Part shown: one piece after another, positions 1 to 64,000 of the stretch | Position numbering within the stretch: position 1 is the stretch's first letter | Layout: each line of letters opens with the position of its first letter | Source: Candidatus Omnitrophota bacterium | GTDB lineage: Bacteria; Omnitrophota; Gorgyraeia; 2-01-FULL-45-10 | Length of the DNA stretch: 64,000 nt | Assembly (NCBI GenBank): GCA_903843285.1 | Contig: CAIMPC010000068.1 | Location: 1,200 to 65,199, forward strand | Direction: 5' to 3' | Position numbers and translations under genes: made by a program | Notes under the pieces: model-generated | The model's input: the letters and a program-made list of their open reading frames with translations, nothing else | What the model was told of the DNA's origin: nothing | Databases searched by the model: none

Positions 1-1204
1 GATTGAGAAAACATTAAAGGATGCCATAGGGTCTTTTCCCGCTGTTTTTATCGGTGGACCGAGAAGGTCGGGGAAAACGACTTTATCAAAGGCGTTTCTC
101 AAGGGGTATAATTATGTGCTTCTTGATGAGATAGATATACGTTCACTGGCTATTGAGGACCCTCGTGGCTTTCTGGAAAAATATCCACCCCCTATTATTA
201 TTGACGAGATTCAAAACGCCCCTACCCTCTTATCGCATATCAAAGCTCGTATTGAACATAATAAGAAGCCGGGTCAGTGGATTCTCACCGGTTCTCAGCA
301 GTGGGCCCTAGTGAAAGGTATTAGTGAAACCTTGGCTGGTCGTATTGCTATTTTACATTTGTTTCCATTTTCTCTGGAAGAAGTACAAAAGATCGGGCGG
401 TTTCATTTGAGTTCAGCAGATGAATTTATAAAGGATCTTCTACAATCTAAAAAACTTCCGGATAAGTTTGTGCCGGTTGGAAAGTGGATTTTAGGGGGAG
501 GATACCCGGAGGTTGTGCTTAATAGGAGAATGTCTCGTAAACTATGGTTTTCCAGTTATCTGCAGACCTATGTGGATCGCGATGTCCGCGGGTATATCAA
601 ACAGTCAAACCTTCACGACTTTGAGAGATTTGTAAAGCTTTTGGCTTCGCGTACAGCTCAGGAGCTGAATTGTTCGACGCTTTCACGAGATATCGGCGTT
701 TCGGTTCCTACTATAAAATCATGGCTCACTCTTTTGGAGGCAAGCGGCCTCATATTTTTCCTAATGCCTTATCATAACAATTTCGGTAAACGACTTATTA
801 AAGCGCCAAAATGTTATTTTATCGATACAGGGCTTGTTTCATATCTTGTCGGGCTTCAGGATGAAGACCATGCGCTTGAAGGACCTATGGCAGGTGCACT
901 CTTTGAGACGGCATGCGTCTCCCAGTTTTATAAACGCTTTTCCGCTTTTGCCGACCCTTGCTCACTTTATTATTATCGTAGTACTGATGGGTTAGAAATA
1001 GATCTATTGATTGAGACCGGCAAAATGATCTATCCTGTTGAAATAAAATTGTCTTCCACAATTAATTATGGTCGTGTTAGTTCTTTAATAAAATGGCTGG
1101 AAATCTCACGCATCAAAGATGCTCGAGGATTGGTAATTTCCACTTCCAAAGAACTAGGGATCATGGGAAAGAATGTGATAAATTGTCACTACTCTTTGAT
1201 TTAG
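1..1204 (+). CDS. AAA+ ATPase, DUF4143 family; 5'-partial because the reading frame is open from base 2
   Basis: The frame continues upstream of the track ORF to the window edge. A Walker A motif GGPRRSGKTTL is encoded at about 40-75. Overall length and the C-terminal DUF4143-like region fit the ATP-binding protein family often found in mobile or defence islands. Confidence 0.65.
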   Translation, partial: IEKTLKDAIGSFPAVFIGGPRRSGKTTLSKAFLKGYNYVLLDEIDIRSLAIEDPRGFLEKYPPPIIIDEIQNAPTLLSHIKARIEHNKKPGQWILTGSQQWALVKGISETLAGRIAILHLFPFSLEEVQKIGRFHLSSADEFIKDLLQSKKLPDKFVPVGKWILGGGYPEVVLNRRMSRKLWFSSYLQTYVDRDVRGYIKQSNLHDFERFVKLLASRTAQELNCSTLSRDIGVSVPTIKSWLTLLEASGLIFFLMPYHNNFGKRLIKAPKCYFIDTGLVSYLVGLQDEDHALEGPMAGALFETACVSQFYKRFSAFADPCSLYYYRSTDGLEIDLLIETGKMIYPVEIKLSSTINYGRVSSLIKWLEISRIKDARGLVISTSKELGIMGKNVINCHYSLI

Positions 1205-1222
1205 AATGGGCTGCAGCAATTC

Positions 1223-3649
1223 ATGGATACATCGAGCGAAATCAAGTTTCTTAAAGCAAAGGTCGCATTATTAGAGACAGAGAAAAAGCACCTCATTCAG
1301 AAATTAGCTGATTTAGAAGAGAAAAAATCCGAAGCACCTCATAATATATTATCCTCACGCATTAACAATCCTATAGTAGTTTCCGCAGAAAGCAGCTCCG
1401 ATTTTACCATCGAACAAAAAATACAGTTATTAAGGAATGCCTTCCGCGGCCGCGAAGATGTTTATGCCAAGTCGTGGGTTAATAACCGGACAGGTAAGCG
1501 CGGATACAGCCCAGTCTGTAAAAACGAATGGGTTCGGTCTTTTTGTCGTAAACCCGCCGTTAGGTGTTCCGAGTGCCCCAATCAGCAGTTTCTGCCTTTT
1601 GATGATATTGCTATTCGCCAGCACTTGGATGGTCGGCAAGTTATTGGTGTTTATCCTATGCTCAAGAACGAGAGCTGTTATTTTTTAGCTATAGATTTTG
1701 ATAAAGAAAACTGGCTTGAGGATATCCGGGCGATTATGACAACTTGTCGTGGAGAAGGGATCCCTGCGGCCGTAGAGCGGTCGCGCTCGGGAAGCGGTGG
1801 GCATGCCTGGATTTTCTTCAGCGAAGAAGTGCCGGCGATTTTAGCGCGTAAGCTCGGAAGCTCTTTAATTACCAAGACCATGGCTCGGCGATATCAGATA
1901 GATATGAAAAGCTATGATCGGATATTTCCTAATCAGGACACAATGCCCAAGGGTGGGTATGGAAACTTGATTGCACTTCCATTCCAGAAAGAAGCATCGC
2001 AGATAGGAAACAGTGTTTTTATTAATGATCATGGAGTGCCTTATCCTGACCAGTGGGCGTTTTTATCATCTGTTGGCAAAATGTCTTATCGAGATGTCGA
2101 GGCAGTCGTGGATGATGCTTCAAAGACCGGACAGATCATCGCGGTGCGGCAGAGCCCTATCGAGGAGAACGACGAGCCATGGATGCGCTTACCTTCTGGT
2201 AAACGTCGTTTCAAAGTTGATATCAGTGAATTACCGGAGGCACTGGATGCTGTTCTTGCGAACCGGCTATATATCAAGATAGGGGAAGGACCCTCTGTTT
2301 TGGTCAATCAGCTTAAGCATTTGGCCGCATTCCAGAATCCTGAGTTTTACAGAAAGCAAAAAATGCGGTTTTCGACGCATGCTACGCCGAGGATTATTTG
2401 TTGTGCGGAGATTATTGATGGATATCTGTCTTTGCCGCGAGGGTGTCTGGATGATGTTAAAGCTTTGCTTGATGAGTATGGTGTGCGGTTGAATATTGAT
2501 GATAAACGTTTTGTTGGCCGTGAGGCAAATTTTGTTTTCAATGGTGTGCTTACGATTGAACAGGAGGGGGCATTAAAGGAAATACTGGATTCTGACTTTG
2601 GCGTGTTTGTCGCTCCTCCGGGTATGGGAAAGACAGTTTTGGCGCTTGCCGCAGTGGCCAAGCGAAAGACTAATACATTAATTCTTGTCCACCGCAAACC
2701 TCTGATGGATCAATGGCGTTTACAGGCATCTTCACTTTTTGATATCAATAAGAAGGAGGTCGGTCAAATTGGTGGTGGGAAGAATAGGTCGAATGGTGTT
2801 ATTGATGTCGCCATGGTTCAGAGCATGGATTTGACGAATGGCGTAGACGATCGCATTATGGATTATGGCTTCGTTATCATTGATGAATGTCATCATGTCG
2901 GTGCAGTGTCATTTGAGAAGGTTTTGGCGCAAGTTAAAGCGAGATATGTGTTGGGTTTAACCGCGACACCATACCGCCGTGATGGTCACCAGCCGATTAT
3001 TCATATGCAGTGCGGGCCCATTTGTCATCAGATTAAGCAAAAAGATTTTTCCGCGCATATTTCGAGTTCGCAGGTTATTACGCGACCAACAGAGTTTGAT
3101 TATCCCTGGAGTGACGATTCAAGAATATCTGATCTGTGGAGTCAATTGCTCAAAGACAGCCAGCGTAACGATAAAATTGTTGATGATATTCTTGCTAATG
3201 TAGATGAAGGACGGTTTCCGTTGATTTTAACGGAGCGTCGGGAGCATCTGGAGATTCTCGCGGAGCGCCTACAGGACAAGATTGATTTTCTCGCCATTTT
3301 GTATGGAGGTATGGGGCGTAAGGATCAGCGAGAAATCTTTGACCAAATTAAAAAGAGTGCCGAGGGTTCGCGGCGTGCTATTTTAGCCACAGGATCGTAT
3401 ATTGGCGAAGGTTTTGACGAACCGCGTCTGGACACGCTTTTTCTGACGATGCCCAGCTCGTTCAAAGGTAAGATTGTTCAATATACAGGGCGTTTGCACA
3501 GGTATCATCATGATAAGCATGATATTAGGATTTATGACTACGTTGATTCCCGATTGCCGATTTTGGAAAGGATGTTTAAGCGCCGTTCGAAGACGTATAA
3601 ATTATTGGGGTATGAGATTAGAGATCACCTGAGGGTTAATGATCAATGA
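1223..3649 (+). CDS. Fusion protein: N-terminal coiled-coil, Zn-knuckle, PrimPol (archaeo-eukaryotic primase) domain, C-terminal SF2 DEAH-like helicase
   Basis: The Zn-knuckle reads C-x7-C-x7-C-x2-C (CKNEWVRSFCRKPAVRCSECPNQ). AEP motif I is FLAIDFD (DxD) and motif II is SGSGGHAWIFF. Helicase motif I is PPGMGKT, motif II is IIDECHH, motif III is GLTATP, and a C-terminal RecA-like domain follows. The gene begins 18 nt after the upstream ATPase. Confidence 0.65.
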   Translation: MDTSSEIKFLKAKVALLETEKKHLIQKLADLEEKKSEAPHNILSSRINNPIVVSAESSSDFTIEQKIQLLRNAFRGREDVYAKSWVNNRTGKRGYSPVCKNEWVRSFCRKPAVRCSECPNQQFLPFDDIAIRQHLDGRQVIGVYPMLKNESCYFLAIDFDKENWLEDIRAIMTTCRGEGIPAAVERSRSGSGGHAWIFFSEEVPAILARKLGSSLITKTMARRYQIDMKSYDRIFPNQDTMPKGGYGNLIALPFQKEASQIGNSVFINDHGVPYPDQWAFLSSVGKMSYRDVEAVVDDASKTGQIIAVRQSPIEENDEPWMRLPSGKRRFKVDISELPEALDAVLANRLYIKIGEGPSVLVNQLKHLAAFQNPEFYRKQKMRFSTHATPRIICCAEIIDGYLSLPRGCLDDVKALLDEYGVRLNIDDKRFVGREANFVFNGVLTIEQEGALKEILDSDFGVFVAPPGMGKTVLALAAVAKRKTNTLILVHRKPLMDQWRLQASSLFDINKKEVGQIGGGKNRSNGVIDVAMVQSMDLTNGVDDRIMDYGFVIIDECHHVGAVSFEKVLAQVKARYVLGLTATPYRRDGHQPIIHMQCGPICHQIKQKDFSAHISSSQVITRPTEFDYPWSDDSRISDLWSQLLKDSQRNDKIVDDILANVDEGRFPLILTERREHLEILAERLQDKIDFLAILYGGMGRKDQREIFDQIKKSAEGSRRAILATGSYIGEGFDEPRLDTLFLTMPSSFKGKIVQYTGRLHRYHHDKHDIRIYDYVDSRLPILERMFKRRSKTYKLLGYEIRDHLRVNDQ

Positions 3650-3733
3650 GCTTAGGACTTGGTTTACCAAAACTCCTGTAACAGCCCAGTAATATAACAA
3701 CCTTTGCCATTGAGGAAACCGTTGCCGATCGAG

Positions 3734-3777
3734 AAGCTGGAAGTGAAAATAGTTAAGTGGGAAGAGCGAAGACATGA
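3734..3777 (+). promoter_or_regulatory. Purine-rich 44-nt leader motif, copy 1 (AAGCTGGAAGTGAAAATAGTTAAGTGGGAAGAGCGAAGACATGA), upstream of the membrane-protein gene
   Basis: It matches 38 of 44 positions of a second copy at 4578-4621. It lies 4 nt before the ATG at 3782. It contains several GGA/GAAG motifs. Confidence 0.4.
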
Positions 3778-3781
3778 TAAT

Positions 3782-4579
3782 ATGGCTACTATGAATACAA
3801 GGATAAAAAATAGAGTTCCGCATATCATTTTCCTATATTGGATTATTAAGATAGTAGCAACAACTTTAGGGGAAACCGGAGCAGATATGTTTTCCATGAC
3901 CCTTAATTTAGGTTATTGGGTTACAATTGCAATATTCATGAGCATATTTCTCATATTGCTTGTGATTAAACTTTCCTTGAAAGGCTATCACCCATTAGTT
4001 TATTGGCTAACTTTTATCGCATCGGCCATAGCAGGTACCGCAATATCCGATTTCATAGATCGTACATTAGGGCTTGGTTATGCGGCAGGATCCGTTATTT
4101 TGATAGCGATCTTATTGGTAGTTCTGGCGGCTTGGTACAAAAAAGAAAAATCAATAAGCGTAGAATATATTACTACACCTATAGCTGAAATTTTTTATTG
4201 GGTAGCTTTTTTAATTGCAAACACACTAGGAACAGCAGCGGGAGACTTTTTTGCTGATAATATGGGGCTTGGTTTTATGAACAGTGCAATTTTGATATCC
4301 GTAGTACTCATTACTGTAGCTTTATTGCACTTCTTTACAAAGATTTCCAATATACTACTATTCTGGGTGGCATTTGTTTTGACAAGGCCATTTGGCGCTA
4401 CATTCGGTGATTTTCTTACCAAAACCAGCACAAAAGGAGGGGTTAACTTCGGCACAGTTGCTTCTTCGATAGTTATTTGTGTGATTTTTGTTATTGTAAT
4501 TCACATAGAAACTAACCTAGAAAAGAAGAGGTGGGCGATTGACCCTCCCCACCTTGATAAAGATGATGCCGCTCTCTAA
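3782..4579 (+). CDS. Integral membrane protein with four tandem ~35-aa repeats (G-x-x-G-x-D-F ... LGLGY followed by a TM helix), DUF347/COG4705-like
   Basis: The repeats are GETGADMFSMTLNLGY, GTAISDFIDRTLGLGY, GTAAGDFFADNMGLGF and GATFGDFLTKTS, each followed by a hydrophobic helix. The track ORF starts at 3704; I chose the ATG at 3782 because the leader motif sits just upstream. Confidence 0.45.
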   Translation: MATMNTRIKNRVPHIIFLYWIIKIVATTLGETGADMFSMTLNLGYWVTIAIFMSIFLILLVIKLSLKGYHPLVYWLTFIASAIAGTAISDFIDRTLGLGYAAGSVILIAILLVVLAAWYKKEKSISVEYITTPIAEIFYWVAFLIANTLGTAAGDFFADNMGLGFMNSAILISVVLITVALLHFFTKISNILLFWVAFVLTRPFGATFGDFLTKTSTKGGVNFGTVASSIVICVIFVIVIHIETNLEKKRWAIDPPHLDKDDAAL

Positions 4580-4621
4580 GCTGGAAGCGGAAATAGTTAA
4601 GCGTGAAGAGTGAAGACACGA
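4578..4621 (+). promoter_or_regulatory. Purine-rich 44-nt leader motif, copy 2, followed by a 7-codon uORF (MNTTDEL, 4627-4650) whose stop overlaps the rluB-like start (ATGA)
   Basis: The sequence AAGCTGGAAGCGGAAATAGTTAAGCGTGAAGAGTGAAGACACGA starts at the stop codon of the upstream gene. Twenty-five nt later comes atgaacactaccgatgagttaTGA, which overlaps the ATG at 4647. Confidence 0.4.
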
Positions 4622-4646
4622 CCCTTATGAACACTACCGATGAGTT

Positions 4647-5363
4647 ATGATAAAAAACTCGAATAAGTTTGCCTTAGAACGTGCCTTGTCGAAGCTGGGC
4701 ACGGCTTCCCGCAGTCAGACCCGGGCATGGATCCTGGAGGGACGGCTGAGTGTTAACGGGAAGGTGGTTAAAGACCCCTTTCGCATGATTACCCCGGGCA
4801 AAGACAAGATTGCTTTAGATGGGGAAGAAGTGCAGAAGAAGGGCTGGAAAACGATCCTGTTATATAAGCCGAGATCCGTCGTGACGACCAGGTTCGACGA
4901 ACATGGCCGCAACACCGTCTTCGATCTCTTACCCAAAGAATTGAAATCTCTTCATCCTGTGGGCCGTCTGGACATGGCGACGACCGGACTATTGCTACTG
5001 ACCAACGATACGAGTCTATCTGCTTATTTGACCGACCCTGCCAATGCCATTAAGCGCACCTATGTAGTCTCCGTTAATGGTAAGGTTACGCCCGAGGAAA
5101 TCCAGAAGCTCGTCCGGGGCATTTACGACAGGGGCGAATTTTTAAAGCCGTTAAAAATAATCCTGCGCAAAGCCAGTAATAAAGAGTCTCATCTGATCGT
5201 GGAGTTAACCGAGGGAAAAAATCGGGAGATTCGCAGGATATTCGAATCTATAGGCCGCGAGGTAACGAGCCTTAGGCGCATTGCCTTCGGTCCTATGAAG
5301 CTGGGAGAGATGCAGCCCGGGCAGTTTCGTTACCTGAGTCCCGAAGAGATCAAAATCACTTAA
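4647..5363 (+). CDS. Pseudouridine synthase, RsuA/RluB/RluE family (S4 domain plus catalytic domain)
   Basis: N-terminal S4-like RNA-binding region. The catalytic motif HPVGRLDMATTGLLLLTNDT carries the conserved Asp. Length is 238 aa. Confidence 0.8.
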   Translation: MIKNSNKFALERALSKLGTASRSQTRAWILEGRLSVNGKVVKDPFRMITPGKDKIALDGEEVQKKGWKTILLYKPRSVVTTRFDEHGRNTVFDLLPKELKSLHPVGRLDMATTGLLLLTNDTSLSAYLTDPANAIKRTYVVSVNGKVTPEEIQKLVRGIYDRGEFLKPLKIILRKASNKESHLIVELTEGKNREIRRIFESIGREVTSLRRIAFGPMKLGEMQPGQFRYLSPEEIKIT

Positions 5364-6075
5364 CTCGCAACACCCCCAGATGCTTCCGTATGAACTTTAA
5401 GATGCACCATTCAAGCTTGCGTTCACGAGCTACTTTTTGGAAGGCTTCCAGGACGGGATGCGGGTGTTCGGCAGAAGCCTCTGTGCCCAAGTTTATTTTA
5501 GGATCGACGTCGTGTACCAATATGAATCCGCCATTTTTCATCATTGGCAGTCCATTTTCGATATCAGCCAGCGCGGCTTCATATGTATGCGCGGCATCGA
5601 CAAGATAAATATCAACTTCCCCGGCCAATCTCCTGGCAATATTAGGAAGCTCTGCCAGCGAATCGGCGCAGATAAGCTCTATCGAATCTCCTCCGAGGCC
5701 TGTCGCTATGATATTCTTTCGCGCAACATCGGGAAAACTACATGGCACGCCCAGGCCGCCATCGACGCATACCAACCTGCCCTTACCGTTTTCAAAGAGC
5801 CCTCTGGCTGTACCCACAGCACTGCCGCCGGCATTCGTTCCAACCTCTACGACGATATCGGGACGGTAAAATCGCACTAATGCGTGCATCCATCTGCCGT
5901 ATCTGGGGTGATCCTTACCTCTGCCGGATACTTCCGGAGCCGCCCCACGAAAGCCGGGGAGAGGGTCGTCCGGCAATGAAAGAAATAGCCGGAAGAGCTC
6001 CTCATCTAATTTTAGAGGCCCTGTGATCCTGGCACGCATAGTAGATGCCAGTATGACATTTTCGAGAATATTCAT
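5356..6075 (-). CDS. Class I SAM-dependent methyltransferase, CmcI/Methyltransf_24-like
   Basis: Motifs VEVGTNAGGSAV (SAM-binding loop) and IYLVDAAHTYEAALADIENGLPMMKNGGFILVHD. The longest ORF extends to 6117; the ATG at 6075 (MNILENV) is more plausible. It is one of three paralogs in the window, with 42165-42857 and 45018-45776. Confidence 0.6.
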   Translation of the reverse strand: MNILENVILASTMRARITGPLKLDEELFRLFLSLPDDPLPGFRGAAPEVSGRGKDHPRYGRWMHALVRFYRPDIVVEVGTNAGGSAVGTARGLFENGKGRLVCVDGGLGVPCSFPDVARKNIIATGLGGDSIELICADSLAELPNIARRLAGEVDIYLVDAAHTYEAALADIENGLPMMKNGGFILVHDVDPKINLGTEASAEHPHPVLEAFQKVARERKLEWCILKFIRKHLGVLRVK

Positions 6076-6255
6076 ATTATTTGTATTATATATTATGAAG
6101 GCGTAATATGGAACCATATAATTATCGCCGAATTACCGCAGTGTGATACAATTAGTTACGGACAGACGTTCATAACGATCTGAATCTGTATTGGGCCATA
6201 AGGAGATCGGGCAGATGAGGAGCTTTCTCCGGAAGGGAGGATTTAACCCCGAACC

Positions 6256-7206
6256 ATGATAAAACTCATAATCGATTGGTTGGTATACGATATTCTTAAG
6301 ATGCGGCAAGGGGCACTCCTTACCGAAGCCCTAAACTTTTTTCTATATGACACGATAAAGATATTTCTATTATTATCCATCATCATCTTCATCGTCGCTA
6401 TCATAAGGACTTTCTTTTCACCCGAGAAAACCCGGTCGATCCTAAGCCATAAGCAGGGCTATTTGGGCAACGTGCTTGCGGCTTTACTGGGGATCGTAAC
6501 GCCTTTTTGTTCATGCAGCGCTGTTCCGTTATTTCTGGGATTTGTAGAGGCAGGTGTCCCGCTGGGAGTTACGTTCTCATTTTTAGTGGCGTCACCCATG
6601 ATTAATGAAGTGGCGCTGATCATGCTATGGGGACTTTTCGGATGGAAAATATCCCTTATCTATATCGGCAGTGGGCTTGTCATAGCTATATTTTCCGGGT
6701 TGGTCATCGGAAGGCTTAAGGTTGAGGATCTGGTCGAGCACTTCGCAATTAAAAAACAGACGTGTTGCGCCCAGTCGACAGGCATGACGTTTAAGGATAG
6801 GATCGATTATGCCAAAGGATATACAAAGGATATCTTAAAAGGCATATGGCTATTTGTAATTATCGGCATAGGATTAGGGGCGTGGATCCATGGTTATGTG
6901 CCGGCTGATTTTCTTGCAAAATATGCGGGCCGAGGAAATTGGTTTGCCGTGCCCCTGGCAACCCTGATCGGTATTCCTCTTTATTCTAACGCGGCCGGCG
7001 TCATCCCTCTGGTCAGCGCGTTGACCGAGAAAGGCGTGGCTATGGGGACGGCCCTTTCGTTCATGATGGCGGTAACCGCGCTTTCACTGCCCGAGTTCAT
7101 AATACTTCGAAAAGCTATGAAGATGAAACTGCTTATAATCTTTGCTTCGGTAGTGGGCGTCGGCATTATATTTATGGGGTATATGTTCAATCTCATTCTG
7201 AAATAA
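6256..7206 (+). CDS. Predicted permease (COG0701/DUF318 family) with a CSC motif
   Basis: Multi-TM protein carrying TPFCSCSAVPLFLGFVEAGVPLG. This family is classically paired with the small thioredoxin-like 'redox-active disulfide protein 2' encoded immediately downstream. Confidence 0.65.
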   Translation: MIKLIIDWLVYDILKMRQGALLTEALNFFLYDTIKIFLLLSIIIFIVAIIRTFFSPEKTRSILSHKQGYLGNVLAALLGIVTPFCSCSAVPLFLGFVEAGVPLGVTFSFLVASPMINEVALIMLWGLFGWKISLIYIGSGLVIAIFSGLVIGRLKVEDLVEHFAIKKQTCCAQSTGMTFKDRIDYAKGYTKDILKGIWLFVIIGIGLGAWIHGYVPADFLAKYAGRGNWFAVPLATLIGIPLYSNAAGVIPLVSALTEKGVAMGTALSFMMAVTALSLPEFIILRKAMKMKLLIIFASVVGVGIIFMGYMFNLILK

Positions 7207-7215
7207 GGAAAAATA

Positions 7216-7449
7216 ATGAAGATAGAAATATTAGGCGTAGGTTGCCCGAAATGCAAACAGCTTGCCGTGAATGTAGACGCGGCCGTAAGAGAGCTTAATC
7301 TCTCAGTAGAGATAGTTAAGGTGACGGATATTATGAAAATTACAGAATATGGTGTGATGATGACGCCTGCGCTTGCGATCGATGGCGCTATTATATCGTC
7401 CGGTAAGGCATTAAGTAAAGACGATATAAAGAAGATCCTATCCAGATAA
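7216..7449 (+). CDS. Thioredoxin-family small protein (redox-active disulfide protein 2 type), CPKC active site
   Basis: A 77-aa protein beginning MKIEILGVGCPKCKQL. It lies 10 nt after the permease. Confidence 0.75.
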   Translation: MKIEILGVGCPKCKQLAVNVDAAVRELNLSVEIVKVTDIMKITEYGVMMTPALAIDGAIISSGKALSKDDIKKILSR

Positions 7450-7460
7450 TAGGGGGAAGA

Positions 7461-7898
7461 TTGAAAAAAATATTTTCAACCCTTTTGGCAGTCACTATGC
7501 TTATCAGCGGTAGCGTGATCCTTCTCTCGAACGCCCGGGCCGCGGATGGCGATAGAGACAGTCACGTCGTTGCCTATTATTTTCATGGCTCTTTTCGCTG
7601 TCCGACATGCCATAAGCTGGAGCAGTATTCAAAGGAAGCTATAGAGACCAACTTTAAGGATGAGCTTTCTTCCGGAAAATTGGAGCTGAAGGCAGTAAAT
7701 GTCGAGGAGGGCCGTAATGAGCATTATACGAGCGATTACCAACTCTATACCAAATCGCTTATTTTGTCATTGATCAGGGATGGCAAGGAGACAAAATATA
7801 AGAACCTGGACAAGATCTGGGAGTATGTGCACAATAAACAAAGATTTCTGGATTACGTTAAGGCAGAGGTCGCTGATTTCCTGAAGGAAGCAAGATGA
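7461..7898 (+). CDS. Secreted thioredoxin-fold protein with a CPTC motif
   Basis: It has a signal peptide and the motif FHGSFRCPTCHKLEQ. Its 3' end overlaps the start of the CcdA-like gene. Confidence 0.4.
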   Translation: MKKIFSTLLAVTMLISGSVILLSNARAADGDRDSHVVAYYFHGSFRCPTCHKLEQYSKEAIETNFKDELSSGKLELKAVNVEEGRNEHYTSDYQLYTKSLILSLIRDGKETKYKNLDKIWEYVHNKQRFLDYVKAEVADFLKEAR

Positions 7899-8587
7899 TG
7901 GAAATGATTATAGTCTTTGCGTCAGCGTTATGGCTCGGTATATTAACTTCAATAAGCCCATGTCCATTGGCCGCCAATGTGGCCGCCATCTCTTTTTTAT
8001 CTAAAAGAGTAACTCATCCGGCCCTTGTATTCATTTCAGGATTGGCTTATACGCTGGGGAGGATGGTTTCATATTGCGTTCTGGGATGGATAATTATAAA
8101 CTCTCTTTTAAGCGTTCCCCAGACGGCCCAGTTCCTGCAGAAATACATGGGTAAGGCTTTAGGGCCCATACTTATCATTACGGGACTTATACTGCTCGAA
8201 ATGATCACTATTTGCATTCCAGGGTTTTCGCTTTCACAAAAACATGGCAATAAGCTTGTGGAATCCGGCGCGTTCGGAGCTTTTCTGCTCGGAATGATTT
8301 TTGCACTCGCATTCTGTCCGATCTCCGCGGCATTATTTTTCGGAAGCCTGATTCCCCTGGCGCTTAAAAGCAAGCTCAGCGTTTTATTACCGATTCTTTA
8401 TGGTGTAGGAACGGGGCTACCCGTCCTTTTGTTTGCTTTCGGTATAGCCGTGGGTATTACGTCGCTGAGTCGCTGGTTTCATCAGATCTCCAGGATTGAA
8501 TACTACACACGGAGAATCACCGGGGCCGTATTTGTGGCAGTGGGGCTGTATTATACAGGGGTATATATTTTTAGATTATTTTATTAG
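7895..8587 (+). CDS. CcdA/DsbD-like transmembrane thiol-disulfide transporter
   Basis: Six TM helices. SISPCPLAANVAAISFL is in the first TM (SPC-P-L, as in CcdA) and FCPISAALFFG is in a later TM. Confidence 0.5.
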   Translation: MMEMIIVFASALWLGILTSISPCPLAANVAAISFLSKRVTHPALVFISGLAYTLGRMVSYCVLGWIIINSLLSVPQTAQFLQKYMGKALGPILIITGLILLEMITICIPGFSLSQKHGNKLVESGAFGAFLLGMIFALAFCPISAALFFGSLIPLALKSKLSVLLPILYGVGTGLPVLLFAFGIAVGITSLSRWFHQISRIEYYTRRITGAVFVAVGLYYTGVYIFRLFY

Positions 8588-8598
8588 GATATAATTAT

Positions 8599-8627
8599 TG
8601 ATTAGTTGTTTTCGACGTGGTATAAAT
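8599..8627 (+). promoter_or_regulatory. Sigma70-like promoter: TTGATT, 17-nt spacer, TATAAA
   Basis: The sequence ttgattagttgttttcgacgtggtataaat lies 16 nt upstream of an AAAAGGAGA RBS and the ATG at 8644. Confidence 0.5.
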
Positions 8628-8643
8628 TCATAAAAGGAGATGT

Positions 8644-8778
8644 ATGGAAAATAGCAAGAAGAGCAATAAGGGTGAAACCAAAATAAACAAAAGTGATATT
8701 ATAGCGAGCAGGAAGACGTGCTCGGCAGATGGCACCGGCTTATCGCATTACGTTCTGATGGATAAGAAGACCAAGTAA
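8644..8778 (+). CDS. Small ORF of 44 aa (MENSKKSNKGETKINKSDIIASRKTCSADGTGLSHYVLMDKKTK); candidate precursor or substrate peptide for the downstream radical SAM/SPASM enzyme
   Basis: It has its own promoter and a strong RBS (AAAAGGAGAtgtATG). It ends 21 nt before the rSAM gene. It is too short to appear in the 60-aa ORF track. Confidence 0.35.
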   Translation: MENSKKSNKGETKINKSDIIASRKTCSADGTGLSHYVLMDKKTK

Positions 8779-8799
8779 GAGTCATCGCGATAATCCCAT

Positions 8800-10191
8800 A
8801 TGCCCCATAATAAGATCCCCTCTACGGGCCGGTATGTCAATTCAGGCTCAGGCCCTACGATTCAACCTATCGACATAGGCCATCCGCACTATGTGGGACT
8901 GGTGGACGCTGATACCGCGTTTTGGTCGCTGGTTAGGCGCGACAGCTTGTCCGACGTTCTGCGCGACAGCGCGCTACTCACATCCTACATGAGAAAGAGG
9001 GAATCTTTCCGAAAAGAGATGCACAGGCTTCGCTTCGGATTAAAGCCCTCCGCCGTATATTTTAATATCACCGAAAGATGCAATCTCAATTGCCGTTATT
9101 GTTATATTCCTGGGGATATGCGCCGTAATGGGAAACACATGTCCGAGGATAAGGTGATAGAGGCCCTCCGGACGCTTAAGCAATATTTTAATAAAACGAT
9201 AGATAGAAAATTAGTGCCTAAGATAATTTTCCATGGGGCCGAACCTCTGCTTAATAAAAAAGCATTGTTCACTGCCATTGAAAAATTTGGGAAAGATTTC
9301 ACATTCGGGGTGCAAACGAACACTGTCCTATTGGATGCCGAAACAGTCGCGTTTTTGAAATCGAAAAAAGTAAGCATCGGTATATCACTCGACGGCCCGA
9401 CGGCCGGAATAGTTAACAAAACCAGGGCGAGCTGGTCCGGGGAAGGCGTCTTCGAACACGTTATGAAGGCGATGGAGCTGTTAAGGAGCTACGATGCATG
9501 GAGCGTGATATGCACCGTCACTACCGAAAATATGCGTTCCCTTCCGGGGTTCGTCAATTTTTTACATAAGAATGAAGTTCCGACATGTCTTTTAAATGTT
9601 GTCAGATGCACGCTTCCCTCCGCCCGCAAAATCAAACCCGATGATGCGGTCGTCGCGCGGCACTTTATCGATGCGCTCGAGACGAGCTATAAGCTTTATA
9701 AAGAAAGCGGACGAAAACTGGTGGTGGGTAATTTTGCGAACATATTGATCAGCATACTTGCTCCGACGGCGCGCAGGCTGATGTGCGATATTTCACCCTG
9801 CGGGGGAGGTAGAAGCTTTTTTGCGCTGGCGCCGAGCGGTGATATATTTCCCTGCAGTGAATTTATCGGATTGAAACATTTCAAAGGCGGCAACATTTTT
9901 AAGGATAGCGTAAAAGATATCTTAAAGAGCGGCCCATTCAAACTGGTAACGGAAAGAAAAGTGGAAGATATTGAACCATGCCGCCGCTGTGCCATTCGGC
10001 ATTTTTGCGGATCGCCCTGTCCCGCCGAAGCATATGAGATGAACGGCGGAATGAATAAGACAGGCTCATTCTGCGGGTTCTATGAAGAGCAGGCCCGATA
10101 TGCTCTGCGTCTCATAGCGGATAATAAACATACTGCTTTTCTGTGGGACGGCTGGGATCGCGGCACCAAAGAGATATTTAACGTCATATAG
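8800..10191 (+). CDS. Radical SAM/SPASM-domain protein with a ~95-aa N-terminal extension
   Basis: The CxxxCxxC motif is CNLNCRYC in YFNITERCNLNCRYCYIP. The C-terminal SPASM Cys cluster reads CRRCAIRHFCGSPCPAEAY...SFCGFY. The N-terminal extension before the rSAM core could be an RRE-like domain. Confidence 0.8.
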   Translation: MPHNKIPSTGRYVNSGSGPTIQPIDIGHPHYVGLVDADTAFWSLVRRDSLSDVLRDSALLTSYMRKRESFRKEMHRLRFGLKPSAVYFNITERCNLNCRYCYIPGDMRRNGKHMSEDKVIEALRTLKQYFNKTIDRKLVPKIIFHGAEPLLNKKALFTAIEKFGKDFTFGVQTNTVLLDAETVAFLKSKKVSIGISLDGPTAGIVNKTRASWSGEGVFEHVMKAMELLRSYDAWSVICTVTTENMRSLPGFVNFLHKNEVPTCLLNVVRCTLPSARKIKPDDAVVARHFIDALETSYKLYKESGRKLVVGNFANILISILAPTARRLMCDISPCGGGRSFFALAPSGDIFPCSEFIGLKHFKGGNIFKDSVKDILKSGPFKLVTERKVEDIEPCRRCAIRHFCGSPCPAEAYEMNGGMNKTGSFCGFYEEQARYALRLIADNKHTAFLWDGWDRGTKEIFNVI

Positions 10192-10314
10192 AGATTTTAA
10201 GTAATTCAAAGTTGTATTCCTGAGCAAAATTCCCCATCCTGTTTCTGAGGGCTTGTTATTATCACGGCCGTGGTGTAAAATCGTGTTAATTGTAAAAAGG
10301 AGGATTATCATACT

Positions 10315-11307
10315 ATGAAGAAGATACTGCAAATTATAATCGCCATAGTTACCATACTATCTTTACCGCAGGCGCACGCCGAGGATAATATGCCTCTAAA
10401 GCTCGCCGCAAAAATTACACTACCCAAAGTACGCGGGCGAATAGACCATATGGCGGTAGACCTGAAGAACGATCGCTTGCTCATAGCCTGCGCAGGCAAT
10501 AATACGCTGGAGGTCGTGGATTTAAGAGCGGGTAAGCATCTTTACAGCGTTGCCGGGTTTAAAAAGCCGCAAGGGGTGGTATGTGTATCGGAATATAATA
10601 AGATCTATGTCACGAACGGCGGAAACGGTGAATGCGATATTCTGGACGGAGATTCTCTAAAATTAATTAACGGCATACCGCTATCCGACAATGCGGATAG
10701 TATTCGTTACGAACCATCGGGTAAATTGATCTATGTGGGATACGGTAAAGGGGCCATCGGTATTATTGACCCTTCGACAGATAAGCTTATCAGCCGCTTC
10801 AGCATCGATGGACACCCGGAATCTTTTCAGGTCGAGAGCTCCGGCAATAGAATATATGTTAATGTGCCGGAGGCAGGCAATATTTCAGTGATCAATAAAG
10901 CAAGAGGAGGGATCGTTGACAGATGGCCTCTGCCGAACTTAAAAGGTAATTTTTCGATGGCGCTGGATGAGGCCGGATACAGGGCATTTGTGGGTTGTGG
11001 CGAGGCGCCAACGCTCGTGGTATTTAATACCAAGGCCGGAGAATATGTGGCTAAAATGAAGATCGACAAAGACGCCGACGATATCTATTATGATCAGGCG
11101 CGTAAACGCATCTATATTTCATGCGGCAGTGGTTTCATAGATTGTTTCAGCAGTGACGGAGCCGACCATTATACCAATATAGCTAAGATAAAGACTCCTG
11201 TCGGTTCACGCACCTCGCTATTTGTGCCGGAACAGAACCGGTTTTATGTCGCAGTCCCGTCCCATGGTAAACAGCCTTCGGAGGTCTGGGTTTACGATGC
11301 CCAGTAA
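10315..11307 (+). CDS. Secreted YVTN/YncE-type beta-propeller repeat protein
   Basis: Signal peptide MKKILQIIIAIVTILSLPQAHA. Repeated blade-like segments follow (YVTNGGNG, IYVGYGKG, RIYVNVPEAGN, RFYVAVPSHG). RBS AAAAGGAGGA. Confidence 0.6.
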   Translation: MKKILQIIIAIVTILSLPQAHAEDNMPLKLAAKITLPKVRGRIDHMAVDLKNDRLLIACAGNNTLEVVDLRAGKHLYSVAGFKKPQGVVCVSEYNKIYVTNGGNGECDILDGDSLKLINGIPLSDNADSIRYEPSGKLIYVGYGKGAIGIIDPSTDKLISRFSIDGHPESFQVESSGNRIYVNVPEAGNISVINKARGGIVDRWPLPNLKGNFSMALDEAGYRAFVGCGEAPTLVVFNTKAGEYVAKMKIDKDADDIYYDQARKRIYISCGSGFIDCFSSDGADHYTNIAKIKTPVGSRTSLFVPEQNRFYVAVPSHGKQPSEVWVYDAQ

Positions 11308-11399
11308 TAACCAAAGCCCCACGGCGGATAAGGCCGTCGCGTTATACACGTCTTAAGACTATCGCATGACTTTCAAATAAGGATGATAGATAACCCAAA

Positions 11400-13037
11400 G
11401 TGCGGACACATCTTTCGAATAAGATAATATCCGACCCATTCAAAACAAATATTTTATCATGGGCCATTGTGTGTTTTGTGATAATATGCGCGAGCCTGAT
11501 AAAGATCCGTTTACTGGGAATGCCGCTTGAGCGCGACGAGGGCGAGTACGCCTACATCGCTCAGCTTTTTTTGCACAAAGCGCCTTTATACATAAATGCC
11601 TATAGCATGAAACTCCCGGGCATATATTTTATATATGCGATTGTCATAAAACTTTTCGGCCATAGCATACAAAGTATACATCTGGGCCTTACCGTAATAA
11701 CCGGCATAACGGGCGTGCTGGTATTTGTATTGGCGAAGCGGCTGTTCAATCCTATAACCGGCGTCGTAGCCGGCATATCTTACATGCTACTCACCATGGG
11801 CAAGTATACGCTGGCCTTTAATATCGAACATGCGGTTATGCTGTTTGTCGTAGGGGGAACCATTCTGCTGATGGAGCCCGCAGGGGGCAGTCGGCGGTTA
11901 TTCATCAGTGGTTTAATGTTCGGTCTCGCATTTATAACAAAACAGCATGCAATATTTTTCATAGCATTCGCATCTGCCTATATAGTATGGGGTCATTTAA
12001 AAGCTCATGCCTCGTCATATGCGCCTTGCGTAAATAGATTGCGCATATTTCTATCCGGGGCGGTATTGCCCTTTATCTTAGTATGCATATTCTTGGCCTG
12101 GCAGGGTGTATTTAATGTTTTTTGGTTCTGGGCCTTCACGTATTCTGCAAAGTACTGCGGCATAATAAAATTTAAAGACGGTATCGAGAATCTTTTCTAC
12201 ACAGCGAATAAGATTATAGGCTGTTCGCCCCTGATATGGCTCGCCGGGGCCTTCGGTATTGTCGTAATGAAATTGGACTCCAGCACCCGGTCGAATATGG
12301 TCATTGTGTCGGGATTTGTTATAGCCTCTATTCTTGCCGTAGTGCCCGGGCTCTATTTTCGCCACCATTATTTTATTTTCATATTTCCTGCCCTGGCCAT
12401 CCTGGCGGGCAGGGCCGTTCATTATGCATGGCAGCGCCTGTCTGCATCGCCCTTATCCGGTGGATACCGAAAGTCGATTATGGCCACCCTATTTATCCTC
12501 CTCTTTGGCATTTCGATATTTCATCAGAGGAAATTCTTATTTAAGATGGATACCGCAGAAGCCGTAAATGATATCTATATAACATCCCCTATAGTCGAGA
12601 CGATGGAGATAGCTAAGTATATCGAAAAACATTCCGATAGCAGTAAGAGCGTCGTGGTGTTTGGCTCGGAGCCCCAGATATTTTATTACTTAAATAGGTT
12701 CTCGCCGATCAGCTACATATATGTGTATCCGCTCATGGAAGAGACTCGGTATGTTTTAAATTTGCAGAAGAATTTTATAAAGCAGGTCGAATCGGCCAAT
12801 GCGGACTATCTGGTATATGTGAATGTAAGCACGTCATGGTTTAACAGATATATAAATAAAGCTATAGCATATCCGCTATTTGAATGGATGCACGCTTATC
12901 AGAAGAGGTATTATGATATAGTGGGCGTTATAGATATGATCTCGCGCAATAACAGTGTCTATGTCTGGGATTCTGAGGTGATCAAATATAGACCGAAGTC
13001 GGATAGTTTTATATACGTACTGAAGCGAAAAGAATAA
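11400..13037 (+). CDS. GT-C fold membrane glycosyltransferase, PMT/ArnT (GT39/GT83)-like
   Basis: Multi-TM protein. A DE motif (ERDEGEYAY) sits in the first periplasmic loop, as in the dolichyl-phosphate-mannose protein mannosyltransferase / ArnT family. Confidence 0.55.
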   Translation: MRTHLSNKIISDPFKTNILSWAIVCFVIICASLIKIRLLGMPLERDEGEYAYIAQLFLHKAPLYINAYSMKLPGIYFIYAIVIKLFGHSIQSIHLGLTVITGITGVLVFVLAKRLFNPITGVVAGISYMLLTMGKYTLAFNIEHAVMLFVVGGTILLMEPAGGSRRLFISGLMFGLAFITKQHAIFFIAFASAYIVWGHLKAHASSYAPCVNRLRIFLSGAVLPFILVCIFLAWQGVFNVFWFWAFTYSAKYCGIIKFKDGIENLFYTANKIIGCSPLIWLAGAFGIVVMKLDSSTRSNMVIVSGFVIASILAVVPGLYFRHHYFIFIFPALAILAGRAVHYAWQRLSASPLSGGYRKSIMATLFILLFGISIFHQRKFLFKMDTAEAVNDIYITSPIVETMEIAKYIEKHSDSSKSVVVFGSEPQIFYYLNRFSPISYIYVYPLMEETRYVLNLQKNFIKQVESANADYLVYVNVSTSWFNRYINKAIAYPLFEWMHAYQKRYYDIVGVIDMISRNNSVYVWDSEVIKYRPKSDSFIYVLKRKE

Positions 13038-13082
13038 CCCGCATGATACATTTTTTCGACATGATGGTATAATAAGAGACTG

Positions 13083-13200
13083 CCTGCGAAATACCCAACT
13101 CCGCGTCATTCTGAACGAAGTGAAGAATCTCGACGGTAAATAGATTCTTCGGTCGGCCGATGACCTCCCTCAGAATGACGGAAGTTGCATTTCGCAACAG
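13083..13200. repeat. Palindromic MITE/REP-like intergenic element, copy A (~118 bp, nested inverted repeats)
   Basis: Inverted pairs are tgcgaaat/atttcgca, cgtcattctga/tcagaatgacg and gaagaatct/agattcttc, around a centre near 13137. It shares the GCGTCATTCTGAGG and GAAGAATCT cores with copies at 25247-25325 and 59218-59310. Confidence 0.6.
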
Positions 13201-13222
13201 TCCCAATAAAACAAGTGATAAA

Positions 13223-14158
13223 ATGAAAACCAAGATAATATTATTTTTAGCTTTCCTAATAGTTTTTGGCATAGGCTCATTTTTTATTTATAAGGGCTAT
13301 AGAGATCATCGCCGGCAGATCGTGATGGATAAGATCCTATCGGAAAAGAAGGAAAAGGCGTGGCTAAGCCTAAGGAAGACATTAGAGGATAGGATAGAGC
13401 ACTTTAATGGCATCGTCTGCGTTGTCATAGAAGATTTAGGTTCCCTCAGGCAGATCCGTTTTAACGAGGACATTCCCATTCCTTCGGCAAGCTTAGTAAA
13501 GGTCCCCATATTGCTCTCATGTTTCTACGCCGCGCAGGATAAAAAGATCCAGCTCGAGGACGTAGTAAATATCAGGCCTTCAGATAGGGTGGCCGGTTCA
13601 AAAGTATTGGGGAACAGATCCGCGGGTTGTAAATTTACGATAAAAGAATTATTCGAGCCCATGATAACAGAGAGCGATAATACTGCGGCAAACGCCCTTA
13701 TAGATTGCTTGGGGTTTGATGTATTGAATTCATATTTTAAAAAGATTGGTTTAAGGAACACCAACATTTTACGAAAGATGATGGATTTTGAAGAAAGAAA
13801 AGAGGGAAGAGAGAACTATACCACCGCCCGGGACATGGCTTATCTCATGAGGAGATTATATTGCAAGGATTTCTTAAATAAAGGCGTATCCACACAATGT
13901 CTGAAATTGCTCGAACAACAGAAGATAAACGATCGCATACCGAAAAGACTGCCCAAAGACGGCATGCGCATCGCCCATAAGACGGGCTTGGAAAAACATA
14001 TCTGCCATGATGTGGGAATTGTATTCAGTCCCAATGGTGATTTTTTAATATGCGTTTTGATCAAACATAAGGATAAGACTGCGGTTAGCGCAAAAAAACT
14101 TATTTCAGATATCGCGCTACTTACGTATAATTATTATAATCTGCATTTTAAAATGTAA
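13223..14158 (+). CDS. Class A beta-lactamase-related serine hydrolase, membrane-anchored or secreted
   Basis: SxxK is in PSASLVKVPIL, SDN in ESDNTAANAL and KTG in HKTG. The track ORF starts at 13160 inside the hairpin repeat; the ATG for MKTKIILFLAF at about 13223 follows the repeat. Confidence 0.55.
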   Translation: MKTKIILFLAFLIVFGIGSFFIYKGYRDHRRQIVMDKILSEKKEKAWLSLRKTLEDRIEHFNGIVCVVIEDLGSLRQIRFNEDIPIPSASLVKVPILLSCFYAAQDKKIQLEDVVNIRPSDRVAGSKVLGNRSAGCKFTIKELFEPMITESDNTAANALIDCLGFDVLNSYFKKIGLRNTNILRKMMDFEERKEGRENYTTARDMAYLMRRLYCKDFLNKGVSTQCLKLLEQQKINDRIPKRLPKDGMRIAHKTGLEKHICHDVGIVFSPNGDFLICVLIKHKDKTAVSAKKLISDIALLTYNYYNLHFKM

Positions 14159-14176
14159 ATAAAGATCCGGAGGTTT

Positions 14177-15601
14177 ATGGACGATTATACGATCATGGAC
14201 AGCGCCCGACAGAAATGGCTGATAGCCCTGGCCTCGATAACGGTCTTCATGTTCAGCATAGACTATAGCCTGGTCAATATTTCATTGCCCTCGATCGCGA
14301 AATATTTTACAGCCACGATAGCGCATGTCTCGATGGTGCCGCTGGCGTATCTGCTGGTGGTGACCAGCACCGTACTTTTGTTCGGGAAGCTCGGAGATAT
14401 AATAGGATATAAGAAGATATTTGTAACGGGACTCGTAATTTTTGTCACAGGAACTTTCTTCTGCAGTATCGCGCCTACGTTGAACATCCTCTTAGGTCTA
14501 AGGGTTTATCAGTGCATCGGGGAAGCGATGTTCAGCCCTATGGCGATCGCGCTGGTTATGGTTTTATTGCCGCCGTCGATCCGCGGCAGGGCCCTTGGCC
14601 TAATGGCGACGGCTCAGGGGGCGGGTTTTTGTCTCGGTTCGCTATTAGGCGGGGGCATTAATAATTATCTGGGATGGCGGGGGATATTTTATATAAATAT
14701 TCCGATAGGCATATGCATGATAGTCCTGGCCGTTAAGATGATCCCGTCGAAACAGCGGCAAGCCGCGGATAGCCGTATAGATTTTATAGGCGCGATCCTG
14801 GCGTTTATATCGCTCTCCGCTTTCATCTACGCCATCAATTCGATCTCAAGTCTGGGGTTGAGAAACCAATCTGTAATTTTGTGTTTTTTAATATCCGCCA
14901 TTACACTGTTTTTATTTGTATTACAGGAGATCCGTACGCCGAATCCGATACTCCACATGCCGCTATTCTTAAACCGCGATTTTACGTTTGCCACCGCTTC
15001 GGCATTTTGCGTCGTCTTTGTGTATATGGGGTTGATATTTTTACTGCCCTTTTATTTAAATATGGTCCGGGGTATAAACATGATGTCGGCCGGACTTCTG
15101 CTTATGATACCGGCATTGATGGTTATAATCTTTGCGCCCATAGCAGGGATTTTATCGGACAGGTTCGGCTCCAGGGTAATATGCACCATAGCTATAGCCA
15201 TGACAACGATCGCGTTCTTTATTCTATCAAGGCTTGCCGCCGGCTCACCCATACATAGCATCATGCCTTCGCTGGTGCTATCCGGCATAGCAATAGGATC
15301 TTTCTTGCCGGCGAATAACAAATTAGTTATGATACAAGCTCCATCGGATAAGCAGGGTATGGCCTCGGCCGTCTATAAGATAATCAACTCCACGGGCGGC
15401 GTCTTCGGATTAGCCGTACTGCCATTGGTTCTGATAAAGAAGGTGTATGCTCAGGCCGAGTCGATGCATATAAATATGGCCTCGGCTAAAAACAGTCCGG
15501 AAATTTTGGCGGCAGGATTTGACGCGGCTTTTAAATTTGGCATGTTGGTTTGCTTAGCCGGATTGATCTTCGCCGCCCTGGCACGGGATAAGAAGCCGTA
15601 G
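14177..15601 (+). CDS. MFS transporter (DHA2-like, about 14 TM)
   Basis: Hydropathy fits an MFS transporter. Motif A-like sequence GKLGDIIGYKKIF lies between TM2 and TM3. Length is 474 aa. Confidence 0.75.
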   Translation: MDDYTIMDSARQKWLIALASITVFMFSIDYSLVNISLPSIAKYFTATIAHVSMVPLAYLLVVTSTVLLFGKLGDIIGYKKIFVTGLVIFVTGTFFCSIAPTLNILLGLRVYQCIGEAMFSPMAIALVMVLLPPSIRGRALGLMATAQGAGFCLGSLLGGGINNYLGWRGIFYINIPIGICMIVLAVKMIPSKQRQAADSRIDFIGAILAFISLSAFIYAINSISSLGLRNQSVILCFLISAITLFLFVLQEIRTPNPILHMPLFLNRDFTFATASAFCVVFVYMGLIFLLPFYLNMVRGINMMSAGLLLMIPALMVIIFAPIAGILSDRFGSRVICTIAIAMTTIAFFILSRLAAGSPIHSIMPSLVLSGIAIGSFLPANNKLVMIQAPSDKQGMASAVYKIINSTGGVFGLAVLPLVLIKKVYAQAESMHINMASAKNSPEILAAGFDAAFKFGMLVCLAGLIFAALARDKKP

Positions 15602-15629
15602 TATAATGATTAAACGATAGGATGGCGGA

Positions 15630-16472
15630 ATGAAGATCAATATCGCGAAAAGCGCAGGTTTCTGTTTCGGTGTAAGGCGCGCCATACAGATCGCCATGAA
15701 AGCCGCCCGGAGCGGACGTGAAGTCTATATGCTCGGTGATATCGTCCATAACGAGGTGGTCGTCGGTAAGCTGAAAGATTCAGGCGTGAAGAAAATTAAA
15801 TCCCTCGGCCCGGGCCGGGGCAGAACCCTCCTTATACGCGCGCATGGCGCACAGGCCGGCACCATATCCGGCGCCCGAAGCGCGGGATATAATATCATCG
15901 ACGCCACGTGCCCGATGGTCAAAGAGATACACGCGATCGCGAAGAAACTGGAAGATGAGGGCAGGATGGTCATAATAATAGGTGATAAGGAGCACGACGA
16001 GGTGCGTGGTATCGTCGGGCAGTTAAATAAAAAGCCGATCATCATCAGTTCTCTCGCAGATGTAAAACTCAAAAGGCTCCACCGCATCAAGGGCGTCGGT
16101 ATAGTAGTTCAGTCGACGCAGGAAGAGTCGAAGGTGATGGAAATAGTGGCGCGCATTAAAAAATATATCGGTGACGTTGCCTTTAAAAATACCATATGCG
16201 ATCCAACGAAATTGAAACAGAGTCAGGCGAAGACACTACCCGCCGAGAATGACGTAGTGGTGGTGGTCGGATCGAGATCCAGCGCAAATACAAAACGTCT
16301 CTATCAGATATCCCGCCGACTTAACAGAAGGACGTATTGGGTGAACTCGCCGGGCGAGATCAGGCCTTCATGGTTTAAAGAGGCAGGGTCGGTAGGCATT
16401 ACAGCGGGGGCATCTACCCCCGAGAGCTCCATAAAGAAAGTCGCGGAGGGCATAAAAAATCTATGCGCATAG
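15630..16472 (+). CDS. ispH: 4-hydroxy-3-methylbut-2-enyl diphosphate reductase IspH/LytB
   Basis: The N-terminus MKINIAKSAGFCFGVRRAIQIA carries the conserved Cys. It is 280 aa with two further Cys-containing segments typical of IspH. Confidence 0.85.
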   Translation: MKINIAKSAGFCFGVRRAIQIAMKAARSGREVYMLGDIVHNEVVVGKLKDSGVKKIKSLGPGRGRTLLIRAHGAQAGTISGARSAGYNIIDATCPMVKEIHAIAKKLEDEGRMVIIIGDKEHDEVRGIVGQLNKKPIIISSLADVKLKRLHRIKGVGIVVQSTQEESKVMEIVARIKKYIGDVAFKNTICDPTKLKQSQAKTLPAENDVVVVVGSRSSANTKRLYQISRRLNRRTYWVNSPGEIRPSWFKEAGSVGITAGASTPESSIKKVAEGIKNLCA

Positions 16473-16951
16473 TAAAAATATATATCATAGCTATTCTGGT
16501 GATGCTATCGACATGCGGCATAGCAATGTGCGGCATGGATGAAGACCGCGCAAAAATAAAGACGCCTGAGGATATTGCCAAACTGCTTTCAAAAGAATAT
16601 TCCTACGAATGGCGGATAGCATCTAAATGGCATACTGCCGAGGAGACCTTAGAGTCGAAGCGGGGAAGTTGTAAAGATCTTGCCACGCTGAGCCAGTCGC
16701 TATTGGCCGATATAGGTATACGTTCCGACATAATAGTGATCAGGTTTAAAGGGCTGAAAATATCACACGCTGTATGTACCTGGATGGATGAAGGGGGATA
16801 CAGTTTTATGACGAATAGAGGATACGTGAAGACCGGAGCGCAATCTCTGGAGGGCGCGTTAGACGCATACTATCCGGACTGGAAAGAGATAGTTTTCACT
16901 ACACCCGATGGTAAATACGGAGAGGTTATCAAATCGGATGACAATAGGTAG
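16463..16951 (+). CDS. Secreted transglutaminase-like (Cys-His-Asp) small protein, paralog 1
   Basis: Signal peptide. The Cys motif is KRGSCKDLATLSQSLLADIGIRSD and the His motif is KISHAVCTW. It is about 60% identical to the adjacent paralog. Confidence 0.45.
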   Translation: MRIVKIYIIAILVMLSTCGIAMCGMDEDRAKIKTPEDIAKLLSKEYSYEWRIASKWHTAEETLESKRGSCKDLATLSQSLLADIGIRSDIIVIRFKGLKISHAVCTWMDEGGYSFMTNRGYVKTGAQSLEGALDAYYPDWKEIVFTTPDGKYGEVIKSDDNR

Positions 16952-17446
16952 GTGATAATGCGCATAACAAAGATTCTTATCGCGGCGATCTCGATAATTC
17001 TCTTGTCATATCATATGGGCTATTCTGATGTCGAGAAGGATCGATCGGATATACAGTCACCGAATGACGTCGCCAAGTGGCTGTCAAAAGAGTTCACTTA
17101 CGAATGGCAGATACCTACGCCATGGCAGAGCGCGCAGGAGACCATGAATTTAAAACGGGGCAGCTGCATGGATTTTGCCATTCTCAGCCAGTCTCTTTTA
17201 TCAAGGATGGGTGTTCACTGCGACATAGTTATAATAAAATTTAAGAATTTAAAAATTGCACACGCCGTATGCGCCTGGAAAGACAAAAAAGGTTACAGTT
17301 TTATGACGAACAAGGAATATGTGCAGACCAGGGCACACTCCTTAAGGGATGCCGTAAATAAATACTATCCTGACTGGAAAGAGATAGTTTTCACAACTCC
17401 CGACAAACGGCAGGGCGAAATAATAAGATCGGATGATAACGGATGA
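16952..17446 (+). CDS. Secreted transglutaminase-like small protein, paralog 2 (tandem duplicate)
   Basis: It has KRGSCMDFAILSQSLLSRMGVHCD, KIAHAVCAW and a shared C-terminal YYPDWKEIVFTTPD. Confidence 0.45.
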   Translation: MIMRITKILIAAISIILLSYHMGYSDVEKDRSDIQSPNDVAKWLSKEFTYEWQIPTPWQSAQETMNLKRGSCMDFAILSQSLLSRMGVHCDIVIIKFKNLKIAHAVCAWKDKKGYSFMTNKEYVQTRAHSLRDAVNKYYPDWKEIVFTTPDKRQGEIIRSDDNG

Positions 17447-18243
17447 AAGTGATAAACCGGAACTTTGGGGCCATAGCCGGCTTAATCATTATTACGATGT
17501 TGACTATAATAGTCATGTCCGAACGCGTTTATTGCTACGCAGATGATAGCGACGAGTTAATTTCATATTTTGAAAGAGCGTCCGAAATAGTGAATGCAGA
17601 TGCTTCAACTTACATGAATCGCGGCCATGCTTATTCCCATGAAGGCGATTTTGATAGTGCCATTTCCGATTTTAGCCGGGCCATAAAAATAGATCCCACG
17701 AATGTCACCGCCTACAATACGCGCGCTTTTGCATATGCATCCAAAGGCGATACCGAAGGGGCCATCATTGACTTTACGAAAACCATAAAAATAGATCCCA
17801 CGAATGTCACCGCCTACAATACGCGCGCTTTCGCGTATGCCTCTAAGGGCGATTTTGAAACTGCCATCATAGATTTTACCAAAGCGATAGAAATAAGTCC
17901 CGATGACGTAAGCTATAATAATAGAGGAAACGCCTATGCAGGCATCTCCGATCCGGACAAGGCTGCGATAGATTTTACCAAAGCGATAAAAATTAATCCG
18001 AGTAATGTGTCGGCATATAACAACCGCGGTAATGTGTATGCAGGTAAAGGCGATCTCGACAGGGCTATCGCGGACTTCGATACTGCGATAAGGATAGACA
18101 CTTATAATGCATCGGCTTATGCTAACAGGGCAATGGCTTATTTTCTTAAAGGAGAATACGTTAAGAGCAGGGAGGATGTGCGTAAAGCGCAATTTTTAGG
18201 TTATAAGTTTAACGCCGAGTTTCTAAGGAGACTCGAAAAGTAG
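17443..18243 (+). CDS. TPR-repeat protein, membrane-anchored
   Basis: It has about seven 34-aa TPR units (AYNTRAFAYASKGD..., AYNNRGNVYAGKGD...). Two adjacent units are nearly identical at DNA level, reflecting a 102-bp tandem duplication at 17683-17886. Confidence 0.8.
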   Translation: MKVINRNFGAIAGLIIITMLTIIVMSERVYCYADDSDELISYFERASEIVNADASTYMNRGHAYSHEGDFDSAISDFSRAIKIDPTNVTAYNTRAFAYASKGDTEGAIIDFTKTIKIDPTNVTAYNTRAFAYASKGDFETAIIDFTKAIEISPDDVSYNNRGNAYAGISDPDKAAIDFTKAIKINPSNVSAYNNRGNVYAGKGDLDRAIADFDTAIRIDTYNASAYANRAMAYFLKGEYVKSREDVRKAQFLGYKFNAEFLRRLEK

Positions 18244-18304
18244 CGTATTTATTCTGTATAATTTTTTTGGCGCAGTAGGCTAATTACAGCGGAGGATATA
18301 AAAA

Positions 18305-19306
18305 ATGAAGATAAAAGAATTGGCTATGCTCATACACGGTGTCGTCGAGGGTGATGGTGATGCGGATGTTACGGGCTTAAGCGGCATAGAGACGTCGAAT
18401 GCCGGAGACCTGATATTCGCTACCGACGATGAGAAGCTCGGTTTTGCGGAGAAGTCCGGGGCGTCATGTGTACTTACATCGAAGTCTACCAGAGCCGCGA
18501 TGAAGCCGCTCGTGAGAGTGGATAATCCGAAGCTGGCATTTCTATTATTATATAATTTTATGAATAAGCCGGCAGGGAGAGAGGCTTTTACGGATCCATC
18601 CGCGACCATATCGGTTTCAGCGAAGGTAGGTAATAATGTCTGGATAGATGCCGGTGTGCGAATAGGTGGTAATGTCAGTATCGGGGACAATACCATTATA
18701 GAGGCCAACGCCGTAATAAAGAAGAATTGCTCGATAGGGTCATTTTGCCACATCCATCCGAATGTGACGCTTTACGATAACGTCGTGCTTAAAGATAGGG
18801 TTGTTTTGCATAGCGGTGTCGTTCTGGGCGCCGATGGATTCGGATATGTGAGAGAAAAAGATAAAATCTATAAGTTTCCTCAGCTGGGCAGGGTGATAAT
18901 AGAGAATGATGTCGAGATCGGGGCCAATTCCACAATAGATAGGGGGTCTCTGGGCGATACTGTTGTGGGGGCCGGCGCCAAGATTGACAACTTATGCCAG
19001 ATAGCCCATAACATAAAGATAGGAAAGAACTTTATTATGGCTGCGCAGTCCGGAATATCGGGAAGTGTTACCATAAAAGATAATGTCACCATGGGCGGAC
19101 AGGTCGGTATCAGGGATAATGTAACGATCGGGAATAATGCCATGATAGGCGCGCAGAGCGGTGTCCTGGGCGATCTGGCAGACGGCTCGGTCGTCTGGGG
19201 GACTCCGTCCAAGTCCCTTATACAAACTAAGAGGGAAGTTATCGTTCTCGGATGGCTTACCGATAATTTTATTCGGATAAAGAAACTGCTTAAGGGAAAA
19301 ATATAG
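18305..19306 (+). CDS. lpxD: UDP-3-O-acylglucosamine N-acyltransferase LpxD
   Basis: The LpxD-type N-terminal domain reads [38 protein letters not shown]. Left-handed beta-helix hexapeptide repeats follow, and a C-terminal helix. Length is 333 aa. Confidence 0.8.
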
Positions 19307-19332
19307 CGCTATACATGGGATACGGAGAAATA

Positions 19333-19367
19333 AAAAAGGATAACGTGTGAACGCTATCCTTTTTTAT
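19333..19367. terminator. Bidirectional rho-independent terminator between the convergent lpxD and the minus-strand small gene
   Basis: In aaaaaaGGATAACGtgtgaaCGCTATCCttttttat the hairpin is flanked by an A-run and a T-run. Confidence 0.55.
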
Positions 19368-19383
19368 AGTTTTGAAGCTATAG

Positions 19384-19656
19384 TTACTTAGAGCAACTTC
19401 CAGCTACTTTTTCCGTAGTATCAGAGACGGCCTGAACGACATCGCCGGTTGCTCCGGTTACGTCTTTGGTAGCTTTTGCGGCAGTATCAGAAACGGTGCC
19501 TACAACATCACCGGCCGCTGTCCCGACCTTCTTCGTAGTATCTGCAGTGGCAGAAACCACAGTGCTTACAGGGTTATTCTTATCCTGATCGGCAGCGATG
19601 GCGCACATGGTCACACCGATCATAAGCACCACAACTAAACTCATTAAACGCTTCAT
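19384..19656 (-). CDS. Small secreted repeat protein with DVxGTxxDTxxK-type repeats
   Basis: Signal peptide MKRLMSLVVVLMIGVTMCAIA. Repeated GTAAGDVVGTVSDTAAKATKDVTGATGDVVQAVSDTTEKVAG units follow. It converges on lpxD and shares the terminator. Confidence 0.4.
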   Translation of the reverse strand: MKRLMSLVVVLMIGVTMCAIAADQDKNNPVSTVVSATADTTKKVGTAAGDVVGTVSDTAAKATKDVTGATGDVVQAVSDTTEKVAGSCSK

Positions 19657-19759
19657 TCTATCTCACCCCCTTAAAATCATTATATTTATTATACGTATTT
19701 TGCAGCGATAATCAATAAATAAGTGAAGTTCACCCCCAATGGTGATATATTGAAAGAAC

Positions 19760-19834
19760 GCGCCTGTGGCCTAACGGATAAGGCAATGGCCTCCGAAGCC
19801 ATGTATGGCAGTTCGATTCTGCCCAGGCGCGCCA
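19760..19834 (+). tRNA. tRNA-Arg(CCG): tRNA-Arg (anticodon CCG)
   Basis: Cloverleaf with acceptor GCGCCTG/CAGGCGC, D-arm TGGCCTAACGGATAAGGCA, anticodon stem-loop ATGGC-CTCCGAA-GCCAT, T-arm GGCAGTTCGATTCTGCC, discriminator G and an encoded CCA. Confidence 0.85.
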
Positions 19835-19969
19835 GTTTCGTCTCTCAGTCAGGCGTTTACTTTTGGGTGGTGCCTTCGCTTGTCGTTCGAACAGATTAGA
19901 CTAACCTGGTTAGACTTGATATTTCAGAACGTTTGTAATACAATATCGGAAAAGAGGAGATCCCATGTT

Positions 19970-20407
19970 ATGAAAAAAATGTTTCTATCCCTATTAATAC
20001 TTACTGCGGCAGTATCCTTAGCATTTGCCGATGCCGGAGAAGATAAACAACCTGAAGCTCAGACACAGCCCCAGGCCCAGCAGAAGATTCCTGCTCCAGC
20101 GCCGGTTGTCGAGAAGATAATAGTTAAGGAAGTGACGCTCAATACCGGAGCGACAGGCTTTGTTAACGGCAAGGTCGCCAGCGTGACGCCTGCGGATATG
20201 CTGACCAGGCCTAAGTCGAGGATAGTTATCGTCGATGGCGCCGGTAATTCAAACGAATTTATTGTGAAGACGCTCGCAGTCGTGTATGATTCGGCCGGTA
20301 AATTTCTGACTCTGAACGATGTAAAGAAGGACCAGGAAGTCCAAGTCAATTATACGGTCAAGAGCGATAAGTCGAAAGAAGCGGCGGCGATAAAGATACT
20401 GAAATAG
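19970..20407 (+). CDS. Secreted hypothetical protein (145 aa)
   Basis: RBS AAAGAGGAGA, then ATG. Signal peptide MKKMFLSLLILTAAVSLAFA. The track ORF from 19805 overlaps the tRNA and is rejected in favour of this start. Confidence 0.5.
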   Translation: MKKMFLSLLILTAAVSLAFADAGEDKQPEAQTQPQAQQKIPAPAPVVEKIIVKEVTLNTGATGFVNGKVASVTPADMLTRPKSRIVIVDGAGNSNEFIVKTLAVVYDSAGKFLTLNDVKKDQEVQVNYTVKSDKSKEAAAIKILK

Positions 20408-20439
20408 AATTTTTTTCAGTCCAGCCGGGACCATATCAG

Positions 20440-21249
20440 ATGCCGATAAAAAAGATCGTGTTGGTTCTTGCCATTGCGGTGTTTCTTCCGACAGTCCCCG
20501 CGATATTTCTTTTACACAGCTCACGCAGTACGCCCATCGTCAGAGTCATTAAAGAATGCAGTTCCTCCGTCGTCAATATAAGCACGGAGAGGATCGTCTC
20601 TCTCGAGGGCCATCCCTATTGGAGCCAATACGGGGGAAGCTTTGATAAATTCTTTGTCCCATATCAGAGCGTTCTCTTCGGCGCCATGAAACTTAACGGT
20701 GTTGGCTCAGGTGTCATATTAGCGAAAGACGGCCTGATCGTGACCAATGCGCATGTTGTGAATATGGCAAGCCGTGTCTACGTAATATTATCCGACGGTA
20801 AAGTTTGCGAGGCTTCGCTCGAGGCCATTAATCCGAGGCTGGACCTGGCAATAATAAAAATTAACCCTCCCGAAAAACTTAAGAGCGTCCGCCTGGCAAG
20901 GAATGTCATCATAGGCGAGACGGTCATCTCTATCGGTAATCCTTTCGGTTTACAGAATTCCGTTTCAGCGGGAATCATCAGTGGAATTAATCGCAGTTTT
21001 TCGGCGCCCGGCGCCCAAAACACCATCACTAACCTTATCCAGACGGATGCCTCGATAAATCAGGGTTCGTCGGGGGGAGCGTTATTAAATCTGGACGGAG
21101 AATTGGCAGGGATAAGCTTCGCCGTGGTCCAGAATGCCCAAAACATAGGCTTTGCTATACCTGTTGAAAAAGTGAATATAATCCTAAAAGATCTCAGAGA
21201 TGCCAGGGCGAGGGGGCCCATAAATCCAAATGAAACTGTTTTTTCTTGA
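20440..21249 (+). CDS. Trypsin-like serine protease, S1C (DegP-like catalytic domain, no PDZ)
   Basis: Catalytic His in TNAHVV, Asp in DLAIIK and Ser in GSSGGALLN. N-terminal membrane anchor. Confidence 0.75.
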   Translation: MPIKKIVLVLAIAVFLPTVPAIFLLHSSRSTPIVRVIKECSSSVVNISTERIVSLEGHPYWSQYGGSFDKFFVPYQSVLFGAMKLNGVGSGVILAKDGLIVTNAHVVNMASRVYVILSDGKVCEASLEAINPRLDLAIIKINPPEKLKSVRLARNVIIGETVISIGNPFGLQNSVSAGIISGINRSFSAPGAQNTITNLIQTDASINQGSSGGALLNLDGELAGISFAVVQNAQNIGFAIPVEKVNIILKDLRDARARGPINPNETVFS

Positions 21250-21332
21250 ATAACGAATGATTTACGCTTATACTACCATAAGAATTTACGTGGTACGACA
21301 GATAATGACATTAATAACGAAAGAGGGACGAT

Positions 21333-22307
21333 ATGAGACTAAATAAGATCAGCCTTTGGGTTCTGTCTGTTATGGTTCTCGTAGCCTTAATGATAAGCTC
21401 GGCCATGGCCGTGGAACAGCTCTCCCGTCAGGAGAGTCGAGCCAAGGATGTGCAGAAACTACAGGAGAAGTTTATCTGGTGGGGAACCAGCGGCGCCCAG
21501 CCTGCGCCCGTAAGAGATGCCGAGCGGGGCGGATACTGGTGGATGCCGAAAAAGCCCGCGGCCACTTCACCTAAGATATGGGGCAATGGCGGATACATTT
21601 ATGTCTATAAGATAATTTTCGATTACAAGGAAGAGGAACTGCCGGCTCCGAAGCCGAAAGAGATGAGGCCGTCCCTGCTCGTTAAAAAGATAATAAAGAA
21701 CGTGAAAATTTATTTCGATTATGACAAGTCCGACATAAGAGATGATGCATCAAAGATACTGGCCAATGCGGCCGATCTCTTAAAGCGTAATAAAGAAGCG
21801 AGCATATTAATAAGCGGTAATTGCGATGCCCGGGGGAGCGAAAAGTATAACGATAAGCTGGGTAAGAACAGGGGGCTTGCCGTTAAAAAGTCTATGCTCG
21901 ACCAGGGTGTGACGGACGAGCGCATTAAGATCATCAGCCGCGGCAAGCTCGATGCCATAGCGCCGGTAACAGATCTGGAAGGCATGCAGAAGGACCGTAA
22001 CGCGCAATTTATGGTGGCCGAGGTCGAAGAGGTTATGATACCGTATCCTGAAGTGGTGCAGGAGTCGGGCGCTAAAGCCGTCGAAGAGGGCAAGTATATG
22101 GTCGAGAAGGAAGAGACCATAGAGTCAGAGACTAAGGTCTCGACCAAAGAGTATGTTACAAAGAAGGGCGATACCCTCTGGAAGATAGCCGAGGAAGTAT
22201 ATGGCAATGGCCGTAAGTGGAAGAACATATACAGATTCAATAAGGATAAGATTAAGGATCCGAACCGTCTTAAGGCAGGAGTAACGCTTACGATACCTAT
22301 TGAATAG
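21333..22307 (+). CDS. OmpA-family protein with a C-terminal LysM domain
   Basis: Signal peptide. OmpA_C motif NCDARGSEKYNDKLGKNRGLAV. LysM motif KKGDTLWKIAEEVYGNGRKWKNIY...LKAGVTLTIP. Confidence 0.75.
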   Translation: MRLNKISLWVLSVMVLVALMISSAMAVEQLSRQESRAKDVQKLQEKFIWWGTSGAQPAPVRDAERGGYWWMPKKPAATSPKIWGNGGYIYVYKIIFDYKEEELPAPKPKEMRPSLLVKKIIKNVKIYFDYDKSDIRDDASKILANAADLLKRNKEASILISGNCDARGSEKYNDKLGKNRGLAVKKSMLDQGVTDERIKIISRGKLDAIAPVTDLEGMQKDRNAQFMVAEVEEVMIPYPEVVQESGAKAVEEGKYMVEKEETIESETKVSTKEYVTKKGDTLWKIAEEVYGNGRKWKNIYRFNKDKIKDPNRLKAGVTLTIPIE

Positions 22308-22310
22308 CCG

Positions 22311-22679
22311 ATGAGTAAGATAGCGTTTTGGGTAATAATTATGACCTTGGTATCATTTTCGGGCGCATATGCCGAGGGGCTCGATACGCTCATTAAGGTC
22401 GGTAGATCGATGGCCGACATAAGCTCTGCTTACGACGGAGAGACAAAGTCATTTAACCGCGTGAAGTCGGCTGTGGATGATGGCGATATTAAAAAGGGCA
22501 TGGCCAAAGAGGATATCAGGCGCAGGTATGGGGATCCGGTAATAGCTAATAACGACTCCGTCACCAATAGTGAAAAGTGGGTGTACAAACCGGCCGGCTC
22601 TACATTCTTTAAGGGTATTCGCATATACTTGTACTTTGACGATAAGGGCCTCCTGGATGAGATTAAGACACTATCGTAG
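22311..22679 (+). CDS. Small periplasmic or outer-membrane protein, BamE (SmpA/OmlA)-like
   Basis: Signal peptide, then KKGMAKEDIRRRYGDPV...EKWVYKP, typical of the SmpA/OmlA fold. It lies 4 nt after the OmpA gene. Confidence 0.4.
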   Translation: MSKIAFWVIIMTLVSFSGAYAEGLDTLIKVGRSMADISSAYDGETKSFNRVKSAVDDGDIKKGMAKEDIRRRYGDPVIANNDSVTNSEKWVYKPAGSTFFKGIRIYLYFDDKGLLDEIKTLS

Positions 22680-22687
22680 CGCCTATT

Positions 22688-22716
22688 GACTTTTACAATC
22701 GTCGCAGATATACTTC
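22688..22716 (+). promoter_or_regulatory. Sigma70-like promoter (TTGACT, 17-nt spacer, TATACT) upstream of the ExeA-like gene
   Basis: The sequence is ttgacttttacaatcgtcgcagatatact. Confidence 0.35.
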
Positions 22717-22770
22717 ATACTCAGATATATTATAATAAATGTGCGCCGAAACTAGTTAAAACCAGGAAAA

Positions 22771-23664
22771 ATGTATACTGCCTACTGGGGATTAACAGAG
22801 AAGCCTTTCGAAAATACGCCAGACCCTAAATTCATCTACTATTCTCAGAAGCATGAAGAGGCTATGGCGCGTATGCTTTATGTGGTGCGTGAACATAAGG
22901 GCGCGGCCCTACTGACCGGCGAATACGGTTGCGGTAAGACCCTTCTAAGCCGCGTCATAAGGAAAGAGCTCCAGCAGGAAAATAAGTACCAATCCGTCTT
23001 CATACTTGATCCCCACCTGACAGTCAGAGAATTCCTTCGGGAGATAATCTATCAGCTCGGAGTGGACAAAATACCTAAGAACAAACTAGATATATCCCAT
23101 GCATTGAATAAGACCATTCTCGCAAACCATAATTCCGGAAAACATACCGTGCTTGTGGTAGACGAAGCCCAGTCTATTCATAATATCGATATATTTGAAG
23201 AAATGAGACTGCTTTTAAATTATCAACTCGATGCGGCATTTCTGCTCACGATAATACTCTTAGGCGCGCCTGAGCTAAAACAGATGGTTACGGGGATGCA
23301 GCACTTAGTGCAAAGAATGGCCGCAGGTTATCATTTAAACGGATTGAGCGAAGCCGAGACTAAGAATTATATAAATCATCGTTTGCTTATAGCAGGCGCT
23401 AAGAGACAATTATTCACAGACGACTCATACCACGAGATATATCTGCATTCCTACGGGGTTCCCAGGCGTATCAACACTATTTGTGATCTTGCCCTTCTGG
23501 TGGGGTTTAGTAATAACCAAAATGTGATCGATAGAAAGGCCATAATAGATATCAATGAGGATATGGATCTGCCGAAACCCGACATGGAAAATCTATATCA
23601 GCCGTCATCTCTAACACCCCAAGGTGCGCCCGGTCGTTATGCCGGGCAGAAGGTCCACGCATGA
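22771..23664 (+). CDS. ExeA/GspA-like AAA ATPase (COG3267)
   Basis: The N-terminus YWGLTEKPFENTPDPKFIY matches the ExeA signature. Walker A is GEYGCGKT and Walker B is LVVDEAQ. Confidence 0.6.
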   Translation: MYTAYWGLTEKPFENTPDPKFIYYSQKHEEAMARMLYVVREHKGAALLTGEYGCGKTLLSRVIRKELQQENKYQSVFILDPHLTVREFLREIIYQLGVDKIPKNKLDISHALNKTILANHNSGKHTVLVVDEAQSIHNIDIFEEMRLLLNYQLDAAFLLTIILLGAPELKQMVTGMQHLVQRMAAGYHLNGLSEAETKNYINHRLLIAGAKRQLFTDDSYHEIYLHSYGVPRRINTICDLALLVGFSNNQNVIDRKAIIDINEDMDLPKPDMENLYQPSSLTPQGAPGRYAGQKVHA

Positions 23665-24773
23665 TAAAGCTGTCGAATTTATTTAAGAAACATGAGCAGT
23701 CTAAAGATGTGCCGCTTCCTAAGGGTATAAAAGAGGATACGAGGCCGCCCGAAGAGATATTAGCCGCGGAGGCCGTTATAAAAAGATCAACAGACATCCG
23801 CCATCATCAGTCGAGCATTAAGCTTTCACCGGCAATGAATGTGGAACTCGAGAAGGAACGGCCAACGACCCCCAACATAAAGAATCTTTATAATGATCTT
23901 CTGGAGAAGGCGAAGGAGATATATAAATCCGGCCCCGGCACTAAAAGGAATCTGGCCGCAGAAATTCATCCGCTCGTCGAAAAAATGCTCGAGTCCCTAT
24001 CCTCCGGAAGCGATGAATTGCTTCTTATAGTTCTCAGGAATTATCCTAAACCGGAAGATATGCTCTTCTATCACGTGGTCAATATCACTATAATGTCGGT
24101 TGTTGTGGGGCTGGGGCTCGGGTACGAACGCAATCGTTTGTTTGAGCTATGTATCGCGGCTTTCGTTCATGATATAGGGTCAAGAAATCAAGATATATTG
24201 AACAAACCGGATTCTTTCAGTGAAGAAGATTTCGACAAGATAAAGACTCATCCGAACGAGGGCGCACTCACGTTGAGTAAGATAGACCCAAGTCTTAACC
24301 AGAAGATACTCGACGCCGTAAAACAGGAGCATGAGAGGGCCGACGGCTCCGGATACCCGGAAGGGCTGGTATCAGATGAGATTAACGAATACGCCGAGGT
24401 CATAGGGCTCGCTGATGTATATGAGGCGCTTATGCACAACCGCCCATACAGGACCAAATATACATCCATAGACACTATCAGGATAATACTGAAGAATAAG
24501 AAGCTGTTTACCTCTAAGGTTATAAAGGCGTTAATAGAAGCGTTCGGAATATTTCCCATTGAGACGCTTGTGCAATTAAACACTAAAGAGATAGGCGTTG
24601 TTGTAAAGCGCGACCAGGAACTGATATCCAGACCTGTCGTTGACATAATAATCGACTCATACGGCAAAGAAGTGAAACAGCCGAAACGTATAAACCTGGC
24701 GAGCAATCCGGTAATATATATAGATAATTGTGTTAAGCAGGAAGATAAGTATATTAAGACCCCGATCAAATAA
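23661..24773 (+). CDS. HD-GYP domain protein (c-di-GMP phosphodiesterase family)
   Basis: Motifs HDIGS, HPNEGA and HERADGSGYPEGL (HD-GYP signature). Its start overlaps the ExeA-like stop (ATGA). Confidence 0.8.
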   Translation: MIKLSNLFKKHEQSKDVPLPKGIKEDTRPPEEILAAEAVIKRSTDIRHHQSSIKLSPAMNVELEKERPTTPNIKNLYNDLLEKAKEIYKSGPGTKRNLAAEIHPLVEKMLESLSSGSDELLLIVLRNYPKPEDMLFYHVVNITIMSVVVGLGLGYERNRLFELCIAAFVHDIGSRNQDILNKPDSFSEEDFDKIKTHPNEGALTLSKIDPSLNQKILDAVKQEHERADGSGYPEGLVSDEINEYAEVIGLADVYEALMHNRPYRTKYTSIDTIRIILKNKKLFTSKVIKALIEAFGIFPIETLVQLNTKEIGVVVKRDQELISRPVVDIIIDSYGKEVKQPKRINLASNPVIYIDNCVKQEDKYIKTPIK

Positions 24774-24798
24774 ATTGGAAGTAAGGGTATAAAAAGAA

Positions 24799-25245
24799 AT
24801 GAATAAAGTAAATACGATATTATTGGCTATTATCGCGGCGGTGTTCGCCGGGTATGCCCTGTATGTGAATATCCAGCTTAAGGATACGGTAAAACGCTAT
24901 GAGACCTCCGCTACCGACATGGCGGATAAGTTTGAGAAGATTAACGAAGATGTGCTAAGGGCCAGGGAAGAGCTTGCGAAGCAGAAAATATTGGTCGAAG
25001 AGGCTAAGTCTCAGGCGGAAATCGCTAAGGCCGAAGCGGCAAAGATAGTCGAAGAAGCTAAGCAAAAGGCCGAAGAGGCGGTGGTCGCGGCAAAAGAGGC
25101 CGAGCCGGTGAAATTGACTAAAAAGGAGCAGGAAGCCCTCGATGCGAAGGCTAAGGCGGAGGAAGCCAAGGCTAAAGCGGAGGCCCTTATGGGCACGGTC
25201 AATAACGAGCCGAATGCATGGGAAGCGCGCGAGGCACATTTATAG
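24799..25245 (+). CDS. Membrane-anchored coiled-coil protein, Ala/Glu/Lys-rich
   Basis: One N-terminal TM helix, then KAEAAKIVEEAKQKAEEA-type heptads. No enzymatic motif. Confidence 0.4.
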   Translation: MNKVNTILLAIIAAVFAGYALYVNIQLKDTVKRYETSATDMADKFEKINEDVLRAREELAKQKILVEEAKSQAEIAKAEAAKIVEEAKQKAEEAVVAAKEAEPVKLTKKEQEALDAKAKAEEAKAKAEALMGTVNNEPNAWEAREAHL

Positions 25246-25246
25246 T

Positions 25247-25325
25247 AGCGTGTCATTCTGAGGGAGGCCAACGGCCGATCGTCTCCGACCCTAACGGGTC
25301 GTAGACCCTTTAGGGAAGAATCTGT
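25247..25325. repeat. MITE/REP-like intergenic element, copy B
   Basis: It reads AGCGTGTCATTCTGAGGGAGG...CGGCCGA...GAAGAATCTG and contains the hairpin gtctccgaccc-taac-gggtcgtagac. It shares both cores with copy A on the opposite orientation. Confidence 0.5.
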
Positions 25326-25338
25326 TATAAGGAACAGT

Positions 25339-26250
25339 ATGAATAATAAATTAAAAATAGTAATGATATTTTCGCTAAGCGTCCTGATGCTCGGCGGGTG
25401 CAGATATAACAGCGCCGCTATGAAGGAAGGCGCCAAAAAACATTATGAAAAAGGCGTGAAATACTATGACGATGGCAAATTTAAACAGGCGGATAAGGAA
25501 TTCGATACCGCTAATAACCTGCTCGAAAGGGACAAGAAGATAAATGAGAAGCTTAATAAATCCGCTCCGGAGTCCAGGGGTGAGATAGCGTCCGAAAAGA
25601 CGAACCAGGAGACGTTGGCCAATAGGGGAAAGAGGACGCTGAAACCCCAGTATACTATAGGCGCCGAGGACGTCCTATCTGTGTTCATCTGGCAGAACCC
25701 GGATATGTCGCAGGATGTCACTGTAAGACCGGATGGTAGGATATCGTTTCCTCTTATCGAGGACATAGAGGTAGAAGGCCTGACGATCCCCCAGCTTGAT
25801 AAGGTGATAACAGAAAAGCTGCAAACATTTATAAAATATCCCGAAGTAACGATATCGATCAGGCGTCTGGGCGGTAAGAGAGTCATTGTCCTAGGAGAGG
25901 TTCAGTACCCCGGCGTATACCAGGTCACCGGCACGGAGAGCGTGCTCGAAGCTGTTGCTATGGCGCAGGGCTTCAAAGATAGTTCTCTGGCATCGAGCAT
26001 GATAGTCATAAAGGGCATGTTCTCAGGCAACCCGAGGATTATAAGGGCCAGCGCCAATATGGCATTAAGAGGAATTGGAAGCCAGAATATCAAGCTCGAC
26101 TCCGGAGATGTGGTATTCGTGCCGAAGAAACCTATATCCGATCTTAATTGGCTGGCCACGGAAATATCAGGCCCGATCCTGGCGATCACCGGTGACATTA
26201 CGGCTATTAAGACACTTACTCACGTGGCTTCTAAAACGCTGACAAAATAG
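25339..26250 (+). CDS. wza: Polysaccharide export outer-membrane protein, Wza family (Poly_export plus SLBB)
   Basis: Lipoprotein-type signal (LGGC). The Poly_export motif is VRPDGRISFPLIEDIEVEGLTIPQLDKVITEKL. SLBB-like VIVLGEVQYPGVYQ follows. Confidence 0.8.
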   Translation: MNNKLKIVMIFSLSVLMLGGCRYNSAAMKEGAKKHYEKGVKYYDDGKFKQADKEFDTANNLLERDKKINEKLNKSAPESRGEIASEKTNQETLANRGKRTLKPQYTIGAEDVLSVFIWQNPDMSQDVTVRPDGRISFPLIEDIEVEGLTIPQLDKVITEKLQTFIKYPEVTISIRRLGGKRVIVLGEVQYPGVYQVTGTESVLEAVAMAQGFKDSSLASSMIVIKGMFSGNPRIIRASANMALRGIGSQNIKLDSGDVVFVPKKPISDLNWLATEISGPILAITGDITAIKTLTHVASKTLTK

Positions 26251-26259
26251 GCACCGCCA

Positions 26260-26541
26260 ATGACTAAAGTCTATTCTAAAAGTCCCGACGTAGTATTTCG
26301 GAAGATCGCGGATGAATTTGTGCTGGTGCCGATCCGTAAGAACGCGGCCGATCTTGAGAGCATATATGCGCTGAACGAGGTGGGCGGACGCATATGGGAG
26401 CTGATAGACGGCCATCGTACAACCGTTGAGATACATAAAACAATCGCGGATGAATTTGATGTGACTCCGGACGAGGCCGAAGAGGATCTGCAGAATTTCG
26501 TTAAGAGCCTGGCAGAGACCGGCAGTATAAAAGAGAGTTGA
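26260..26541 (+). CDS. PqqD-family peptide chaperone (RiPP recognition element)
   Basis: A 93-aa protein. VFRKIADEFVLVP...LNEVGGRIWELIDGHRTTVEIHKTIADEFDV is the PqqD signature. It lies directly upstream of the rSAM gene with a 1-nt gap. Confidence 0.75.
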   Translation: MTKVYSKSPDVVFRKIADEFVLVPIRKNAADLESIYALNEVGGRIWELIDGHRTTVEIHKTIADEFDVTPDEAEEDLQNFVKSLAETGSIKES

Positions 26542-26542
26542 G

Positions 26543-27670
26543 ATGGAGCGCGTTCACTCCGTTCCGCAGGAAACCTACACCGCATTCAGTAATTCGATTC
26601 ACTCCAAAGTGTTAGAAAAGAACATCCCGATTGATGGGACGATAGAGCTGACCCAGCGCTGCAACTTAAAATGCGTGCAATGTTATTGCTGTCATGACCC
26701 GTCTAAGCGGGAGCTAAGCTATGACGAAATATGCCGTATACTGGACGAGATCGCCGAAGCAGGATGTCTTTGGCTACTGATAACCGGCGGGGAACCTCTA
26801 TTGAGACCCGACTTTTTAGATATCTATATGTATGCAAAAAAGAAGGGTTTTCTAATCACGCTATTTACCAATGCGACATTAGTCACTCCTGAGATATTGG
26901 ATCATCTGAGTAAATATCCGCCTTTTTCTATAGAAGTCAGCGTATACGGCGCGACCAAAGAAATATATGAAAAGATTACGGGGGTCACAGGATCATTTGA
27001 ATCCTGCATGGCCGGGATAAAGCTTATTCTCGACAGAAAACTACCGTTAAAATTAAAGACAATGGCCATGGCATTAAACCACCACGAGGTATCTCAGATG
27101 AAGGAATGGTCCGAAGGCATGGGCATCGAATTCAGGTTTGATGCGATGCTTCACCCGAAGTTAACCGGATTGAAGGATCCGTGGGATGTAAGGCTTTCGC
27201 CTGAGGATGCAGTGGCGCTCGATGGTTCAGACCAGAAGAAGCTCGATGCCTGGCGTGAGGTCTGTAAGCATCCATGGGAGCCATCGCAGAATGGGAGGCT
27301 ATTTACCTGCGGCGCCGGGAAGAATTCATTTCATATCGATCCGTACGGTTATCTCAGGCCCTGCGATATGATGCGAACGTTCAGCTACGATCTGCGTAAG
27401 CACTCATTCCGTGAAGCATGGGTTGAGATGTGCAGTGCGGTTTCGGTCGAGAAAGCCCCCGGTGATTATAAGTGCAGAGGCTGTAAGATGACTTTTATCT
27501 GCAACCAGTGTCCCGGATGGGGATTTCTGGAGAACGGAGATATCTATAGCATATCAGAAAATATGTGTGATGTGGCCCAATTAAGGGCGCGGAAGTTTGG
27601 GGCGGGAAGTGGTAACACAAAGGGAGGTATGTCAAATGAAGAAGAAATCTTATCAAAAGCCCAGCGTTAA
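26543..27670 (+). CDS. Radical SAM/SPASM-domain peptide-maturase-like enzyme
   Basis: The CxxxCxxC is CNLKCVQC in ELTQRCNLKCVQCYC at about aa 40. The SPASM cluster reads CGAGKNSFHIDPYGYLRPC...CRGCKMTFICNQCPGWG. There is no N-terminal RRE, consistent with the separate PqqD protein. Confidence 0.85.
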   Translation: MERVHSVPQETYTAFSNSIHSKVLEKNIPIDGTIELTQRCNLKCVQCYCCHDPSKRELSYDEICRILDEIAEAGCLWLLITGGEPLLRPDFLDIYMYAKKKGFLITLFTNATLVTPEILDHLSKYPPFSIEVSVYGATKEIYEKITGVTGSFESCMAGIKLILDRKLPLKLKTMAMALNHHEVSQMKEWSEGMGIEFRFDAMLHPKLTGLKDPWDVRLSPEDAVALDGSDQKKLDAWREVCKHPWEPSQNGRLFTCGAGKNSFHIDPYGYLRPCDMMRTFSYDLRKHSFREAWVEMCSAVSVEKAPGDYKCRGCKMTFICNQCPGWGFLENGDIYSISENMCDVAQLRARKFGAGSGNTKGGMSNEEEILSKAQR

Positions 27671-27794
27671 AAAGGTGCTCCTGACACCGGAGGACGCGGT
27701 ATTAGCTAATTGCAAAAGAGCTACGGGCAGTAACAAGAGTAGCGGCAGATGCAGAAGCCTTGGAACCTGCCCGAACAGGACGCGGGGCTCATAG
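27636..27794 (+). CDS. Candidate RiPP precursor peptide of 52 aa (MKKKSYQKPSVKKVLLTPEDAVLANCKRATGSNKSSGRCRSLGTCPNRTRGS)
   Basis: The RBS AGGGAGGT and the ATG lie inside the last 35 nt of the rSAM gene, indicating translational coupling. It has a Lys-rich leader and a core with 3 Cys, 7 Ser/Thr and a C-terminal Ser. The track shows the frame from 27597 only as an alternative-start ORF. Confidence 0.45.
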   Translation: MKKKSYQKPSVKKVLLTPEDAVLANCKRATGSNKSSGRCRSLGTCPNRTRGS

Positions 27795-27836
27795 TAATTA
27801 TTGTGATAGCATATAGTTTGAACGCGGGATATTTTC

Positions 27837-28721
27837 TTGCCCTTGAGTAATATTTGTGTTGGGGCAGATGTTCGGTTTAATATCGGCGGTGCCTCGATTC
27901 TGGTATCTGGGCCCAGCCATATGAAATTCAGGATTGACGAATCCTATAGCGGATTCACCGGTATATCGGAACCTGATATCGTTCTGTCCGTTCATGGTCC
28001 GGAAAAAAATATAGCCAAGTATATATCCGGTAGGTTGGTTTTCGATTCAGGTCTTACGTGGCGCCTGAACCGTGACAACGCCAGCCATATCTTCAGTTTC
28101 TACTCCCGGGATTTCGGAAAACTTCCTCATAAAGTAGCGGTGATAGATGAGGATTTCAAATCAGGCGATATCTTTCTCGGAGAAATAGCGGATAATATCT
28201 GTGAGCCTCTCGAATACCCCCTCGATGAAGTTTTAATGGTAAACCTTCTGGCCGCCGGCAGAGGTATCATGGCTCATGGATGTGGCATGAAGATGGGTGG
28301 AGATGGGCTCCTTTTTGTGGGTGTCTCTGGGAGCGGGAAGAGTACGATGGCGAAAATTGCCATGAAGGCTGCGCAAGCCAAAATCCTTAATGACGACAGA
28401 ACCGTTATACGAAAAATGGGCAGTGAATATTTTATTTACGGAACACCGTGGCATGGAGAGATCGATGAGTGTTGCCCGGACCATGCGCCGTTAAAAAAAC
28501 TCTTCTTTATAAAACATGCCAAAGACAATAAGATCCGGAAGCTTTCACCCGCAGATGCCGTCTCCCGCTTTATAAGCTGTTCCTTCCCGCCATTCTGGAG
28601 CGATAAGGGCATGGAATTTACGCTACAATTTTTGTCTGAACTTGTCAGCGACATTCCGGCCTATGAGCTCGGTTTCCTTCCCGACGAACGCGTCCTGGAA
28701 TTGATCGATAAAGATATATGA
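27837..28721 (+). CDS. HPr kinase/phosphorylase C-terminal-domain-like kinase (HprK-related)
   Basis: P-loop LLFVGVSGSGKSTMAKIA, followed by NDDRT...GTPWHGE, as in the HprK C-terminal domain. The start is uncertain: TTG at 27837 or ATG at about 27921. Confidence 0.55.
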   Translation: MPLSNICVGADVRFNIGGASILVSGPSHMKFRIDESYSGFTGISEPDIVLSVHGPEKNIAKYISGRLVFDSGLTWRLNRDNASHIFSFYSRDFGKLPHKVAVIDEDFKSGDIFLGEIADNICEPLEYPLDEVLMVNLLAAGRGIMAHGCGMKMGGDGLLFVGVSGSGKSTMAKIAMKAAQAKILNDDRTVIRKMGSEYFIYGTPWHGEIDECCPDHAPLKKLFFIKHAKDNKIRKLSPADAVSRFISCSFPPFWSDKGMEFTLQFLSELVSDIPAYELGFLPDERVLELIDKDI

Positions 28722-30250
28722 AGTCCGATAGCTCGACTATCTTAGAGCTCACGGAAGAGATCCTGCGCAAAGGGAGCTCTATCCGCTTTAAGGCCACGGG
28801 CGCAAGTATGTACCCCTTCATCAGGGACGGCGATATCGTATGTGCCGAACCCATCGAACTCCGGAATATCGAATACGCCGACATAGTCCTATTTCGCACA
28901 CCCGCCGGAAAGATGGTAATACACCGCGTTATTAAGCTAAAAAAAGTGAATAAAGCAATAATTTCTATAGTGACTAAGGGAGACTCTTCGCTTGCTCCGG
29001 ATGGGGAGGTGTATCCGGAAGCAATACTCGGAAGGGTTGTGTCAGTCGAGAATCGCACCGGGGTGCTACGATTAGATAAAAAGATTCCGCGCTTTGCCAA
29101 TCTTCTTTATGCATCTCTCCTACCGCTCAGTAAATGGCCGTATCTTTTAATATCTGTGATCCTTAGACGAATAGAAAAGAGAGACGGGATGGTCGTCATT
29201 GCGAGTCCGCCATTGTTTCAGCGGCGGACGAAGCAATCTAAAAATCGAAATTGCGTCATCGGACAATGTGAAGACGACAGCCTTCTCGCAATGACAGCGT
29301 CCAGTGGAGGCGAAGCGCTACAGGACAATCGTCACTACATAAGTTCTTATAAGAGCATCATGATGCTTGAGCAGGCAAAGAAGGTGATCTCCGGATTTGA
29401 CGGCCTTAATATTCCGACGATAATCCTCAAAGGGATTTTTTTTGCAGAGAAGATCTATGGAGACATTGCCGCAAGGCTGATGACGGATATAGATATTCTT
29501 ATAGATAAGAAAGACCTTGCCGGCGCAGATGCAATTTTATGCGCCTTAGGATATAGCCAGCCGCCACAGTATAAAGATTTTCTCAATAATTGCGCACCGT
29601 GTCCGGTTAACAGTATCATGTATTTTGCCAATGACAGAACGAAGCCGGCTGTTCACATACATTGGCATCTAATAAATTCTACGTGGCCGCTCGACGCTCT
29701 GGTCGAGAAATTTGATATGGGCAGGGTCTGGCAGTCTTCAGGCGACACAGAGATCAACGGTATCCCGACGCGCGCGCTTTCGCCCGAGCATCTCGTCATA
29801 TACTCCGCATATCACGGACTGCACCATTCATTCGATAAACCCGCGATGGTCTCCGATATTATAGAGTTAATAAAATTCTACGGTAACCGTATAGATTGGA
29901 ATATTGTCAGGGAAGAGTGCGACAGATCGGGCCTTAAATTTATTGTATATGCAGCCCTTAAGCATGCCATGACGGTTTCGGGATCTGATATTTCAGAGAT
30001 AGAGAAAGTAAGGCCAAAATATTTTGGGGCTATAGATAGAGCGGTACTGAAAAGTGTAAAAGACGGTAGAAGTAGCTATAAAATATCATATTTTGCGTTT
30101 TTATCTGCCCAAAAGGGCGCGTGGGGGAAGTTAGTCTTTTTATTCAGGACGATATTTCCGTCTCGGATCGTTATGTCGCATAATCTGCGTATTCCGGCAT
30201 CTCAAGTGAGAGTGCGTCATTATTTATCGCGTATGGCCTGCAGTCGTTAA
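28718..30250 (+). CDS. Fusion protein: N-terminal S24/S26-like (signal-peptidase-fold) peptidase plus C-terminal uncharacterised nucleotidyltransferase (PF14907-like)
   Basis: N-terminal TGASMYPFIRDGDIV (Ser-Met box), with Lys in HRVIKLKK. The C-terminal ~300 aa (GIFFAEKIYGDIAARLMTDIDILIDKKD...) resemble the nucleotidyltransferase family that co-occurs with HprK-like kinases. Its start overlaps the kinase stop. Confidence 0.45.
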   Translation: MKSDSSTILELTEEILRKGSSIRFKATGASMYPFIRDGDIVCAEPIELRNIEYADIVLFRTPAGKMVIHRVIKLKKVNKAIISIVTKGDSSLAPDGEVYPEAILGRVVSVENRTGVLRLDKKIPRFANLLYASLLPLSKWPYLLISVILRRIEKRDGMVVIASPPLFQRRTKQSKNRNCVIGQCEDDSLLAMTASSGGEALQDNRHYISSYKSIMMLEQAKKVISGFDGLNIPTIILKGIFFAEKIYGDIAARLMTDIDILIDKKDLAGADAILCALGYSQPPQYKDFLNNCAPCPVNSIMYFANDRTKPAVHIHWHLINSTWPLDALVEKFDMGRVWQSSGDTEINGIPTRALSPEHLVIYSAYHGLHHSFDKPAMVSDIIELIKFYGNRIDWNIVREECDRSGLKFIVYAALKHAMTVSGSDISEIEKVRPKYFGAIDRAVLKSVKDGRSSYKISYFAFLSAQKGAWGKLVFLFRTIFPSRIVMSHNLRIPASQVRVRHYLSRMACSR

Positions 30251-30253
30251 CCT

Positions 30254-30934
30254 TCAAGGCTTCTTATTCCTCCAAATCACCGTCCTGCCATTATTGAGCT
30301 CGGTTTCGAATTCAAGCCAGGGGGCCTCATCAAACAAATATCGATATTGAGGACAGTAGTAGACCGTGTGCGCTCTTCTTGGAGATTTTTCCAGGGAGAA
30401 TTTTATATTATCGAGAACCTTTGCCATGGTATTATGACCGAAGGGGTTATAAAAGAAGAATACGGTACCCAGGTCGATGTTATATGTGGCGGCGTCATGC
30501 GCCACGATCTCGACCGGACAATTAAGTGTCTTAGCGTTTTGCAGATTCTGTCCGGCGACAGCCAGTAATCTCTCGTCCAGCTCTACGCCTATCGCTTTCT
30601 TCAGGTTCTCCGATGCCGCCACAAATAAGGCGCGCCCTTTCCCACAGCCAAGATCTATAAAAACATCTTCCGGAGTCATCTTAAGATAGTCGATTATCCG
30701 TCTCATGTCGGCATACGGTGCGGGTACGTGAGATATCATATCTCTGTGGAGGCTGTTGTCACGCCATAATTGACATTCACCAGTCTCGATTCCGAGGCGC
30801 TTATCCTCATAATGATCTTTGTAGATAGTAGAGATGCGCAATATCTGCCAGTAAAATGCCATCCAGATTTGCAGAAATAGGTTTTTGAACTCCCGCAGAA
30901 GTTTATAGACGAGACTATTCTTTAAATCATCCAT
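30254..30934 (-). CDS. Class I SAM-dependent methyltransferase
   Basis: FIDLGCGKGRALFVAAS is the GxGxG SAM-binding motif. It converges on the + strand operon. Confidence 0.7.
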   Translation of the reverse strand: MDDLKNSLVYKLLREFKNLFLQIWMAFYWQILRISTIYKDHYEDKRLGIETGECQLWRDNSLHRDMISHVPAPYADMRRIIDYLKMTPEDVFIDLGCGKGRALFVAASENLKKAIGVELDERLLAVAGQNLQNAKTLNCPVEIVAHDAATYNIDLGTVFFFYNPFGHNTMAKVLDNIKFSLEKSPRRAHTVYYCPQYRYLFDEAPWLEFETELNNGRTVIWRNKKP

Positions 30935-30948
30935 TGTGCACCTTATCT

Positions 30949-31755
30949 TTAATATTGGGCCAGACTTCCTTCTCGCCGGGCTTTATTAATGCTGTACTTA
31001 AACAGGCAGAGGCTTATAGGAAGAAGCACTATGATGAATAGAAGTAGAAATCCTATCTCCTTATACAACTGCACAAGCGTGTATCCTTTATAAACCGAAA
31101 ACTCGATGGCTCTTATCGCGTAGGTGATGGGCAAAAACTGCGCGAGGAGTTGTAGCCAGGATGGAAGGACCGTTATGGGGAAGTAGACTCCGCTTATGAG
31201 GCCTTCGAGGCTCGAGACTATCCATCCGAATGGGTTACCTCGTTTAAAGATCATTATGAAGCACGCTGAAATTATTCCAAGGCATCCGAATGAGAGTATG
31301 GTCAGAATAAATACTACTATCGTCGACAGTATATTGGTATGAGCAAAATTGACTTTAAATAAGAATACGGCAAGTAATATGTATATGGCCATGTCGATCG
31401 TGGCCAGGACGAGGTTCCATAGTGTAAGCGATAAGAGTATCGTCGATATCTTGGTAGGAGTTACTAATACGGCCTCGAGAGTGCCCTGCATTTGTTCGCC
31501 CCGTATGCGATCGGAAAATGAGCCAAGCCCGACGCCGACGTAACCGAAGAACGCCATGCTCACCAAAACATAAGAGAAGTAATTGACTCCGAATTCCTCG
31601 AGATGCGGTGTTATGCGGCTCCCAAACAGCCTGTCGATGAAAAAATAACCAAGGATGCTAACGAATATTCCGAAGAAATTAAAGAGGAAGGCCATGCCGT
31701 AGCTCGACTCCATCAGGAAGTCTTTTTTTAAGAAAGCGATAGGTTTTCTTAGCAT
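30949..31755 (-). CDS. ABC transporter permease (ABC-2 type)
   Basis: About six TM helices, 268 aa. It sits immediately downstream of the ABC ATPase gene with stop and start overlapping. Confidence 0.7.
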   Translation of the reverse strand: MLRKPIAFLKKDFLMESSYGMAFLFNFFGIFVSILGYFFIDRLFGSRITPHLEEFGVNYFSYVLVSMAFFGYVGVGLGSFSDRIRGEQMQGTLEAVLVTPTKISTILLSLTLWNLVLATIDMAIYILLAVFLFKVNFAHTNILSTIVVFILTILSFGCLGIISACFIMIFKRGNPFGWIVSSLEGLISGVYFPITVLPSWLQLLAQFLPITYAIRAIEFSVYKGYTLVQLYKEIGFLLLFIIVLLPISLCLFKYSINKARREGSLAQY

Positions 31756-32549
31756 TATTTCGCCCCTCCGGTAAGGCGGACGAATATTTCGCCAAGTGAG
31801 GCCGTAGGTAAATTAGTTTCCGCCCGTAATTCTTCCAGCGTTCCGTAAGCGAAAAGCTTGCCTTCATGCAGTATCATAAATATGCCGCCGAAGTCGATAG
31901 CCTCGTCCATGTGATGTGTTGTGAATATAACGGTCTTTCCGTGCTTCTTTACGAGAACGTCCTTAATGAAGTTTCTTAGCTCGAGTGATGAGGCGTAGTC
32001 GAGACTCTTTGTCGGCTCGTCGAGTAACAGGATCTCGGGGTCATGGATGAGCGCGCGCATCAGCGCGAACTTTTGCTGCATGCCGGTCGAGTATGAGTCG
32101 AAGCGTTTATCCTGGTAGGTGACGCCGAATAGCTCGAGCAGCTCTTTTATGCGTTCGGCGGCCTGTTTCTTACCGAGTGAGTACATCGCGGCGAAGAAGT
32201 CGAGGTTCTGCCGCCCGCTCAGGCGCCAGTAGAAACTTCGCTCGCCCGATGTCGCGAGGCCGACGGATGCCTTTATCCGCTCATCATTCTCCCCGAGAAT
32301 CTGGCCGTTGACCTTCACAGATCCCTTGTCGGGGAGGATCAGCGTCGAGATGATCTTTAACAGGGTAGTCTTGCCGGCACCGTTTGGTCCGAGTATGCCG
32401 AGCGTAGAACCTTTGGTGAGCGTAAGCGAGAGTCCGTCGAGTGCGCGTGTGGCGCTCGGCCGTCTGAGCCCGGAGCTGAGCAGTCCCGACAGCGAGAATG
32501 CGGGGGAGAAGTCCTTAGTGACGCCATTAACTTCAAGTATCGTCTCCAT
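31755..32549 (-). CDS. ABC transporter ATP-binding protein
   Basis: Walker A is GILGPNGAGKTT, the signature is YSTGMQQK, Walker B is ILLLDEPT and the H-loop is TTHHMDE. Confidence 0.85.
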   Translation of the reverse strand: METILEVNGVTKDFSPAFSLSGLLSSGLRRPSATRALDGLSLTLTKGSTLGILGPNGAGKTTLLKIISTLILPDKGSVKVNGQILGENDERIKASVGLATSGERSFYWRLSGRQNLDFFAAMYSLGKKQAAERIKELLELFGVTYQDKRFDSYSTGMQQKFALMRALIHDPEILLLDEPTKSLDYASSLELRNFIKDVLVKKHGKTVIFTTHHMDEAIDFGGIFMILHEGKLFAYGTLEELRAETNLPTASLGEIFVRLTGGAK

Positions 32550-32786
32550 GTGCTTTCGAGTCTAACAAATAATCCGCGTTCAGTCAACCGCGAACAAGAG
32601 AAAGTATCCTTCATGGCTCCTACCGCTCTCCCGCGGCGTTTACTTTTGTAACTGCCTTCCGCCGCTTGAATCCCTGCGCTTCCCTACCTTACAAATTAAT
32701 CAATTGAACAAAGACAATTCTCTTAACGCCCTTGATAATTCTATAATTGTATGATATCTTCTACATAATAGTATCTATGGAGTAAG

Positions 32787-34715
32787 ATGCCAAAATACGA
32801 ATTGAATGTCCGTGACTACCTGCGTATCCTTCGTAAGCGAAGGCTGGTAGTCATTGTCACGTTTATAGCAGTTCTCATAGGTACGGTTATCTATATATCC
32901 ACTCAGCCCGTCATCTACGACGCCAGCACCACAATCAAAATAGAAGAACGGAAGACCGTATCGGGTTTACTCACCGAGTGGGTACTTTATAGCCCTGCCG
33001 ACGTTATGGAGTCCGAGACGAAGCTCATAAAAGGTTACGAGATCATGAAGCAGACAGCGATCCGTCTGGGAATGATCAACGAACAATCGGATCTTGACAA
33101 TATCAACCGGGCCGTAGGAGAACTGCAGGGTGCTGTAACTACCGAGAGGGTTGGCGGTACCAATATGATCCGTATTATGGTGACTGCCGATACGGCGAAG
33201 AAGGCAATGGAGATTGCTAACGGCGTAACCGAGACCTATATGGTGGAGAACCTGAAAGATAAGGCCAAGCAGGTGAAGCATGCGAGGCTCTTTATAGAGG
33301 AACAATTGACCTCCCTCGAGAACAGGATGAAGACAGCGGAAGATAAAATACGGCTAATAGGCGAAAATTTCGGAGATGTCAGGTTGGCTGAGCCGATAGA
33401 GAAGAAGCTGAACGAACTGCAATTCGATCTGGCGGAGGCAAGCCAGAAATACACCGAGAAACACCCCAGGGTAATACAACTCAGAGAGCAGATAGTCGAT
33501 ATAGAGGCACAGATAAAGGGATTCTCGGGTAAGGAGATCGAATATGCGAGGCTTATCCGCGAGACTGATGTAAATAAAAAATTATATGCGATGCTAAGAG
33601 AAAAGCTCGAAGAGGCCAGAATAACGGAGGCCCAGAAAGTCAGCGATATATCTGTGGTCGATCCGGCCGTTATGCCACTGGCACCTATCTCTACAAATAA
33701 ACATCTGGCTTTGATAGTGGGTATGGTGATGGGAACTGTCTTAGGTGCTTCCTTAGCATTCGTGGTCGAGACCCTGGATACGTCTATAAGCACGATCGAG
33801 GACGTTGAAAGCATGGTCAAGCTGAGAGTGCTCGGCGTAGTCCCGCCGCTTGGCAGGGAGGCCAAATTGAAGCGCGGCTTTTTCAGAGACCTTAAGGAGA
33901 GGATATTTCCTACGGACAATATCCATAGGGATACAGAGGAACCCATATATCTTATAGCGCACTTCGAGCCGAATTCTACTGCCGCGGAAGCATTCCGCAA
34001 TATCCAGACGAATCTAAAGCTCGACCCTACTCAGAAGACGATATTAATAACCAGTTCGGGCCCGAGGGAAGGAAAGTCGAGCATCTCATCGAATCTCGCG
34101 GTGGTTATGGCGCAATCAGGTCTTAGAACGCTTTTAGTATCGGCTGATCTCAGGAGACCAGCACTCGACAAAGTCTTCGGCATAAAACGCGAGCCCGGCA
34201 TGAACGAATATATTACCGGCTCGGCCAGCCTGAAAGAGGTGTTGAATGGTATAGTGGATATAATGGTCGGCGAGATGGACTTTGACGATATTCGTAAGAC
34301 CCCCGGCTTGGATAATATATCGATCATACCTTCCGGCAGACTTTCGTATAATCCGGCTGAGATATTGAAATCGAAGGAAGTTAAGAACCTGATTGAGAAG
34401 GTGAAGAACAGATACGACCTGATAATATTTGACGCACCCCCGGTACTGCCCGTAACCGATGCGAGCCTTCTGGCTCCCACGATGGACTGCGTGGTGCTGA
34501 TATATGAGATCGGACGGACCAGCCGCGAAGCGTTGATACGTACGAAGATACAGCTGGAATCCGTAGGCGCGAAGATAACGGGAGTCGTCCTGAACCACAC
34601 CCAACCCGAAACGGAAGCTGTGATGTCATATCCCTACTACAAATACAGGTACGGATATGCGTCGAAGGAGAGCCCTTTTAATAGAGCGGAAAACAAGACC
34701 AAAACGAGAGTTTAG
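32787..34715 (+). CDS. wzc: Polysaccharide co-polymerase / tyrosine autokinase, Wzc (BY-kinase) family
   Basis: N-terminal Wzz/GumC domain with two TM helices. Walker A is SSGPREGKSS, Walker A' is LLVSADLRRP and Walker B is DLIIFDAPP. The C-terminal Tyr cluster is YPYYKYRYGY. Confidence 0.85.
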   Translation: MPKYELNVRDYLRILRKRRLVVIVTFIAVLIGTVIYISTQPVIYDASTTIKIEERKTVSGLLTEWVLYSPADVMESETKLIKGYEIMKQTAIRLGMINEQSDLDNINRAVGELQGAVTTERVGGTNMIRIMVTADTAKKAMEIANGVTETYMVENLKDKAKQVKHARLFIEEQLTSLENRMKTAEDKIRLIGENFGDVRLAEPIEKKLNELQFDLAEASQKYTEKHPRVIQLREQIVDIEAQIKGFSGKEIEYARLIRETDVNKKLYAMLREKLEEARITEAQKVSDISVVDPAVMPLAPISTNKHLALIVGMVMGTVLGASLAFVVETLDTSISTIEDVESMVKLRVLGVVPPLGREAKLKRGFFRDLKERIFPTDNIHRDTEEPIYLIAHFEPNSTAAEAFRNIQTNLKLDPTQKTILITSSGPREGKSSISSNLAVVMAQSGLRTLLVSADLRRPALDKVFGIKREPGMNEYITGSASLKEVLNGIVDIMVGEMDFDDIRKTPGLDNISIIPSGRLSYNPAEILKSKEVKNLIEKVKNRYDLIIFDAPPVLPVTDASLLAPTMDCVVLIYEIGRTSREALIRTKIQLESVGAKITGVVLNHTQPETEAVMSYPYYKYRYGYASKESPFNRAENKTKTRV

Positions 34716-34770
34716 CGAATGGATAAATGATATGCTGTTGGTGCTTGGTCACGAGTAAGCGGTATGTGTA

Positions 34771-34800
34771 AAGGCGGGGGCTGTCAAAGCCCCTTTATTA
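34771..34800 (+). terminator. Rho-independent terminator after wzc
   Basis: In aaggcGGGGCtgtcaaaGCCCCtttatta a GC stem is followed by a T-run. Confidence 0.5.
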
Positions 34801-34819
34801 GTTTAAGGACTCATATATC

Positions 34820-36190
34820 ATGCTGAATAACAGTAAGGGCCAGGTAGCGTTTACGATCGTAGGTATACTTCTCTTCGTCGCCACGATGCTTCTCCTCACT
34901 ATGATGGGCATCCCGCTCAATATCTCCACGGCGATCCTTATCGGCGGCCTGATATTCGTCATATCGTTCGTAAATACGGATCTCGCTCTCATAATCCTCA
35001 TATTCACGATGCTTCTCTCTCCGGAATTCACCGCGGGCGAGGCTGCGGGTAGATCGATTAAGATCCGTGCTGATGACATATTCATAATAATCATATTTTT
35101 AGGTTGGCTGGCCAAAATGGCTATCAATAAAGAATTAGGTCTTTTAAGAGCCACGAGACTTAATTCTGCGATCATGTCATATATAGTCATATGCGTACTC
35201 GTTAGCGCTATTGCCGTAATAGAAGGCAGGGTAAAACTGCGTTCATCGATCTTTTACCTTCTGAAATATATAGAGTACTTTATCATCTTCTTCATGGTAA
35301 CGAATAATTTAAAGACCGTGGTCCAGGCCAAAAAATATATATTTTACCTTCTATTGACATGCTTTATCGTCAATATTTACGCCCTGGTCAGTGGTTCAAT
35401 AAGCGGAAGAGTCAGCGCGCCGTTTGAGTCGGGAGCGGGAGGCGAGCCGAATACATATGCGGGATATCTTATCATCATGATGTCGCTTACGCTTGGGCTT
35501 ATATTTAATGCATCGCCAGGTAGAAAACGGTTGGCCCTGGTATGTCTTCTAGGTATGTCGGCGGTTGCGCTTCTCCAAACATTATCGCGGAGTGGGTGGT
35601 TGGGTTTCTTTGTCGCGTTGGCGGCATTTATTTACTTCAACAAGAAGCACAGAATCATCATGATAGCGGTGCTGCTGGCTTCAATTGTTATTATTCCACT
35701 CATCGCGCCTAAAGCTGTATACCAACGGGTAAGTGATACGTTCGTGACTTGGAAGACTTATAAGGTCATGGGATCAAGGATAGGTCTGGATGAATCGGCA
35801 TCGACACGAATAGAGTCATGGAAGGTAGGATTTAAGCGCTGGGCGAAACGACCGATATTAGGCTTCGGCATACCGGCCGGAGTCACGATAGATAACCAGT
35901 ATACGCGCGTCTTGAATGAGACGGGATTAGTAGGCTTTACGGCCTTCTGCCTTATCTTATTTGCCATATTCAGATCGGCGTATTCTGTCTATACGTCTAT
36001 GTACGACAATGATTTCGCGCAGGCGATTAGCATAGGGTTTCTGTCGGGCTTTATGGGGTTATTGCTATTCTCGGCCGCCGCCGCAACCTTCATCATCATC
36101 CGCATCATGGAACCTTTTTGGTTCATAGTCGCCATTATAGCGGTGTTGCCGGAGCTGGAGACCGAGGGTGTGGGGGCCGACGTTATATGA
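34820..36190 (+). CDS. O-antigen ligase / Wzy-like polymerase family membrane protein
   Basis: At least 10 TM helices. The Wzy_C-like segment is LLQTLSRSGWLGFFVALAAFIYF. Confidence 0.6.
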   Translation: MLNNSKGQVAFTIVGILLFVATMLLLTMMGIPLNISTAILIGGLIFVISFVNTDLALIILIFTMLLSPEFTAGEAAGRSIKIRADDIFIIIIFLGWLAKMAINKELGLLRATRLNSAIMSYIVICVLVSAIAVIEGRVKLRSSIFYLLKYIEYFIIFFMVTNNLKTVVQAKKYIFYLLLTCFIVNIYALVSGSISGRVSAPFESGAGGEPNTYAGYLIIMMSLTLGLIFNASPGRKRLALVCLLGMSAVALLQTLSRSGWLGFFVALAAFIYFNKKHRIIMIAVLLASIVIIPLIAPKAVYQRVSDTFVTWKTYKVMGSRIGLDESASTRIESWKVGFKRWAKRPILGFGIPAGVTIDNQYTRVLNETGLVGFTAFCLILFAIFRSAYSVYTSMYDNDFAQAISIGFLSGFMGLLLFSAAAATFIIIRIMEPFWFIVAIIAVLPELETEGVGADVI

Positions 36191-37776
36191 AGACCAGCCA
36201 CGCAGCGCAGGGCAGTATCTCCGGTAAGATTATGAAGAACACAGCTTATAACATATTGGGAAAGCTGTGGTGGATCCTGATAGCGATTTTTCTGACCCCG
36301 TATATAGTCTCGAAGATCGGCATAGAGCGATTCGGTGTCTGGGCGATAGTGGGCGTTATCACGGGTTATTTTGGGCTTCTCGATTTTGGAATAGGGATGT
36401 CATTTATTAAATATATAGCCGAGTTTCACACGAAGGGCGAGTATGATAAGATAAACCGACTTATCGACACGGGCTTCACTCTATACGCGATATTTGCCTT
36501 TATGTGCTTTTCTCTGGTATTCATTCTCAGAGGTCCGATCCTTAAATTATTGAATGTTCCAGTTTACCTTCATCACGAAGCCGGCATAGTTTTGCTGATA
36601 GGAATCGCTCTCTTTGGCGCAGCTAATGCGATGAGTCCTTTCCTGGCTATCCAGGGAGGATTACAGCGCATGGACATATCCAATAAGATCGGGATCGGGC
36701 TGTCCGTGATAAATATCGCCGGAACGGTATATTTTTTGGAGTGCGGTTACGGGATCATAGGCCTGATGGTGAACAATGTTATAGTATTCACCGTGATGGC
36801 CGTTATCAACGTGATCGCCGCCCATAAGCTCATTCCGGCTATACGCTTCAGAGCCTTCCATCTCGACAAGTTAATATTTAGGAAGTTGTTCAGCTTCGGA
36901 TATAATATGCAGATCTCCAAGATCTCCGGCCTAATATCGGCCCAGACCGATAAGATCCTGATATCCTGTTTCCTATCCATCGGACTGGTAACATTTTATC
37001 AACTGGGCAGTTCCATCGTTTATAACGCATGCTCGTTCGCCTATGTGCTATCCTCGGCGCTGATGCCGGCATTCTCCGAAATAGATGCTCTCGGCGATAG
37101 GGCCAGGCTTGTCGAGGCGTATTTGAGGAGTGTAAAGTACCTGAGCTTTTTCACTGTCCCGGTATTCATATTCATGGCCATCTCGGCAGGAGAGATAATG
37201 TTCATATGGATGGGGTTCGGGTACGGCCAATCAGTACTTGTCATACAGGTACTGGCGTTTGCACTCCTAGTATACACGCTCGCGCAATCCTCATCATCGG
37301 TGTCGGCGGCCATCGGTAAGCCGCAGCTTCTGGCGATGGGCTCACTTATCATAATATTCCTGAACGTGATATTGAGCGCGGTATTCATAAAGGCCTTCGG
37401 CTTCCTGGGAGCGGCCTGGGGAACGCTGATAGCTGTGAATGTGGGTACGGTATATTTTCTGAACCAGTTGCATAAAGATATAAGAGTCAGCACCCGGTCT
37501 TATATAGGCACGACTGTGCCTTTCTTCCTGGCGTGCGCCGCGGCGACGGCCGTAATATTTGTCGTATGGAATATTCTCGGACGCTTTGTTAATTTCTCCG
37601 GTATTGGGAGGTTATGGTCCATGGCGTTCTTCCTTGCCAGAGGGACAATATTCCTACTTACTTATTTCTTATGCGTGAAGGCGCTCTCGCCGTTCCGGGC
37701 GAAAGAGCTCGAGGTGATAAGAGAGAAGATACCGGTTCTCGGGTCGGTAATGGTTAAGATGATAAGCCGTCAATAA
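36187..37776 (+). CDS. wzx: Polysaccharide biosynthesis protein / flippase (Wzx, MOP superfamily)
   Basis: About 14 TM helices, 529 aa. The ATG at 36187 overlaps the upstream stop (ATGA). The track ORF from 36118 is a frame extension. Confidence 0.65.
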   Translation: MKTSHAAQGSISGKIMKNTAYNILGKLWWILIAIFLTPYIVSKIGIERFGVWAIVGVITGYFGLLDFGIGMSFIKYIAEFHTKGEYDKINRLIDTGFTLYAIFAFMCFSLVFILRGPILKLLNVPVYLHHEAGIVLLIGIALFGAANAMSPFLAIQGGLQRMDISNKIGIGLSVINIAGTVYFLECGYGIIGLMVNNVIVFTVMAVINVIAAHKLIPAIRFRAFHLDKLIFRKLFSFGYNMQISKISGLISAQTDKILISCFLSIGLVTFYQLGSSIVYNACSFAYVLSSALMPAFSEIDALGDRARLVEAYLRSVKYLSFFTVPVFIFMAISAGEIMFIWMGFGYGQSVLVIQVLAFALLVYTLAQSSSSVSAAIGKPQLLAMGSLIIIFLNVILSAVFIKAFGFLGAAWGTLIAVNVGTVYFLNQLHKDIRVSTRSYIGTTVPFFLACAAATAVIFVVWNILGRFVNFSGIGRLWSMAFFLARGTIFLLTYFLCVKALSPFRAKELEVIREKIPVLGSVMVKMISRQ

Positions 37777-37787
37777 AGGGGACGCTC

Positions 37788-38375
37788 ATGGAGCATTTAA
37801 AACTGTTTATCAAGAGGCTGTCGTGCATTATAAAAGGTATCACTGACGCCGGTAAAGGCGCATTTGTCTCTCCGGAGGCGGAGGTGAAGTTCCCGCGGCG
37901 CGTGCATCTGGGTGAGGATTCGATCCTGGAGAGCCGCTCACGCCTGATAGCCAACGGTGAAACCGCTTCGATAAAAGTCGGCCGTTATACGACGATCTAT
38001 CCTTACGCGTTACTTAAGGCCAACGGCGGCAAGATCGAGATAGGGACTGCATCGGCGATCCATGATTATTCGGTGCTATACGGAAATTTCGGCATATCTA
38101 TAGGTGACGATGTCCACATCGCCGCCCATGTTGTCATGGTGGCCTTCGAACACGATTACGAAAAGCTCGGCTCAATAGATTTTAGCCTTCACATGACCGG
38201 CCGCGGCATCAAAATCGGAAACAGTGTATGGATTGGAGCAAACGTAGTTATACTGGACGGACTTACGATAGGTGACGGCTCCGTCATAGGCGCCGGAGCC
38301 GTTGTGACGGAGGACATCCCGCCTAATTCGATAGCTTATGGTGTACCTGCGAAAGTCGTAAAGAAGAGGAAATAA
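37788..38375 (+). CDS. Hexapeptide-repeat sugar O-acetyltransferase (LbH family)
   Basis: The stretch IGNSVWIGANVVILDGLTIGDGSVIGAGAVV consists of hexapeptide repeats. Confidence 0.7.
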   Translation: MEHLKLFIKRLSCIIKGITDAGKGAFVSPEAEVKFPRRVHLGEDSILESRSRLIANGETASIKVGRYTTIYPYALLKANGGKIEIGTASAIHDYSVLYGNFGISIGDDVHIAAHVVMVAFEHDYEKLGSIDFSLHMTGRGIKIGNSVWIGANVVILDGLTIGDGSVIGAGAVVTEDIPPNSIAYGVPAKVVKKRK

Positions 38376-38376
38376 T

Positions 38377-39441
38377 GTGAGGGTGCTATTAGCCGCGCCG
38401 GAAGACAGTACTGTCTTAGGGACGGTCGGAGGTTATTGCCGGTCGGCCCTTGAGTCGCTGGGCCACGAGGTCCGCATTTTCGATTTCCGTAAAAAGCCTT
38501 TCTTTCGCGGCGCTTTCGCCTCGCGGATAAAATCGGCAGTTCGGGCCATAGTGCCGCGGTATATATCGCCCTACCAGGCTCCGGTGATCAGGGCCGCTGT
38601 GGACAGAAAGGTGAATGACGAAATCCTTAAAATAGCCAAAGAGTTCAAACCCGAATTATTCCTGGTGCTTCTGGGCGAGAACATATCTGCTAAAACCGTT
38701 GAATCCATAAAGGGCTTGGGAGCTGTTACGGCAAACTGGCTCCTGGATTCGATCATACTGCCGCACAGGCTGGAATTTATGCGGGCATCGGCCCCTGCAT
38801 ATGACCATATATTTCTGATCGACTCGCCGGACGTCTTAGATAAGATAGATTTTAAGGCCGCTCACGTTGACAGCATACCGCTCGGATGCGATCCGGAGGT
38901 GCATAATAAGATAGAGCTGTCTAAGTCCGAGATTGCCAAATACGGTAGTGACATCGCGTTCGTCGGCTCCGTATCACCGGAACGCCAGAAGGTGCTCGAC
39001 GAGTTGAGCGATTTTGATATAAAGATCTGGGGTCGGTGGCAGGCCGAGAGCGATAAACTGAAAGGTCGTTACATGGCCAGGGATATTTACGGGCCTGACA
39101 CGACAAAGATATATAATGCCTCGAAGATAGTGATCGACATACACGGCCGGTTCGGATCACCCGATGGCATATTTAATGTTACTCCGAGGGTGTTCGAGGT
39201 TCCGGCGAGCGGCACGCTACTGATGACCAACGATATTCCCCAGGTACATTCATTGTATAAGACGCCCGATGAGATGGTGGTATATAGCGACGTCGCAGGC
39301 CTTAGGGAGCGTATAACTTACTTTCTTGCCCACGAGCCCGAGAGAAGATCGATCGCCGAGAGAGGCTATAAAAGAGCACATCGCGATCATACATACGCCC
39401 GGAGGCTTACCAGACTAATAGAGATCGTTCGGAGAAAATGA
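38377..39441 (+). CDS. CgeB-like / DUF3880 glycosyltransferase-family protein
   Basis: C-terminal FEVPASGTLLMTNDIPQVHSLYKTPDEMVVYSDVAGLRERI...ERGYKRAHRDHTY, typical of the CgeB family. GTG start. Confidence 0.45.
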   Translation: MRVLLAAPEDSTVLGTVGGYCRSALESLGHEVRIFDFRKKPFFRGAFASRIKSAVRAIVPRYISPYQAPVIRAAVDRKVNDEILKIAKEFKPELFLVLLGENISAKTVESIKGLGAVTANWLLDSIILPHRLEFMRASAPAYDHIFLIDSPDVLDKIDFKAAHVDSIPLGCDPEVHNKIELSKSEIAKYGSDIAFVGSVSPERQKVLDELSDFDIKIWGRWQAESDKLKGRYMARDIYGPDTTKIYNASKIVIDIHGRFGSPDGIFNVTPRVFEVPASGTLLMTNDIPQVHSLYKTPDEMVVYSDVAGLRERITYFLAHEPERRSIAERGYKRAHRDHTYARRLTRLIEIVRRK

Positions 39442-40586
39442 TGGCTCGGAATAAGATACTATATATCCATGAGACATCCCGGTTTAGCGGCGGCGAGAAC
39501 AGTCTTCTGAATCTCGCGCTGAATCTCGATAAGGAGGCCTTCGAACCTGTATTTGCATGCCCGCCAGGCGGGCCGTTTGTCGAGATCCTGCTTAAGAGCG
39601 GCATAAAGGTCTATCCGGTCGGTTTTCCGGCGGTGCGAAAGCTTACAGGCGTCTTAGGCGCTGTAGTAAGGGTGCGTAAGATCATCCGGGATGAGCATAT
39701 TTCGCTGGTCCATTCGAACAGCATCCGGACGCATATGTATGCATGGCTTGCCGGACGCGCTGAAAAGGTACCGGTAATATGGCACGAGAGAAACCTGATC
39801 GAAAGAGAGATTATAGATCCCGACAGGGCGCTGTCATTTCTACCCGATGCCATAATCTGCAACTCCCGCGCCATAGCCGAACGGTTTATAAATAAAGGCT
39901 CCCTGCCGGAAAAGGTACGAGTTATTCATAACGGCGTCGATATCCAGAAATTCAGTCCCGCGGCAAGCGGCAATAATATGAGAAAAGCATTTGGCATAGG
40001 CAGTGACGAGATAGTCATAGGCATTGCCTCGAGATTCAATAAGGGCAAGGGGCATGAAATATTTCTGGCCTCTGCGGCCAGACTTCTAAAAGATGTGCCC
40101 GACGGTAGGCGTAAGTTAAGATTTTTAATCGCCGGAGGCGCGGTCTTCGAAGAGGATAAGGACCGTGAAAAGTACGTTAAATCCCTCGCCGGGGAATATG
40201 GCATATCCGATAGAGTTATATTCACAGGCATTATAAAAGATATGCCGGATATATATGCGGCGATCGATATATTTGTGCTGGCGTCACTTGCCGAGCCATG
40301 CGGGAGAGTGGTCTCTGAAGCAATGGCTTGCGGTAAGCCGGTTATCGGGACCGACTCCGGAGGAACTCCCGAGATGATAACAGACGGCGTGACCGGACTA
40401 TTGGTTATGCCGGGGAATGCCGATGCGATCGCGGATGCGCTGGCGATATTAATAGGGGATAAAGATAAGAGGCTCGAGATGGGGCGCTCATCCAGACAAA
40501 AGGCCGAAAAGGATTTTGACATCAGCCTTCACGCGAAAGAGACCGGGCAACTGTACCTCGATATGATAGATAAGGCGAAAAGGTAA
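39438..40586 (+). CDS. Glycosyltransferase family 4
   Basis: The EX7E region is LASLAEPCGRVVSEAMACGKPVIGTDSGGTPEMI. GT-B fold, 382 aa. Confidence 0.8.
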   Translation: MMARNKILYIHETSRFSGGENSLLNLALNLDKEAFEPVFACPPGGPFVEILLKSGIKVYPVGFPAVRKLTGVLGAVVRVRKIIRDEHISLVHSNSIRTHMYAWLAGRAEKVPVIWHERNLIEREIIDPDRALSFLPDAIICNSRAIAERFINKGSLPEKVRVIHNGVDIQKFSPAASGNNMRKAFGIGSDEIVIGIASRFNKGKGHEIFLASAARLLKDVPDGRRKLRFLIAGGAVFEEDKDREKYVKSLAGEYGISDRVIFTGIIKDMPDIYAAIDIFVLASLAEPCGRVVSEAMACGKPVIGTDSGGTPEMITDGVTGLLVMPGNADAIADALAILIGDKDKRLEMGRSSRQKAEKDFDISLHAKETGQLYLDMIDKAKR

Positions 40587-41380
40587 TGGCGCCGGATGAT
40601 GATTTAAGACAAAGGATACTGGAGGGTAATATAAAACTGCACCGAGTCGAGGCGCCGCATTATGACGTGCTCCACCCGGAAGAGTTCAACTGGTTTGAAC
40701 AGCATCGCTTGCGACGGGACATAGCGCGAATAGCGGCGCAATTACCGGCTAATGCCTTAGCGCTCGATATCGGATGCGGCACAGGTAATATATTATTGAA
40801 ATTGATAGCTCTTGGCATCAATGTTAGCGGAGTAGATATATCGGAAGATATGGTGAGATTGTTAAAGAGCAGGATACCGACGCATTCGGAGGGTAAGGTT
40901 AATTTGACGGTGCAGAATGTGGAAGATTTTCTCGTTGGTTGTGCCAAGGAATACGATCTGGTGACGGCGAGTTCTGTTCTGCATCATATGCCTGACTACA
41001 TCTCAACGCTTCGATCGGCCATAGGCAGGATCAAGCCCGGCGGGTGGTTATACATAGTCCATGAGCCGACCAAGAATGCGCTCGGACCGGATACATTTCC
41101 ACGGAAGATATTATGGCAGATGGATAACCTGGCCTACAATTTATTACATGCTCGATCGATTCCACAGACGGAAGCCAGGGACTACAGGATGTCGGACTAC
41201 CAGTTATATCATGGATTTGATGAAGATAAAGTGGCCCGGGAGTGCCGCGGCTTGGGCCTGGATGTGGTCAGCTTTGTCAGATACTCGAGTACGATGCGTA
41301 CGGGGCTTTCATGCTGGATAGATTCGTCCGTATTGGGCAGTAGAAGGCATTTCAGCCTGATCGCCCACAAAAAAAGATAA
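40586..41380 (+). CDS. Class I SAM-dependent methyltransferase
   Basis: LDIGCGTGNILLKL and LYIVHEP motifs. Confidence 0.7.
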   Translation: MAPDDDLRQRILEGNIKLHRVEAPHYDVLHPEEFNWFEQHRLRRDIARIAAQLPANALALDIGCGTGNILLKLIALGINVSGVDISEDMVRLLKSRIPTHSEGKVNLTVQNVEDFLVGCAKEYDLVTASSVLHHMPDYISTLRSAIGRIKPGGWLYIVHEPTKNALGPDTFPRKILWQMDNLAYNLLHARSIPQTEARDYRMSDYQLYHGFDEDKVARECRGLGLDVVSFVRYSSTMRTGLSCWIDSSVLGSRRHFSLIAHKKR

Positions 41381-41388
41381 ATCTATAA

Positions 41389-42168
41389 ATGATAAACAAG
41401 ATAAAAGTATCGGTGATAATAGTTACGTTCAATGAGGAGAAGCGCATCCGCAGATGCCTCGAATCTGTCAGGTGGGCGGATGAAGTAGTGATCGTCGACC
41501 AGTCATCGACCGATAATACGGCCGCCATCTGCAGAGAGTATACCCGGAAAGTATCCGTGGTATCCAATAAAGGTTACTGCGAGCCGGACAGGCCCCTTGC
41601 CCTGTCAAAGGCCTCGAACGAATGGATACTATATCTCGACGCGGACGAATCGATAACGGATGGGTTGCGGCAGGAGATAGAGGAGACGCTCGGCTATGTC
41701 GCGAAGTTCGACAGCTATTACATTCCGAGGAAGAATATGTATCTCGGCAAATGGGTCAGGTATTCCGGGTGGTACCCGAATTACATCATGAGGTTATTCC
41801 GAAAAGATAAGGTAACATTCTCCGACAGGATCCATACCGATGTGACGCCGATCGGAACGTCGGGGCATCTTAAGAACGCGATAGAGCATTATACCTATGA
41901 GAGCATCGAGGAGCACGTTTCGAAGATGATCCGTTATACGAACGTCCTGGCCCGGCAGTCGTTCGAAAGGAAAGAGCGGATAACGGCGAGAAATTTCTTC
42001 TGGAAGCTTGCATTATTGCCACTGGGATATTCGCTGAAAAAGTATATATTTAAGCAGGGTTACCGCGACGGAGTTCGCGGGTTTTTGATCGCGGCATTCA
42101 CGTTCATGACTGTATTTGCCGCAAATGCAAAGCTGTGGGAGATGGCGAGGACCGGGAGAAGTAAATGA
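41389..42168 (+). CDS. Glycosyltransferase family 2
   Basis: VSVIIVTFNEEKRIRRCLESV...DEVVIVDQSSTDNT is the GT2 signature. DAD is present in YLDADE. Confidence 0.8.
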   Translation: MINKIKVSVIIVTFNEEKRIRRCLESVRWADEVVIVDQSSTDNTAAICREYTRKVSVVSNKGYCEPDRPLALSKASNEWILYLDADESITDGLRQEIEETLGYVAKFDSYYIPRKNMYLGKWVRYSGWYPNYIMRLFRKDKVTFSDRIHTDVTPIGTSGHLKNAIEHYTYESIEEHVSKMIRYTNVLARQSFERKERITARNFFWKLALLPLGYSLKKYIFKQGYRDGVRGFLIAAFTFMTVFAANAKLWEMARTGRSK

Positions 42169-42857
42169 GTTTAAAAAAGACCATAGAGCGAGTGATGGGA
42201 CTTACCGATATTTTAGGTAATTTTGTCTATCTGGTGCTCTACAAGATGATTAATAGAATCGAGAGCACGACAGGCTATAGCGATCTGGCCTGCCTCTTTC
42301 TTTTAGCAAGAGATGGCAAGGGTGAGGGCGCTATCGTGGAGATAGGCTCATATAAGGGCAAGTCTGCTGTCGTGATGGCCCTTGGCAGTAAAGCCGGCCG
42401 GCGCGAGGCCGTTAACAGCGTTGATCCGCATCTCGAAGGCACGAAGGATATATTCATGAAGAACGTGAAGGCCTTCGGAGTAGAGGATTATGTGAAAGCT
42501 ATAGTGGCCACCAGCTTCGCCGGCCGCAAACTCTTTGACTCCAAGATAAGATTATTATTCATAGACGGTTGCCATGAGTATGAATTTATTAAGAATGATA
42601 TACTTTTATGGAAGGATCTGATGATAGACGGCGGCGTTATAGTGTTTCATGATATTAACTGGAAGACGGTGGCGCGCGCAATCGATGAACTGATAAAGCC
42701 ATCCGGCGATTTTATCATAGAAGGCACAACCGGATGCAGTCTCATAGTCTCCAAAAAATTCACCGCCAATAAAAAGATTTTCGACGAGATAGAGCTATTT
42801 AATAAGATAAAGGATTTTATAAGGCCCTGGAGAAATCCGGCGCCGATAGTCATATGA
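42165..42857 (+). CDS. Class I SAM-dependent methyltransferase, CmcI-like (paralog)
   Basis: VEIGSYKGKSAVVMA and LLFIDGCHEYEF...GGVIVFHD, paralogous to 5356-6075 and 45018-45776. Confidence 0.6.
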   Translation: MSLKKTIERVMGLTDILGNFVYLVLYKMINRIESTTGYSDLACLFLLARDGKGEGAIVEIGSYKGKSAVVMALGSKAGRREAVNSVDPHLEGTKDIFMKNVKAFGVEDYVKAIVATSFAGRKLFDSKIRLLFIDGCHEYEFIKNDILLWKDLMIDGGVIVFHDINWKTVARAIDELIKPSGDFIIEGTTGCSLIVSKKFTANKKIFDEIELFNKIKDFIRPWRNPAPIVI

Positions 42858-45013
42858 CGAAGATCATAAAGGATAAGATCCGCATACTTCATTTCATACA
42901 CGCTTCCGGTGTCACCGGCCCCGGACGCATAGTATACGGGCTTGTCGACAAACTCGATAAGGGCGAATTCGCCTGCGACGTAGTTTGTCCGGCGGCAGGA
43001 CCGCTTACTGACGATCTCAGGAGGATAAGTGCGCACATAATTCCGTTCGATCCGAAGGATCTGAAGAGGCCATCGCGCCTGGCCGGGCTGGGTCGAGTAA
43101 TAAGCTCGGGAAAGTATCATATACTCCATATTCATTCGGGCCAGTTCAGCGCGTTCTGGAAGATCTTCGGCAGGCTTCTCGGTATACCGGTGATAATCTA
43201 TACCGAGCATGTCGAAGGGTCGGACCATTCGTGGATCAAGTCTCGCATAAAGCTGGCACTGCATCTTTTGACCCATCCCATCTTGAACATGGCTGTCGAT
43301 CAGGTGATAGCTGTTTCGGAAGAGACTCGCAGGTTATTTATAAAAAGGCAGGGTTTATCGGCCGATAAGGTCACAGCGATACATAACGGTGTATATACGG
43401 ATAGGCTGAGGGATTGCCGGGCAGATTGTCATACGATAAGAGAGAGATTGGCGGTGCCGGAGGGTGCTTTACTGGTTGGTGTGTTCGCAAGGCTATCGCC
43501 GGAGAAGGGGCACAGGTTCCTCATAAATGCCGCCGCCGAGATATTGAAGATCCGGCAGGACGTCAGGTTTATTATTGTCGGCGAAGGGCCTGCCAGGAAG
43601 GAGATCGAGGACCTAATAGAATCAAAAGGCTTAAAAGAGTATTTCAGGGTAGTCGGATTCAGGGATGATGCATACGATATCATGAGTTATATGGACATAA
43701 TAGTCCAACCGTCGATAAAGAAGAGCGAATCGTTCGGGCTGACGGTTGTGGAGGCCATGGCAAAGTCCAGGCCTGTGATAGCATCCGATATAGCCTGCTT
43801 TAAGGAGATAGTCGATGACGGCCTAGACGGCCTTCTATTCACAATGGCCGATGCAGGGGCCCTTAGAGATAAACTCACCATATTGCTGGACGATCGCGCA
43901 CTGAGGCAGAGGATATCTCTGGCTGCCCAAAGGAAAGCCATTGAGAAGTTCGATATCGCACTCACTGCCAGGAGAACGGGCGAGCTTTATAAAAGGGTGC
44001 TCGCATCCAAAGGTTACATGATAGAGAAGGACGTGATAGTGAAGACGGTCGGCGCCTTTATAAGTGAGACCTCAAGCCGTAAGCATCCGGATCCCGGGAG
44101 GGCATCGACCTACGATCAGGCTCTCAGACAATTTATTGATATCTCTTCGAAAGGCATTCTCGATGAGAAGGAGGCTGTACAATATCTCGATCGGGCGGAT
44201 AACCTGATCGTAGAGAATTTTATAAATTATATCGATCGCACCAAGTGTATGAAGGACCTCACCTTTTTATCCAATGTCGCGCTATTTCGTAGCGTCTTAA
44301 AACGAAAACCGATCACATCCAAAGATTACGATGAACGCATAATGGCGCAATCTCTCGAATTCCAGATAGATAATTACTATGAACCGAAAGATAAGGCCCT
44401 GAAGGCGAGGGTGGACATAGTTCTATCGCATCTTCAACCCGTTCCTGGGGAGAAGATCCTCGATGTAGGATGCGGTGTCGGGACATTCGCGTATCACGCG
44501 GCGAAGGCCGGGGCCGCGGCATACGGTGCGGACTATTCCGATGCATCGATCGACACGGCAAAAAAACTCGCCGATAAGTTTGGAATCCTCGACAAAATAC
44601 AATATAAGTGCTGTGATGTCTGTCGTCAGCTTCCGTACCCGAATAGCTTATTTGATAAGATCACCGCCGCCGACTTCATCGAACATATAACTACTTCACA
44701 GAAAGAGGAACTGCTTTCCGAGATGGTTCGGGTACTTAAGCCGGATGGTGAGATTATAATATTCACGCCGAACCTGATACGCGAGAATATCGGCGCGTTT
44801 AAGTCCGCGTTATTTAAGGCTATCGGGGCGCATCGAGACCAGACGCGCTTGCATTACGGCCTGACGGACAGGTTCACGTTCGAAAGGATGCTGAAGAAGA
44901 AGGGCCTTAAATTCAAACGCTTCTTCTATGACGTCGAGAGGCCGTGCCTGGCAGGGATACCGATGTTGAATGAATTACTGAGTCTCGACATATTGTGGGT
45001 GATCAGGAAATGA
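42854..45013 (+). CDS. Bifunctional glycosyltransferase family 4 (N-terminal) / class I SAM methyltransferase (C-terminal) fusion
   Basis: The GT4 EX7E is PSIKKSESFGLTVVEAMAKSRPVIASDIACFKEIV. The MTase domain carries LDVGCGVGTFAYHAAKAG and LKPDGEIIIFTPN. Confidence 0.75.
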   Translation: MTKIIKDKIRILHFIHASGVTGPGRIVYGLVDKLDKGEFACDVVCPAAGPLTDDLRRISAHIIPFDPKDLKRPSRLAGLGRVISSGKYHILHIHSGQFSAFWKIFGRLLGIPVIIYTEHVEGSDHSWIKSRIKLALHLLTHPILNMAVDQVIAVSEETRRLFIKRQGLSADKVTAIHNGVYTDRLRDCRADCHTIRERLAVPEGALLVGVFARLSPEKGHRFLINAAAEILKIRQDVRFIIVGEGPARKEIEDLIESKGLKEYFRVVGFRDDAYDIMSYMDIIVQPSIKKSESFGLTVVEAMAKSRPVIASDIACFKEIVDDGLDGLLFTMADAGALRDKLTILLDDRALRQRISLAAQRKAIEKFDIALTARRTGELYKRVLASKGYMIEKDVIVKTVGAFISETSSRKHPDPGRASTYDQALRQFIDISSKGILDEKEAVQYLDRADNLIVENFINYIDRTKCMKDLTFLSNVALFRSVLKRKPITSKDYDERIMAQSLEFQIDNYYEPKDKALKARVDIVLSHLQPVPGEKILDVGCGVGTFAYHAAKAGAAAYGADYSDASIDTAKKLADKFGILDKIQYKCCDVCRQLPYPNSLFDKITAADFIEHITTSQKEELLSEMVRVLKPDGEIIIFTPNLIRENIGAFKSALFKAIGAHRDQTRLHYGLTDRFTFERMLKKKGLKFKRFFYDVERPCLAGIPMLNELLSLDILWVIRK

Positions 45014-45017
45014 ATTT

Positions 45018-45776
45018 ATGAATAACATATTTTCGCGAACTTACAGGTCTTTAAGGAATGAGGGGATGAAAGCCTCTCTCCGTAAGGCCGTGTGGTGGGT
45101 GGGTGAATTTTGCCGTGTATTTTACGCCACTTTAACTATTAGATCGAAGGTCAGAGGCCTGAAGCGGGATGCGCTCATAGATTTCGTCTTTACAAAATAC
45201 GATAGGGTCATTAAGCCGATCCAGCTGAAGAGTGAGATAGCCGGCCTTATGGATATAGTTAAAGAGGCTGGGCCCGAAACGATAATTGAGATAGGTACGG
45301 CATCGGGTGGGACATTGGCTCTCTTATGTCATTCTTCTTCAGAGAATGCCATAGCGATCAGCATAGATCTTCCTTATGGCAGAGGAGGCGGAGGATACCC
45401 TGCCTGGAGAAGGCCGCTATACAGGGCATGTGCAAGGCCCGGTCAGCGGTTACATCTTATAAGAAAGAGTTCGCATGAGAATAAAACACTTAAAAAAGTA
45501 AAAAAGATATTAAAAGGCGCCCCGGTAGATTTTTTATTCATAGATGGTGACCACGCATATGAGGGCGTGAAGAGAGATTTTGAAATGTATTCCCCGCTTG
45601 TATCAAGTGGCGGCATCATCGCTCTGCATGATATAGCGAAGCACCCCCCGGATACCATGTGCAATGTATATAAATTCTGGGAAGAGATCAAATCTAGCTA
45701 TAAGAATGTCGAGATCATCGCCGATAAAGATCAGTCAGGTTTCGGCATAGGAGTACTATATGTTGGTCATCAGTAG
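45018..45776 (+). CDS. Class I SAM-dependent methyltransferase, CmcI-like (paralog)
   Basis: IIEIGTASGGTLALL and FLFIDGDHAYEGV...GGIIALHDI. Confidence 0.6.
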   Translation: MNNIFSRTYRSLRNEGMKASLRKAVWWVGEFCRVFYATLTIRSKVRGLKRDALIDFVFTKYDRVIKPIQLKSEIAGLMDIVKEAGPETIIEIGTASGGTLALLCHSSSENAIAISIDLPYGRGGGGYPAWRRPLYRACARPGQRLHLIRKSSHENKTLKKVKKILKGAPVDFLFIDGDHAYEGVKRDFEMYSPLVSSGGIIALHDIAKHPPDTMCNVYKFWEEIKSSYKNVEIIADKDQSGFGIGVLYVGHQ

Positions 45777-47973
45777 AGTCGCCGGCATAAAGGAAGGGCT
45801 AAAGAAAATATATTTGGCCGCCAGAGTCCTGGCGCTAAAGGCGCTCGTCCGGAGGGCTCGCCCCGCCATTACCGACGCCGACCTCATACGCTCGATACTC
45901 GTTATAAGGATCGACCGCATAGGAGATGTCGTCCTGTCACTGCCTGCGATCAGGGCATTGAAGGAAATATTCCCGAATGCCAAGATCTCGTTATTGGCCC
46001 GGCAGTTAAATGCGCCGCTCGTCGAGAACTCGCCCTATATAGCAGAGGTAATATATTATGATGGCCTGAGCAGGACTCTTAGCAAGCTTCGTAATCTAAA
46101 ATTTGATATAGCCGTGGACCTTCTCATGGATTATTCTTTGAATACGGCGATAATCGCAGCGGGAAGCAATGCGTCCGTACGTGCAGGATTCGATATAGCA
46201 TCGCGTGGAAGATTCTTCGATATAACTGTGAAACCCGATGAGCGTAAAAAGCGCATGTGTGAGCATACTCTCGACCTGGTGCGGCAAATAGGAAGAGTAT
46301 ATGAGGTCGAGCACCGTTCCGACTGGAGCGCTGTGCCGTGCCTTAATCTATCAATCGGTTCTATCGAACGTGCGTGGAAGATCCTGGAGGAGAATGGGAT
46401 AAGCAGAAATAATAGGATAGTCATCATCCATCCAGGCGCGCATTTCCCGAGCCAGCGCTGGATGCCGGAGGCGTTTGCTGAGCTTGTCGACAGAGTGACC
46501 GACCGTTATAATGTGAGCATAGTTATTCTGGGAGGGCCTTCCGAAGAGAAGCTGGTCGGGGAGATAGTCTCTCTGACTAAGAAAAAGCCATTGTCCGTAG
46601 TGTGCCCCGGCCTGGATGTATTGGCTGGAATAATAGCGGCATCGAAATTACTGATATGCAATAACTCAGGCCCTCTTCATATAGCCGAGGCACTCGGCAT
46701 ACCCACGGTCTCCACGATGGGGCCTACCGTTCCGTATCTTTGGAGACCGGTAGGGCCGGCTCATATAGTTGTCACCAGTAATGAACCCTGCAGTCCCTGC
46801 GGCGCCGGATCCTGCCGGAGCCACGAATGTATGAAGCATATATCGGTCGATAGGATGGAGGAGGCCGTCCGGAGTCAGCTTGAGAATATCGAAAGGAGCC
46901 GAACCACTGCGAATGTCAGCGTCCCGGGCAGATTTGAAGCCGATAAGGTGCTCGTGATAAATCTCGGCGGCATAGGGGATCTGCTTCTGTCGACCCCGGC
47001 CCTGCGGGCGCTAAGAAATACTTATCCGAGAGCCCGCATATATTTTCTGGGATCCCCCGGCGCAAGTGAGCTTGCAAAAAACCTGCCATATATCGATGAG
47101 ACATTGAATTTAGATTTGGGGCTTACGCCAAATGCCTTATACCGCAGTATGAAGTCGATTCTATACTTAAGGCGAGCCGGCATCGACCTTGCAATCAATA
47201 TGCGCACGCTCGTCCGGCGTACCGGCGCATTAAAGATCAGGCTTCTTATGGATCTGATAGGCGCCAAGATCACTGCCGGCAGAGATACGGAGCTCATGGG
47301 AAGTTTTTTTAACGTGAGCATTCCGGAGTCGCGATTGGGCGATAAATACGAGATGGAATATGACCTGGATATGGTAAGAGTTTTGGGCGCCGACGTGATC
47401 GATAAGCAGCCGGATCTTCCGATAGAAGAGTCATGCGTTAACAATGCAGCTCTTCTGCTTAAAAGTAACGGTATCTCAGGTGGAGATATTCTGATAGGCA
47501 TACACCCCGGCGGTAAACCTTCTCACAGATGGCCGCCGGACAAATATGCCGAAGTTATAAATAAGCTTGCGGGAACTGTAAAGGCCAAATTTGTTATCAC
47601 AGGCGATAAAGCTGATGCGCCGCTGGCCGCGGCGATAAGGAGATCAACATTTGCCGATATTATTAATACCGCAGGAATATTAAGCATCGGAGACCTGGGC
47701 GCCATTATTAAACGCTGTAACCTATATATATGTAATGATACTGCGGCGATGCATATGGCCGCGATACTTAAGACGCCGCTTGTGGCGATATTTGGCCCGG
47801 GGTATCTGAAGCGATTCGATCCGCGCAATATATCGCCCGATGCTGTAGTCATATTCAAAAACGCTGAGTGCTCTCCGTGCGATAGACATGCGTGTCGTGA
47901 TGCCGGGTGTTTGAAGTCGATAGGCTCGGAGGAAGTTATAGATGCCTCGCTAAAACTCCTTAAGGCAAAATGA
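45760..47973 (+). CDS. Tandem fusion of two glycosyltransferase family 9 (heptosyltransferase-like) domains
   Basis: Two full GT9 units begin RIDRIGDVVLSLPAIRAL and INLGGIGDLLLSTPALRAL. Each ends in a Cys cluster (CSPCGAGSCRSHEC and CSPCDRHACRDAGC). Confidence 0.7.
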   Translation: MLVISRVAGIKEGLKKIYLAARVLALKALVRRARPAITDADLIRSILVIRIDRIGDVVLSLPAIRALKEIFPNAKISLLARQLNAPLVENSPYIAEVIYYDGLSRTLSKLRNLKFDIAVDLLMDYSLNTAIIAAGSNASVRAGFDIASRGRFFDITVKPDERKKRMCEHTLDLVRQIGRVYEVEHRSDWSAVPCLNLSIGSIERAWKILEENGISRNNRIVIIHPGAHFPSQRWMPEAFAELVDRVTDRYNVSIVILGGPSEEKLVGEIVSLTKKKPLSVVCPGLDVLAGIIAASKLLICNNSGPLHIAEALGIPTVSTMGPTVPYLWRPVGPAHIVVTSNEPCSPCGAGSCRSHECMKHISVDRMEEAVRSQLENIERSRTTANVSVPGRFEADKVLVINLGGIGDLLLSTPALRALRNTYPRARIYFLGSPGASELAKNLPYIDETLNLDLGLTPNALYRSMKSILYLRRAGIDLAINMRTLVRRTGALKIRLLMDLIGAKITAGRDTELMGSFFNVSIPESRLGDKYEMEYDLDMVRVLGADVIDKQPDLPIEESCVNNAALLLKSNGISGGDILIGIHPGGKPSHRWPPDKYAEVINKLAGTVKAKFVITGDKADAPLAAAIRRSTFADIINTAGILSIGDLGAIIKRCNLYICNDTAAMHMAAILKTPLVAIFGPGYLKRFDPRNISPDAVVIFKNAECSPCDRHACRDAGCLKSIGSEEVIDASLKLLKAK

Positions 47974-49517
47974 ATATAAGAGCGTATAAAATTACTATTC
48001 CGGCAGTAATAATTATCGTAGGAATACTCCTGCGGTCATATATAGCCTTCGCCATAAAACCTTTCAGCGGAGACAGCGCTGTCTTTGCGCTCATGGCCAA
48101 ACATATATCGGAATTCAGGGAGTTTTATATTTACATGCCGCTGGCGCATTACGCCGGAGCCATGTCCAGCTATATAGGCGCGGCGTTGTTTACAGCGTTC
48201 GGAGTGTCATATAATAGCTTTATATCAGGCGGGCTGATATTCTCATCAGTTGGGCTTATCGCAGGATGCATATTGAGCCGGAAAATACTGGATGGATTCG
48301 GCGAGTTGATCTCGGATCTGCTTATAGCGATTCCGTCGGTCTTCATAATCAGGTATTCAATATTTGCGGGAGTTTTGGCTGAGAATGCATTATTTATACC
48401 TTTGCTACTTCTTATTGCGGTAAAGATAAATGTAGGAGATAGCAGACGTCCCGGATTGCTGGCAACTATATCAGGAGTCGTATCCGGTATCGCCCTATGG
48501 GCTACGCCGAGCTCCTTTCCTGCCATTCTTACAGTCATAACACTGCTTATGATGACAAGGCATCGGCGTCTTCCGTCCGCGGCGGTAATCCTATTTTTTA
48601 TGGGCTTACTGATCGGATATACGCCGGCTATAATATATAATTTTCAAAACCCGAATGCGACATTATTCAGGATGGCCGGAAGGGTGTTAAGCCTTGATAG
48701 AAGCGCTCTCTCGTGTCCCGACCTGCCGGCGCTTATATTTAGGCAGATATGCTGGAGGCTGTCGACCGTCCCGGATTCTCTGTATCGTATCCCCCGCTTA
48801 ATGGCAGAGCTTATCTCTTTTCCCGGCATGCTGTTATTCTGTATCTCTACGATTATAGTCTTTACCGGCAGATTGAGCAGGTGGTTCGATAATAGGCGGC
48901 TGGATGGGGTGGGGGTCGTGCTTTTGTACACATTATGGAATGTCATATTTTATCCGCTCCTGGTAGGAGAGGCGGCTTCCCGATACATGATGCCGCTTGT
49001 CCTTGCCGGGCCGTTTCTAATAGGAGATGCCTTATCCAGCGTCAGCAAATGGACCGGACGATTTCTTATCATAGCCATAGCGGCAGTATTTCTATATTAT
49101 AATGTCTCGACCGTAAAAGCCTCGGCATCTTTACCCGACTCGGGGCGATACGCGCATCTGGCGGATTGGCTTGTTAAAAATAACGCGCTTTACGGATATT
49201 CGGATTACGATACGGCATATATAACAGATTTTGATACGCTCGAGAAAGCGACGATCTCTCCGACGCTATTTCATCCGACGTTTGCCGATAGATGGCCCGA
49301 TAAGACAAAAGAGGTGAGGAACTCACAGAACGTATGTTATATTATTGACAGAAAACGATACACTGGTTTAATAAAGGCTTTCGAAAATAACTTAGCCGCA
49401 TTAGGCCTGCCGGTTAACGCTCATCAGGTGGATGGCTTTGCGGTCTACCGTGACATACCCGGAAATGTTCGTCCCGGCCAATTGATCCCCATAGGGGATA
49501 AACAGGAAAGACGATGA
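47970..49517 (+). CDS. Polytopic membrane protein, possibly a GT-C type glycosyltransferase
   Basis: At least 10 TM helices, 515 aa. It is embedded in the glycan locus and has no soluble catalytic motif. Confidence 0.35.
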   Translation: MNIRAYKITIPAVIIIVGILLRSYIAFAIKPFSGDSAVFALMAKHISEFREFYIYMPLAHYAGAMSSYIGAALFTAFGVSYNSFISGGLIFSSVGLIAGCILSRKILDGFGELISDLLIAIPSVFIIRYSIFAGVLAENALFIPLLLLIAVKINVGDSRRPGLLATISGVVSGIALWATPSSFPAILTVITLLMMTRHRRLPSAAVILFFMGLLIGYTPAIIYNFQNPNATLFRMAGRVLSLDRSALSCPDLPALIFRQICWRLSTVPDSLYRIPRLMAELISFPGMLLFCISTIIVFTGRLSRWFDNRRLDGVGVVLLYTLWNVIFYPLLVGEAASRYMMPLVLAGPFLIGDALSSVSKWTGRFLIIAIAAVFLYYNVSTVKASASLPDSGRYAHLADWLVKNNALYGYSDYDTAYITDFDTLEKATISPTLFHPTFADRWPDKTKEVRNSQNVCYIIDRKRYTGLIKAFENNLAALGLPVNAHQVDGFAVYRDIPGNVRPGQLIPIGDKQERR

Positions 49518-50170
49518 TAAGAAGATTGTATTCGTGGTTTTATAAGCTCACCGCAAGAAATGATGAGAAGGGTGAGTATGCCTGCGGCATTATCCAGTGC
49601 ATCATCAGGGATGAGGCGCTAAAATTATGCCGCCTCCAAAGCGGCAAGGCCCTCGAGATCGGAACGGGCGCCGGGCTGTTTTTGGTCAAGTTTGCGAGGC
49701 AGAACCCGCTTCTTAAGATATCGAGCGTAGATATGAATGACGCCTGCCTCGATCGCGCTGCGGGTAAGATCGCAGGATCCGGGATGGAGAATGTCAAATT
49801 ATTGCATCAGGACGCGCAGGCGCTCTCCTTTGATGATAACTATTTCGATCTGGTAATATGCATAAATTTTTTTATCGACGTAGATATAGAATCGATGATC
49901 AGGGTGCTATCGGAGATGCGGCGCGTCTGTAAGCCATCGGGGCGGATAATATTCGAATTCAGGAGTTCCCGAAACGCTTTGTTTAAACTTAAATATAAAT
50001 TGGCCAGATACTACGACCCATCGGCGCCATACCCTCTTTACACTTATGATCCTGACCGGGTCGACGGGATAATGAAGGAAATGAATATGCGCATAGTGGA
50101 AAAGAGATATATAGGCTTCCCTGTAAAATATTATGCGCCGATCATAATGGTGGAGGCGAGTAAAAGTTGA
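49514..50170 (+). CDS. Class I SAM-dependent methyltransferase
   Basis: LEIGTGAGLFLVKFA and PSGRIIFEF motifs. Confidence 0.7.
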   Translation: MIRRLYSWFYKLTARNDEKGEYACGIIQCIIRDEALKLCRLQSGKALEIGTGAGLFLVKFARQNPLLKISSVDMNDACLDRAAGKIAGSGMENVKLLHQDAQALSFDDNYFDLVICINFFIDVDIESMIRVLSEMRRVCKPSGRIIFEFRSSRNALFKLKYKLARYYDPSAPYPLYTYDPDRVDGIMKEMNMRIVEKRYIGFPVKYYAPIIMVEASKS

Positions 50171-51351
50171 TAAGACGCCTGCCGATAATAAGCTCATCAG
50201 CGAATATCCGGGACGCTATCTTTGCCGTGAATTCGATGCGTTCATCGGAAGAAGCTTCAAAATTCATCGAAATGCTATCTGCGGCTATTGGCGCCGGAAA
50301 TATATACCTGACGAGTTCAGGAGTATCGGCATGTTATCTTATATTGACGGCGCTGTCGAAAATCTCGCCTAAAAAAGAGGTAGTACTGAGCGCGTATACA
50401 GCAGGCAGTCTCGTCGTGGCCATAAGGAAGGCAGGGCTTAAGCCGGTGCTGGCCGATATCTCGCTCGACGATTTTAATGCCGATACCGATAAGCTATCGG
50501 GAGCAGTGAATGACGACACTCTCGCAGTGCTTGCAATACATATGTTCGGCATTACATCCGGCGGCCTTGGCGGCCTGCGAAATAATCTTCCCGAAGGGAC
50601 ATTCCTGGTCGAGGACTGCTGTCAGGCGATGGGGTCCGTCACGCTCGGGCGTACCGTAGGCTCGTTGGGTGACGTGAGCTTCTTCAGCTTTAATCGCGGG
50701 AAGAACCTGCCGCTTTGCGGCGGCGGATGCATAGCTACAGATGATTTATTTATAACTAAGGCCATCGAGCCCCGGATCCACGAATTAGCGCCGGTTTCCG
50801 CTCTCGGAGAATTCAGCGCATTTGTAAAAACGTTGGCATTCTCTGCCTCGACAAACCCATATGTGTACGGCCCGGCTTACGCGGTTGTCTCGAGATTTAA
50901 GGAGTCATTTCCACCGGACGATATCGCTCCGGAGCGTATGAGCAATTTTCAGATTGCCCTCGGGGGGCGTTTAATGTGGAGACTCGGACGGCTGACGGAT
51001 AAGAGATATGAGAATGGGATGTATCTGCTAAAGGGGCTTGCGGGATTAAGCGGTGTTATCATTCCGAAGATCCATGATCGTGATCGTCCGGCCTTTGGCC
51101 GGTTGCCGATAATATTTAAGAATACAGATAAGCGCGCCCTGGCGGAGGAGATGCTTAGCAGGTCGGGGATAGAGTCATCGAGGATGTATCTAAGGCCTCT
51201 GCATCATATGTTTGATCTCGGATACAATGCATCAGATTTTCCCAACGCGATTTATCTTGCCGAGCGGTTATTGACCATACCTGTCTATTCCAAGCTTAAA
51301 AAACGGGATCTGGACCTGATGATAAAGATAATTGATGAGGCGGCACGATAA
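50167..51351 (+). CDS. DegT/DnrJ/EryC1/StrS-family PLP-dependent sugar aminotransferase
   Basis: FFSFNRGKNLPLCGGG contains the PLP-Lys motif. Family-typical N-terminal segment. 394 aa. Confidence 0.8.
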   Translation: MIRRLPIISSSANIRDAIFAVNSMRSSEEASKFIEMLSAAIGAGNIYLTSSGVSACYLILTALSKISPKKEVVLSAYTAGSLVVAIRKAGLKPVLADISLDDFNADTDKLSGAVNDDTLAVLAIHMFGITSGGLGGLRNNLPEGTFLVEDCCQAMGSVTLGRTVGSLGDVSFFSFNRGKNLPLCGGGCIATDDLFITKAIEPRIHELAPVSALGEFSAFVKTLAFSASTNPYVYGPAYAVVSRFKESFPPDDIAPERMSNFQIALGGRLMWRLGRLTDKRYENGMYLLKGLAGLSGVIIPKIHDRDRPAFGRLPIIFKNTDKRALAEEMLSRSGIESSRMYLRPLHHMFDLGYNASDFPNAIYLAERLLTIPVYSKLKKRDLDLMIKIIDEAAR

Positions 51352-52502
51352 TGGCGCACCCTAATATAAAGAGGATATTGAATAAGACGTTGAGACAGCC
51401 GGCATATGCGCTGAGGACCGGTATTAAAAGATTAGGCGCATACGCGGCCTATCGGTTCGGTAACGGCAGGTCTGAACCGCCGGAGGCGGTGACCATATTT
51501 TTAACGCGCAAGTGTAACCTTCACTGTAAGATGTGCGGCCAATGGGGAGAGGGAGGGGTTACCGGACGGCGCTCCGAGGAAATAATTCAGGAAGAGCTTC
51601 CGCTCGATATATTAAAGAAGAGGCTGGATGAGATGGCATCGTTCTCACCCGGGGTAACGCTGTTCGGGGGAGAACCGCTTCTTTATAAAGGCTGTTTGGA
51701 ACTGATCAGGCACATTAAGGCTAATCGAATGCACTGCCTTATCATTACGAACGGATTTCTGGTGCATGATCTTGCGCGCGAGCTCGTTGATTCCGGGCTG
51801 GACGAGCTTAATGTGTCGCTCGATGGCCGTCGGGAAGTGCACGACCGCATAAGGGGGATGAACGGCCTATTTGATAAGATAATGTCGGGGCTGGAAGCCG
51901 TGAGAGATATTAAGATATCTTCCGGCGGTAAAAGGCCGCTGGTCAATATCCAGTGCACTATATCTAAGTATAACTATCGCGATCTGGAGGACATGATAGA
52001 GATCGCTCGGGGCCTCCGCGCAGATTCACTGACATTTCATAATCTCATATTTACGAATAAGGAGATCCTGGAAAAGCAGAAGAGGTTCGATGATATTCTG
52101 GGGTCTTCCTCCGAAGACTGGCGCGGGTTCGATTTTGATCCGGGCGTGGATCCCGACGTCGTTCGCGACGAGATGGATCGGATGCTTGGCGGAAGATACC
52201 CATTCGGGGTGGACTTCTATCCGAACCTGTCACGCTCGGCGCTTAGGAGCTACTACAGGGATCCGGCCTTTGTGCCGCGTGAGTATAGGGCCAGATGCCT
52301 GAGCCCGTGGATCGCCGCGTATATATTTCCCGATGGAGAGGTGCGGCCATGCCTTAACAGCACATTTTCATACGGTAACATAAAGAGTTCAAGATTTGAG
52401 GATATATGGAACAGCGATGACGCGGTAAAGTATCGGCGCATTCTTAAGGAGAATAAGATATTCCCTGCCTGCGCCAGATGCACGGAGCTTTACAGATATT
52501 GA
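51351..52502 (+). CDS. Radical SAM/SPASM-domain protein embedded in the glycan locus
   Basis: The CxxxCxxC is CNLHCKMC in IFLTRKCNLHCKMCGQWG. C-terminal Cys cluster CLSPWIAAYIFPDGEVRPC...CARCTELY. Its start overlaps the DegT stop. Confidence 0.75.
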   Translation: MAHPNIKRILNKTLRQPAYALRTGIKRLGAYAAYRFGNGRSEPPEAVTIFLTRKCNLHCKMCGQWGEGGVTGRRSEEIIQEELPLDILKKRLDEMASFSPGVTLFGGEPLLYKGCLELIRHIKANRMHCLIITNGFLVHDLARELVDSGLDELNVSLDGRREVHDRIRGMNGLFDKIMSGLEAVRDIKISSGGKRPLVNIQCTISKYNYRDLEDMIEIARGLRADSLTFHNLIFTNKEILEKQKRFDDILGSSSEDWRGFDFDPGVDPDVVRDEMDRMLGGRYPFGVDFYPNLSRSALRSYYRDPAFVPREYRARCLSPWIAAYIFPDGEVRPCLNSTFSYGNIKSSRFEDIWNSDDAVKYRRILKENKIFPACARCTELYRY

Positions 52503-52564
52503 TGAGGGGAGTACATATCTAACCTGGTTAGATATGCCAGGTTAGAGGCATAGGAGCGAGAGAT

Positions 52565-53740
52565 ATGGAAAAGATTAGGGTGGCGGAGGTGATAACGAGG
52601 CTCGATCGGGGCGGGGCGCCTGATATATTCAGGACCCTCTCATCGAACCTCGACCCGGCCGCATTTGACGTGACGTTGATAACGGGTCCATCCGAGCACC
52701 TGACAAAAAAGACGAAGGACTTTGTGCGGAGGTTCGGCGGTAGGCTGATAAAAGTGCCGTCTCTCGTAAGAGATATAGATCCACTGCGCGACGCGAAGGC
52801 GCTATTCAGCCTGTGGCATATATTTCGCGAGCAGAAATTCGATATAGTCCACACTCACACTGCTAAGGCCGGCGCGCTCGGCCGCTTAGCGGCCCGGCTA
52901 GCAGGAATAAGCTCGATCGTCCATACGCCCCACGGACATAATCTTTACGGATACTTCGATGAAAGGGCTACGGAAAATCTTATAAGGATAGAACGATATC
53001 TGTCGAAGCGGACCGATAAAATAATCGCGCTTACCGAACTCGAAAAGAGCGATTACATTAAACATGATATCGCGCCCGCGGAAAAGATAGAGGTCATTTA
53101 TCAGGGGCTCGAGCTCGATCGTTATATGTGTGACTGGAAAGAATCCGCGGAGCTAAAGAGAGGCCTTAATATATTGCCGGGTGAGAATGTCGTCGGGATG
53201 ATAGGACGCCTCGAAACCGTCAAAGGGCCCGAATATTTTATAGATATGGCGGCGGAGATCACGAAGACCTTTCCGAATACAAAGTTTATCATTGCCGGCG
53301 ATGGAAGCCTGCGCCAGGAGCTCGAGGCGAAAGCCGGGAAGCTCGGGATAAAGTCCAAGGTCATATTTGCCGGATGGCGCGATGATGTGCCGGAGGTGCT
53401 CTCAATACTGGATATCCTCGTCATGCCATCGCTTAATGAGGCTGTAGGCATCGCCGCGATAGAGGCCTCTGCCGAAGGAGTGAGTGTGGTGGCGACGCGT
53501 GTGGGCGGGATACCGGAAGTCGTTAAAGATAATGTGACCGGATTATTGGTGGCGCCTGCCGATGGACGGGCGCTGGCTGAAGCGGTATCTACTTTGATAC
53601 AGGATAAAGCTATGAGAGATCGTATGGGCAGCCAGGGCAGGAGCTGGATCAGAGGCAGATTCGATGCATGGGAGATGGTAAACAGGACCTCGACCTTATA
53701 TGGGGAACTATTTAACAGAAAGAAGTACGGAATAGTGTAG
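52565..53740 (+). CDS. Glycosyltransferase family 4
   Basis: PSLNEAVGIAAIEASAEGVSVVATRVGGIPEVV is the EX7E motif. Confidence 0.8.
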   Translation: MEKIRVAEVITRLDRGGAPDIFRTLSSNLDPAAFDVTLITGPSEHLTKKTKDFVRRFGGRLIKVPSLVRDIDPLRDAKALFSLWHIFREQKFDIVHTHTAKAGALGRLAARLAGISSIVHTPHGHNLYGYFDERATENLIRIERYLSKRTDKIIALTELEKSDYIKHDIAPAEKIEVIYQGLELDRYMCDWKESAELKRGLNILPGENVVGMIGRLETVKGPEYFIDMAAEITKTFPNTKFIIAGDGSLRQELEAKAGKLGIKSKVIFAGWRDDVPEVLSILDILVMPSLNEAVGIAAIEASAEGVSVVATRVGGIPEVVKDNVTGLLVAPADGRALAEAVSTLIQDKAMRDRMGSQGRSWIRGRFDAWEMVNRTSTLYGELFNRKKYGIV

Positions 53741-53751
53741 AGGAGTTATAT

Positions 53752-55242
53752 ATGGTCTTTAGATCTAAAATCATAATTGGTGCGATCCTGTTCATATCTA
53801 TAATTTCGGTGAAAACGGCATTCTGTGAAGATTATATGCAGGTCCAGGCGGCCATAGATGTAACTACCGTGGCCAGCGATGGCAAATTTATACTCTCGCA
53901 GATAGCCGATACGGCCCGGAAGAATAATATCAGCATCGTAATACCTACGGACGGCTTCCTCAATAAGTGGGAGTACGGCCTCTGGCCGTTCCGCAATATT
54001 ATAAAAAGGACTATGGAAATAAGATCAGTTTCGAAGTTCGGTATAAGGCGCTACCTGGACGAGATAAAGACTGTCGGAAGGCAGAATCCGGATATGATCT
54101 TTATCCCCGGCTTGGAGACAGGGCCTTTTTACTATTGGCAGGGGGGACCGTTCGGGAAAAATTTTTCTATCAGGGACTGGCATAAACACCTACTGGTGAT
54201 AGGTCTGGAGAACGAAAAGGATTACAAGAGTCTTCCGGTTATCGGTAACGGTCTTGCGCTAAATAACCCATTCGGCATAAAGGGAATATTGCTCATATCC
54301 GTTTTAATCTCTTTTCTGGCCGCAGGCTTACTGCTTATAAGAGAAGGATCGAAGTCACAGCGGGGTATTTATGCCAGGTGGCATGGATTGACCTTACGTC
54401 AATGTAAACGTGCCGGCATACTTCTTGTGGTGATCTCTGCCGGATTTTTAATTAACAGCTTCCCGTATAGCGGTGTGAAGTATGATCAATATCATGGTGA
54501 TGCAGGTGTAGTGCCGTATCAGAATATGATTAACTATGTAAAAGCGAGAGGTGGAGTTACCTTCTGGGAGCATCCTGAGGCCAAGAATATAGATAAGCTC
54601 GGAAATATAAGCATCGAGACATACGAGCACACCGATCTTCTATTGGCCTCTCGCCGGTATACAGGTTTCGCAATATTCTACGAAGGATACGATCGAGTCG
54701 GCGCCCCCGGATGCATATGGGACGAAGCATTGAAGGATTATTGCAATGGAATAAGGCCGTCGCCGATATGGGCTATAGGAGCGCTCGATTTCGAAAAGGC
54801 GGACGATCTCGATAGGTGCATGAAGAACCTCCGGACGGTATTTCTACTGTCTCATTTCAGTAAGGCCGATGCGCTAAATGCCATGAAAGAAGGACGCATG
54901 TATGTCTCAAAGGAGAAGGATGCCGGGAACTTCATCCTCGATAATTTCACTGTAAAGGATTCTGTAAAGGCCGATGTAAAGATTATGGGCCAGGAGCTTG
55001 TAACCTCAGATGCTCCATGCCTTACGATAGCCGGCCATTTCATCGATAACGCGGCAAAGAGCCTTAAGATAACGATAATAAGGAGCGGCGAGATAATAAA
55101 GATCATGAGCCTTGGCTCTCCGTTTAAGATAGATTATAAGGACGATGGCGACATCGGAGATAGAAAATTCTACTACAGGCTCGAGATATCGTCGGAAGGG
55201 TTATTCCTGGTGACTAATCCTATATTCGTCAGCAGGAAATAA
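53752..55242 (+). CDS. Hypothetical membrane-anchored protein (496 aa), no confident family
   Basis: Signal/anchor, a mid-protein TM helix and scattered His/Asp motifs (FWEHPEAKN). Function unknown. Confidence 0.3.
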   Translation: MVFRSKIIIGAILFISIISVKTAFCEDYMQVQAAIDVTTVASDGKFILSQIADTARKNNISIVIPTDGFLNKWEYGLWPFRNIIKRTMEIRSVSKFGIRRYLDEIKTVGRQNPDMIFIPGLETGPFYYWQGGPFGKNFSIRDWHKHLLVIGLENEKDYKSLPVIGNGLALNNPFGIKGILLISVLISFLAAGLLLIREGSKSQRGIYARWHGLTLRQCKRAGILLVVISAGFLINSFPYSGVKYDQYHGDAGVVPYQNMINYVKARGGVTFWEHPEAKNIDKLGNISIETYEHTDLLLASRRYTGFAIFYEGYDRVGAPGCIWDEALKDYCNGIRPSPIWAIGALDFEKADDLDRCMKNLRTVFLLSHFSKADALNAMKEGRMYVSKEKDAGNFILDNFTVKDSVKADVKIMGQELVTSDAPCLTIAGHFIDNAAKSLKITIIRSGEIIKIMSLGSPFKIDYKDDGDIGDRKFYYRLEISSEGLFLVTNPIFVSRK

Positions 55243-55279
55243 TTGGCTACATTGAAGTCATATTGTATAATGAGGTAAG

Positions 55280-55972
55280 ATGATAATATCGGTGCACCAG
55301 CCGCAATATATACCATGGCTCGGTTTTTTTGATAAGATTGCTCATAGCGATGCTTTCGTATTTCTGGATAACGTGCAGTATAAGCCGAGGGAGTTTCAGA
55401 ACCGTAATAAGATCAGGACGAAGGATGGATGGATGTGGCTCAGCGTCCCGGTCATGTCGAAGGCAAGAGGCCGGCAGATAATATCGAATGTTATTATAGA
55501 TAACGAGCTCGACTGGCGAAAAGAGCACCTTATGAGCCTGAGGACATCTTACGGCCGTGCCAGATATTTTGACAGATATTTCCCATTCCTTGAAGGCCTT
55601 TACAGCAAGAGATGGGAAAAGCTCGCAGAGCTCAACGTCGAGATAATAAGATATGTATTGAAAGATCTCTCTGTCGATACGCCTCTATATTTCGAATCAG
55701 GACTCGGGATAATTACCGCAAAGACGTCCCGCATAATAGATATATGTAAGGCCCTTAAGGCAGACCGGTATCTCTCGGGATCCGGTGGGAGGGATTATCT
55801 GGATGTGGAAAAATTCAAGTCCTCCGATATAAAACTCATATATCAGGATTTCAGGCATCCTGTATATGCACAGCAATTCATGAAGACGGAGGAGAACTTT
55901 ATACCTTATATGTCTATACTGGACCTACTGTTTAATGAAGGGCCAAATGCCAGGGAGGTACTAAAGATATGA
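55280..55972 (+). CDS. WbqC-family protein
   Basis: The N-terminus ISVHQPQYIPWLGFFDKIAHSDAFVFLDNVQY is the WbqC-like signature. Confidence 0.7.
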   Translation: MIISVHQPQYIPWLGFFDKIAHSDAFVFLDNVQYKPREFQNRNKIRTKDGWMWLSVPVMSKARGRQIISNVIIDNELDWRKEHLMSLRTSYGRARYFDRYFPFLEGLYSKRWEKLAELNVEIIRYVLKDLSVDTPLYFESGLGIITAKTSRIIDICKALKADRYLSGSGGRDYLDVEKFKSSDIKLIYQDFRHPVYAQQFMKTEENFIPYMSILDLLFNEGPNAREVLKI

Positions 55973-56586
55973 ATATACTCGCTATAGGTGCGCATCCCGA
56001 TGATATCGAAATAGGTTGCGGCGGAACTCTTTTAAAATATGCCAGGGCCGGCCATAAGGTGCACCTTCTCGTATTGAGCTATGGGAGTTTTGGCGGAGAT
56101 CCGAACGTAAGACGAGTCGAACAGCTTCGCGCGGTGAAGGCGATGGGCGCTAAGAGCATATCGTGGGGTAACCTTATAGATACGGAGATAGTCAATAATA
56201 GGGAACTTATAATAAAGATGGATGAGATGATCGGTAAGGTCAGGCCCGACGTGGTATTTCTTAATCATGTTAAGGACGTCCATCAGGATCATAGGGCTGC
56301 GGCATTGGCCGGTATATCTGCCACCAGATATATTAAAGAGGTTTTATTTTATGAAGTCCCGACGACATATAACTTTGAGCCGAATGTATTTGTAGATATT
56401 CAGGATGTGCTGGAGAAGAAACTGCACTTACTTAAAGCCCATGCCTCCCAGGTGGGGAAGACACGCGTAAAGAACCAGACGATTTTGGAGAGCGCGAAGT
56501 CGTGCGCGAACTTTCGCGGGTTCCAGGGCAGGGTGAAGTATGCGGAAGGATTCATGGCACTTAGAATATTCAGGAAAATAAAGTAG
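55969..56586 (+). CDS. PIG-L/LmbE-family N-acetylglucosaminyl deacetylase
   Basis: NILAIGAHPDDIEIGCGGTLLKY contains the HPDDE motif. Confidence 0.75.
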   Translation: MNILAIGAHPDDIEIGCGGTLLKYARAGHKVHLLVLSYGSFGGDPNVRRVEQLRAVKAMGAKSISWGNLIDTEIVNNRELIIKMDEMIGKVRPDVVFLNHVKDVHQDHRAAALAGISATRYIKEVLFYEVPTTYNFEPNVFVDIQDVLEKKLHLLKAHASQVGKTRVKNQTILESAKSCANFRGFQGRVKYAEGFMALRIFRKIK

Positions 56587-56589
56587 CCA

Positions 56590-57630
56590 GTGAAACTATA
56601 CATAGCGGTGCTGATATCGTTTCTTTTTGTGCTTTTATCTATGCCGATATTTCGCTTCCTGGCGTTTAAATTTCGCATAGTCGATTTTCCCGGCAAGAGG
56701 AAGATGCACAGGACTATGACCCCGCTTCTGGGCGGCCTGGCGATTTATACGGGTTTCATTGTGGGCATGGCGATAAGTCCCGGCGTTATCATTAAGACCC
56801 TGCCCATACTGATCGGGTCCGGCCTGATACTGATACTCGGTCTCGTAGATGATATGCGGGGATTAAGCGCTAAAGTACGCATCTTCGTACAGCTTATCGC
56901 GGCGCTGATAGTAGTCTTATTCGGTGATAAAATCAGTCTTCTGCCGAGGTCCTGGTGGGGCGACACCATAGAGGTCATAGTATCGCTCGTGTGGATACTG
57001 GGCATAACGAACGGCTATAACTATCTGGACGGCCTCGACGGCCTTGCTGCAGGCTCTGCCGTTATAAACCTCTCGTGTTTTGCGATCATACTATTTATTA
57101 CCGGGCAATCTGCCTTATTTATTATGACATCGCTATTGGCAGGCGCATGCCTGGGGTTCCTACCGTATAATTTTATGAAGGGCAGGAGTAAAGTATTTCT
57201 GGGGGATGCGGGTAGCACGGTGATCGGATTTATTCTGGCCAGTATAGCGCTCGTCGGGTACTGGGCCGAAGGCGATATGGTCAAAATATTGATACCTGTG
57301 CTCATACTGGGAGTTCCGATATTCGATATGGTGTTCACGACGATCATGAGGATCGCGGAGAAGAAGATCAGAACCATTAATGAATGGCTTAAATACGCCG
57401 GTAAAGACCATTTCCATCATTATCTATTTGATATCGGCCTGGCCTCACCCGGGGCTGTAATATTCATATATTTCACTTCGATATCATTGGGACTCAGCGC
57501 TATAATAATCAGTCATGCGCATCCATTGATGGCGTTTTTAGCGGTGATGCAGGGTTTTATAATATTCGCCATGATAGGAGTGCTGATAGTATTAGGTAAC
57601 AGAAATCGTCGCCCGAACGGGGAAAATTAA
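56590..57630 (+). CDS. Undecaprenyl-phosphate sugar-1-phosphate transferase, MraY/WecA (GPT) family
   Basis: About 10 TM helices. DD in LVDDMRGL. NGYNYLDGLDGLAAG. GTG start. Confidence 0.75.
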   Translation: MKLYIAVLISFLFVLLSMPIFRFLAFKFRIVDFPGKRKMHRTMTPLLGGLAIYTGFIVGMAISPGVIIKTLPILIGSGLILILGLVDDMRGLSAKVRIFVQLIAALIVVLFGDKISLLPRSWWGDTIEVIVSLVWILGITNGYNYLDGLDGLAAGSAVINLSCFAIILFITGQSALFIMTSLLAGACLGFLPYNFMKGRSKVFLGDAGSTVIGFILASIALVGYWAEGDMVKILIPVLILGVPIFDMVFTTIMRIAEKKIRTINEWLKYAGKDHFHHYLFDIGLASPGAVIFIYFTSISLGLSAIIISHAHPLMAFLAVMQGFIIFAMIGVLIVLGNRNRRPNGEN

Positions 57631-57672
57631 TATTACCGGAAGCGCTACTTTTAAAGAAAGGGGTTTGGCACA

Positions 57673-58047
57673 ATGAAAAAGATACTGCTTATCGATGATG
57701 AGAAAGATTTTCTATATTTTATTAAAAAGGATTTCGAGCAGGGCGGCGCTTTTAAAGTGCTGACTGCCTCGAATGGCAGGGAAGGCATCGAGCTGGCTAT
57801 CCACCAAAGGCCAGATATCATAATACTGGATATCCTGATGCCCATAATGGGCGGGTTTGAAGTATTAAAACTGCTTAAGGGTAACAAGGATACAACCACG
57901 ATACCCGTCATTATGATGACGGCGATAGATAATAATGAGGCCAAGGATAAGGCGGCCGGCCTCTATGTGGAGGACTATATAGTTAAGCCTGTGTCGCTGT
58001 CAGAACTGAGGACGAAGATCGAAAGCGTATTGGCAAGGAAGATATGA
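57673..58047 (+). CDS. Single-domain response regulator (CheY-like receiver)
   Basis: KILLIDDEKD forms the acidic pocket. The phospho-acceptor Asp is in IIILDILMP. Conserved Thr and Lys positions. 124 aa. Confidence 0.8.
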   Translation: MKKILLIDDEKDFLYFIKKDFEQGGAFKVLTASNGREGIELAIHQRPDIIILDILMPIMGGFEVLKLLKGNKDTTTIPVIMMTAIDNNEAKDKAAGLYVEDYIVKPVSLSELRTKIESVLARKI

Positions 58048-58051
58048 ACGC

Positions 58052-58651
58052 ATGTATACAGAACTGAAACCGAGCCGCGTAGAGACGCTGTGCGATGGCA
58101 TATTTGCCATAGCTATGACGCTTCTGGTCGTGAGTTTCAACGACCTGGCAAGGTGGCCCGCCATAATGAATGAGGCGCAGGTCCGTAAGGAGATATTGGA
58201 TCTATTACCGGACTTCGCTTATTATGTCCAGAGCTTCATTATTTTAGGCGCGTTCTGGGTAGAGCATCATCACCAATTTCAATACATAAAGCACGTAGAC
58301 CTGACGCTTCTTTTTATAAATATCTTTGCATTCATGTTCGTCGCGTTGATACCGTTCTCCACTATGGTAGTGGGAGATTATGGGCACACGCGAATAGCGG
58401 CCATGCTATTTGAGATTAATCTTCTGATATCCGGCGCGTTGTTTTGTGTTCATTGGATATATGCGGCAAAGAAGCCCGGGATAGCGAATGAGAGACTTGA
58501 CAGCAAGACCGTAAATTTCTATATCCGAAAGAATCTGGTTGTTCCGATCATCTCGGCGATAGCAATAGGTATCTCAATAATCAATCCGCAAGTGGGCTCC
58601 TCGATGTATTTCGTGGTCCCAATAATTATATTCCTTCAAAGAGATAAATAA
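58052..58651 (+). CDS. DUF1211/TMEM175-like membrane protein (putative K+ channel family)
   Basis: The N-terminus RVETLCDGIFAIAMTLLV resembles the RxxxFSD signature region. About six TM helices. Confidence 0.55.
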   Translation: MYTELKPSRVETLCDGIFAIAMTLLVVSFNDLARWPAIMNEAQVRKEILDLLPDFAYYVQSFIILGAFWVEHHHQFQYIKHVDLTLLFINIFAFMFVALIPFSTMVVGDYGHTRIAAMLFEINLLISGALFCVHWIYAAKKPGIANERLDSKTVNFYIRKNLVVPIISAIAIGISIINPQVGSSMYFVVPIIIFLQRDK

Positions 58652-58754
58652 TATCAGCGAAGGCCCTTTCGACTTAAAGAGTCAGATCCCGGTCTTTGAC
58701 CTTGTCTAATGCAATGCACCATGTTATTATAAGAAAAAAGGAGCGTTTTTATAT

Positions 58755-59075
58755 ATGGCAACATATGAGGATTTTAAGAAATTAGAGTTCAGGATCGCAA
58801 AAATTAAAGATGTGCAGGATCATCCTAACGCCGATAGGCTTTATGTCATTACCGTAGATCTCGGCGATAGGACGAAGCAGGTCGTGGCCGGCATTAAGGG
58901 ATCAAATACGAAAGAGGAGCTCTTAGGCAAACAGGTAGTGATAGTGGATAATCTGGATCCGGCGGTCTTAAGAGGCGTTGAGAGCCAGGGGATGATATTA
59001 GCGGCTTCGGACGAGACCGGTGTTTTTGTAGTATCGCCTGCTCGCGAGATGAAATTGGGAAGCGTAGTGAAGTAA
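58755..59075 (+). CDS. tRNA-binding domain protein (CsaA / Trbp111-like)
   Basis: FRIAKIKDVQDHPNADRLYVITVDLGD is the OB-fold tRNA-binding signature. Confidence 0.7.
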   Translation: MATYEDFKKLEFRIAKIKDVQDHPNADRLYVITVDLGDRTKQVVAGIKGSNTKEELLGKQVVIVDNLDPAVLRGVESQGMILAASDETGVFVVSPAREMKLGSVVK

Positions 59076-59107
59076 GGCGATAGTTTATAGCATAGGAGCT
59101 TTGTCGC

Positions 59108-59184
59108 GTGCCTGTAGCTCAGTTGGATAGAGTACCTGGCTACGAACCAGGTGGTCGCAGGTTCGAATCCTGCCAGGCACGCCA
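59108..59184 (+). tRNA. tRNA-Arg(ACG): tRNA-Arg (anticodon ACG)
   Basis: Acceptor GTGCCTG/CAGGCAC, D-arm GCTCAGTTGGATAGAGT, anticodon stem-loop CCTGG-CTACGAA-CCAGG, T-arm GCAGGTTCGAATCCTGC, discriminator G and an encoded CCA. Confidence 0.9.
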
Positions 59185-59217
59185 GTTTGAGTCGGTCTGT
59201 GTATGGATTCGAAGTGT

Positions 59218-59310
59218 CTGCGTCATTCTGAGGAGGGTTTTAGCCCGACGAAGAATCTAAAAGCAAGATCCTTCGCTTCGCCCTACAGGGCTTCACTCAG
59301 GATGACAAGT
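59218..59310. repeat. MITE/REP-like intergenic element, copy C, immediately downstream of tRNA-Arg(ACG)
   Basis: CTGCGTCATTCTGAGGAGGG...CGACGAAGAATCT...CACTCAGGATGAC has imperfect terminal inverted repeats. It shares its cores with copies A and B. Confidence 0.5.
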
Positions 59311-59410
59311 TCTGGGCAAACTTACTCTGGAACTGAGTTATTACAATTGCGCTGACGAATAGGCAGGATAAGATGAAAATATCAAGTTACAGAAGGGCGC
59401 AATTTACATA

Positions 59411-59749
59411 GTGACTATAATATACAAAATAATCACGACAGGCGAACTAAAAGGTATGGCGTCCGGGACTTTTGGGAATATGGTAAAAGCGGTAGTCGAT
59501 ATCGATAGGGAGATTGTCGCGGTGGACGCCGAACTTCATTCCGACCTGGAAGCATTGCTTTTGGAGAATGGCTCGATGCAGAAAAATTTATGGGGGATCA
59601 ATCTTTATCCCGATATGGTCGGCGAGGACTTTATCGAGTTTGACTCATTAATTAACATCCGGCCGTCCCAGGGCAATAGAGGCCGCGGCGTGGAAGATGA
59701 AGATGTTCGGAACGAGATCTTACATGTGGTTGCCAAAAGGATAAAGTAA
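59411..59749 (+). CDS. Hypothetical protein (112 aa)
   Basis: Intact ORF following the tRNA and repeat. No recognisable motif. Confidence 0.3.
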   Translation: MTIIYKIITTGELKGMASGTFGNMVKAVVDIDREIVAVDAELHSDLEALLLENGSMQKNLWGINLYPDMVGEDFIEFDSLINIRPSQGNRGRGVEDEDVRNEILHVVAKRIK

Positions 59750-60082
59750 ATGGGGTATCAGCATAAAGATTTAGCATCAGGTCGTTGGAGTAAATTGTCA
59801 TTTCTGGAGCAGATGGCAAATATAGGAAGCGAAGTCGAGCGTGCATTAAACTGGCAGATAAAGAATAATACCTTATATAGCAGGAAGGCTTTTGAGCGCG
59901 CCCTCGAGCTTCTGGATCTGACGCTGGACAATACGACGGTCCCTGCCCATTTCAAGGAACTCACCCGTGCACGCGAGGCCATAGCGGATTATTTTGTCGG
60001 CACAAATGAATTCAAGTCTACCGGGATATCCTGGAGAAAATATTTTTTACCTTTTGCTCATGCTGTCCGTTCCCATCATTAA
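59750..60082 (+). CDS. Hypothetical protein (110 aa)
   Basis: Its start abuts the upstream stop (TAAATG). No recognisable motif. Confidence 0.3.
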   Translation: MGYQHKDLASGRWSKLSFLEQMANIGSEVERALNWQIKNNTLYSRKAFERALELLDLTLDNTTVPAHFKELTRAREAIADYFVGTNEFKSTGISWRKYFLPFAHAVRSHH

Positions 60083-60126
60083 AATTGAGACCACCCTCAG
60101 GCTTGAAATCTGTGAAATAACACAAA

Positions 60127-60591
60127 GTGACTATGACAAACTTAGATAATATTTACATGGCAGAGGCGATAAAGGAGGCCGCGCAGGCATTTGATGCCGA
60201 CGAGGTTCCGGTTGGCGCCGTTATCGTGCATAACGGCAGGATGATAGCAAAGGCGCATAATCAGATAAAATTATTGAAGGACCCTACCGCCCACGCCGAA
60301 ATGATCGCTATAACGCAGGCCGCCGCGCATCTGGGTAACGAGCGTTTGCCAGACGTGACCATATATGTTACAATTGAGCCCTGCGCGATGTGCGCAGGTG
60401 CGCTGATACTCGCACGCGTGAAGAGGCTCGTATTCGGCGCCGCTGACGCCAAGACAGGCGCTTTCGGCTCGGCATTAGATTTAAACAAGAAGAAGCTTAA
60501 TCATAAGATTTCTGTGACAAAGGGTATATTGCAGGATGATTGCGCATCCCTTTTGAAGGAATTTTTCAAAAAGAAGCGGCAACTGATTTAA
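60127..60591 (+). CDS. tadA: tRNA adenosine(34) deaminase TadA
   Basis: The HAEMIAI and PCAMCAGAL zinc-binding motifs of the CDA fold. 154 aa. Confidence 0.85.
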   Translation: MTMTNLDNIYMAEAIKEAAQAFDADEVPVGAVIVHNGRMIAKAHNQIKLLKDPTAHAEMIAITQAAAHLGNERLPDVTIYVTIEPCAMCAGALILARVKRLVFGAADAKTGAFGSALDLNKKKLNHKISVTKGILQDDCASLLKEFFKKKRQLI

Positions 60592-60593
60592 GC

Positions 60594-60685
60594 GGAGAGG
60601 TCGCCTAGTGGCCTAGGGCGGCGGTTTGCTAAACCGCTATGTGGGTAATACCGCATCGAGAGTTCAAATCTCTCCCTCTCCGCCA
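60594..60685 (+). tRNA. tRNA-Ser(GCT): tRNA-Ser (anticodon GCT), class II with a long variable arm
   Basis: Acceptor GGAGAGG/CCTCTCC, anticodon stem-loop GCGGT-TTGCTAA-ACCGC, ~20-nt variable arm, T-arm GAGAGTTCAAATCTCTC, encoded CCA. It starts 3 nt after the tadA stop. Confidence 0.85.
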
Positions 60686-60737
60686 ATATTTCCTCATGCT
60701 CGTTTCGTGTCCCGTAACATTACCGCGGAGGTCTCTT

Positions 60738-61124
60738 ATGCTGCCACTTAAGGTTACCGTCAGTAAAACAGGAAGCGGAATATTTACCATATTGCCGGCG
60801 GGGTCCATAGACTCCGACACTTACGAAATATTGGAAAAGAATGCGGATTTGGTATTTAAATCCGATCCAAAGGCTATTATATTCGATATGAAGGACGTCC
60901 AATATATATCGAGCATGGGAATAAGGGTTCTCCTCACAGTTAAAAATAAGATAGAGAGCCACGGCGGATCGTTCGTTATGATCAACCTACAACCGCAGAT
61001 ACGAAAAGTCCTCGACATAGTGAAGGCCATTCCGGGGCAGAATATATTTGAAAGCAGACAGGAGCTGGATCGATATCTCGCCATAATCCAGCAAAAAGAG
61101 ATAGATAAGAGGAAGCCTTTATAG
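60738..61124 (+). CDS. STAS-domain protein (anti-sigma-factor antagonist-like)
   Basis: RBS GGAG, then ATG at 60738. GSIDSDTYEILEKNADLVF...DMKDVQYISSMGIRVLL is STAS-like. The track ORF from 60639 overlaps the tRNA and is rejected as the start. Confidence 0.55.
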   Translation: MLPLKVTVSKTGSGIFTILPAGSIDSDTYEILEKNADLVFKSDPKAIIFDMKDVQYISSMGIRVLLTVKNKIESHGGSFVMINLQPQIRKVLDIVKAIPGQNIFESRQELDRYLAIIQQKEIDKRKPL

Positions 61125-62075
61125 ATGAAACGCGCCTTTCGGATATTAGTAGTAACGATTATTGCCCTATCGCTCTATTCGATGGTTCCTGTCGCGCTTT
61201 TATACCTGAAGAAACAGGTACGCCAGCCCACGAATGCCGAAACAGTAGAGACCCTGAAGGGCAATAAGGGGGAATACTTCGGTTTCATGGTTTTCGGGGA
61301 TAATCACGCCGGTTTCATACTCGACGATAGCGCCGCTATTAAAATATTCAGGAATATGAACAGGGAGGACCGGTTTAAGAAACTGCCGATAGATTTCGTC
61401 GCGAGCCTGGGCGATGTGACATTCTCAAAGGGCCTCGAGAGCGATTATTGCACATACGATAAACTGCGTTCGATATTGAAGTGGCCCATGATAAGCGCGA
61501 TGGGAAATCACGATTATCAGAAGGGCGGCTGGCGCAGTTTCAAGAAGCACATCGGAAGCAACGAATTCTCGTTCGTCGACCGCAATTCATGCTTTATCGT
61601 CCTGGACAATAATATAACGGATATATCCGAAGAGCAGTTTCTATGGCTGGAGGGGGAATTAATAAAATCAGCCCCTTATAAGCACAGATTCATCTTTATG
61701 CACAAATCACCGATCTCTCTTTATCAGAAATCATGGTTCAGGCCTGAGCTGGGCCAGTGGTCATATAAGGCGATGAAGCTGTTCCAGAAGTACGGGGTCG
61801 ATATAGTATTTGCGGGGCATGAACACATGTTCAGGGAGGGCACCTTCGGTGGAGTGCGCTATGTGACGAGCGGCGGCGGAGGAATGCTCATACAGATACC
61901 GGAATCCGAGGGCGGTTATTTACATTATATGGTAGTCAGGGTGTACGGAGACTATGTAGATTATGAGGTCAGGAAGGTATTTCCGCCGTTCTGGGAGTTT
62001 GTCACATACTATATGTGGAAAGAGGCATTCTATTGTCTTAGATCGGTATTTCTTAGGGACGGATTTTTGTTTTAA
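61125..62075 (+). CDS. Calcineurin-like metallophosphoesterase
   Basis: Motifs GDNHAG, GDVTF, GNHDY and GHEHMF. Confidence 0.7.
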   Translation: MKRAFRILVVTIIALSLYSMVPVALLYLKKQVRQPTNAETVETLKGNKGEYFGFMVFGDNHAGFILDDSAAIKIFRNMNREDRFKKLPIDFVASLGDVTFSKGLESDYCTYDKLRSILKWPMISAMGNHDYQKGGWRSFKKHIGSNEFSFVDRNSCFIVLDNNITDISEEQFLWLEGELIKSAPYKHRFIFMHKSPISLYQKSWFRPELGQWSYKAMKLFQKYGVDIVFAGHEHMFREGTFGGVRYVTSGGGGMLIQIPESEGGYLHYMVVRVYGDYVDYEVRKVFPPFWEFVTYYMWKEAFYCLRSVFLRDGFLF

Positions 62076-62084
62076 ATTTAAATC

Positions 62085-63179
62085 ATGAGAATACTTAGAG
62101 ATTATGTATTAAAGGAATTTTCCTATTCGTTTTTTCTGACGCTGGTGGTATTCACTTTCGTTTTTCTCGTGGGCAATATAATCACCCTCGCCAATTATAT
62201 AATCAATAAAGGCGTAGACCCCATCTCTGTATTAAAGCTCTTCGCATTTCTTGTCCCGTGGCTATTAAGTTTCACTCTACCGATAGCCGTCCTGACCGCC
62301 TCAATACTTGCATTCGGGCGCCTGTCTGCCGACGGGGAGCTTACCGCCATGAAGGCCAGCGGCATATCCCTCTACAGAATATCGATGCCGATCGTTATGG
62401 TCGGTATCCTGCTCAGTTTCTTTGCGTTCTACCTTAATGATCAGGTATCGCCGAACGCCTCATTTGCATCCAGGAGGGTGCTTAAGGAGATAGGTATACG
62501 CTCTCCTGCCGCGGCTCTCGAGGAGGGCACATTCATAAGGGGATTCGAGAACTATATAATATTTATTCATGAGATAAAACGAAATAAATTAAAGAATATA
62601 AGAATATATCAGCCACAGGAGAATAAGCCCACACGAACGATAGTGGCTGAGGCCGGCGAGATCAATTCTATTCCGGAAAAGAATCTCATAGAGCTGAAAC
62701 TTTATAACGGAACCAGCGAGGAACCATCCCCGACCGATCCCGACAGTTTCTATAAACTTAATTTTAAGACATATTTTATGTCGCTGGACCTTAGTAAGGT
62801 ATTTAAGAACGAGAAGATACAGAAGAAGACCAGGGAGATGACGATAAGTGAAATTAAAGCTGAGATAGCGAATTGCATAGACCAGAAGATCGATCCGACG
62901 CCACTGCGCGTGGAGATATATAAGAAGATAAATATTTCGATCGCCACGCTGATATTCGCGCTGATAGGCATACCCCTGGGCGTGAAGGCACAGCGAAGCG
63001 AGAAGTCTATAGGGTTCGTTCTGGGGTCCGTCCTTTTTGGCATATACTGGGCGGCGTTCTCGAGCATGCTTGTCGTAGCTTCCGGAGGAAGTATGCCTCC
63101 TTTTATCGCCGCGGCTCTGCCAAATGTAATATTCTTTGGGATCGGCGTGGTGTTGTTTGTTTGGACCGCAAGAAAGTAG
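62085..63179 (+). CDS. LptF/LptG-family (YjgP/YjgQ) LPS export permease
   Basis: The N-terminus ILRDYVLKEFSYSFFLTLVVFTFVFLVGNII matches the family. Six TM helices and a central periplasmic domain. Confidence 0.75.
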   Translation: MRILRDYVLKEFSYSFFLTLVVFTFVFLVGNIITLANYIINKGVDPISVLKLFAFLVPWLLSFTLPIAVLTASILAFGRLSADGELTAMKASGISLYRISMPIVMVGILLSFFAFYLNDQVSPNASFASRRVLKEIGIRSPAAALEEGTFIRGFENYIIFIHEIKRNKLKNIRIYQPQENKPTRTIVAEAGEINSIPEKNLIELKLYNGTSEEPSPTDPDSFYKLNFKTYFMSLDLSKVFKNEKIQKKTREMTISEIKAEIANCIDQKIDPTPLRVEIYKKINISIATLIFALIGIPLGVKAQRSEKSIGFVLGSVLFGIYWAAFSSMLVVASGGSMPPFIAAALPNVIFFGIGVVLFVWTARK

Positions 63180-63185
63180 GGTAAT

Positions 63186-64000
63186 ATGGCAGAAATTTAT
63201 GATATAGCGATAATAGGCGGCGGCCCGGCAGGGCTGACGGCAGGTCTATACACATGCCGCGCCAGGATGAAGACGATACTGGCAGAGAAGATGGTTTGTG
63301 GAGGCCAGGTGTTGATCACCGACGTAATAGAGAACTTTCCCGGATTTCCCGGAGGCATTAAGGGTCTGGAGCTTGCCGATTGGATGCTTAAGCAGGCGGA
63401 GCGTTTCGGGCTCGAGGTATTACCGGCGGAAGCGACGGCGTTAGTCTCTAAAAAGAACGCGAACGGGGCTTTTATCGTCGAGCTATCTGACGGCTCGAAG
63501 ATAGAGACTCTATCGGTGATAGTGTCTACGGGTGCCAGATGGAATAACCTGGGTGTCCCGGGGGAGAAGGAGCTTACAGGCCGCGGAGTATCTTATTGCG
63601 CCACGTGCGATGCGCCTCTATTTAAGGGTAAGGATGTCGCGGTCGTGGGCGGCGGTGATACGGCACTTGAAGACGCGCTATTTCTTACTAAGTTTGCGAA
63701 TAAAGTGACGATAATTCACAGGCGCGATCGCTTCAGGGGAACAAAGATCCTCCAGGAGCGCGTATTTGCCAATCATAAAATAGAAGTCGTATTTAATTCT
63801 ATAGTGACGAATATAAAAGGTACTAAGAAGTGTGAGTCTGTAGAAGTCAAAGATGTTAATTCGGGCATTACGAAGTCGATCAAATCCGACGGAGTATTCA
63901 TCTTAATAGGCATGACACCGAACTCCGAGATATTTAAATCGGCAGTGAAGACCGACGATAAGGGTTACATACTCTGTGACGATGATATGAAGACATCCGC
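63186..64000 (+). CDS. trxB: Thioredoxin-disulfide reductase TrxB, 3'-partial because it runs off the window
   Basis: FAD-binding motif IIGGGPAGLTAG. Redox-active CATC. NADPH-binding motif VVGGGDTALEDA. Confidence 0.85.
   Translation, partial: MAEIYDIAIIGGGPAGLTAGLYTCRARMKTILAEKMVCGGQVLITDVIENFPGFPGGIKGLELADWMLKQAERFGLEVLPAEATALVSKKNANGAFIVELSDGSKIETLSVIVSTGARWNNLGVPGEKELTGRGVSYCATCDAPLFKGKDVAVVGGGDTALEDALFLTKFANKVTIIHRRDRFRGTKILQERVFANHKIEVVFNSIVTNIKGTKKCESVEVKDVNSGITKSIKSDGVFILIGMTPNSEIFKSAVKTDDKGYILCDDDMKTS

Follow-up and report, generated by a model that had tools for sequence, protein, structure and literature searches.

The left end of the window (the whole 64-kb stretch of DNA analysed here) raises the question of what a primase-polymerase fused to a helicase-like domain does beside a DUF4143 ATPase, in genes whose codon usage departs from that of the genes downstream. 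The preliminary description treated the pair as a foreign module and named replication initiation or a conflict system as possible roles for the fusion. It took an SF3 helicase to be what the PrimPol-helicase fusions characterised so far contain. [quoted passage not shown]

The apparent novelty of the architecture is corrected accordingly: AEP-SF2 fusions correspond to the already characterised IEE family, for which genetic knowledge dates from 2011 and biochemical knowledge from 2023. We consider it very likely that positions 1223–3649 encode a member of this family, carried on a horizontally acquired, repeat-bracketed segment of ~4.7 kb in a probable Omnitrophota chromosome. The assignment follows from full-length collinear homology to the E. 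coli protein ECs_1305 together with conservation of all IEE catalytic residues. An uncultivated candidate phylum would thereby join the hosts of the IEE family, through a protein that retains all catalytic residues and is encoded on a compact island bounded by repeats.

Domain architecture of the 808-aa protein

The reading frames are laid out as originally described, both on the plus strand. A 5'-truncated frame ends at 1204 (an AAA_14 + DUF4143 ATPase gene, PADLOC PDC-S01, at 1–1204, with its first 17 nt beyond the window edge), and the 'Z1568-like' 808-aa frame follows at 1223–3649. Profile matches confirm that the latter joins an AEP primase-polymerase to a DEAH SF2 helicase-like ATPase. 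The AEP catalytic domain (aa 65–294; 1415–2104, plus strand) matches PF22548 at 1.5e-95, and the helicase-like core (2561–3505, plus strand) comprises ResIII (aa 447–585; Pfam 2.1e-22) and Helicase_C (aa 652–761; Pfam 1.2e-6). Every motif named beforehand was located, namely DxD as DFD (158–160), GGHAW (192–196), GMGKT (467–471), DECHH (554–558), and TATP (581–584). The AEP residues are D158 and D160 of motif A, H194 of motif B, D232 of motif C, and Y144, and the helicase residues include K470 of Walker A, the DECHH box, and the Arg finger R757.

A coiled coil and a Zn-knuckle had also been proposed for this protein. A heptad-like segment with hydrophobic a/d spacing occupies aa ~5–36 (1235–1330, plus strand; I7, L10, V14, L17, L24, L28, and L31, picked by eye from the sequence); E. 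coli IEE and the consensus of the family both retain its I..L...I..L pattern. Four conserved cysteines (C99/C108/C115/C118; nt 1517–1576, plus strand) form a cluster inside the AEP domain. Among solved structures, those nearest to the AEP domain are 7nqf and 7nqd (E ~2e-6), and the helicases nearest to the core are XPB/Rad25 and RadD. The PADLOC profile PrimPol ('PrimPol, CAS-associated') also matches the protein at 2.2e-91, as does NCBIfam PrimPol_Msp at 4.5e-25 (88.2 bits, below the cut-off of 200).

Relationship to the E. coli IS-excision enhancer

BLASTP aligns the window protein with IEE of E. coli O157 (ECs_1305, annotated in RefSeq as 'IS-excision enhancer IEE') over 743 collinear aa, with 45% identity, 62% positives, and 646 bits. 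Both proteins belong to one length class (808 aa in the window, 786 aa in E. coli O157:H7) and share the order of N-terminal heptad segment, four-Cys cluster, AEP domain, and DEAH SF2 helicase. E. coli IEE itself scores PF22548 at 1.7e-98 and has the same arrangement of ResIII and Helicase_C. Equivalents of its residues D142, D144, H178, D216, and Y128 are present in the window protein and kept in 45–46 of 46 aligned family members. The four cysteines are conserved in 41–42 of the 46 sequences, and K470, DECHH, and R757 are invariant in all of them.

Both genes lie in horizontally acquired DNA with integrase and IS sequences adjoining; the E. coli homolog resides in the integrative element SpLE1. 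The two settings differ in host (Gammaproteobacteria versus probable Omnitrophota) and in gene order, as the SpLE1 gene comes after an AlpA, DUF3987, and Rep-like module, whereas the window gene comes after a DUF4143 ATPase. The family is large, with 3,217 clusters at 50% identity (E<=1e-30), and uniform in architecture at ~800 aa. Among the GTDB representatives, which do not include the window genome, the best hit is 85% identical. Members occur on 117 plasmid records, and the best 15 of these 117 sit on replicons of 78 kb to 1.4 Mb. A comparison with 50,697 phage genomes gave 0 matches, and IMG/VR gave 2.

Extent and candidate boundaries of the acquired segment

Per-gene statistics uphold the divergent codon usage reported for the first two genes. 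Codon-likelihood z is -6.9 for the DUF4143 gene, -8.6 for the IEE-like gene, and -7.4 for the DUF347 membrane-protein gene that follows (3722–4579, plus strand; Pfam 3.1e-58), against a background mean of -0.16 (sd 1.4, minimum -2.97). GC3 is 0.38, 0.44, and 0.35 in the same order, against 0.544 +/- 0.047. Relative to 60 downstream genes, the DUF4143 and IEE-like genes differ in Ile codons (chi2 = 110.9, p = 8e-25) and in Arg codons (p = 2e-7). No window gene besides these three was flagged in the codon-outlier test. Native codons begin with the S4 + PseudoU_synth_2 pseudouridine synthase gene that flanks the island (4647–5363, plus strand; Pfam; z = -1.8, GC3 0.61). The switch from foreign to native usage that had been set at ~3.8 kb is thus real but misplaced: since DUF347 is equally atypical, the foreign segment stops at ~4.6 kb and not at 3.65–3.8 kb. 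DUF347 probably belongs to the same acquired segment as its two neighbors, and the statistics are consistent with recent horizontal acquisition.

A 72-nt direct repeat occurs in three copies only across the 64-kb window and all fetched loci. Copy A lies 119–190 nt upstream of the window start (1108–1179 on the extended contig, L062). The degenerate middle copy B (3714–3785, plus strand) falls between the IEE-like gene and DUF347 and is 65% identical to copy A (nhmmer E = 1.6e-25). Copy C on the right (4558–4629, plus strand), 88% identical to copy A, is the candidate right island boundary. Because the outer copies bracket exactly the three codon-atypical genes, the island end is placed near 4.63 kb. 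Where the island begins and ends, and how it was inserted, is inferred, as the repeat copies have no exact core and a search for an empty site via the flanking pseudouridine synthase found none, each contig with the synthase also carrying DUF347 and IEE. An integron attC reading of the repeats was ruled out, given that their folding is no better than that of shuffles (z = +0.4 to -1.7) and that an Rfam search gave no match. A GTTRRRY match spotted by eye is expected by chance. The repeats may mark a cassette-capture site of a non-integron kind.

Upstream of the window, L062, to which the window contig is identical, carries a 5'-truncated tyrosine integrase and, at the contig end, a 34-aa IstB/IS21-like fragment (Pfam E = 0.008, below the cut-off). 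This fragment is the whole of the IS evidence here, and an intact IS or transposase was not demonstrated inside the window. Of the features that upstream extension had been expected to reveal (an integrase, att repeats, or a tRNA), the integrase is present in truncated form; no tRNA target site was found on L062 or on locus L063. The further expectation that the rest of the element lies upstream holds insofar as the integrase remnant and the IstB-like fragment are there, but the integrase adjoins the module and its membership cannot be demonstrated. Some ~100 nt separate the end of the integrase unit from copy A, and the unit has different neighbors in locus L068 and elsewhere occurs without the repeat, which argues against an integron gene cassette.

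The upstream DUF4143 ATPase gene

Complete on the extended contig (L062 1282–2502), the DUF4143 gene encodes 406 aa with Pfam matches to AAA_14 (1.7e-26) and DUF4143 (9.1e-46). Its product matches PADLOC PDC-S01 at 5.4e-99, with residues 2–392 aligned to profile positions 17–409 of 422. PDC-S01 is catalogued as a single-gene defence candidate of unvalidated function (PMC12988326). The DUF4143 and IEE-like genes are probably co-transcribed, because a sigma70-like promoter (11/12) is predicted 8 nt before the DUF4143 start and the 18-nt gap between the genes contains no predicted terminator.

An NTPase gene stands immediately upstream of IEE on the same strand in 21 of 52 genome loci (40%), and is of the SLFN_AlbA_2/HATPase_c_4 type in 13, DUF4143 in six, and ATPase_2 in two. 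In an independent sample of metagenome loci, such a gene was present in 3 of 69. DUF4143 partners are 23–38% identical where their IEEs are 57–77% identical. In locus L052 the DUF4143 protein is 87% and IEE 58% identical, and the stop codon of DUF4143 is the exact point at which nucleotide homology ends. When 79 metagenome loci were clustered, no conserved IEE partner emerged, and the other IEE neighbors are variable island genes, including AbiEii/AbiEi, HEPN, R-M, SLFN-type ATPases, and integrases. A general NTPase-IEE operon was dropped, as the 40% adjacency in genomes was not replicated in the 69 metagenome loci and the partners do not co-diverge. The adjacency is lineage-specific. Most likely, the gene for the DUF4143 (PDC-S01) ATPase is an exchangeable island gene in its own right, under the same promoter as IEE but not obligately partnered with it. 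Its lineage-restricted pairing provides a modest lead for research on IS control and defence candidates.

A stronger version of this pairing was also considered. IEE-family genes of Omnitrophota, of Planctomycetota, and of certain Firmicutes lineages have repeatedly come to follow an orphan NTPase-nuclease/wHTH gene directly, and on this view the pairs would act as functional anti-mobile-element modules. The interchangeable NTPases comprise DUF4143/PDC-S01, SLFN_AlbA_2-HATPase_c_4, and ATPase_2-DUF234 proteins. In such a two-gene module, the swappable NTPase may sense or cleave a target and IEE may add a microhomology-guided polymerase step. We regard functional pairing as unlikely; if true, it would provide mechanistic context for IEE and for the very common PDC-S01 candidate.

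Competing functional interpretations

A conflict or defence role would assign the DUF4143 AAA+/PD-(D/E)xK-type ATPase to sensing or cutting invading DNA and the AEP-helicase to the part of effector or repair partner, in a TOTE-like or new anti-MGE system. The AEP domain invites this interpretation through the name of its Pfam model, PF22548, 'TOTE conflict system AEP'. PADLOC profiles match both genes, which are probably co-transcribed, and the 21 genome loci with an upstream NTPase, like the abundance of defence and toxin-antitoxin genes in IEE neighborhoods, point in the same direction. TOTE stands for TPR, OB, TBP, and Effector (Aravind, Iyer & Burroughs 2022, as cited in PMC12458937). Membership in a conflict system of the TOTE type nevertheless fails on the partner genes and was ruled out. 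Scans of the L062 genes found no TPR or CSD/OB families and no TBP-domain gene, and TPR-OB or TBP partners are absent at the window flanks and account for fewer than 2 of 186 flanking proteins from 55 related loci. Nor is the PF22548 match diagnostic of TOTE, because E. coli IEE matches the same model. A domain name is hence no proof of system membership, and the shared model links two literatures. A conflict module of any kind is further weakened by the 3 of 69 metagenome loci, the mismatched divergence of DUF4143 and IEE, and the status of PDC-S01 as an unvalidated single-gene candidate. We judge it unlikely.

Two other proposals fit the locus less well than membership in the IEE family. By analogy with pRN1 ORF904, the protein could act as a primase-helicase that initiates replication of a plasmid or phage-like element now integrated, as its AEP fused N-terminally to an NTPase/helicase, the upstream integrase remnant and IS fragment, and the SpLE1 location of the E. 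coli homolog would allow. However, ORF904 and other MGE primase-helicases, which serve plasmids or viruses as replicases, have a replicative helicase of the SF3 (or MCM/DnaB) type, whereas the window protein has an XPB/RadD-like SF2 DEAH core, not SF3, SF4, or MCM, and its characterised homolog has ATPase activity with no unwinding shown (PMC9943667). The lack of matches in phage genomes, the two in IMG/VR, and the large replicons that carry the best 15 plasmid matches also argue against initiation, as do the absence of conserved replication, partition, or structural genes beside IEE and a repeat-bounded segment of only three genes. An initiator role is therefore very improbable. Still less credible is a CRISPR-associated primase-polymerase (CAPP) acting in spacer acquisition. 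The CAS-associated PADLOC profile and PrimPol_Msp hint at it, and 7nqf and 7nqd are CAPP entries according to an HHpred result quoted in 10.1101/2023.06.07.543989. The AEP catalytic domain is homologous to that of CAPPs such as the Marinitoga protein. Yet the NCBIfam score falls far below its cut-off, CAPPs are linked to cas genes and have no such DEAH helicase fusion, and here no cas genes are annotated in 13.6 kb of contig, the 64-kb window is free of CRISPR-like arrays, and no cas families appear among recurrent IEE neighbors.

Putative mechanism

Within the family, Mn-dependent, error-prone DNA polymerization and the joining of ends through microhomology are known only for E. coli IEE (PMC9943667), which promotes transposase-dependent IS excision. 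By homology, the AEP domain of the window protein would be a Mn2+-dependent, error-prone DNA polymerase (PMC9943667; 10.1101/2023.06.07.543989), and the helicase-like domain would serve as a DNA-dependent ATPase that grips the upstream duplex and does not unwind it. Together, the two domains would pair 3' ends via microhomologies of at least 4 nt, either for end joining or for strand switching during copy-out replication. [quoted passage not shown] In vivo, a family member would be expected to enhance the excision of IS3-, IS1-, and IS30-family elements. At 45% sequence identity, the window protein may have the same in vivo role as E. coli IEE, although this level of identity does not guarantee it. 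The cellular mechanism of E. coli IEE is itself debated between MMEJ and strand switching.

A functional analogy can be drawn with eukaryotic DNA polymerase theta, which also combines a polymerase with an SF2 helicase-like ATPase and promotes microhomology-mediated end joining (comparison from PMC11724360). Polymerase theta has an unrelated A-family fold in place of an AEP and the reverse domain order, and no homology is claimed.

Kinship with the E. coli IS-excision enhancer

By sequence comparison, the 808-aa product of the open reading frame at window positions 1223-3649 is a member of a characterised family of archaeo-eukaryotic primase (AEP)-SF2 fusions, with its predicted active sites intact. 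The gene lies on the same strand as the DUF4143 gene, which ends at position 1204 (+) and inside which the window starts by 17 nt. The characterised protein is the IS-excision enhancer (IEE) of E. coli O157:H7, a 786-aa enzyme that joins a 'Z1568-like' AEP at its N-terminus to a DEAH SF2 helicase domain at its C-terminus (PMC9943667). As relayed in PMC9943667, Iyer et al. 2005 set out this architecture under the name Z1568-like family. ECs_1305 on the Sakai chromosome is annotated 'IS-excision enhancer IEE', and the window protein shares 45% identity and 62% positives with it over 743 collinear residues (646 bits).

A Pfam search assigns AAA_14 and DUF4143 to the first gene. For the 808-aa protein it returns the archaeo-eukaryotic primase domain PF22548 (aa 65-294, E = 1.5e-95), then ResIII and Helicase_C; PF22548 also matches IEE at 1.7e-98, with ResIII and Helicase_C in identical order. 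The AEP and SF2 helicase domains that the preliminary description read from the sequence are thereby recovered by profile, and the motifs it listed (DFD, GGHAW, GMGKT, DECHH, and TATP) are all present. The protein also contains a cluster of four Cys, and its N-terminus shows a heptad-like pattern that is kept across the family.

In an alignment of 46 sequences, AEP residues D142/D144, H178, D216, and Y128 of IEE correspond to D158/D160, H194, D232, and Y144 of the window protein. Helicase residues K451 and R735 correspond to K470 and R757, and DECHH is kept. All residues defined experimentally or structurally for IEE are retained and are near-invariant across the 46 sequences, in which the four Cys are likewise conserved. 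Given this homology and residue conservation, the earlier premise that characterised PrimPol-helicase fusions carry an SF3 helicase is outdated, since IEE is itself a characterised AEP-SF2 fusion. Overall, the observation is confirmed and its earlier interpretation is borne out in part.

Family size and distribution

A word-indexed search retrieved at least 8,000 homologous proteins. Among the matches listed, the architecture is uniform at ~800 aa, and the closest relatives (82-87% identical) come from Candidatus Omnitrophota MAGs. An exhaustive search of 1.84 billion representatives yielded 3,217 clusters (50% identity level, E <= 1e-30); matches covering nearly the full length exceed 150. 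By tblastn, the family occurs on 117 of 72,556 plasmids, 49 of these 117 being conjugative, and the best 15 of the 117 matches reside on replicons of 78 kb-1.4 Mb. Members were found in 0 of 50,697 phage genomes, and in IMG/VR the family occurs on only two contigs. The pattern is consistent with a gene carried as cargo by islands and large plasmids. It is inconsistent with a replicase serving small replicons or viruses, a role close to the replication initiator suggested previously.

Annotation varies across the family: RefSeq labels the E. coli gene 'IEE', and the plasmid matches are annotated merely 'DEAD/DEAH box helicase'. In the SpLE1 element of E. coli O157 Sakai (L061 35091-41314), iee is preceded by an AlpA, DUF3987, and Rep/YagK-like module near the SpLE1 integrase, and IS30/IS66/IS3 fragments come after it. 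Members of 930-1,100 aa are numerous, both in Oscillospiraceae and relatives (loci L025-L033, L038, L051, and L058) and among matches P0144-P0287 of the exhaustive search; their alignment stops near query residue 800, so that they carry extra terminal extensions. The long Firmicutes forms come after a SLFN_AlbA_2-HATPase_c_4-wHTH gene, within integrase-bearing elements.

Extent and boundaries of the island

The divergent codon usage attributed to the DUF4143 and IEE-like genes is evident in per-gene statistics, which stand off the background. Codon-likelihood z values are -6.9 and -8.6, respectively (background mean -0.16, sd 1.4, minimum -2.97), and GC3 is 0.38 and 0.44 against 0.544 +/- 0.047. 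Relative to 60 downstream genes, these two genes differ in Ile codons (chi2 = 110.9, p = 8e-25) and Arg codons (p = 2e-7). The preliminary description had placed the shift at about 3.8 kb. That boundary does not hold: the DUF347 membrane-protein gene at window positions 3722-4579 is as atypical as the other two (z = -7.4, GC3 0.35), which moves the end of the foreign segment to near 4.6 kb.

Exact matching of the window protein located the contig in two assemblies, JGI 3300025162 (L062) and ENA ERZ27313068 (L063). L062 and the window are identical for 13.6 kb, with window position equal to L062 position - 1298. The island is a horizontally acquired segment with a compact layout on this contig: a sigma70-like promoter (L062 1247-1274, 11/12 matches) stands before the called genes for the DUF4143 ATPase (L062 1282-2502), the IEE-like protein (L062 2521-4947), and DUF347 (L062 5020-5877). 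A pseudouridine synthase gene with native codon usage follows at L062 5945-6661.

A 72-nt direct repeat accompanies this segment. Copy A lies at L062 1108-1179, which places it 119-190 nt before the window begins; copy B (window 3714-3785, L062 5012-5083) is 65% and copy C (window 4558-4629, L062 5856-5927) 88% identical to it. These are the only three copies across the window and all fetched loci. Each is located directly 5' of a transcription unit, and copies A and C enclose exactly the three codon-atypical genes. The copies have no exact core in common, no tRNA was found near the island on the extended contig, and a search for an empty site found none. The fold of the repeat is not significant, with no hairpin, and Rfam gave no match. 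Copies A and C may be att-like relics of the junctions left by one or two insertions. In one reading frame, an ORF closes with '..AAL*' in copy A and again in copy C.

Upstream integrase and IS remnant

L062 and L063 both stop ~2.5 kb before the IEE-like gene, at breaks 98 nt apart. Such independent breaks at nearly the same place suggest a multi-copy IS. Extension upstream, where the preliminary description expected the rest of the element, reveals an integrase remnant and an IstB-like fragment. The latter, an IS21-like fragment beside the island, comprises the last 34 codons of an IstB-like gene at L062 1-105, encoding its C-terminus, and matches only the last 29 IstB_IS21 profile positions (E = 0.008). 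The former is a 173-aa ORF (L062 ~240-917) encoding a tyrosine integrase catalytic domain. Its 90%-identity cluster includes 355-aa members, and nucleotide homology to an intact 355-aa copy at another fetched locus (L068) extends from codon ~130 to 93 nt beyond the stop. The integrase is therefore 5'-truncated and lacks its first ~130 codons, most simply through insertion of an IS21-type element, which would also account for the assembly breaks. Since the integrase unit stops ~100 nt before copy A and has different neighbours in L068, it sits beside the module and is perhaps not part of it.

Pairing with the DUF4143 ATPase

The DUF4143 and IEE-like genes could constitute a functional two-gene module. 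They are separated by 18 nt, a strong promoter precedes DUF4143, no terminator is predicted between them, and both match PADLOC models. Among 52 assessable reference-genome loci, the same-strand gene directly upstream encodes an NTPase of the SLFN_AlbA_2/HATPase_c_4-wHTH (13), DUF4143 (6), or ATPase_2 (2) type. However, this arrangement occurs in only 3 of 69 assessable loci of an independent metagenome set, and the partners diverge unequally, DUF4143 proteins being 23-38% identical mutually where the IEEs share 57-77%. In L052, another Omnitrophota MAG, the DUF4143 gene is 87% identical to that of L062 in protein and 81% in nucleotide sequence, but the adjacent IEE homolog is only 58% (aa) and 64% (nt) identical. 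There, homology (L052 8461-9728 versus L062 1237-2503) begins 45 nt upstream of DUF4143 and breaks off precisely at its stop codon, which suggests that the NTPase gene was swapped as a self-contained unit. Metagenomic scarcity, unequal divergence, and the L052 locus therefore indicate a pairing that recurs in some lineages, with the NTPase acting as an exchangeable component rather than a subunit that co-evolves.

PDC-S01, the PADLOC model that the DUF4143 gene matches, is listed as an unvalidated defence candidate made up of one gene, in which an ATPase is joined to a PD-(D/E)xK-type domain (PMC12988326; PMC3424549). Of the 79 metagenome loci (L069-L148), 11 have an AbiEii toxin gene, which in 6 of them is directly upstream of and co-directional with the IEE homolog. 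Further recurrent neighbours are AbiEi antitoxin-like proteins, HEPN, DNA methylases, HsdR, RhuM, and integrases. Regarding named conflict systems, Pfam calls PF22548 'TOTE conflict system AEP', where TOTE denotes TPR, OB, TBP, and Effector (Aravind et al. 2022, as relayed in PMC12458937). No recurrent TPR, OB/CSD, or TBP neighbours occur among the related loci scanned, and TOTE membership of the window gene is therefore rejected; Pfam's 'TOTE' AEP model effectively describes the IEE family. CAPP identity was also rejected, with an NCBIfam equivalog score below cut-off, no cas genes on the contig, and no CRISPR array in the 64-kb window.

Predicted activity and host context

The AEP of IEE is a Mn2+-dependent, error-prone DNA polymerase (PMC9943667), and by homology that of the window protein would be one too. 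Its SF2 domain would act as a DNA-dependent ATPase that stabilises upstream-duplex binding without unwinding, and both domains would jointly synapse 3' ends at microhomologies of at least 4 nt (PMC9943667). In vivo, IEE boosts transposase-dependent excision of IS3-, IS1-, and IS30-family elements, which form circles and presumably transpose by copy-out-paste-in, a class that includes IS21 too (10.1101/2023.06.07.543989). Its mechanism is debated between end joining after breakage and strand switching during copy-out. We infer comparable enzymatic activities and a putative IS-related role in the Omnitrophota host.

Downstream of the island, the housekeeping genes Thioredoxin_3 and DsbD_2 share 73-77% identity with their counterparts in L016, an Omnitrophota MAG. 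L016 carries an IEE homolog of 55% identity a few kb upstream of these genes (L016 9932-16437), preceded by a HEPN gene, and its background codon usage is ATT-rich with low GC3, resembling the window island. These features fit a host from the Omnitrophota, a locus that acts as a variable hotspot, and a donor of lower GC3; the hotspot may be shared by both genomes. As the family is already known and characterised, the protein adds a member, and residual interest lies in the compact repeat-bounded island, the lineage-restricted pairing with PDC-S01-type ATPases, and the correspondence of Pfam's 'TOTE' AEP model to the IEE family.

Elsewhere in the window, exact 20-mers recur at 16877-16896/17372-17391 (spacing 495 nt) and 17681-17700/17783-17802 (spacing 102 nt). 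The first pair falls in two adjoining ORFs of similar size (16463-16951 and 16952-17446), probably tandem paralogs.

Follow-up and report, generated by a model that had tools for sequence, protein, structure and literature searches.

A CbpA/CbpB peptide–radical SAM maturase pair without a detectable cobalamin riboswitch in a Candidatus Omnitrophota bacterium

Our analysis of a 64-kb stretch of DNA from a Candidatus Omnitrophota bacterium (hereafter the window) identifies, by sequence, a small ORF and the radical SAM gene that follows it as cbpA and cbpB, members of a named and widespread family already recognized by annotation pipelines; both proteins score above the curated NCBIfam cutoffs, and cbpA directly precedes cbpB on the same strand. 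We consider it likely that the locus as a whole is explained by a peptide–maturase pair that has lost its cobalamin riboswitch, that makes an intracellular product linked to cobamides, and that happens to lie beside an unrelated gene for a β-propeller protein. At least 595 species genomes, from more than ten mostly anaerobic phyla, carry the CbpA/CbpB family, and in almost every lineage cbpA and cbpB make up an operon of their own, preceded by a cobalamin riboswitch. Full-text searching of the literature for CbpA/CbpB, TIGR04163/4 and the GLSHY motif gave no result, and no experimental characterization was found.

In particular, cbpA (8644–8778, + strand) encodes a 44-aa modified-peptide precursor that is matched by TIGR04164 (cobo_pep, ‘modified peptide precursor CbpA’) with 58 bits against a cutoff of 35 (E 4.5e-16; NCBIfam), and cbpB (8800–10191, + strand) encodes a 463-aa radical SAM/SPASM peptide maturase that is matched over residues 22–448 by TIGR04163 (rSAM_cobopep, ‘peptide-modifying radical SAM enzyme CbpB’) with 684.4 bits against a cutoff of 375. 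The original prediction had a 44-aa ORF ending 21 nt before a 463-aa radical SAM/SPASM enzyme, and this is borne out by direct reading of the window, which returned exactly the translation quoted there, by both TIGR models and by Pfam; the strong ribosome-binding site that it placed before the ORF is also found (Shine–Dalgarno AAGGAG at 8634–8639, 4 nt ahead of the cbpA ATG). Public assemblies of this organism already include the same 44-aa gene as a called gene, and 18 contigs, which come from several samples, have the identical cbpA–cbpB arrangement.

The proposal that the small ORF is conserved upstream of orthologous radical SAM genes was checked and holds throughout: an equivalent ORF lies just upstream of cbpB in all 80 loci fetched, from more than ten phyla, with an intergenic gap of 11–40 nt in nearly all of them (21 nt in the window, 8779–8799). 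The N-terminal part of CbpA is variable and Lys-rich, and is followed by a conserved unit (residues 18–44, DIIASRKTCSADGTGLSHYVLMDKKTK; nt 8695–8775, + strand) with a core conserved in 80/80 loci; across the family the near-invariant C-terminal unit is self-contained and spans about 24–26 residues. The near-invariant consensus of this core is VIAxRKxCxAxGTGLSHY(I/V)LMDKKxK, in which R, C, G, G, L, S, H and Y are the eight invariant residues and the Cys is followed by an x-(A/T/P)-x pattern. The window peptide contains a single Cys and is devoid of Trp; its core, RKTCSADGTGLSHY, conforms to the invariant pattern R-x2-C-x3-G-x-G-L-S-H-Y. It carries Val, not Ile, after the Tyr, as do three close relatives and a number of other CbpA peptides, among them two labelled alphaproteobacterial. 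The invariant residues are encoded with the whole range of synonymous codons (Leu 6, Ser 5, Arg 5, Gly 4), and selection therefore acts on the CbpA peptide itself. Moreover, a profile search of 1.84 billion representatives yielded 216 representative CbpA clusters, all of them short and with the core C-terminal, and no case of the core fused to a larger protein. A single 1031-aa match to the profile was taken as spurious, as only the Lys-rich part of the profile aligned. The whole 26–31-aa unit is tandemly duplicated in L044, L067, P0256 and P0257, which implies that the CbpA unit carries its own recognition elements.

Within CbpB, Pfam places Radical_SAM at residues 89–255 and SPASM at residues 334–397, and homologues from across phyla are 60–81% identical. 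The CX3CX2C radical SAM [4Fe-4S] motif (CNLNCRYC, residues 94–101, with C94, C98 and C101; 9079–9102, + strand) is preceded by 93 residues, and its columns are invariant in an alignment of 61 sequences, as are the Cys columns of the SPASM region (9784–10074, + strand), whose eight Cys (C329, C334, C352, C394, C397, C403, C407 and C425) would be enough for the full ligation of two auxiliary [4Fe-4S] clusters. The AF2 model of CbpB has a pLDDT of 80 and a pTM of 0.83. The best PDB matches of the enzyme are CteB and anSMEcpe; CteB ranks first by profile (E 1e-29) and by fold (E 5e-16), and with anSMEcpe and AtsB CbpB shares the radical SAM and full SPASM fold (Foldseek E 2e-14, TM to target 0.74–0.77). 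In a HMMER alignment with anSMEcpe, C329 pairs with C255 and C352 with C276, and the CX2CX5CX3C...C block of CbpB aligns with C317, C320, C326, C330 and C348. According to the cluster ligand assignments for anSMEcpe and CteB (PMC6231123), CbpB has all eight auxiliary-cluster Cys of anSMEcpe, including the equivalent of C255, whereas CteB has an open Aux I site and a Lys where CbpB has C329.

The residues ahead of the radical SAM motif include a family-specific N-terminal extension (residues 22–79; 8863–9036, + strand), which is conserved in alignments A1, A2 and A4 and for which DSSP gives, in two AF2 models that agree, three β-strands and then two helices. The original prediction had suggested that the ~95 residues before the motif could be an RRE-type peptide-binding domain. 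The extension is borne out, but its identity as an RRE is not confirmed: taking an RRE as an N-terminal winged helix-turn-helix of three strands and three helices, recognizable by sequence or structure, we found no Pfam PqqD match and no match to PDB sequences in the extension, and nothing significant in Foldseek, where the RRE-containing CteB and TbiB1 surface only at E 2–3 with TM <0.3. The extension may serve as a peptide-docking domain.

The regulatory region sets the window copy apart from most of its family. An RF00174 cobalamin riboswitch lies upstream of cbpA in 73/76 loci (~95%; nhmmer and Rfam; 11/12 loci by Rfam alone), and it is found in the Magnetospirillum locus and in all six Omnitrophota relatives (78–81% identity; L001, L002 and L085–L088). 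In these relatives the riboswitch, of ~170–210 nt, and a terminator occupy the place of what in the window is an AT-rich 56-nt spacer (8588–8643, + strand) between the upstream arsG-like gene and cbpA. No RF00174 match was obtained at gathering score over the whole 64 kb (Rfam), nor in a permissive Rfam scan (E<=5) of positions 5000–11500, which returned only DnaX at E 1.3, taken as noise, nor in the window when nhmmer was run with a 12-riboswitch model. Alignment of the window with L001 and L002 shows homology starting only at the ribosome-binding site and cbpA. These comparisons indicate that the window lineage has lost the cobalamin riboswitch, which is also missing in three other lineages (L041, L063 and L078), four with the window.

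The claim that a near-consensus sigma70 promoter drives the ORF fares poorly. The promoter-like hexamers TTGATT (8598–8603) and TATAAA (8621–8626), with a 17-nt spacer, give 9/12 consensus matches, the −10 element is without the conserved T at position 6, and the site was not listed by a consensus promoter scan; promoter-like sites in 8000–12000 number 11, against 8.7 ± 2.9 in shuffles, and are not above chance. Moreover, the −10 element ends 7 nt ahead of the Shine–Dalgarno, which would put the 5′ end of a transcript from TATAAA at the ribosome-binding site or within it. The same AT-rich spacer also has an exact TATAAT (8590–8595). Since no terminator is predicted between the upstream gene (end at 8587) and cbpA, read-through into cbpA is equally possible. 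Expression of cbpAB is here probably uncoupled from B12, being either constitutive or by read-through from the arsP/E/F/G-like operon.

Elsewhere in the family, genes for the cobamide nucleotide loop or aminopropanol (CobT, CobS, CobU, CobC or CobD–CobQ) are found in 20/80 loci, and a nearby cob gene is missing at 75% of cbpAB loci. A Pfam census of 129 downstream and 113 upstream neighbours revealed cobT as the sole recurrent downstream gene family, immediately downstream on the same strand in 7–8 loci, and CobU and CobC as the commonest upstream families; it revealed no conserved protease, exporter or immunity gene near cbpAB. In the 64-kb window, tblastn found none of CobT, CobS, CobU, CobC and CobD–CobQ. 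Considering that B12 riboswitches also govern B12-independent isozymes, the CbpAB product could replace a B12-dependent function and not serve B12 metabolism. The riboswitch and the cob-gene neighbourhood are evidence of regulation and association, not of mechanism.

We suggest that under B12 scarcity the operon would be read through and CbpA made, that CbpB would dock CbpA by means of the VIAxRK strand and of the N-terminal extension peculiar to the family, and that CbpB would then cleave SAM so that the 5′-deoxyadenosyl radical takes one hydrogen in the C-x-A-x-G-T-G-L-S-H-Y segment, with the second electron taken up by the auxiliary clusters. By analogy with other enzymes of this type, we infer that the modification would be one radical-mediated change at or from the single Cys. 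The chemistry that we prefer, at somewhat less than an even chance, is one intramolecular thioether that joins the invariant Cys with a residue in GTGLSHY; an anSME-like oxidation at the Cys β-carbon would come second and seems doubtful, and a His/Tyr C–C, C–N or C–O cross-link would rank third. An Aux I cluster fully Cys-ligated in CbpB, as in anSME and unlike CteB, weakens a thioether model that needs the thiolate on Aux I. The product would most likely be an intracellular cobamide-economy factor (corrinoid or cobalt handling, nucleotide-loop assembly) and not an antibiotic. More specifically, we entertain tentatively a peptide-derived factor that acts directly in cobamide metabolism when B12 is scarce, for example a cross-linked peptide that binds corrinoid or cobalt, or else a precursor or helper in lower-ligand assembly next to CobT.

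Several other explanations were weighed against this one. The original prediction had taken the three genes together, as a peptide, a radical SAM enzyme and a secreted YVTN β-propeller comparable to QhpC/QhpD and a propeller subunit. A 330-aa β-propeller ORF with a signal-peptide-like N-terminus (MKKILQIIIAIVTILSLPQAHA) does follow at 10315–11307, but its matches to YncE, YVTN and PQQ-repeat models are weak and all below cutoffs. The three genes do follow one another on one strand, QhpD (TIGR03906) is among the distant HMM matches of CbpB, and QhpD is likewise a radical SAM/SPASM enzyme acting on a small Cys-containing polypeptide; however, its score of 108 bits is far under the cutoff of 453, and CbpA, with its one Cys, is without the Trp for CTQ. 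Moreover, blastp found no propeller homologue among all ORFs of the 80 cbpAB loci (only E>1 noise), the propeller is missing near cbpB in the six Omnitrophota relatives and shows no association in the downstream and upstream census, and its four homologues (46–75% identity) adjoin chromate transporters, two-component systems and Ysc84, and never cbpB. Since ~90% of the window genes are on the + strand, same-strand adjacency says little. The QhpD analogy and the partnership with the propeller are thereby effectively refuted, and we regard the propeller as an unrelated neighbour from a large family of YncE-like proteins that occurs elsewhere in the absence of cbpAB. Just as improbable is an anSME-type maturase with a larger protein substrate and CbpA incidental or regulatory. 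The fold, the eight-Cys SPASM set and the Cys aligned to C255 speak for it, and the Cys of CbpA with the following x-(A/P)-x recalls the sulfatase motif, C/S-x-P/A-x-R, but in CbpA an invariant Gly replaces the motif Arg, a peptide gene is coupled to cbpB in 80/80 loci, nearly always at 11–40 nt, and no other gene is conserved nearby (sulfatases make up 2/129 downstream neighbours). CbpB also differs from anSME in an extra N-terminal extension of ~85 residues and in its partner, a 35–60-aa peptide and not a sulfatase, and with 126 bits against a TIGR03942 cutoff of 349 (684 for TIGR04163) it falls outside the anaerobic sulfatase maturases.

A further reading, in which the product of CbpA and CbpB is a RiPP secreted as an antimicrobial or signal, for instance a bacteriocin of the sactipeptide or ranthipeptide type, would agree with CteB as top PDB match and with the nearest characterized HMM families, PapB, DynA and SCIFF (147, 140 and 107 bits), which are ranthipeptide, dynobactin and sactipeptide maturases. 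We nevertheless think it very unlikely, given a core that is near-identical over more than ten phyla, unlike in bacteriocins, a single Cys, and the lack of both a leader-cleavage motif and conserved genes for export, proteolysis or immunity, and given that control by a cobalamin riboswitch points elsewhere. A decaying, non-functional remnant, relocated without its riboswitch, deserves equally little weight: the missing riboswitch and terminator, the spacer of just 56 nt and the lack of detected cob genes in the window are what it would explain, but both ORFs are intact and, with the window sequence as one row in each of the alignments, keep all family-invariant residues behind a strong Shine–Dalgarno, the arrangement recurs on the 18 contigs from several samples, and L041, L063 and L078 likewise are without the riboswitch. 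An excised small cofactor is the rival that we take more seriously, albeit still as an unlikely one. Here CbpA would be a sacrificial precursor, as for PQQ or mycofactocin, feeding cobamide assembly or, under B12 scarcity, replacing a B12-dependent function, and in its favour are the 60–65% identity of CbpB across phyla, the eight invariant core residues of CbpA, B12 repression of a kind typical of biosynthetic genes or B12-independent substitutes, cobT directly downstream on the same strand in 7–8 loci, and the tandem cores, which fit a released product. Against it, the conserved unit of ~24 residues goes far past a two-residue cofactor precursor, and there are no conserved peptidase, oxidase or carrier genes of the kind represented by pqqB–F and mftB–F. 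We know of no chemical precedent for a CbpA-type excised cofactor.

Returning to the CbpA/CbpB maturase pair, its closest relations among known systems share some features with it and differ in others. With PqqA/PqqE and MftA/MftC it has in common a very short conserved peptide and a SPASM radical SAM enzyme, conserved across phyla and not strain-specific; those systems have no counterpart to cobalamin riboswitch control, and cbpAB, with its longer conserved unit, is without tailoring or peptidase genes. With CteB/SCIFF it shares the character of a conserved, housekeeping-like peptide/radical SAM pair in anaerobes, but SCIFF contains six Cys against the one of CbpA, a canonical RRE is present in CteB, and CbpB falls far below the cutoff for the SCIFF maturases (TIGR03974, 107 bits against 425), as it does for PapB (147 against 340). 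From other CbpA/CbpB loci the window copy differs in the missing riboswitch and in the Val after Tyr.

Finally, the window adds one member to a family already named by pipelines, and as such the finding is an ordinary one. The family is of more interest, as a two-gene peptide/radical SAM module with a near-invariant core and riboswitch control in ~95% of loci. Its chemistry and role, once worked out, could bring to light a component missing from current accounts of how cobamides are acquired or assembled, or else a function that spares B12. If a direct role in cobamide metabolism is true, CbpAB would be a widespread and so far unrecognized part of B12 biology among anaerobes, and the riboswitch-less Omnitrophota copy in the window would be a natural constitutive variant. 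The riboswitch-less lineages, including the window, indicate that the module and its control by B12 are separable, which constrains models of its role. At one of these loci, L041, the neighbouring gene is one for RACo.

Judged by every protein-level criterion, the two genes of the window are cbpA and cbpB, an identity settled by NCBIfam: the 44-aa ORF (cbpA, 8644–8778, + strand; MENSKKSNKGETKINKSDIIASRKTCSADGTGLSHYVLMDKKTK) matches TIGR04164, 'modified peptide precursor CbpA', over residues 20–43 (58 bits, cutoff 35), and the 463-aa radical SAM/SPASM enzyme (cbpB, 8800–10191, + strand; CNLNCRYC at residues 94–101) matches TIGR04163, 'peptide-modifying radical SAM enzyme CbpB', over residues 22–448 (684 bits, cutoff 375), so that the N-terminal extension belongs to the family model. 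The runner-up enzyme families all scored under their own cutoffs (PapB 147, DynA 140, anaerobic sulfatase-maturating enzyme (anSME) 126, QhpD 108, SCIFF maturase 107), and by these membership tests the pair lies outside the anSME, PapB, SCIFF and QhpD families. Pfam places Radical_SAM at residues 89–255 and SPASM at 334–397. The layout is as originally predicted, with a 21-nt gap between the 44-aa and 463-aa ORFs and, 123 nt beyond cbpB, a 330-aa propeller ORF with a signal-peptide-like N-terminus (10315–11307, + strand). The names CbpA and CbpB already stand on close homologues in public records, and the 44-aa gene is also called in other assemblies of the same organism; no publication on CbpA/CbpB was found in 8 million full texts, a corpus that does not cover author manuscripts beyond these. 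CbpA/CbpB is a known, named, functionally uncharacterised family to which the window adds a new member; the window copy is ordinary, and the attraction lies in the family, a testable open problem joining RiPP enzymology and B12 biology.

We show that peptide and enzyme are coupled. Scanning a single genome for each species gave at least 595 that encode CbpB; throughout, CbpB is 60–81 % identical to the window protein (mean column identity 71–75 %). Checking for conservation of the small ORF, as had been proposed, we found that an ORF with the CbpA core ends shortly upstream of cbpB (commonest gap 23 nt) in 80/80 fetched loci, which span Omnitrophota, Planctomycetota, Verrucomicrobiota, Syntrophales, Nitrospinota, Chloroflexota, Myxococcota, Bacillota, Kiritimatiellia, Desulfovibrionaceae and others. 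The consensus of the 71 distinct cores is D-V-I-A-x-R-K-x-C-x-A-x-G-T-G-L-S-H-Y-I-L-M-D-K-K-x-K-stop, in which R, C, G, G, L, S, H and Y never vary and only A (57), T (6), P (6), S (1) and V (1) occur at position Cys+2. Since the invariant residues use every synonymous codon (Leu six, Ser five, Arg five, Gly four), it is the peptide, rather than an RNA, that is under selection. A CbpA profile search of 1.84 billion representative proteins gave 216 clusters; among the 150 matches listed, all are 25–134 aa long with the core at the C-terminus, the one exception being a 1031-aa Lys-rich match rejected as spurious. Two complete CbpA units stand in tandem within one ORF in two loci (L044, about 5780–5970; L067, about 5540–5950) and two representative proteins (P0256 and P0257), for example ...VIAYRSKCDAKGTGLSHYILPEDKKEVVAFRRKCDSKGTGLSHYILPEDKVKPS. 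The repeat unit is 26 residues in L044 and 26–31 aa across the tandem precursors, so the recognition elements lie inside this unit and not in a long leader; the product of such precursors is possibly released.

The regions upstream of cbpA carry a conserved nucleotide element, seen in translations of all three frames, which Rfam identified in 11 of the 12 loci tested as a cobalamin riboswitch (RF00174; 55–87 bits), directly upstream of cbpA and in its orientation. With an nhmmer model built from these matches and applied to the 76 loci with enough upstream sequence, the riboswitch was located at most 500 nt ahead of cbpB in 72; in L067 it lies slightly farther upstream because of the tandem cores, and in L041, L063 and L078 it is truly absent (nhmmer, confirmed with Rfam). 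In ten loci (L003, L004, L005, L007, L021, L035, L046, L058, L059 and L065) a second, divergent riboswitch heads a minus-strand operon, forming a back-to-back pair roughly 400–800 nt upstream of cbpB in which one member heads cbpAB and the other is on the opposite strand, which in several of the ten loci carries a cobC-cobU-cobT-cobS-cobD/Q operon. According to neighbourhood clustering and family scans of the 80 loci, cbpAB otherwise stands alone: its sole recurrent neighbours are genes for late cobamide steps, and no recurrent protease, exporter or immunity gene was found. At least one of cobT/S/U/C or CobD-CobQ occurs in 20/80 loci, with CobT (TIGR03160, 467 bits) immediately downstream of cbpAB on the same strand in 7–8 and CobC, CobU, CobT, CobS and the CobD-CobQ fusion in divergent operons nearby. 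The riboswitch-less cbpAB of L041, a Bacillota MAG (2720–4954, + strand), has a RACo-type reductive activator of corrinoid proteins just upstream, a further corrinoid link that is independent of the riboswitch. Magnetospirillum magneticum has a typical riboswitch-cbpA-cbpB locus suitable for experiments. In an Omnitrophota MAG (L001), Rfam matches a group I intron (RF00028, 62.6 bits, gathering score 50) at 7475–7738 on the + strand, about 5 kb downstream of cbpB.

In contrast to typical CbpA/CbpB systems, the window copy lacks this system-level hallmark: no cobalamin riboswitch was found by Rfam in the whole 64 kb, at E≤5 in 5000–11500, or by nhmmer, and no cob genes were detected in the 64 kb. 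Six Omnitrophota relatives with 78–81 % CbpB identity (L001, L002 and L085–L088, the last four with a 44-aa cbpA where called) keep it in a gap of about 300 nt ahead of cbpA, which makes the loss recent and lineage-specific. Homology of the window to L001/L002 begins only at the ribosome-binding site; in place of the riboswitch and terminator, the window carries the 3' end of an arsG-like gene and then 56 nt of AT-rich spacer, an arrangement identical on 18 contigs from several samples. Expression of cbpAB in the window must be B12-independent. The near-consensus sigma70 promoter originally assigned to cbpA is not supported: the hexamers TTGATT (8598–8603) and TATAAA (8621–8626), 17 nt apart, have 9/12 matches, with the conserved last T missing from the –10 element; a consensus scan did not pick them, and in 4 kb it gave 11 promoter-like sites where shuffles gave 8.7 ± 2.9. 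Moreover, the –10 element ends 7 nt ahead of the Shine–Dalgarno AAGGAG (8634–8639, + strand), so a transcript from there would start at or inside the ribosome-binding site. With no predicted terminator separating the upstream gene (ending at 8587) from cbpA, read-through and a dedicated promoter are equally likely, and cbpAB may be co-transcribed with the four-gene cluster directly upstream (6256–8587, + strand). This is an organoarsenical-resistance-like operon, encoding by family matches an ArsP_1-type permease, an MTH895/ArsE-family thioredoxin-like protein (102 bits, cutoff 62), an ArsF-family protein (111, cutoff 60) and an ArsG-family DsbD_2 transporter (274, cutoff 200), and is found near cbpAB in no other locus. 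A second ATG, 4 nt upstream of the cbpA start and out of frame, opens a 4-codon mini-ORF (ATG TAT GGA AAA TAG, 8640–8654) that overlaps this start and competes with cbpA for one Shine–Dalgarno.

The propeller had been proposed as the partner of the pair, in analogy to quinohemoprotein amine dehydrogenase. No homologue lies near cbpB in the 80 loci (E>1 noise only) or the six close relatives, and with QhpD at 108 bits, below cutoff, we set aside both the partnership and a triad of peptide, radical SAM enzyme and propeller. Since the + strand carries almost every long ORF of the window, same-strand adjacency is uninformative. The propeller has only weak, sub-threshold Pfam matches to beta-propeller families and belongs to a secreted, YncE-like, seven-bladed family of roughly 330 aa (6,913 matches at E≤1e-10), whose members at 46–75 % identity adjoin chromate transporters, a two-component system, Ysc84 or unannotated genes, never cbpAB. 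A 50 %-identity homologue follows a chromate-resistance operon (ChrB, DUF1529, ChrA) in L089 and L090, and in the window cbpAB separates the propeller from the arsenical-type cluster before it, perhaps through insertion of the pair between a metal(loid)-resistance operon and the propeller gene.

The AlphaFold2 model of CbpB (61 sequences; pLDDT 80, pTM 0.83) has CteB (E 5e-16) and anSMEcpe (2e-14) as top Foldseek matches, followed by TigE, ChlB, SkfB and SuiB, and a PDB-sequence profile search gave CteB (1e-29) and anSMEcpe (2.5e-26); by analogy, CbpB appears to work most like anSME or CteB-type SPASM enzymes. In anSME the residue following C276 is Asp277, the proposed base; its counterpart in the CbpB alignment is Ser353, which the invariant Glu354 follows. 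Cysteines C329, C352, C394, C397, C403, C407 and C425 align with anSME C255, C276, C317, C320, C326, C330 and C348, and C334 lies three residues from C261, whereas CteB has Lys at the position of C329. The anSME auxiliary clusters are fully ligated and the CteB Aux I site is open (PMC6231123); from the aligned residues, those of CbpB would be anSME-like and fully Cys-ligated. Residue 339 (nt 9814–9816) is Ser in the window and nearer relatives (GGGRSFFAL) and Cys in most CbpB (GGGRCFFAL), so this ninth SPASM-region Cys is dispensable. The N-terminal extension (residues 22–79; pLDDT 81–89) is predicted to form three strands and then two helices, and as modelled recalls the proposed PqqD-like peptide-recognition domain (RRE) but with one helix fewer; it had no PqqD match in Pfam, no PDB sequence match and no significant Foldseek match (best E 1.7; CteB and TbiB1 at E 2–3, TM below 0.3).

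We suggest that low B12 would permit read-through of the riboswitch, so that CbpA is made, and that CbpB would bind the self-contained CbpA unit, the VIAxRK strand probably pairing with the N-terminal sheet of the enzyme. The 5'-deoxyadenosyl radical would then abstract one hydrogen from CbpA, and the second electron would pass to the auxiliary clusters. That CbpA has a single, invariant Cys at a fixed distance from G-T-G-L-S-H-Y favours one modification, at or from this Cys, as do the closest relatives of the enzyme. Tentatively, this could be a thioether from Cys to the downstream segment; an anSME-like oxidation at the Cys beta-carbon, which the C-x-A/P-x pattern and closed Aux I favour, seems rather unlikely to us, and a His/Tyr cross-link of the DynA/DarE type is a further option. 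The lack of export and processing genes, the extreme conservation and the B12 repression point to an intracellular role of the product in cobamide economy rather than to an antibiotic; the product could take part in cobamide handling or could stand in for a B12-dependent function.

The window encodes two more radical SAM proteins whose C-termini are SPASM/twitch-like, on the + strand at 26543–27670 and 51351–52502, with best NCBIfam matches, all far below cutoff, of AhbD/NirJ/MftC-like and tungsten-cofactor-maturase-like type. Their surroundings are an exopolysaccharide, glycosyltransferase and PEP-CTERM-type region, and one of them is probably the 'first' module of the original prediction. 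The window also contains tRNAs at 19760–19831, 59108–59181 and 60594–60682.

Follow-up and report, generated by a model that had tools for sequence, protein, structure and literature searches.

In the window, that is the whole stretch of 64,000 nucleotides of Candidatus Omnitrophota DNA analysed here, a short open reading frame overlaps the 3' end of a gene for a radical SAM (rSAM)/SPASM enzyme. Is this frame a gene and, if so, is its product the precursor peptide of the adjoining enzyme? The features discussed are collected in Table 1.

Table 1. Features of the peptide gene and of its surroundings, in window coordinates
Feature	Position	Strand	Remarks
PqqD-family chaperone (stand-alone RRE), 93 aa	26260..26541	+	Pfam PF05402 E 1.1e-17
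Radical SAM/SPASM peptide maturase, 375 aa	26543..27670	+	PF04055 E 4e-23; weak SPASM (PF13186) match
Shine–Dalgarno sequence AGGGAGGT	27621..27628	+	Read from the sequence; 7 nt before the peptide ATG
Putative leader, residues 1-24, MKKKSYQKPSVKKVLLTPEDAVLA	27636..27707	+	Y-x-K-P-x-[LIV] motif and acidic PEDAVLA block
Putative core, residues 25-52, NCKRATGSNKSSGRCRSLGTCPNRTRGS, with stop codon	27708..27794	+	C26-K27, C39, C45, terminal G51-S52
HprK-like P-loop kinase-like protein (ScmC-like), 294 aa, TTG start	27837..28721	+	Weak PF07475, HprK_rel_B, PEPCK
Signal-peptidase-like (S24/S26) domain (~1-110) fused to PF14907 nucleotidyltransferase (~210-417), 510 aa	28718..30250	+	
Class I SAM methyltransferase	30254..30934	-	Pfam methyltransferase matches
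ABC-2 permease	30949..31755	-	With ATPase: PF01061/PF12698 and PF00005 (precomputed annotation)
ABC ATPase	31755..32549	-	With permease: PF01061/PF12698 and PF00005 (precomputed annotation)

The peptide gene and its family

The initial annotation had claimed a 52 aa open reading frame at this place, and both its sequence and its coordinates proved right. The frame 27636..27794 (+) starts with an ATG at 27636-27638, stops with a TAG at 27792-27794 and encodes MKKKSYQKPSVKKVLLTPEDAVLANCKRATGSNKSSGRCRSLGTCPNRTRGS. The peptide contains 8 K, 5 R, 1 E and 1 D, so that the net charge is +11 instead of the about +12 given before. The overlap with the rSAM gene amounts to 35 nt. As described, the start codon lies within these last 35 nt; the Shine–Dalgarno sequence does not, being situated 43-50 nt before the rSAM stop codon. 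The frame had also been reported missing from a track of ORFs of at least 60 aa. This holds only if ATG starts are required, because a TTG start gives a 65 aa ORF in the same frame (27597..27794). Likewise, the frame is unannotated in that track but not in the public gene calls: the identical 52 aa protein has been called as a gene on 15-19 public contigs, without a name or a Pfam domain. It is labelled 'hypothetical protein' there.

Translational coupling to the rSAM gene, also proposed earlier, is not established, because the peptide gene has a strong Shine–Dalgarno sequence of its own and its overlap with the rSAM gene is not conserved. In a relative with 65% identity (locus L001) the peptide ATG is located 16 nt after the rSAM stop codon, and the Shine–Dalgarno sequence AAGAGGAGG is found at a distance to the start similar to that in the window. 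Classical termination–reinitiation coupling is unsupported since the overlap is 35 nt long and not conserved. On the side of the enzyme, the last ~22 residues form a nonconserved tail over the Shine–Dalgarno sequence and start of the peptide gene, and homologues align only to residue ~353. A promoter/terminator scan of 24.7-32.9 kb gave counts not above those of shuffles and no attenuator 3' of the peptide gene.

For a search independent of the window peptide, a profile HMM of 118 relatives was prepared, from which the peptide itself and its nearest homologue (70% identical) were withheld. All six frames of the window, 1,808 segments in total, were scanned with this profile, and the peptide ORF was the only significant match (E 1.3e-8). 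The next-best segment (23 aa, 20056..20124) reached E 0.075 and was taken as a chance match, not as a second copy. Among 5.8 billion proteins searched 432 relatives were found, and an exhaustive profile search extended the family to 2,154 cluster representatives. Neither Pfam nor NCBIfam contains a model matching the window peptide; 30 relatives gave faint noise at most, none being matched by a curated peptide model.

At homologous loci a conserved small ORF is present in the same position, with the same three Cys and the terminal Ser. It directly follows or overlaps the rSAM stop codon in 52 of 80 related loci, and in all 32 of the 32 best loci. The loci with the peptide ORF span a dozen or more phyla, among them Omnitrophota, Desulfobacterota, Nitrospirota, Acidobacteriota, Chloroflexota, Aminicenantes, Verrucomicrobiota and Actinomycetota. 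These conserved ORFs with three Cys support the earlier view that the frame encodes the precursor peptide of the adjoining rSAM/SPASM enzyme.

The family signature is [YW]xKPxL…EEVLAVG-C-K, x12-15, C, x4-5, C, x3-4, G-S(end). Invariant columns are P9, C26, K27, C39 and C45, whereas S52 is conserved to at least 90%. In more than 250 sequences the three Cys are invariant and their spacing is fixed, and exactly three Cys are present in 109 of 120 relatives. In the window peptide 12 and 5 residues separate the Cys and 7 follow the last one, values inside the family ranges. The C-terminal residue is Ser in 97% of 264 relatives, preceded by Gly in 92%. Conservation in the family is highest (80-98%) in the leader block KPxLRxIELAAEEVLAVG. 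The core is variable outside C, K, C, C and G-S and is Gly/Ser/Pro-rich in the family; compared with the Gly/Ser-rich norm the window core stands out as basic, 8 of its 28 residues being K/R. Judged by these comparisons, the ORF is a real, widely conserved and syntenic gene for a small Cys-containing peptide, and the peptide has a precursor-like build, with a conserved leader and a variable core carrying fixed candidate modification sites.

The enzymes of the cassette and their predicted action

The conserved cassette consists of the PqqD chaperone (present in 65 of the 80 related loci), the rSAM/SPASM enzyme, the peptide, the P-loop HprK-like protein (64 of 80) and the signal-peptidase-like protease (48 of 80); the catalytic motifs are intact. 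The closest relatives' cassettes also contain the PF14907 nucleotidyltransferase and an ABC exporter. Across the 80 loci the nucleotidyltransferase, the methyltransferase and the ABC transporter are not conserved. A sister subfamily possesses two rSAMs, the second one fused to a ScmC-like kinase-like domain, and both activities therefore appear to be tied to one substrate. The peptide can almost certainly be regarded as the substrate of both the adjoining rSAM enzyme and the serine-kinase-like protein.

We think it probable, though by no means certain, that the peptide is a RiPP precursor whose leader is bound by the PqqD protein, whose Cys are cross-linked by the rSAM enzyme and whose C-terminal Ser is phosphorylated. 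The chemical steps, their order, the cleavage site and the export are what we infer from the genes present, as follows.

First, the stand-alone PqqD protein would bind the leader via the Y-x-K-P-x-[LIV] motif and the acidic EE(D)-V-L-A block and would present the peptide to the enzymes. Among NCBIfam models it matches ScmD best, followed by the lasso PqqD chaperone, and reaches neither cut-off; it shares 29% identity over 83 aa with the lasso B1 protein BsfB1 (pairwise E 1e-12). The leader motif reads Y6-Q-K-P9-S-V11 in the window and [YW]xKPxL in the family. A YxxPxL motif is documented for lasso leaders (PMC10368454), and the peptide leader was aligned to that of the lasso leader BsfA by hhalign with E 2e-4 but a probability of only 47%. 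The NCBIfam model lasso_PadeA_fam gave a faint match (E 0.058) in 3 of 30 family members. By its PF05402 match the window PqqD is a candidate RRE for the peptide leader.

Second, the core would be modified by the rSAM/SPASM enzyme, most likely by formation of intramolecular sacti- or ranthi-type thioethers from the three Cys. The rSAM domain begins near residue 34. Among 37 homologues the CX3CX2C motif (C40/C44/C47) is invariant, as are seven C-terminal Cys (C256, C274, C311, C314, C320, C323, C342) whose pattern, including GX4C and CX2CX5CX2C, is that of a full seven-Cys SPASM region. Of the solved structures, SkfB (E 1.8e-22) and PqqE come nearest; SuiB and CteB (N-terminal) and anSME (full-length) match more weakly. 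NCBIfam matches were obtained with AlbA, StsB, PapB, MftC and PqqE, all far below the cut-offs, the best full-length one being MftC (95 bits against a cut-off of 265, residues 28-321). When AlbA, StsB, SkfB, PapB and SCIFF were tested, the enzyme missed the cut-offs with 82/850, 81/625, 60/300 and 54/340 bits. Because the score is far below the cut-off of every characterised maturase family, the chemistry of none of them can be transferred, and MftC and PqqE, which make no thioethers, score the enzyme as well as the sactisynthases do. From enzyme similarity alone, the window enzyme may form Cys thioethers.

We considered the alternative that the peptide is a genuine precursor on which the rSAM/SPASM enzyme makes no Cys thioethers, the three Cys being disulfide-bonded or metal ligands. 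The enzyme could instead modify the C-terminal Gly-Ser, comparable to MftC acting on Val-Tyr, join residues by C-C or C-O bonds, act as an epimerase or, like anSME, oxidise Cys. The rank of MftC as best full-length match would fit, with PqqE and anSME also near and all matches far below the family cut-offs, and so would the stand-alone PqqD and the invariant C-terminal residues which the peptide has in common with MftA and PqqA. On the other hand, the three Cys are invariant and fixed in their spacing, the top solved relative SkfB is a thioether-forming enzyme, and the core is devoid of a conserved aromatic, Asp or Glu acceptor, which argues against cyclophane/QhpD-type chemistry but not against a sactionine. 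We regard this alternative as unlikely, although it deserves serious attention.

Third, following the reading with cross-linked Cys, the HprK-like P-loop protein would phosphorylate the C-terminal Ser. Its P-loop reads GVSGSGKST, and relatives keep GxSxxGK[ST]; a weak match to PF27840 (ScmC) is given by the precomputed annotation. The family profile matches the HPr kinase structures 2qmh/1jb1 (E 2.3e-5) and BsfK, a characterised kinase of lasso precursors (hhalign 98.3%, E 1.1e-14, 148 columns). By profile comparison the protein is a homologue of HprK-type RiPP precursor kinases. The initial annotation had connected the C-terminal Ser with an HprK-like kinase, and this connection is supported by the frequency of the terminal Ser among the 264 relatives and by the BsfK-like P-loop neighbour. 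In paeninodin precursors it is the C-terminal Ser that HprK-type kinases phosphorylate (PMC8498205), and BsfK phosphorylates a lasso precursor, aided by a PqqD-type B1 protein (PMC10368454). The target residue is not fixed within the kinase family, because BsfK acts on the core Ser3 and not on a terminal Ser (PMC10368454). A few divergent relatives have the kinase-like gene but no terminal Ser (L020, …APLP; L026, …AVTG).

The phosphorylation could also be transient, with elimination leading to dehydroalanine and then to capture by Cys (lanthionine-like) or, through hydrolysis, to a C-terminal Gly-amide, so that no phosphate would be left in the final product. Phosphorylation followed by elimination is the established chemistry of class III/IV lanthipeptide synthetases and offers a precedent. 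The near-invariant Gly-Ser end would fit amide formation, and the nucleotidyltransferase that would use a lasting phosphate is missing from most loci. However, there is no lyase-like domain in the conserved cassette, and the homologous lasso kinases leave a stable phosphoserine (PMC8498205; PMC10368454), which makes a transient phosphate improbable.

Fourth, a lasting phosphate on the terminal Ser might be extended in the window organism by the fused PF14907 nucleotidyltransferase, as in the lasso peptide pseudomycoidin, where a nucleotidyltransferase glycosylates the C-terminal Ser phosphate (PMC8498205). Lasso clusters in which the nucleotidyltransferase is fused to the leader protease are known (PMC8498205). 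Fifth, the signal-peptidase-like domain would release the leader by a cut 2-3 residues ahead of the first Cys. By the -3/-1 rule for signal peptidases the predicted site lies one residue away from that given by the lasso spacing rule; the leader/core boundary, placed after residue 24, is uncertain by a few residues. The fused protein matches PF00717 and PF14907 (E 1.4e-34) and scores 57.2 bits with the NCBIfam archaeal-type signal peptidase I model TIGR02228, above its cut-off of 51.85. The Ser/His motifs GxSMxP…GD…HR…GD are kept in 41 of 42 peptidase homologues. By its score and these motifs the protease domain qualifies as a putative archaeal/ER-type (S26B) signal peptidase. In the 48 loci that encode it the peptidase is mostly a stand-alone protein of ~150-190 aa, the fusion to the nucleotidyltransferase being found in the window, in the organism's own loci L002 and L004, and in L008, L009 and L011. 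Because no obvious hydrophobic anchor is seen by eye at its N-terminus, the peptidase is likely cytoplasmic.

Sixth, the product would be exported by the adjoining ABC transporter (30949..32549), a probable exporter, close homologues of which adjoin the cassette in the Omnitrophota loci L009 (E 1e-105) and L011 (E 1e-82). The methyltransferase is a possible tailoring enzyme; a homologue was found in 0 of the 80 related loci, and its membership in the cassette is doubtful.

The surroundings of the cassette might point to a different role. In the window it is flanked by a gene for polysaccharide export on one side and a Wzz/GNVR chain-length gene on the other, with a PEP-CTERM-system ATPase close by; a polysaccharide export gene is also near the cassette in L008, L051 and L072, and a Wzz-like gene in six loci. 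The peptide might not be an exported product but a scaffold or cofactor precursor, PQQ and mycofactocin being PqqD/rSAM/peptide trios that can make cofactors, or a regulatory or structural partner of a PEP-CTERM-type exopolysaccharide locus. Yet most of the 80 loci have no polysaccharide genes beside the cassette, the dedicated protease and, in close relatives, the ABC exporter point to a released peptide, and in several loci the precursor is present in 2-4 divergent copies, a typical trait of secreted RiPPs. We give this possibility only a slim chance.

That the ORF, being short, overlapping another gene and matching no curated family, is a chance untranslated frame in the rSAM 3' end and spacer is effectively refuted by its amino acid conservation across phyla, invariant residues, syntenic position and strong Shine–Dalgarno sequence.

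Relation to known systems

The phosphorylated or phosphoglycosylated lasso systems (paeninodin PadeA/K, pseudomycoidin PsmK/PsmN and Bradymonas BsfA/B1/K/N) have in common with the window a stand-alone PqqD/B1 chaperone, a homologous HprK-type kinase, an 'uncharacterised nucleotidyltransferase', sometimes fused to the leader protease, and an ABC exporter; their leader motif of the Y-x-x-P-x-L type may also have its counterpart in the window. The target of the paeninodin kinase is a C-terminal Ser, and the window peptide also ends in Ser. Going by the profile and pairwise matches, kinase and chaperone are homologous to the lasso-type parts, and the leader may be. A lasso cyclase (Asn-synthetase-like C protein) was found neither at 22.7-34.7 kb nor in the families shared by the 80 loci. 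The cassette contains no transglutaminase-like B/B2 leader protease, its only protease being the S24/S26 signal-peptidase-like one. The Asp/Glu at lasso core position 7-9 is absent, no Asp/Glu occurring after residue 20 of the window peptide. In place of cyclase and B2 protease there are the rSAM/SPASM enzyme and the signal-peptidase-like protease, and the core, with its three invariant Cys, offers no Asp/Glu for a macrolactam. The missing cyclase, the missing B2 protease and the lack of Asp/Glu in the core rule out a lasso peptide.

SynChlorMet (Scm) cassettes encode ScmC, the PqqD-like ScmD and two rSAM/SPASM enzymes, ScmE and ScmF (TIGR04248, TIGR04250, TIGR04251, PF27840). A PqqD-like protein, rSAM/SPASM enzymes and a ScmC-type P-loop protein are features of both, and the sister subfamily resembles Scm further in its two rSAMs. 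However, the window proteins score 43 against a cut-off of 100, 70 against 400 and 63 against 400 bits with ScmD, ScmE and ScmF, respectively, and the window cassette has a single rSAM where Scm has two. These sub-cut-off scores and the single rSAM rule out a SynChlorMet cassette. The ScmC model is absent from the NCBIfam matches of the kinase-like protein at E<=0.01. To our knowledge, and according to the curators' description, the Scm precursor has not been identified.

The maturases of sacti- and ranthipeptides (SkfB, AlbA, StsB, PapB, CteB) also combine a seven-Cys SPASM rSAM with a short Cys peptide. In contrast to the separate PqqD protein of the window, their RRE is fused to the N-terminus; their systems have no kinase, and their precursors are unrelated in sequence to the window peptide. 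Because the rSAM stays so far under the equivalog cut-offs, assignment to a known sacti- or ranthipeptide family was rejected. Mycofactocin (MftA/B/C) and PQQ (PqqA/D/E) likewise have the trio of short peptide, stand-alone PqqD-family chaperone and rSAM/SPASM enzyme, and invariant residues at the C-terminal end of the peptide. MftA and PqqA lack a three-Cys core, however, and their pathways an HprK-like kinase and a signal-peptidase-like protease.

Meaning of the peptide family

Searches of the full-text literature turned up no report of the peptide motif and none of a system pairing an rSAM enzyme with an HprK-type protein. The peptide family is undescribed in the curated databases and the literature searched, though called as a hypothetical protein. 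We propose tentatively, putting the chance somewhat below even, that the peptide and its 2,000-plus relatives form an undescribed RiPP class that arose when a lasso-type module (YxxPxL-like leader, stand-alone PqqD, HprK-type kinase and sometimes the PF14907 nucleotidyltransferase) was joined by recombination to a cross-linking rSAM/SPASM enzyme and to a cytoplasmic leader protease of the signal-peptidase-like kind, and that would include the SynChlorMet-type substrate. If this is true, the product would be a peptide with three cross-linked Cys and a phosphorylated C-terminal Ser, decorated further in some lineages, and the family would be the missing substrate of SynChlorMet-type cassettes.

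Short precursor genes are hard to find, which is a bottleneck of RiPP discovery. The precursor of a very widespread, uncharacterised rSAM/SPASM cassette can now be named by a clear sequence signature, and annotators obtain a profile for a peptide labelled only as hypothetical protein. The cassette occurs mostly in uncultured phyla, e.g. Omnitrophota, Acidobacteriota, Nitrospirota, Desulfobacterota and Chloroflexota. Its enzymology is now open to co-expression, both for the action of a SPASM enzyme on three fixed Cys and for an HprK-type kinase beyond the lasso pathways. The comparison also suggests that the lasso leader/RRE/kinase module is portable between RiPP classes.

The peptide reading frame and its family

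The 52-aa reading frame proposed in the initial annotation was confirmed in the sequence: MKKKSYQKPSVKKVLLTPEDAVLANCKRATGSNKSSGRCRSLGTCPNRTRGS is encoded with ATG and TAG in place, and the frame shares 35 nt with the 3' end of the rSAM gene. The SD sequence AGGGAGGT is situated 7 nt upstream of the ATG and 43-50 nt from the rSAM stop, not inside the final 35 nt of the rSAM gene as had been described, and the net charge of the peptide is +11 instead of +12. The frame had also been called unannotated and missing from an ORF track with a 60-aa minimum. An identical protein has, however, already been called, without a name, on 15-19 public metagenome contigs, and a TTG-initiated version of 65 aa would show in such a track.

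With an rSAM profile 80 genome loci were collected (L numbers below). By tblastn and ORF extraction, small homologous ORFs adjoining or overlapping the rSAM stop were found in related loci. The predicted conservation downstream of homologous rSAM genes is present in 52 of the 80 loci, as judged by an HMM of 120 relatives, and all 32 loci with the most similar rSAM carry a match. The closest homologue has 51 aa and is 70% identical. When both this homologue and the window peptide were left out of the HMM, the window ORF was the sole significant match (E 1.3e-8) among 1,808 six-frame segments; the peptide ORF is more than a chance frame. Among 5.8 billion proteins, a word-indexed profile search found 432 matches, all without a name or Pfam domain; when 1.84 billion cluster representatives were searched exhaustively with hmmsearch, 2,154 matched at E<=1e-3 and 207 at E<=1e-10. 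The main interpretation, a precursor peptide for the adjoining rSAM/SPASM protein, is supported.

The proposed translational coupling is not established. The nearest relative of the window rSAM (locus L001, 65% identity) ends 16 nt before the peptide ATG, the sequence there being AAGAGGAGG-N8-ATG AAG AAG AAG GTC TAT CAA AAA CCC GAG… (MKKKVYQKPE, after which the contig ends). Residues 354-375 of the window rSAM (about 22, …GAGSGNTKGGMSNEEEILSKAQR) have no counterpart in the homologues, whose alignment stops at about 353. From this tail and the 16-nt gap, the overlap, though real, seems to reflect read-through of the rSAM frame in one lineage and not a conserved coupling device.

The family signature opens with a basic N-terminus and [YW]-x-K-P-x-L-R-x-I-E-L-A-A-E-E-V-L-A-V-G-C-K. 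A stretch of 12-15 residues rich in Gly, Ser, and Pro leads to the second Cys, the third Cys follows after another 4-5 residues, and a further 3-4 residues precede the terminal Gly-Ser. P9, C26, K27, C39, and C45 (window numbering) are invariant columns. The terminal residue is Ser in 257 and Thr in 6 of 264 relatives, the penultimate residue is Gly in 92%, and exactly three Cys occur in 109 of 120 relatives. The window peptide (leader SYQKPSVKKVLLTPEDAVLANCK; Cys spacings 12 and 5, tail 7) has an unusually basic core compared with the family and is an outlying member. A sister subfamily with the leader KKWxKPELIVLxRGxPEExVLxxCK often has four or five Cys.

Several related loci hold 2-4 precursor copies (four in L034; two each in L038, L062, and L066), which are divergent but have the leader and terminal Ser in common. 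In the Anaerolineae loci L020 and L026 the leader is degenerate (…SSVLSVC, without CK). Their peptides end in …APLP and …AVTG, respectively, instead of Ser and the kinase-like gene is retained, which counts against a strict kinase-to-terminal-Ser rule. The peptide HMM finds nothing in the distant Clostridia loci L053, L057, L073, L076, L078, L082, L085, and L087, whose rSAM is 27-33% identical and whose gene order is kinase-like, rSAM, PqqD wherever all three genes are covered. In L057 an ORF after the rSAM begins with MRYEKPKM…, has a terminal Ser, and may be a longer precursor type.

The cassette and its surroundings

PqqD is present in 65 of the 80 loci, the kinase-like protein in 64, and the peptidase in 48, largely as a protein of its own (150-190 aa); in this comparison, the nucleotidyltransferase-peptidase fusion is restricted to the window and its nearest relatives (L008, L009, L011). 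Close conservation of the ABC transporter was found only in L009 and L011, and the methyltransferase in 0 of the 80 loci. In the W-leader subfamily a second rSAM is fused to the kinase-like domain (650-695 aa, radical SAM N-terminal, in L036, L039, and L069; further fusions in L050, L058, L063, and L070). Consequently, W-leader loci carry two rSAMs, as does the SynChlorMet cassette.

Coordinates of features in the window and in related loci
Sequence	Feature	Position	Strand	Remark
Window	ArsF-family nitroreductase subunit, ArsG-family efflux permease	7461..8587	+	both above NCBIfam cut-off
Window	CbpA	8644..8778	+	44 aa, MENSKKSNKGETKINKSDIIASRKTCSADGTGLSHYVLMDKKTK
Window	CbpB, peptide-modifying rSAM	8800..10191	+	TIGR04163, 684 bits
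Window	Exopolysaccharide locus	22771..25245, 32787..37776		PEP-CTERM/XrtA type
Window	PEP-CTERM system ATPase	22771..23664		
Window	Polysaccharide export protein	25339..26250	+	
Window	PqqD	26260..26541	+	
Window	rSAM/SPASM	26543..27670	+	375 aa
Window	TTG-initiated version of peptide	27597..27794	+	65 aa
Window	SD sequence	27621-27628	+	
Window	Precursor peptide	27636..27794	+	52 aa
Window	P-loop (kinase-like) protein	27837..28721	+	294 aa; weak HPr-kinase, PEPCK, ScmC matches
Window	Signal-peptidase-like domain + PF14907 nucleotidyltransferase	28718..30250	+	510 aa, fusion
Window	Methyltransferase		-	beside cassette
Window	ABC-2 transporter		-	beside cassette
Window	Wzz/GNVR	32787..34715		
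Window	Third rSAM/SPASM	51351..52502	+	383 aa
L008	Exopolysaccharide-type genes	3792, 8991..10922		near cassette
L020	Peptide	1733..1885		
L026	Peptide	6206..6385		
L036	rSAM-kinase fusion	6101..8122		
L039	rSAM-kinase fusion	943..2904		
L057	ORF after rSAM	6071..6394		107 aa
L069	rSAM-kinase fusion	920..2938		

The whole cassette is embedded in the exopolysaccharide locus, which also holds an HD-domain protein, Poly_export, a Wzy-like protein, and a flippase. Of the related loci, six have a Wzz-like gene beside the cassette, and L008, L051, and L072 have Poly_export there. The third rSAM/SPASM protein, also in this locus, matched no curated family at cut-off; its neighbours are a methyltransferase, a DegT-type aminotransferase, and a GT4 glycosyltransferase, and it may be sugar-modifying, not peptide-modifying.

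CbpA and CbpB, 21 nt apart and just downstream of the ArsF/ArsG-family genes, are a second, already curated RiPP-like pair. The CbpA ORF is likewise below the 60-aa threshold. It was recognised at once by a curated model (modified peptide precursor CbpA, TIGR04164; 58 bits against a cut-off of 35), whereas no curated peptide model was found for the 52-aa peptide.

Enzymes and proposed pathway

The rSAM contains CX3CX2C and seven invariant Cys in its C-terminal region (GX4C, CX2CX5CX2C), which make up a full SPASM domain. It is without an N-terminal RRE, which fits a separate PqqD; the latter shares 29% identity with BsfB1, a lasso B1 protein. Of the solved relatives of the rSAM, SkfB (E 1.8e-22) and PqqE come closest, with weaker matches to SuiB, CteB, and anSME. 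The kinase-like protein has a conserved P-loop, GxSxxGK[ST]. A profile of 24 sequences aligns with HPr kinase structures over more than the P-loop (63 residues, E 2.3e-5) and with the characterised lasso-precursor kinase BsfK (sequence from PMC10368454) over 148 columns (98.3% probability, E 1.1e-14). The leader profile KxxYxKPxL aligned with YKKPQL of BsfA at E 2e-4, the probability being only 47%. Against archaeal/ER-type signal peptidase I the peptidase scores above the curated cut-off, and GxSMxP…HR…GD is kept in 41 of 42 homologues.

These data provide a parts list, from which we infer each of the following steps. PqqD would bind the leader and, on the model of BsfB1, which speeds both phosphorylation and leader removal (PMC10368454), would present the peptide to the enzymes. 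The rSAM would cross-link the core via the three invariant Cys; the chances that it forms thioethers are about even. The kinase-like protein would phosphorylate the invariant terminal Ser as in paeninodin, whose kinase recognises a Ser at the C-terminus and shows little further specificity (PMC8498205). In pseudomycoidin PsmN decorates the phosphate (PMC8498205), and the PF14907 domain may do likewise here. The signal-peptidase-like domain would remove the leader, and two guesses can be made for the site: a cut before A24 by lasso spacing (Y at -17) would put Val at -2, in agreement with the Thr/Ile/Val(-2) rule that has been reported for the leaders of lasso peptides (PMC10368454), or a cut after A24 would follow the signal-peptidase -3/-1 rule. 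Finally, the ABC-2 transporter would export the product.

Relation to known systems

The peptide is best read as a RiPP, a known kind, with presumed chemistry. The SynChlorMet cassette was rejected since its models gave only weak matches and the cassette in the window contains a single rSAM. A known rSAM maturase family was rejected because every NCBIfam match of the rSAM, including MftC, AlbA, StsB, PqqE, and PapB, is far below cut-off. A lasso peptide was rejected as the window system is without lasso cyclase, B2 protease, and macrolactam acceptor. In the searched literature, which leaves out many papers in subscription journals, no paper describing an rSAM-kinase peptide system was found. 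The system belongs neither to the lasso class nor to a known rSAM/SPASM maturase family but resembles, in the way it works, a hybrid between phosphorylated lasso pathways and the maturation of peptides by rSAM/SPASM enzymes. The peptide belongs genuinely to a large precursor family, as yet unnamed, which is tied to an uncharacterised rSAM-kinase cassette.
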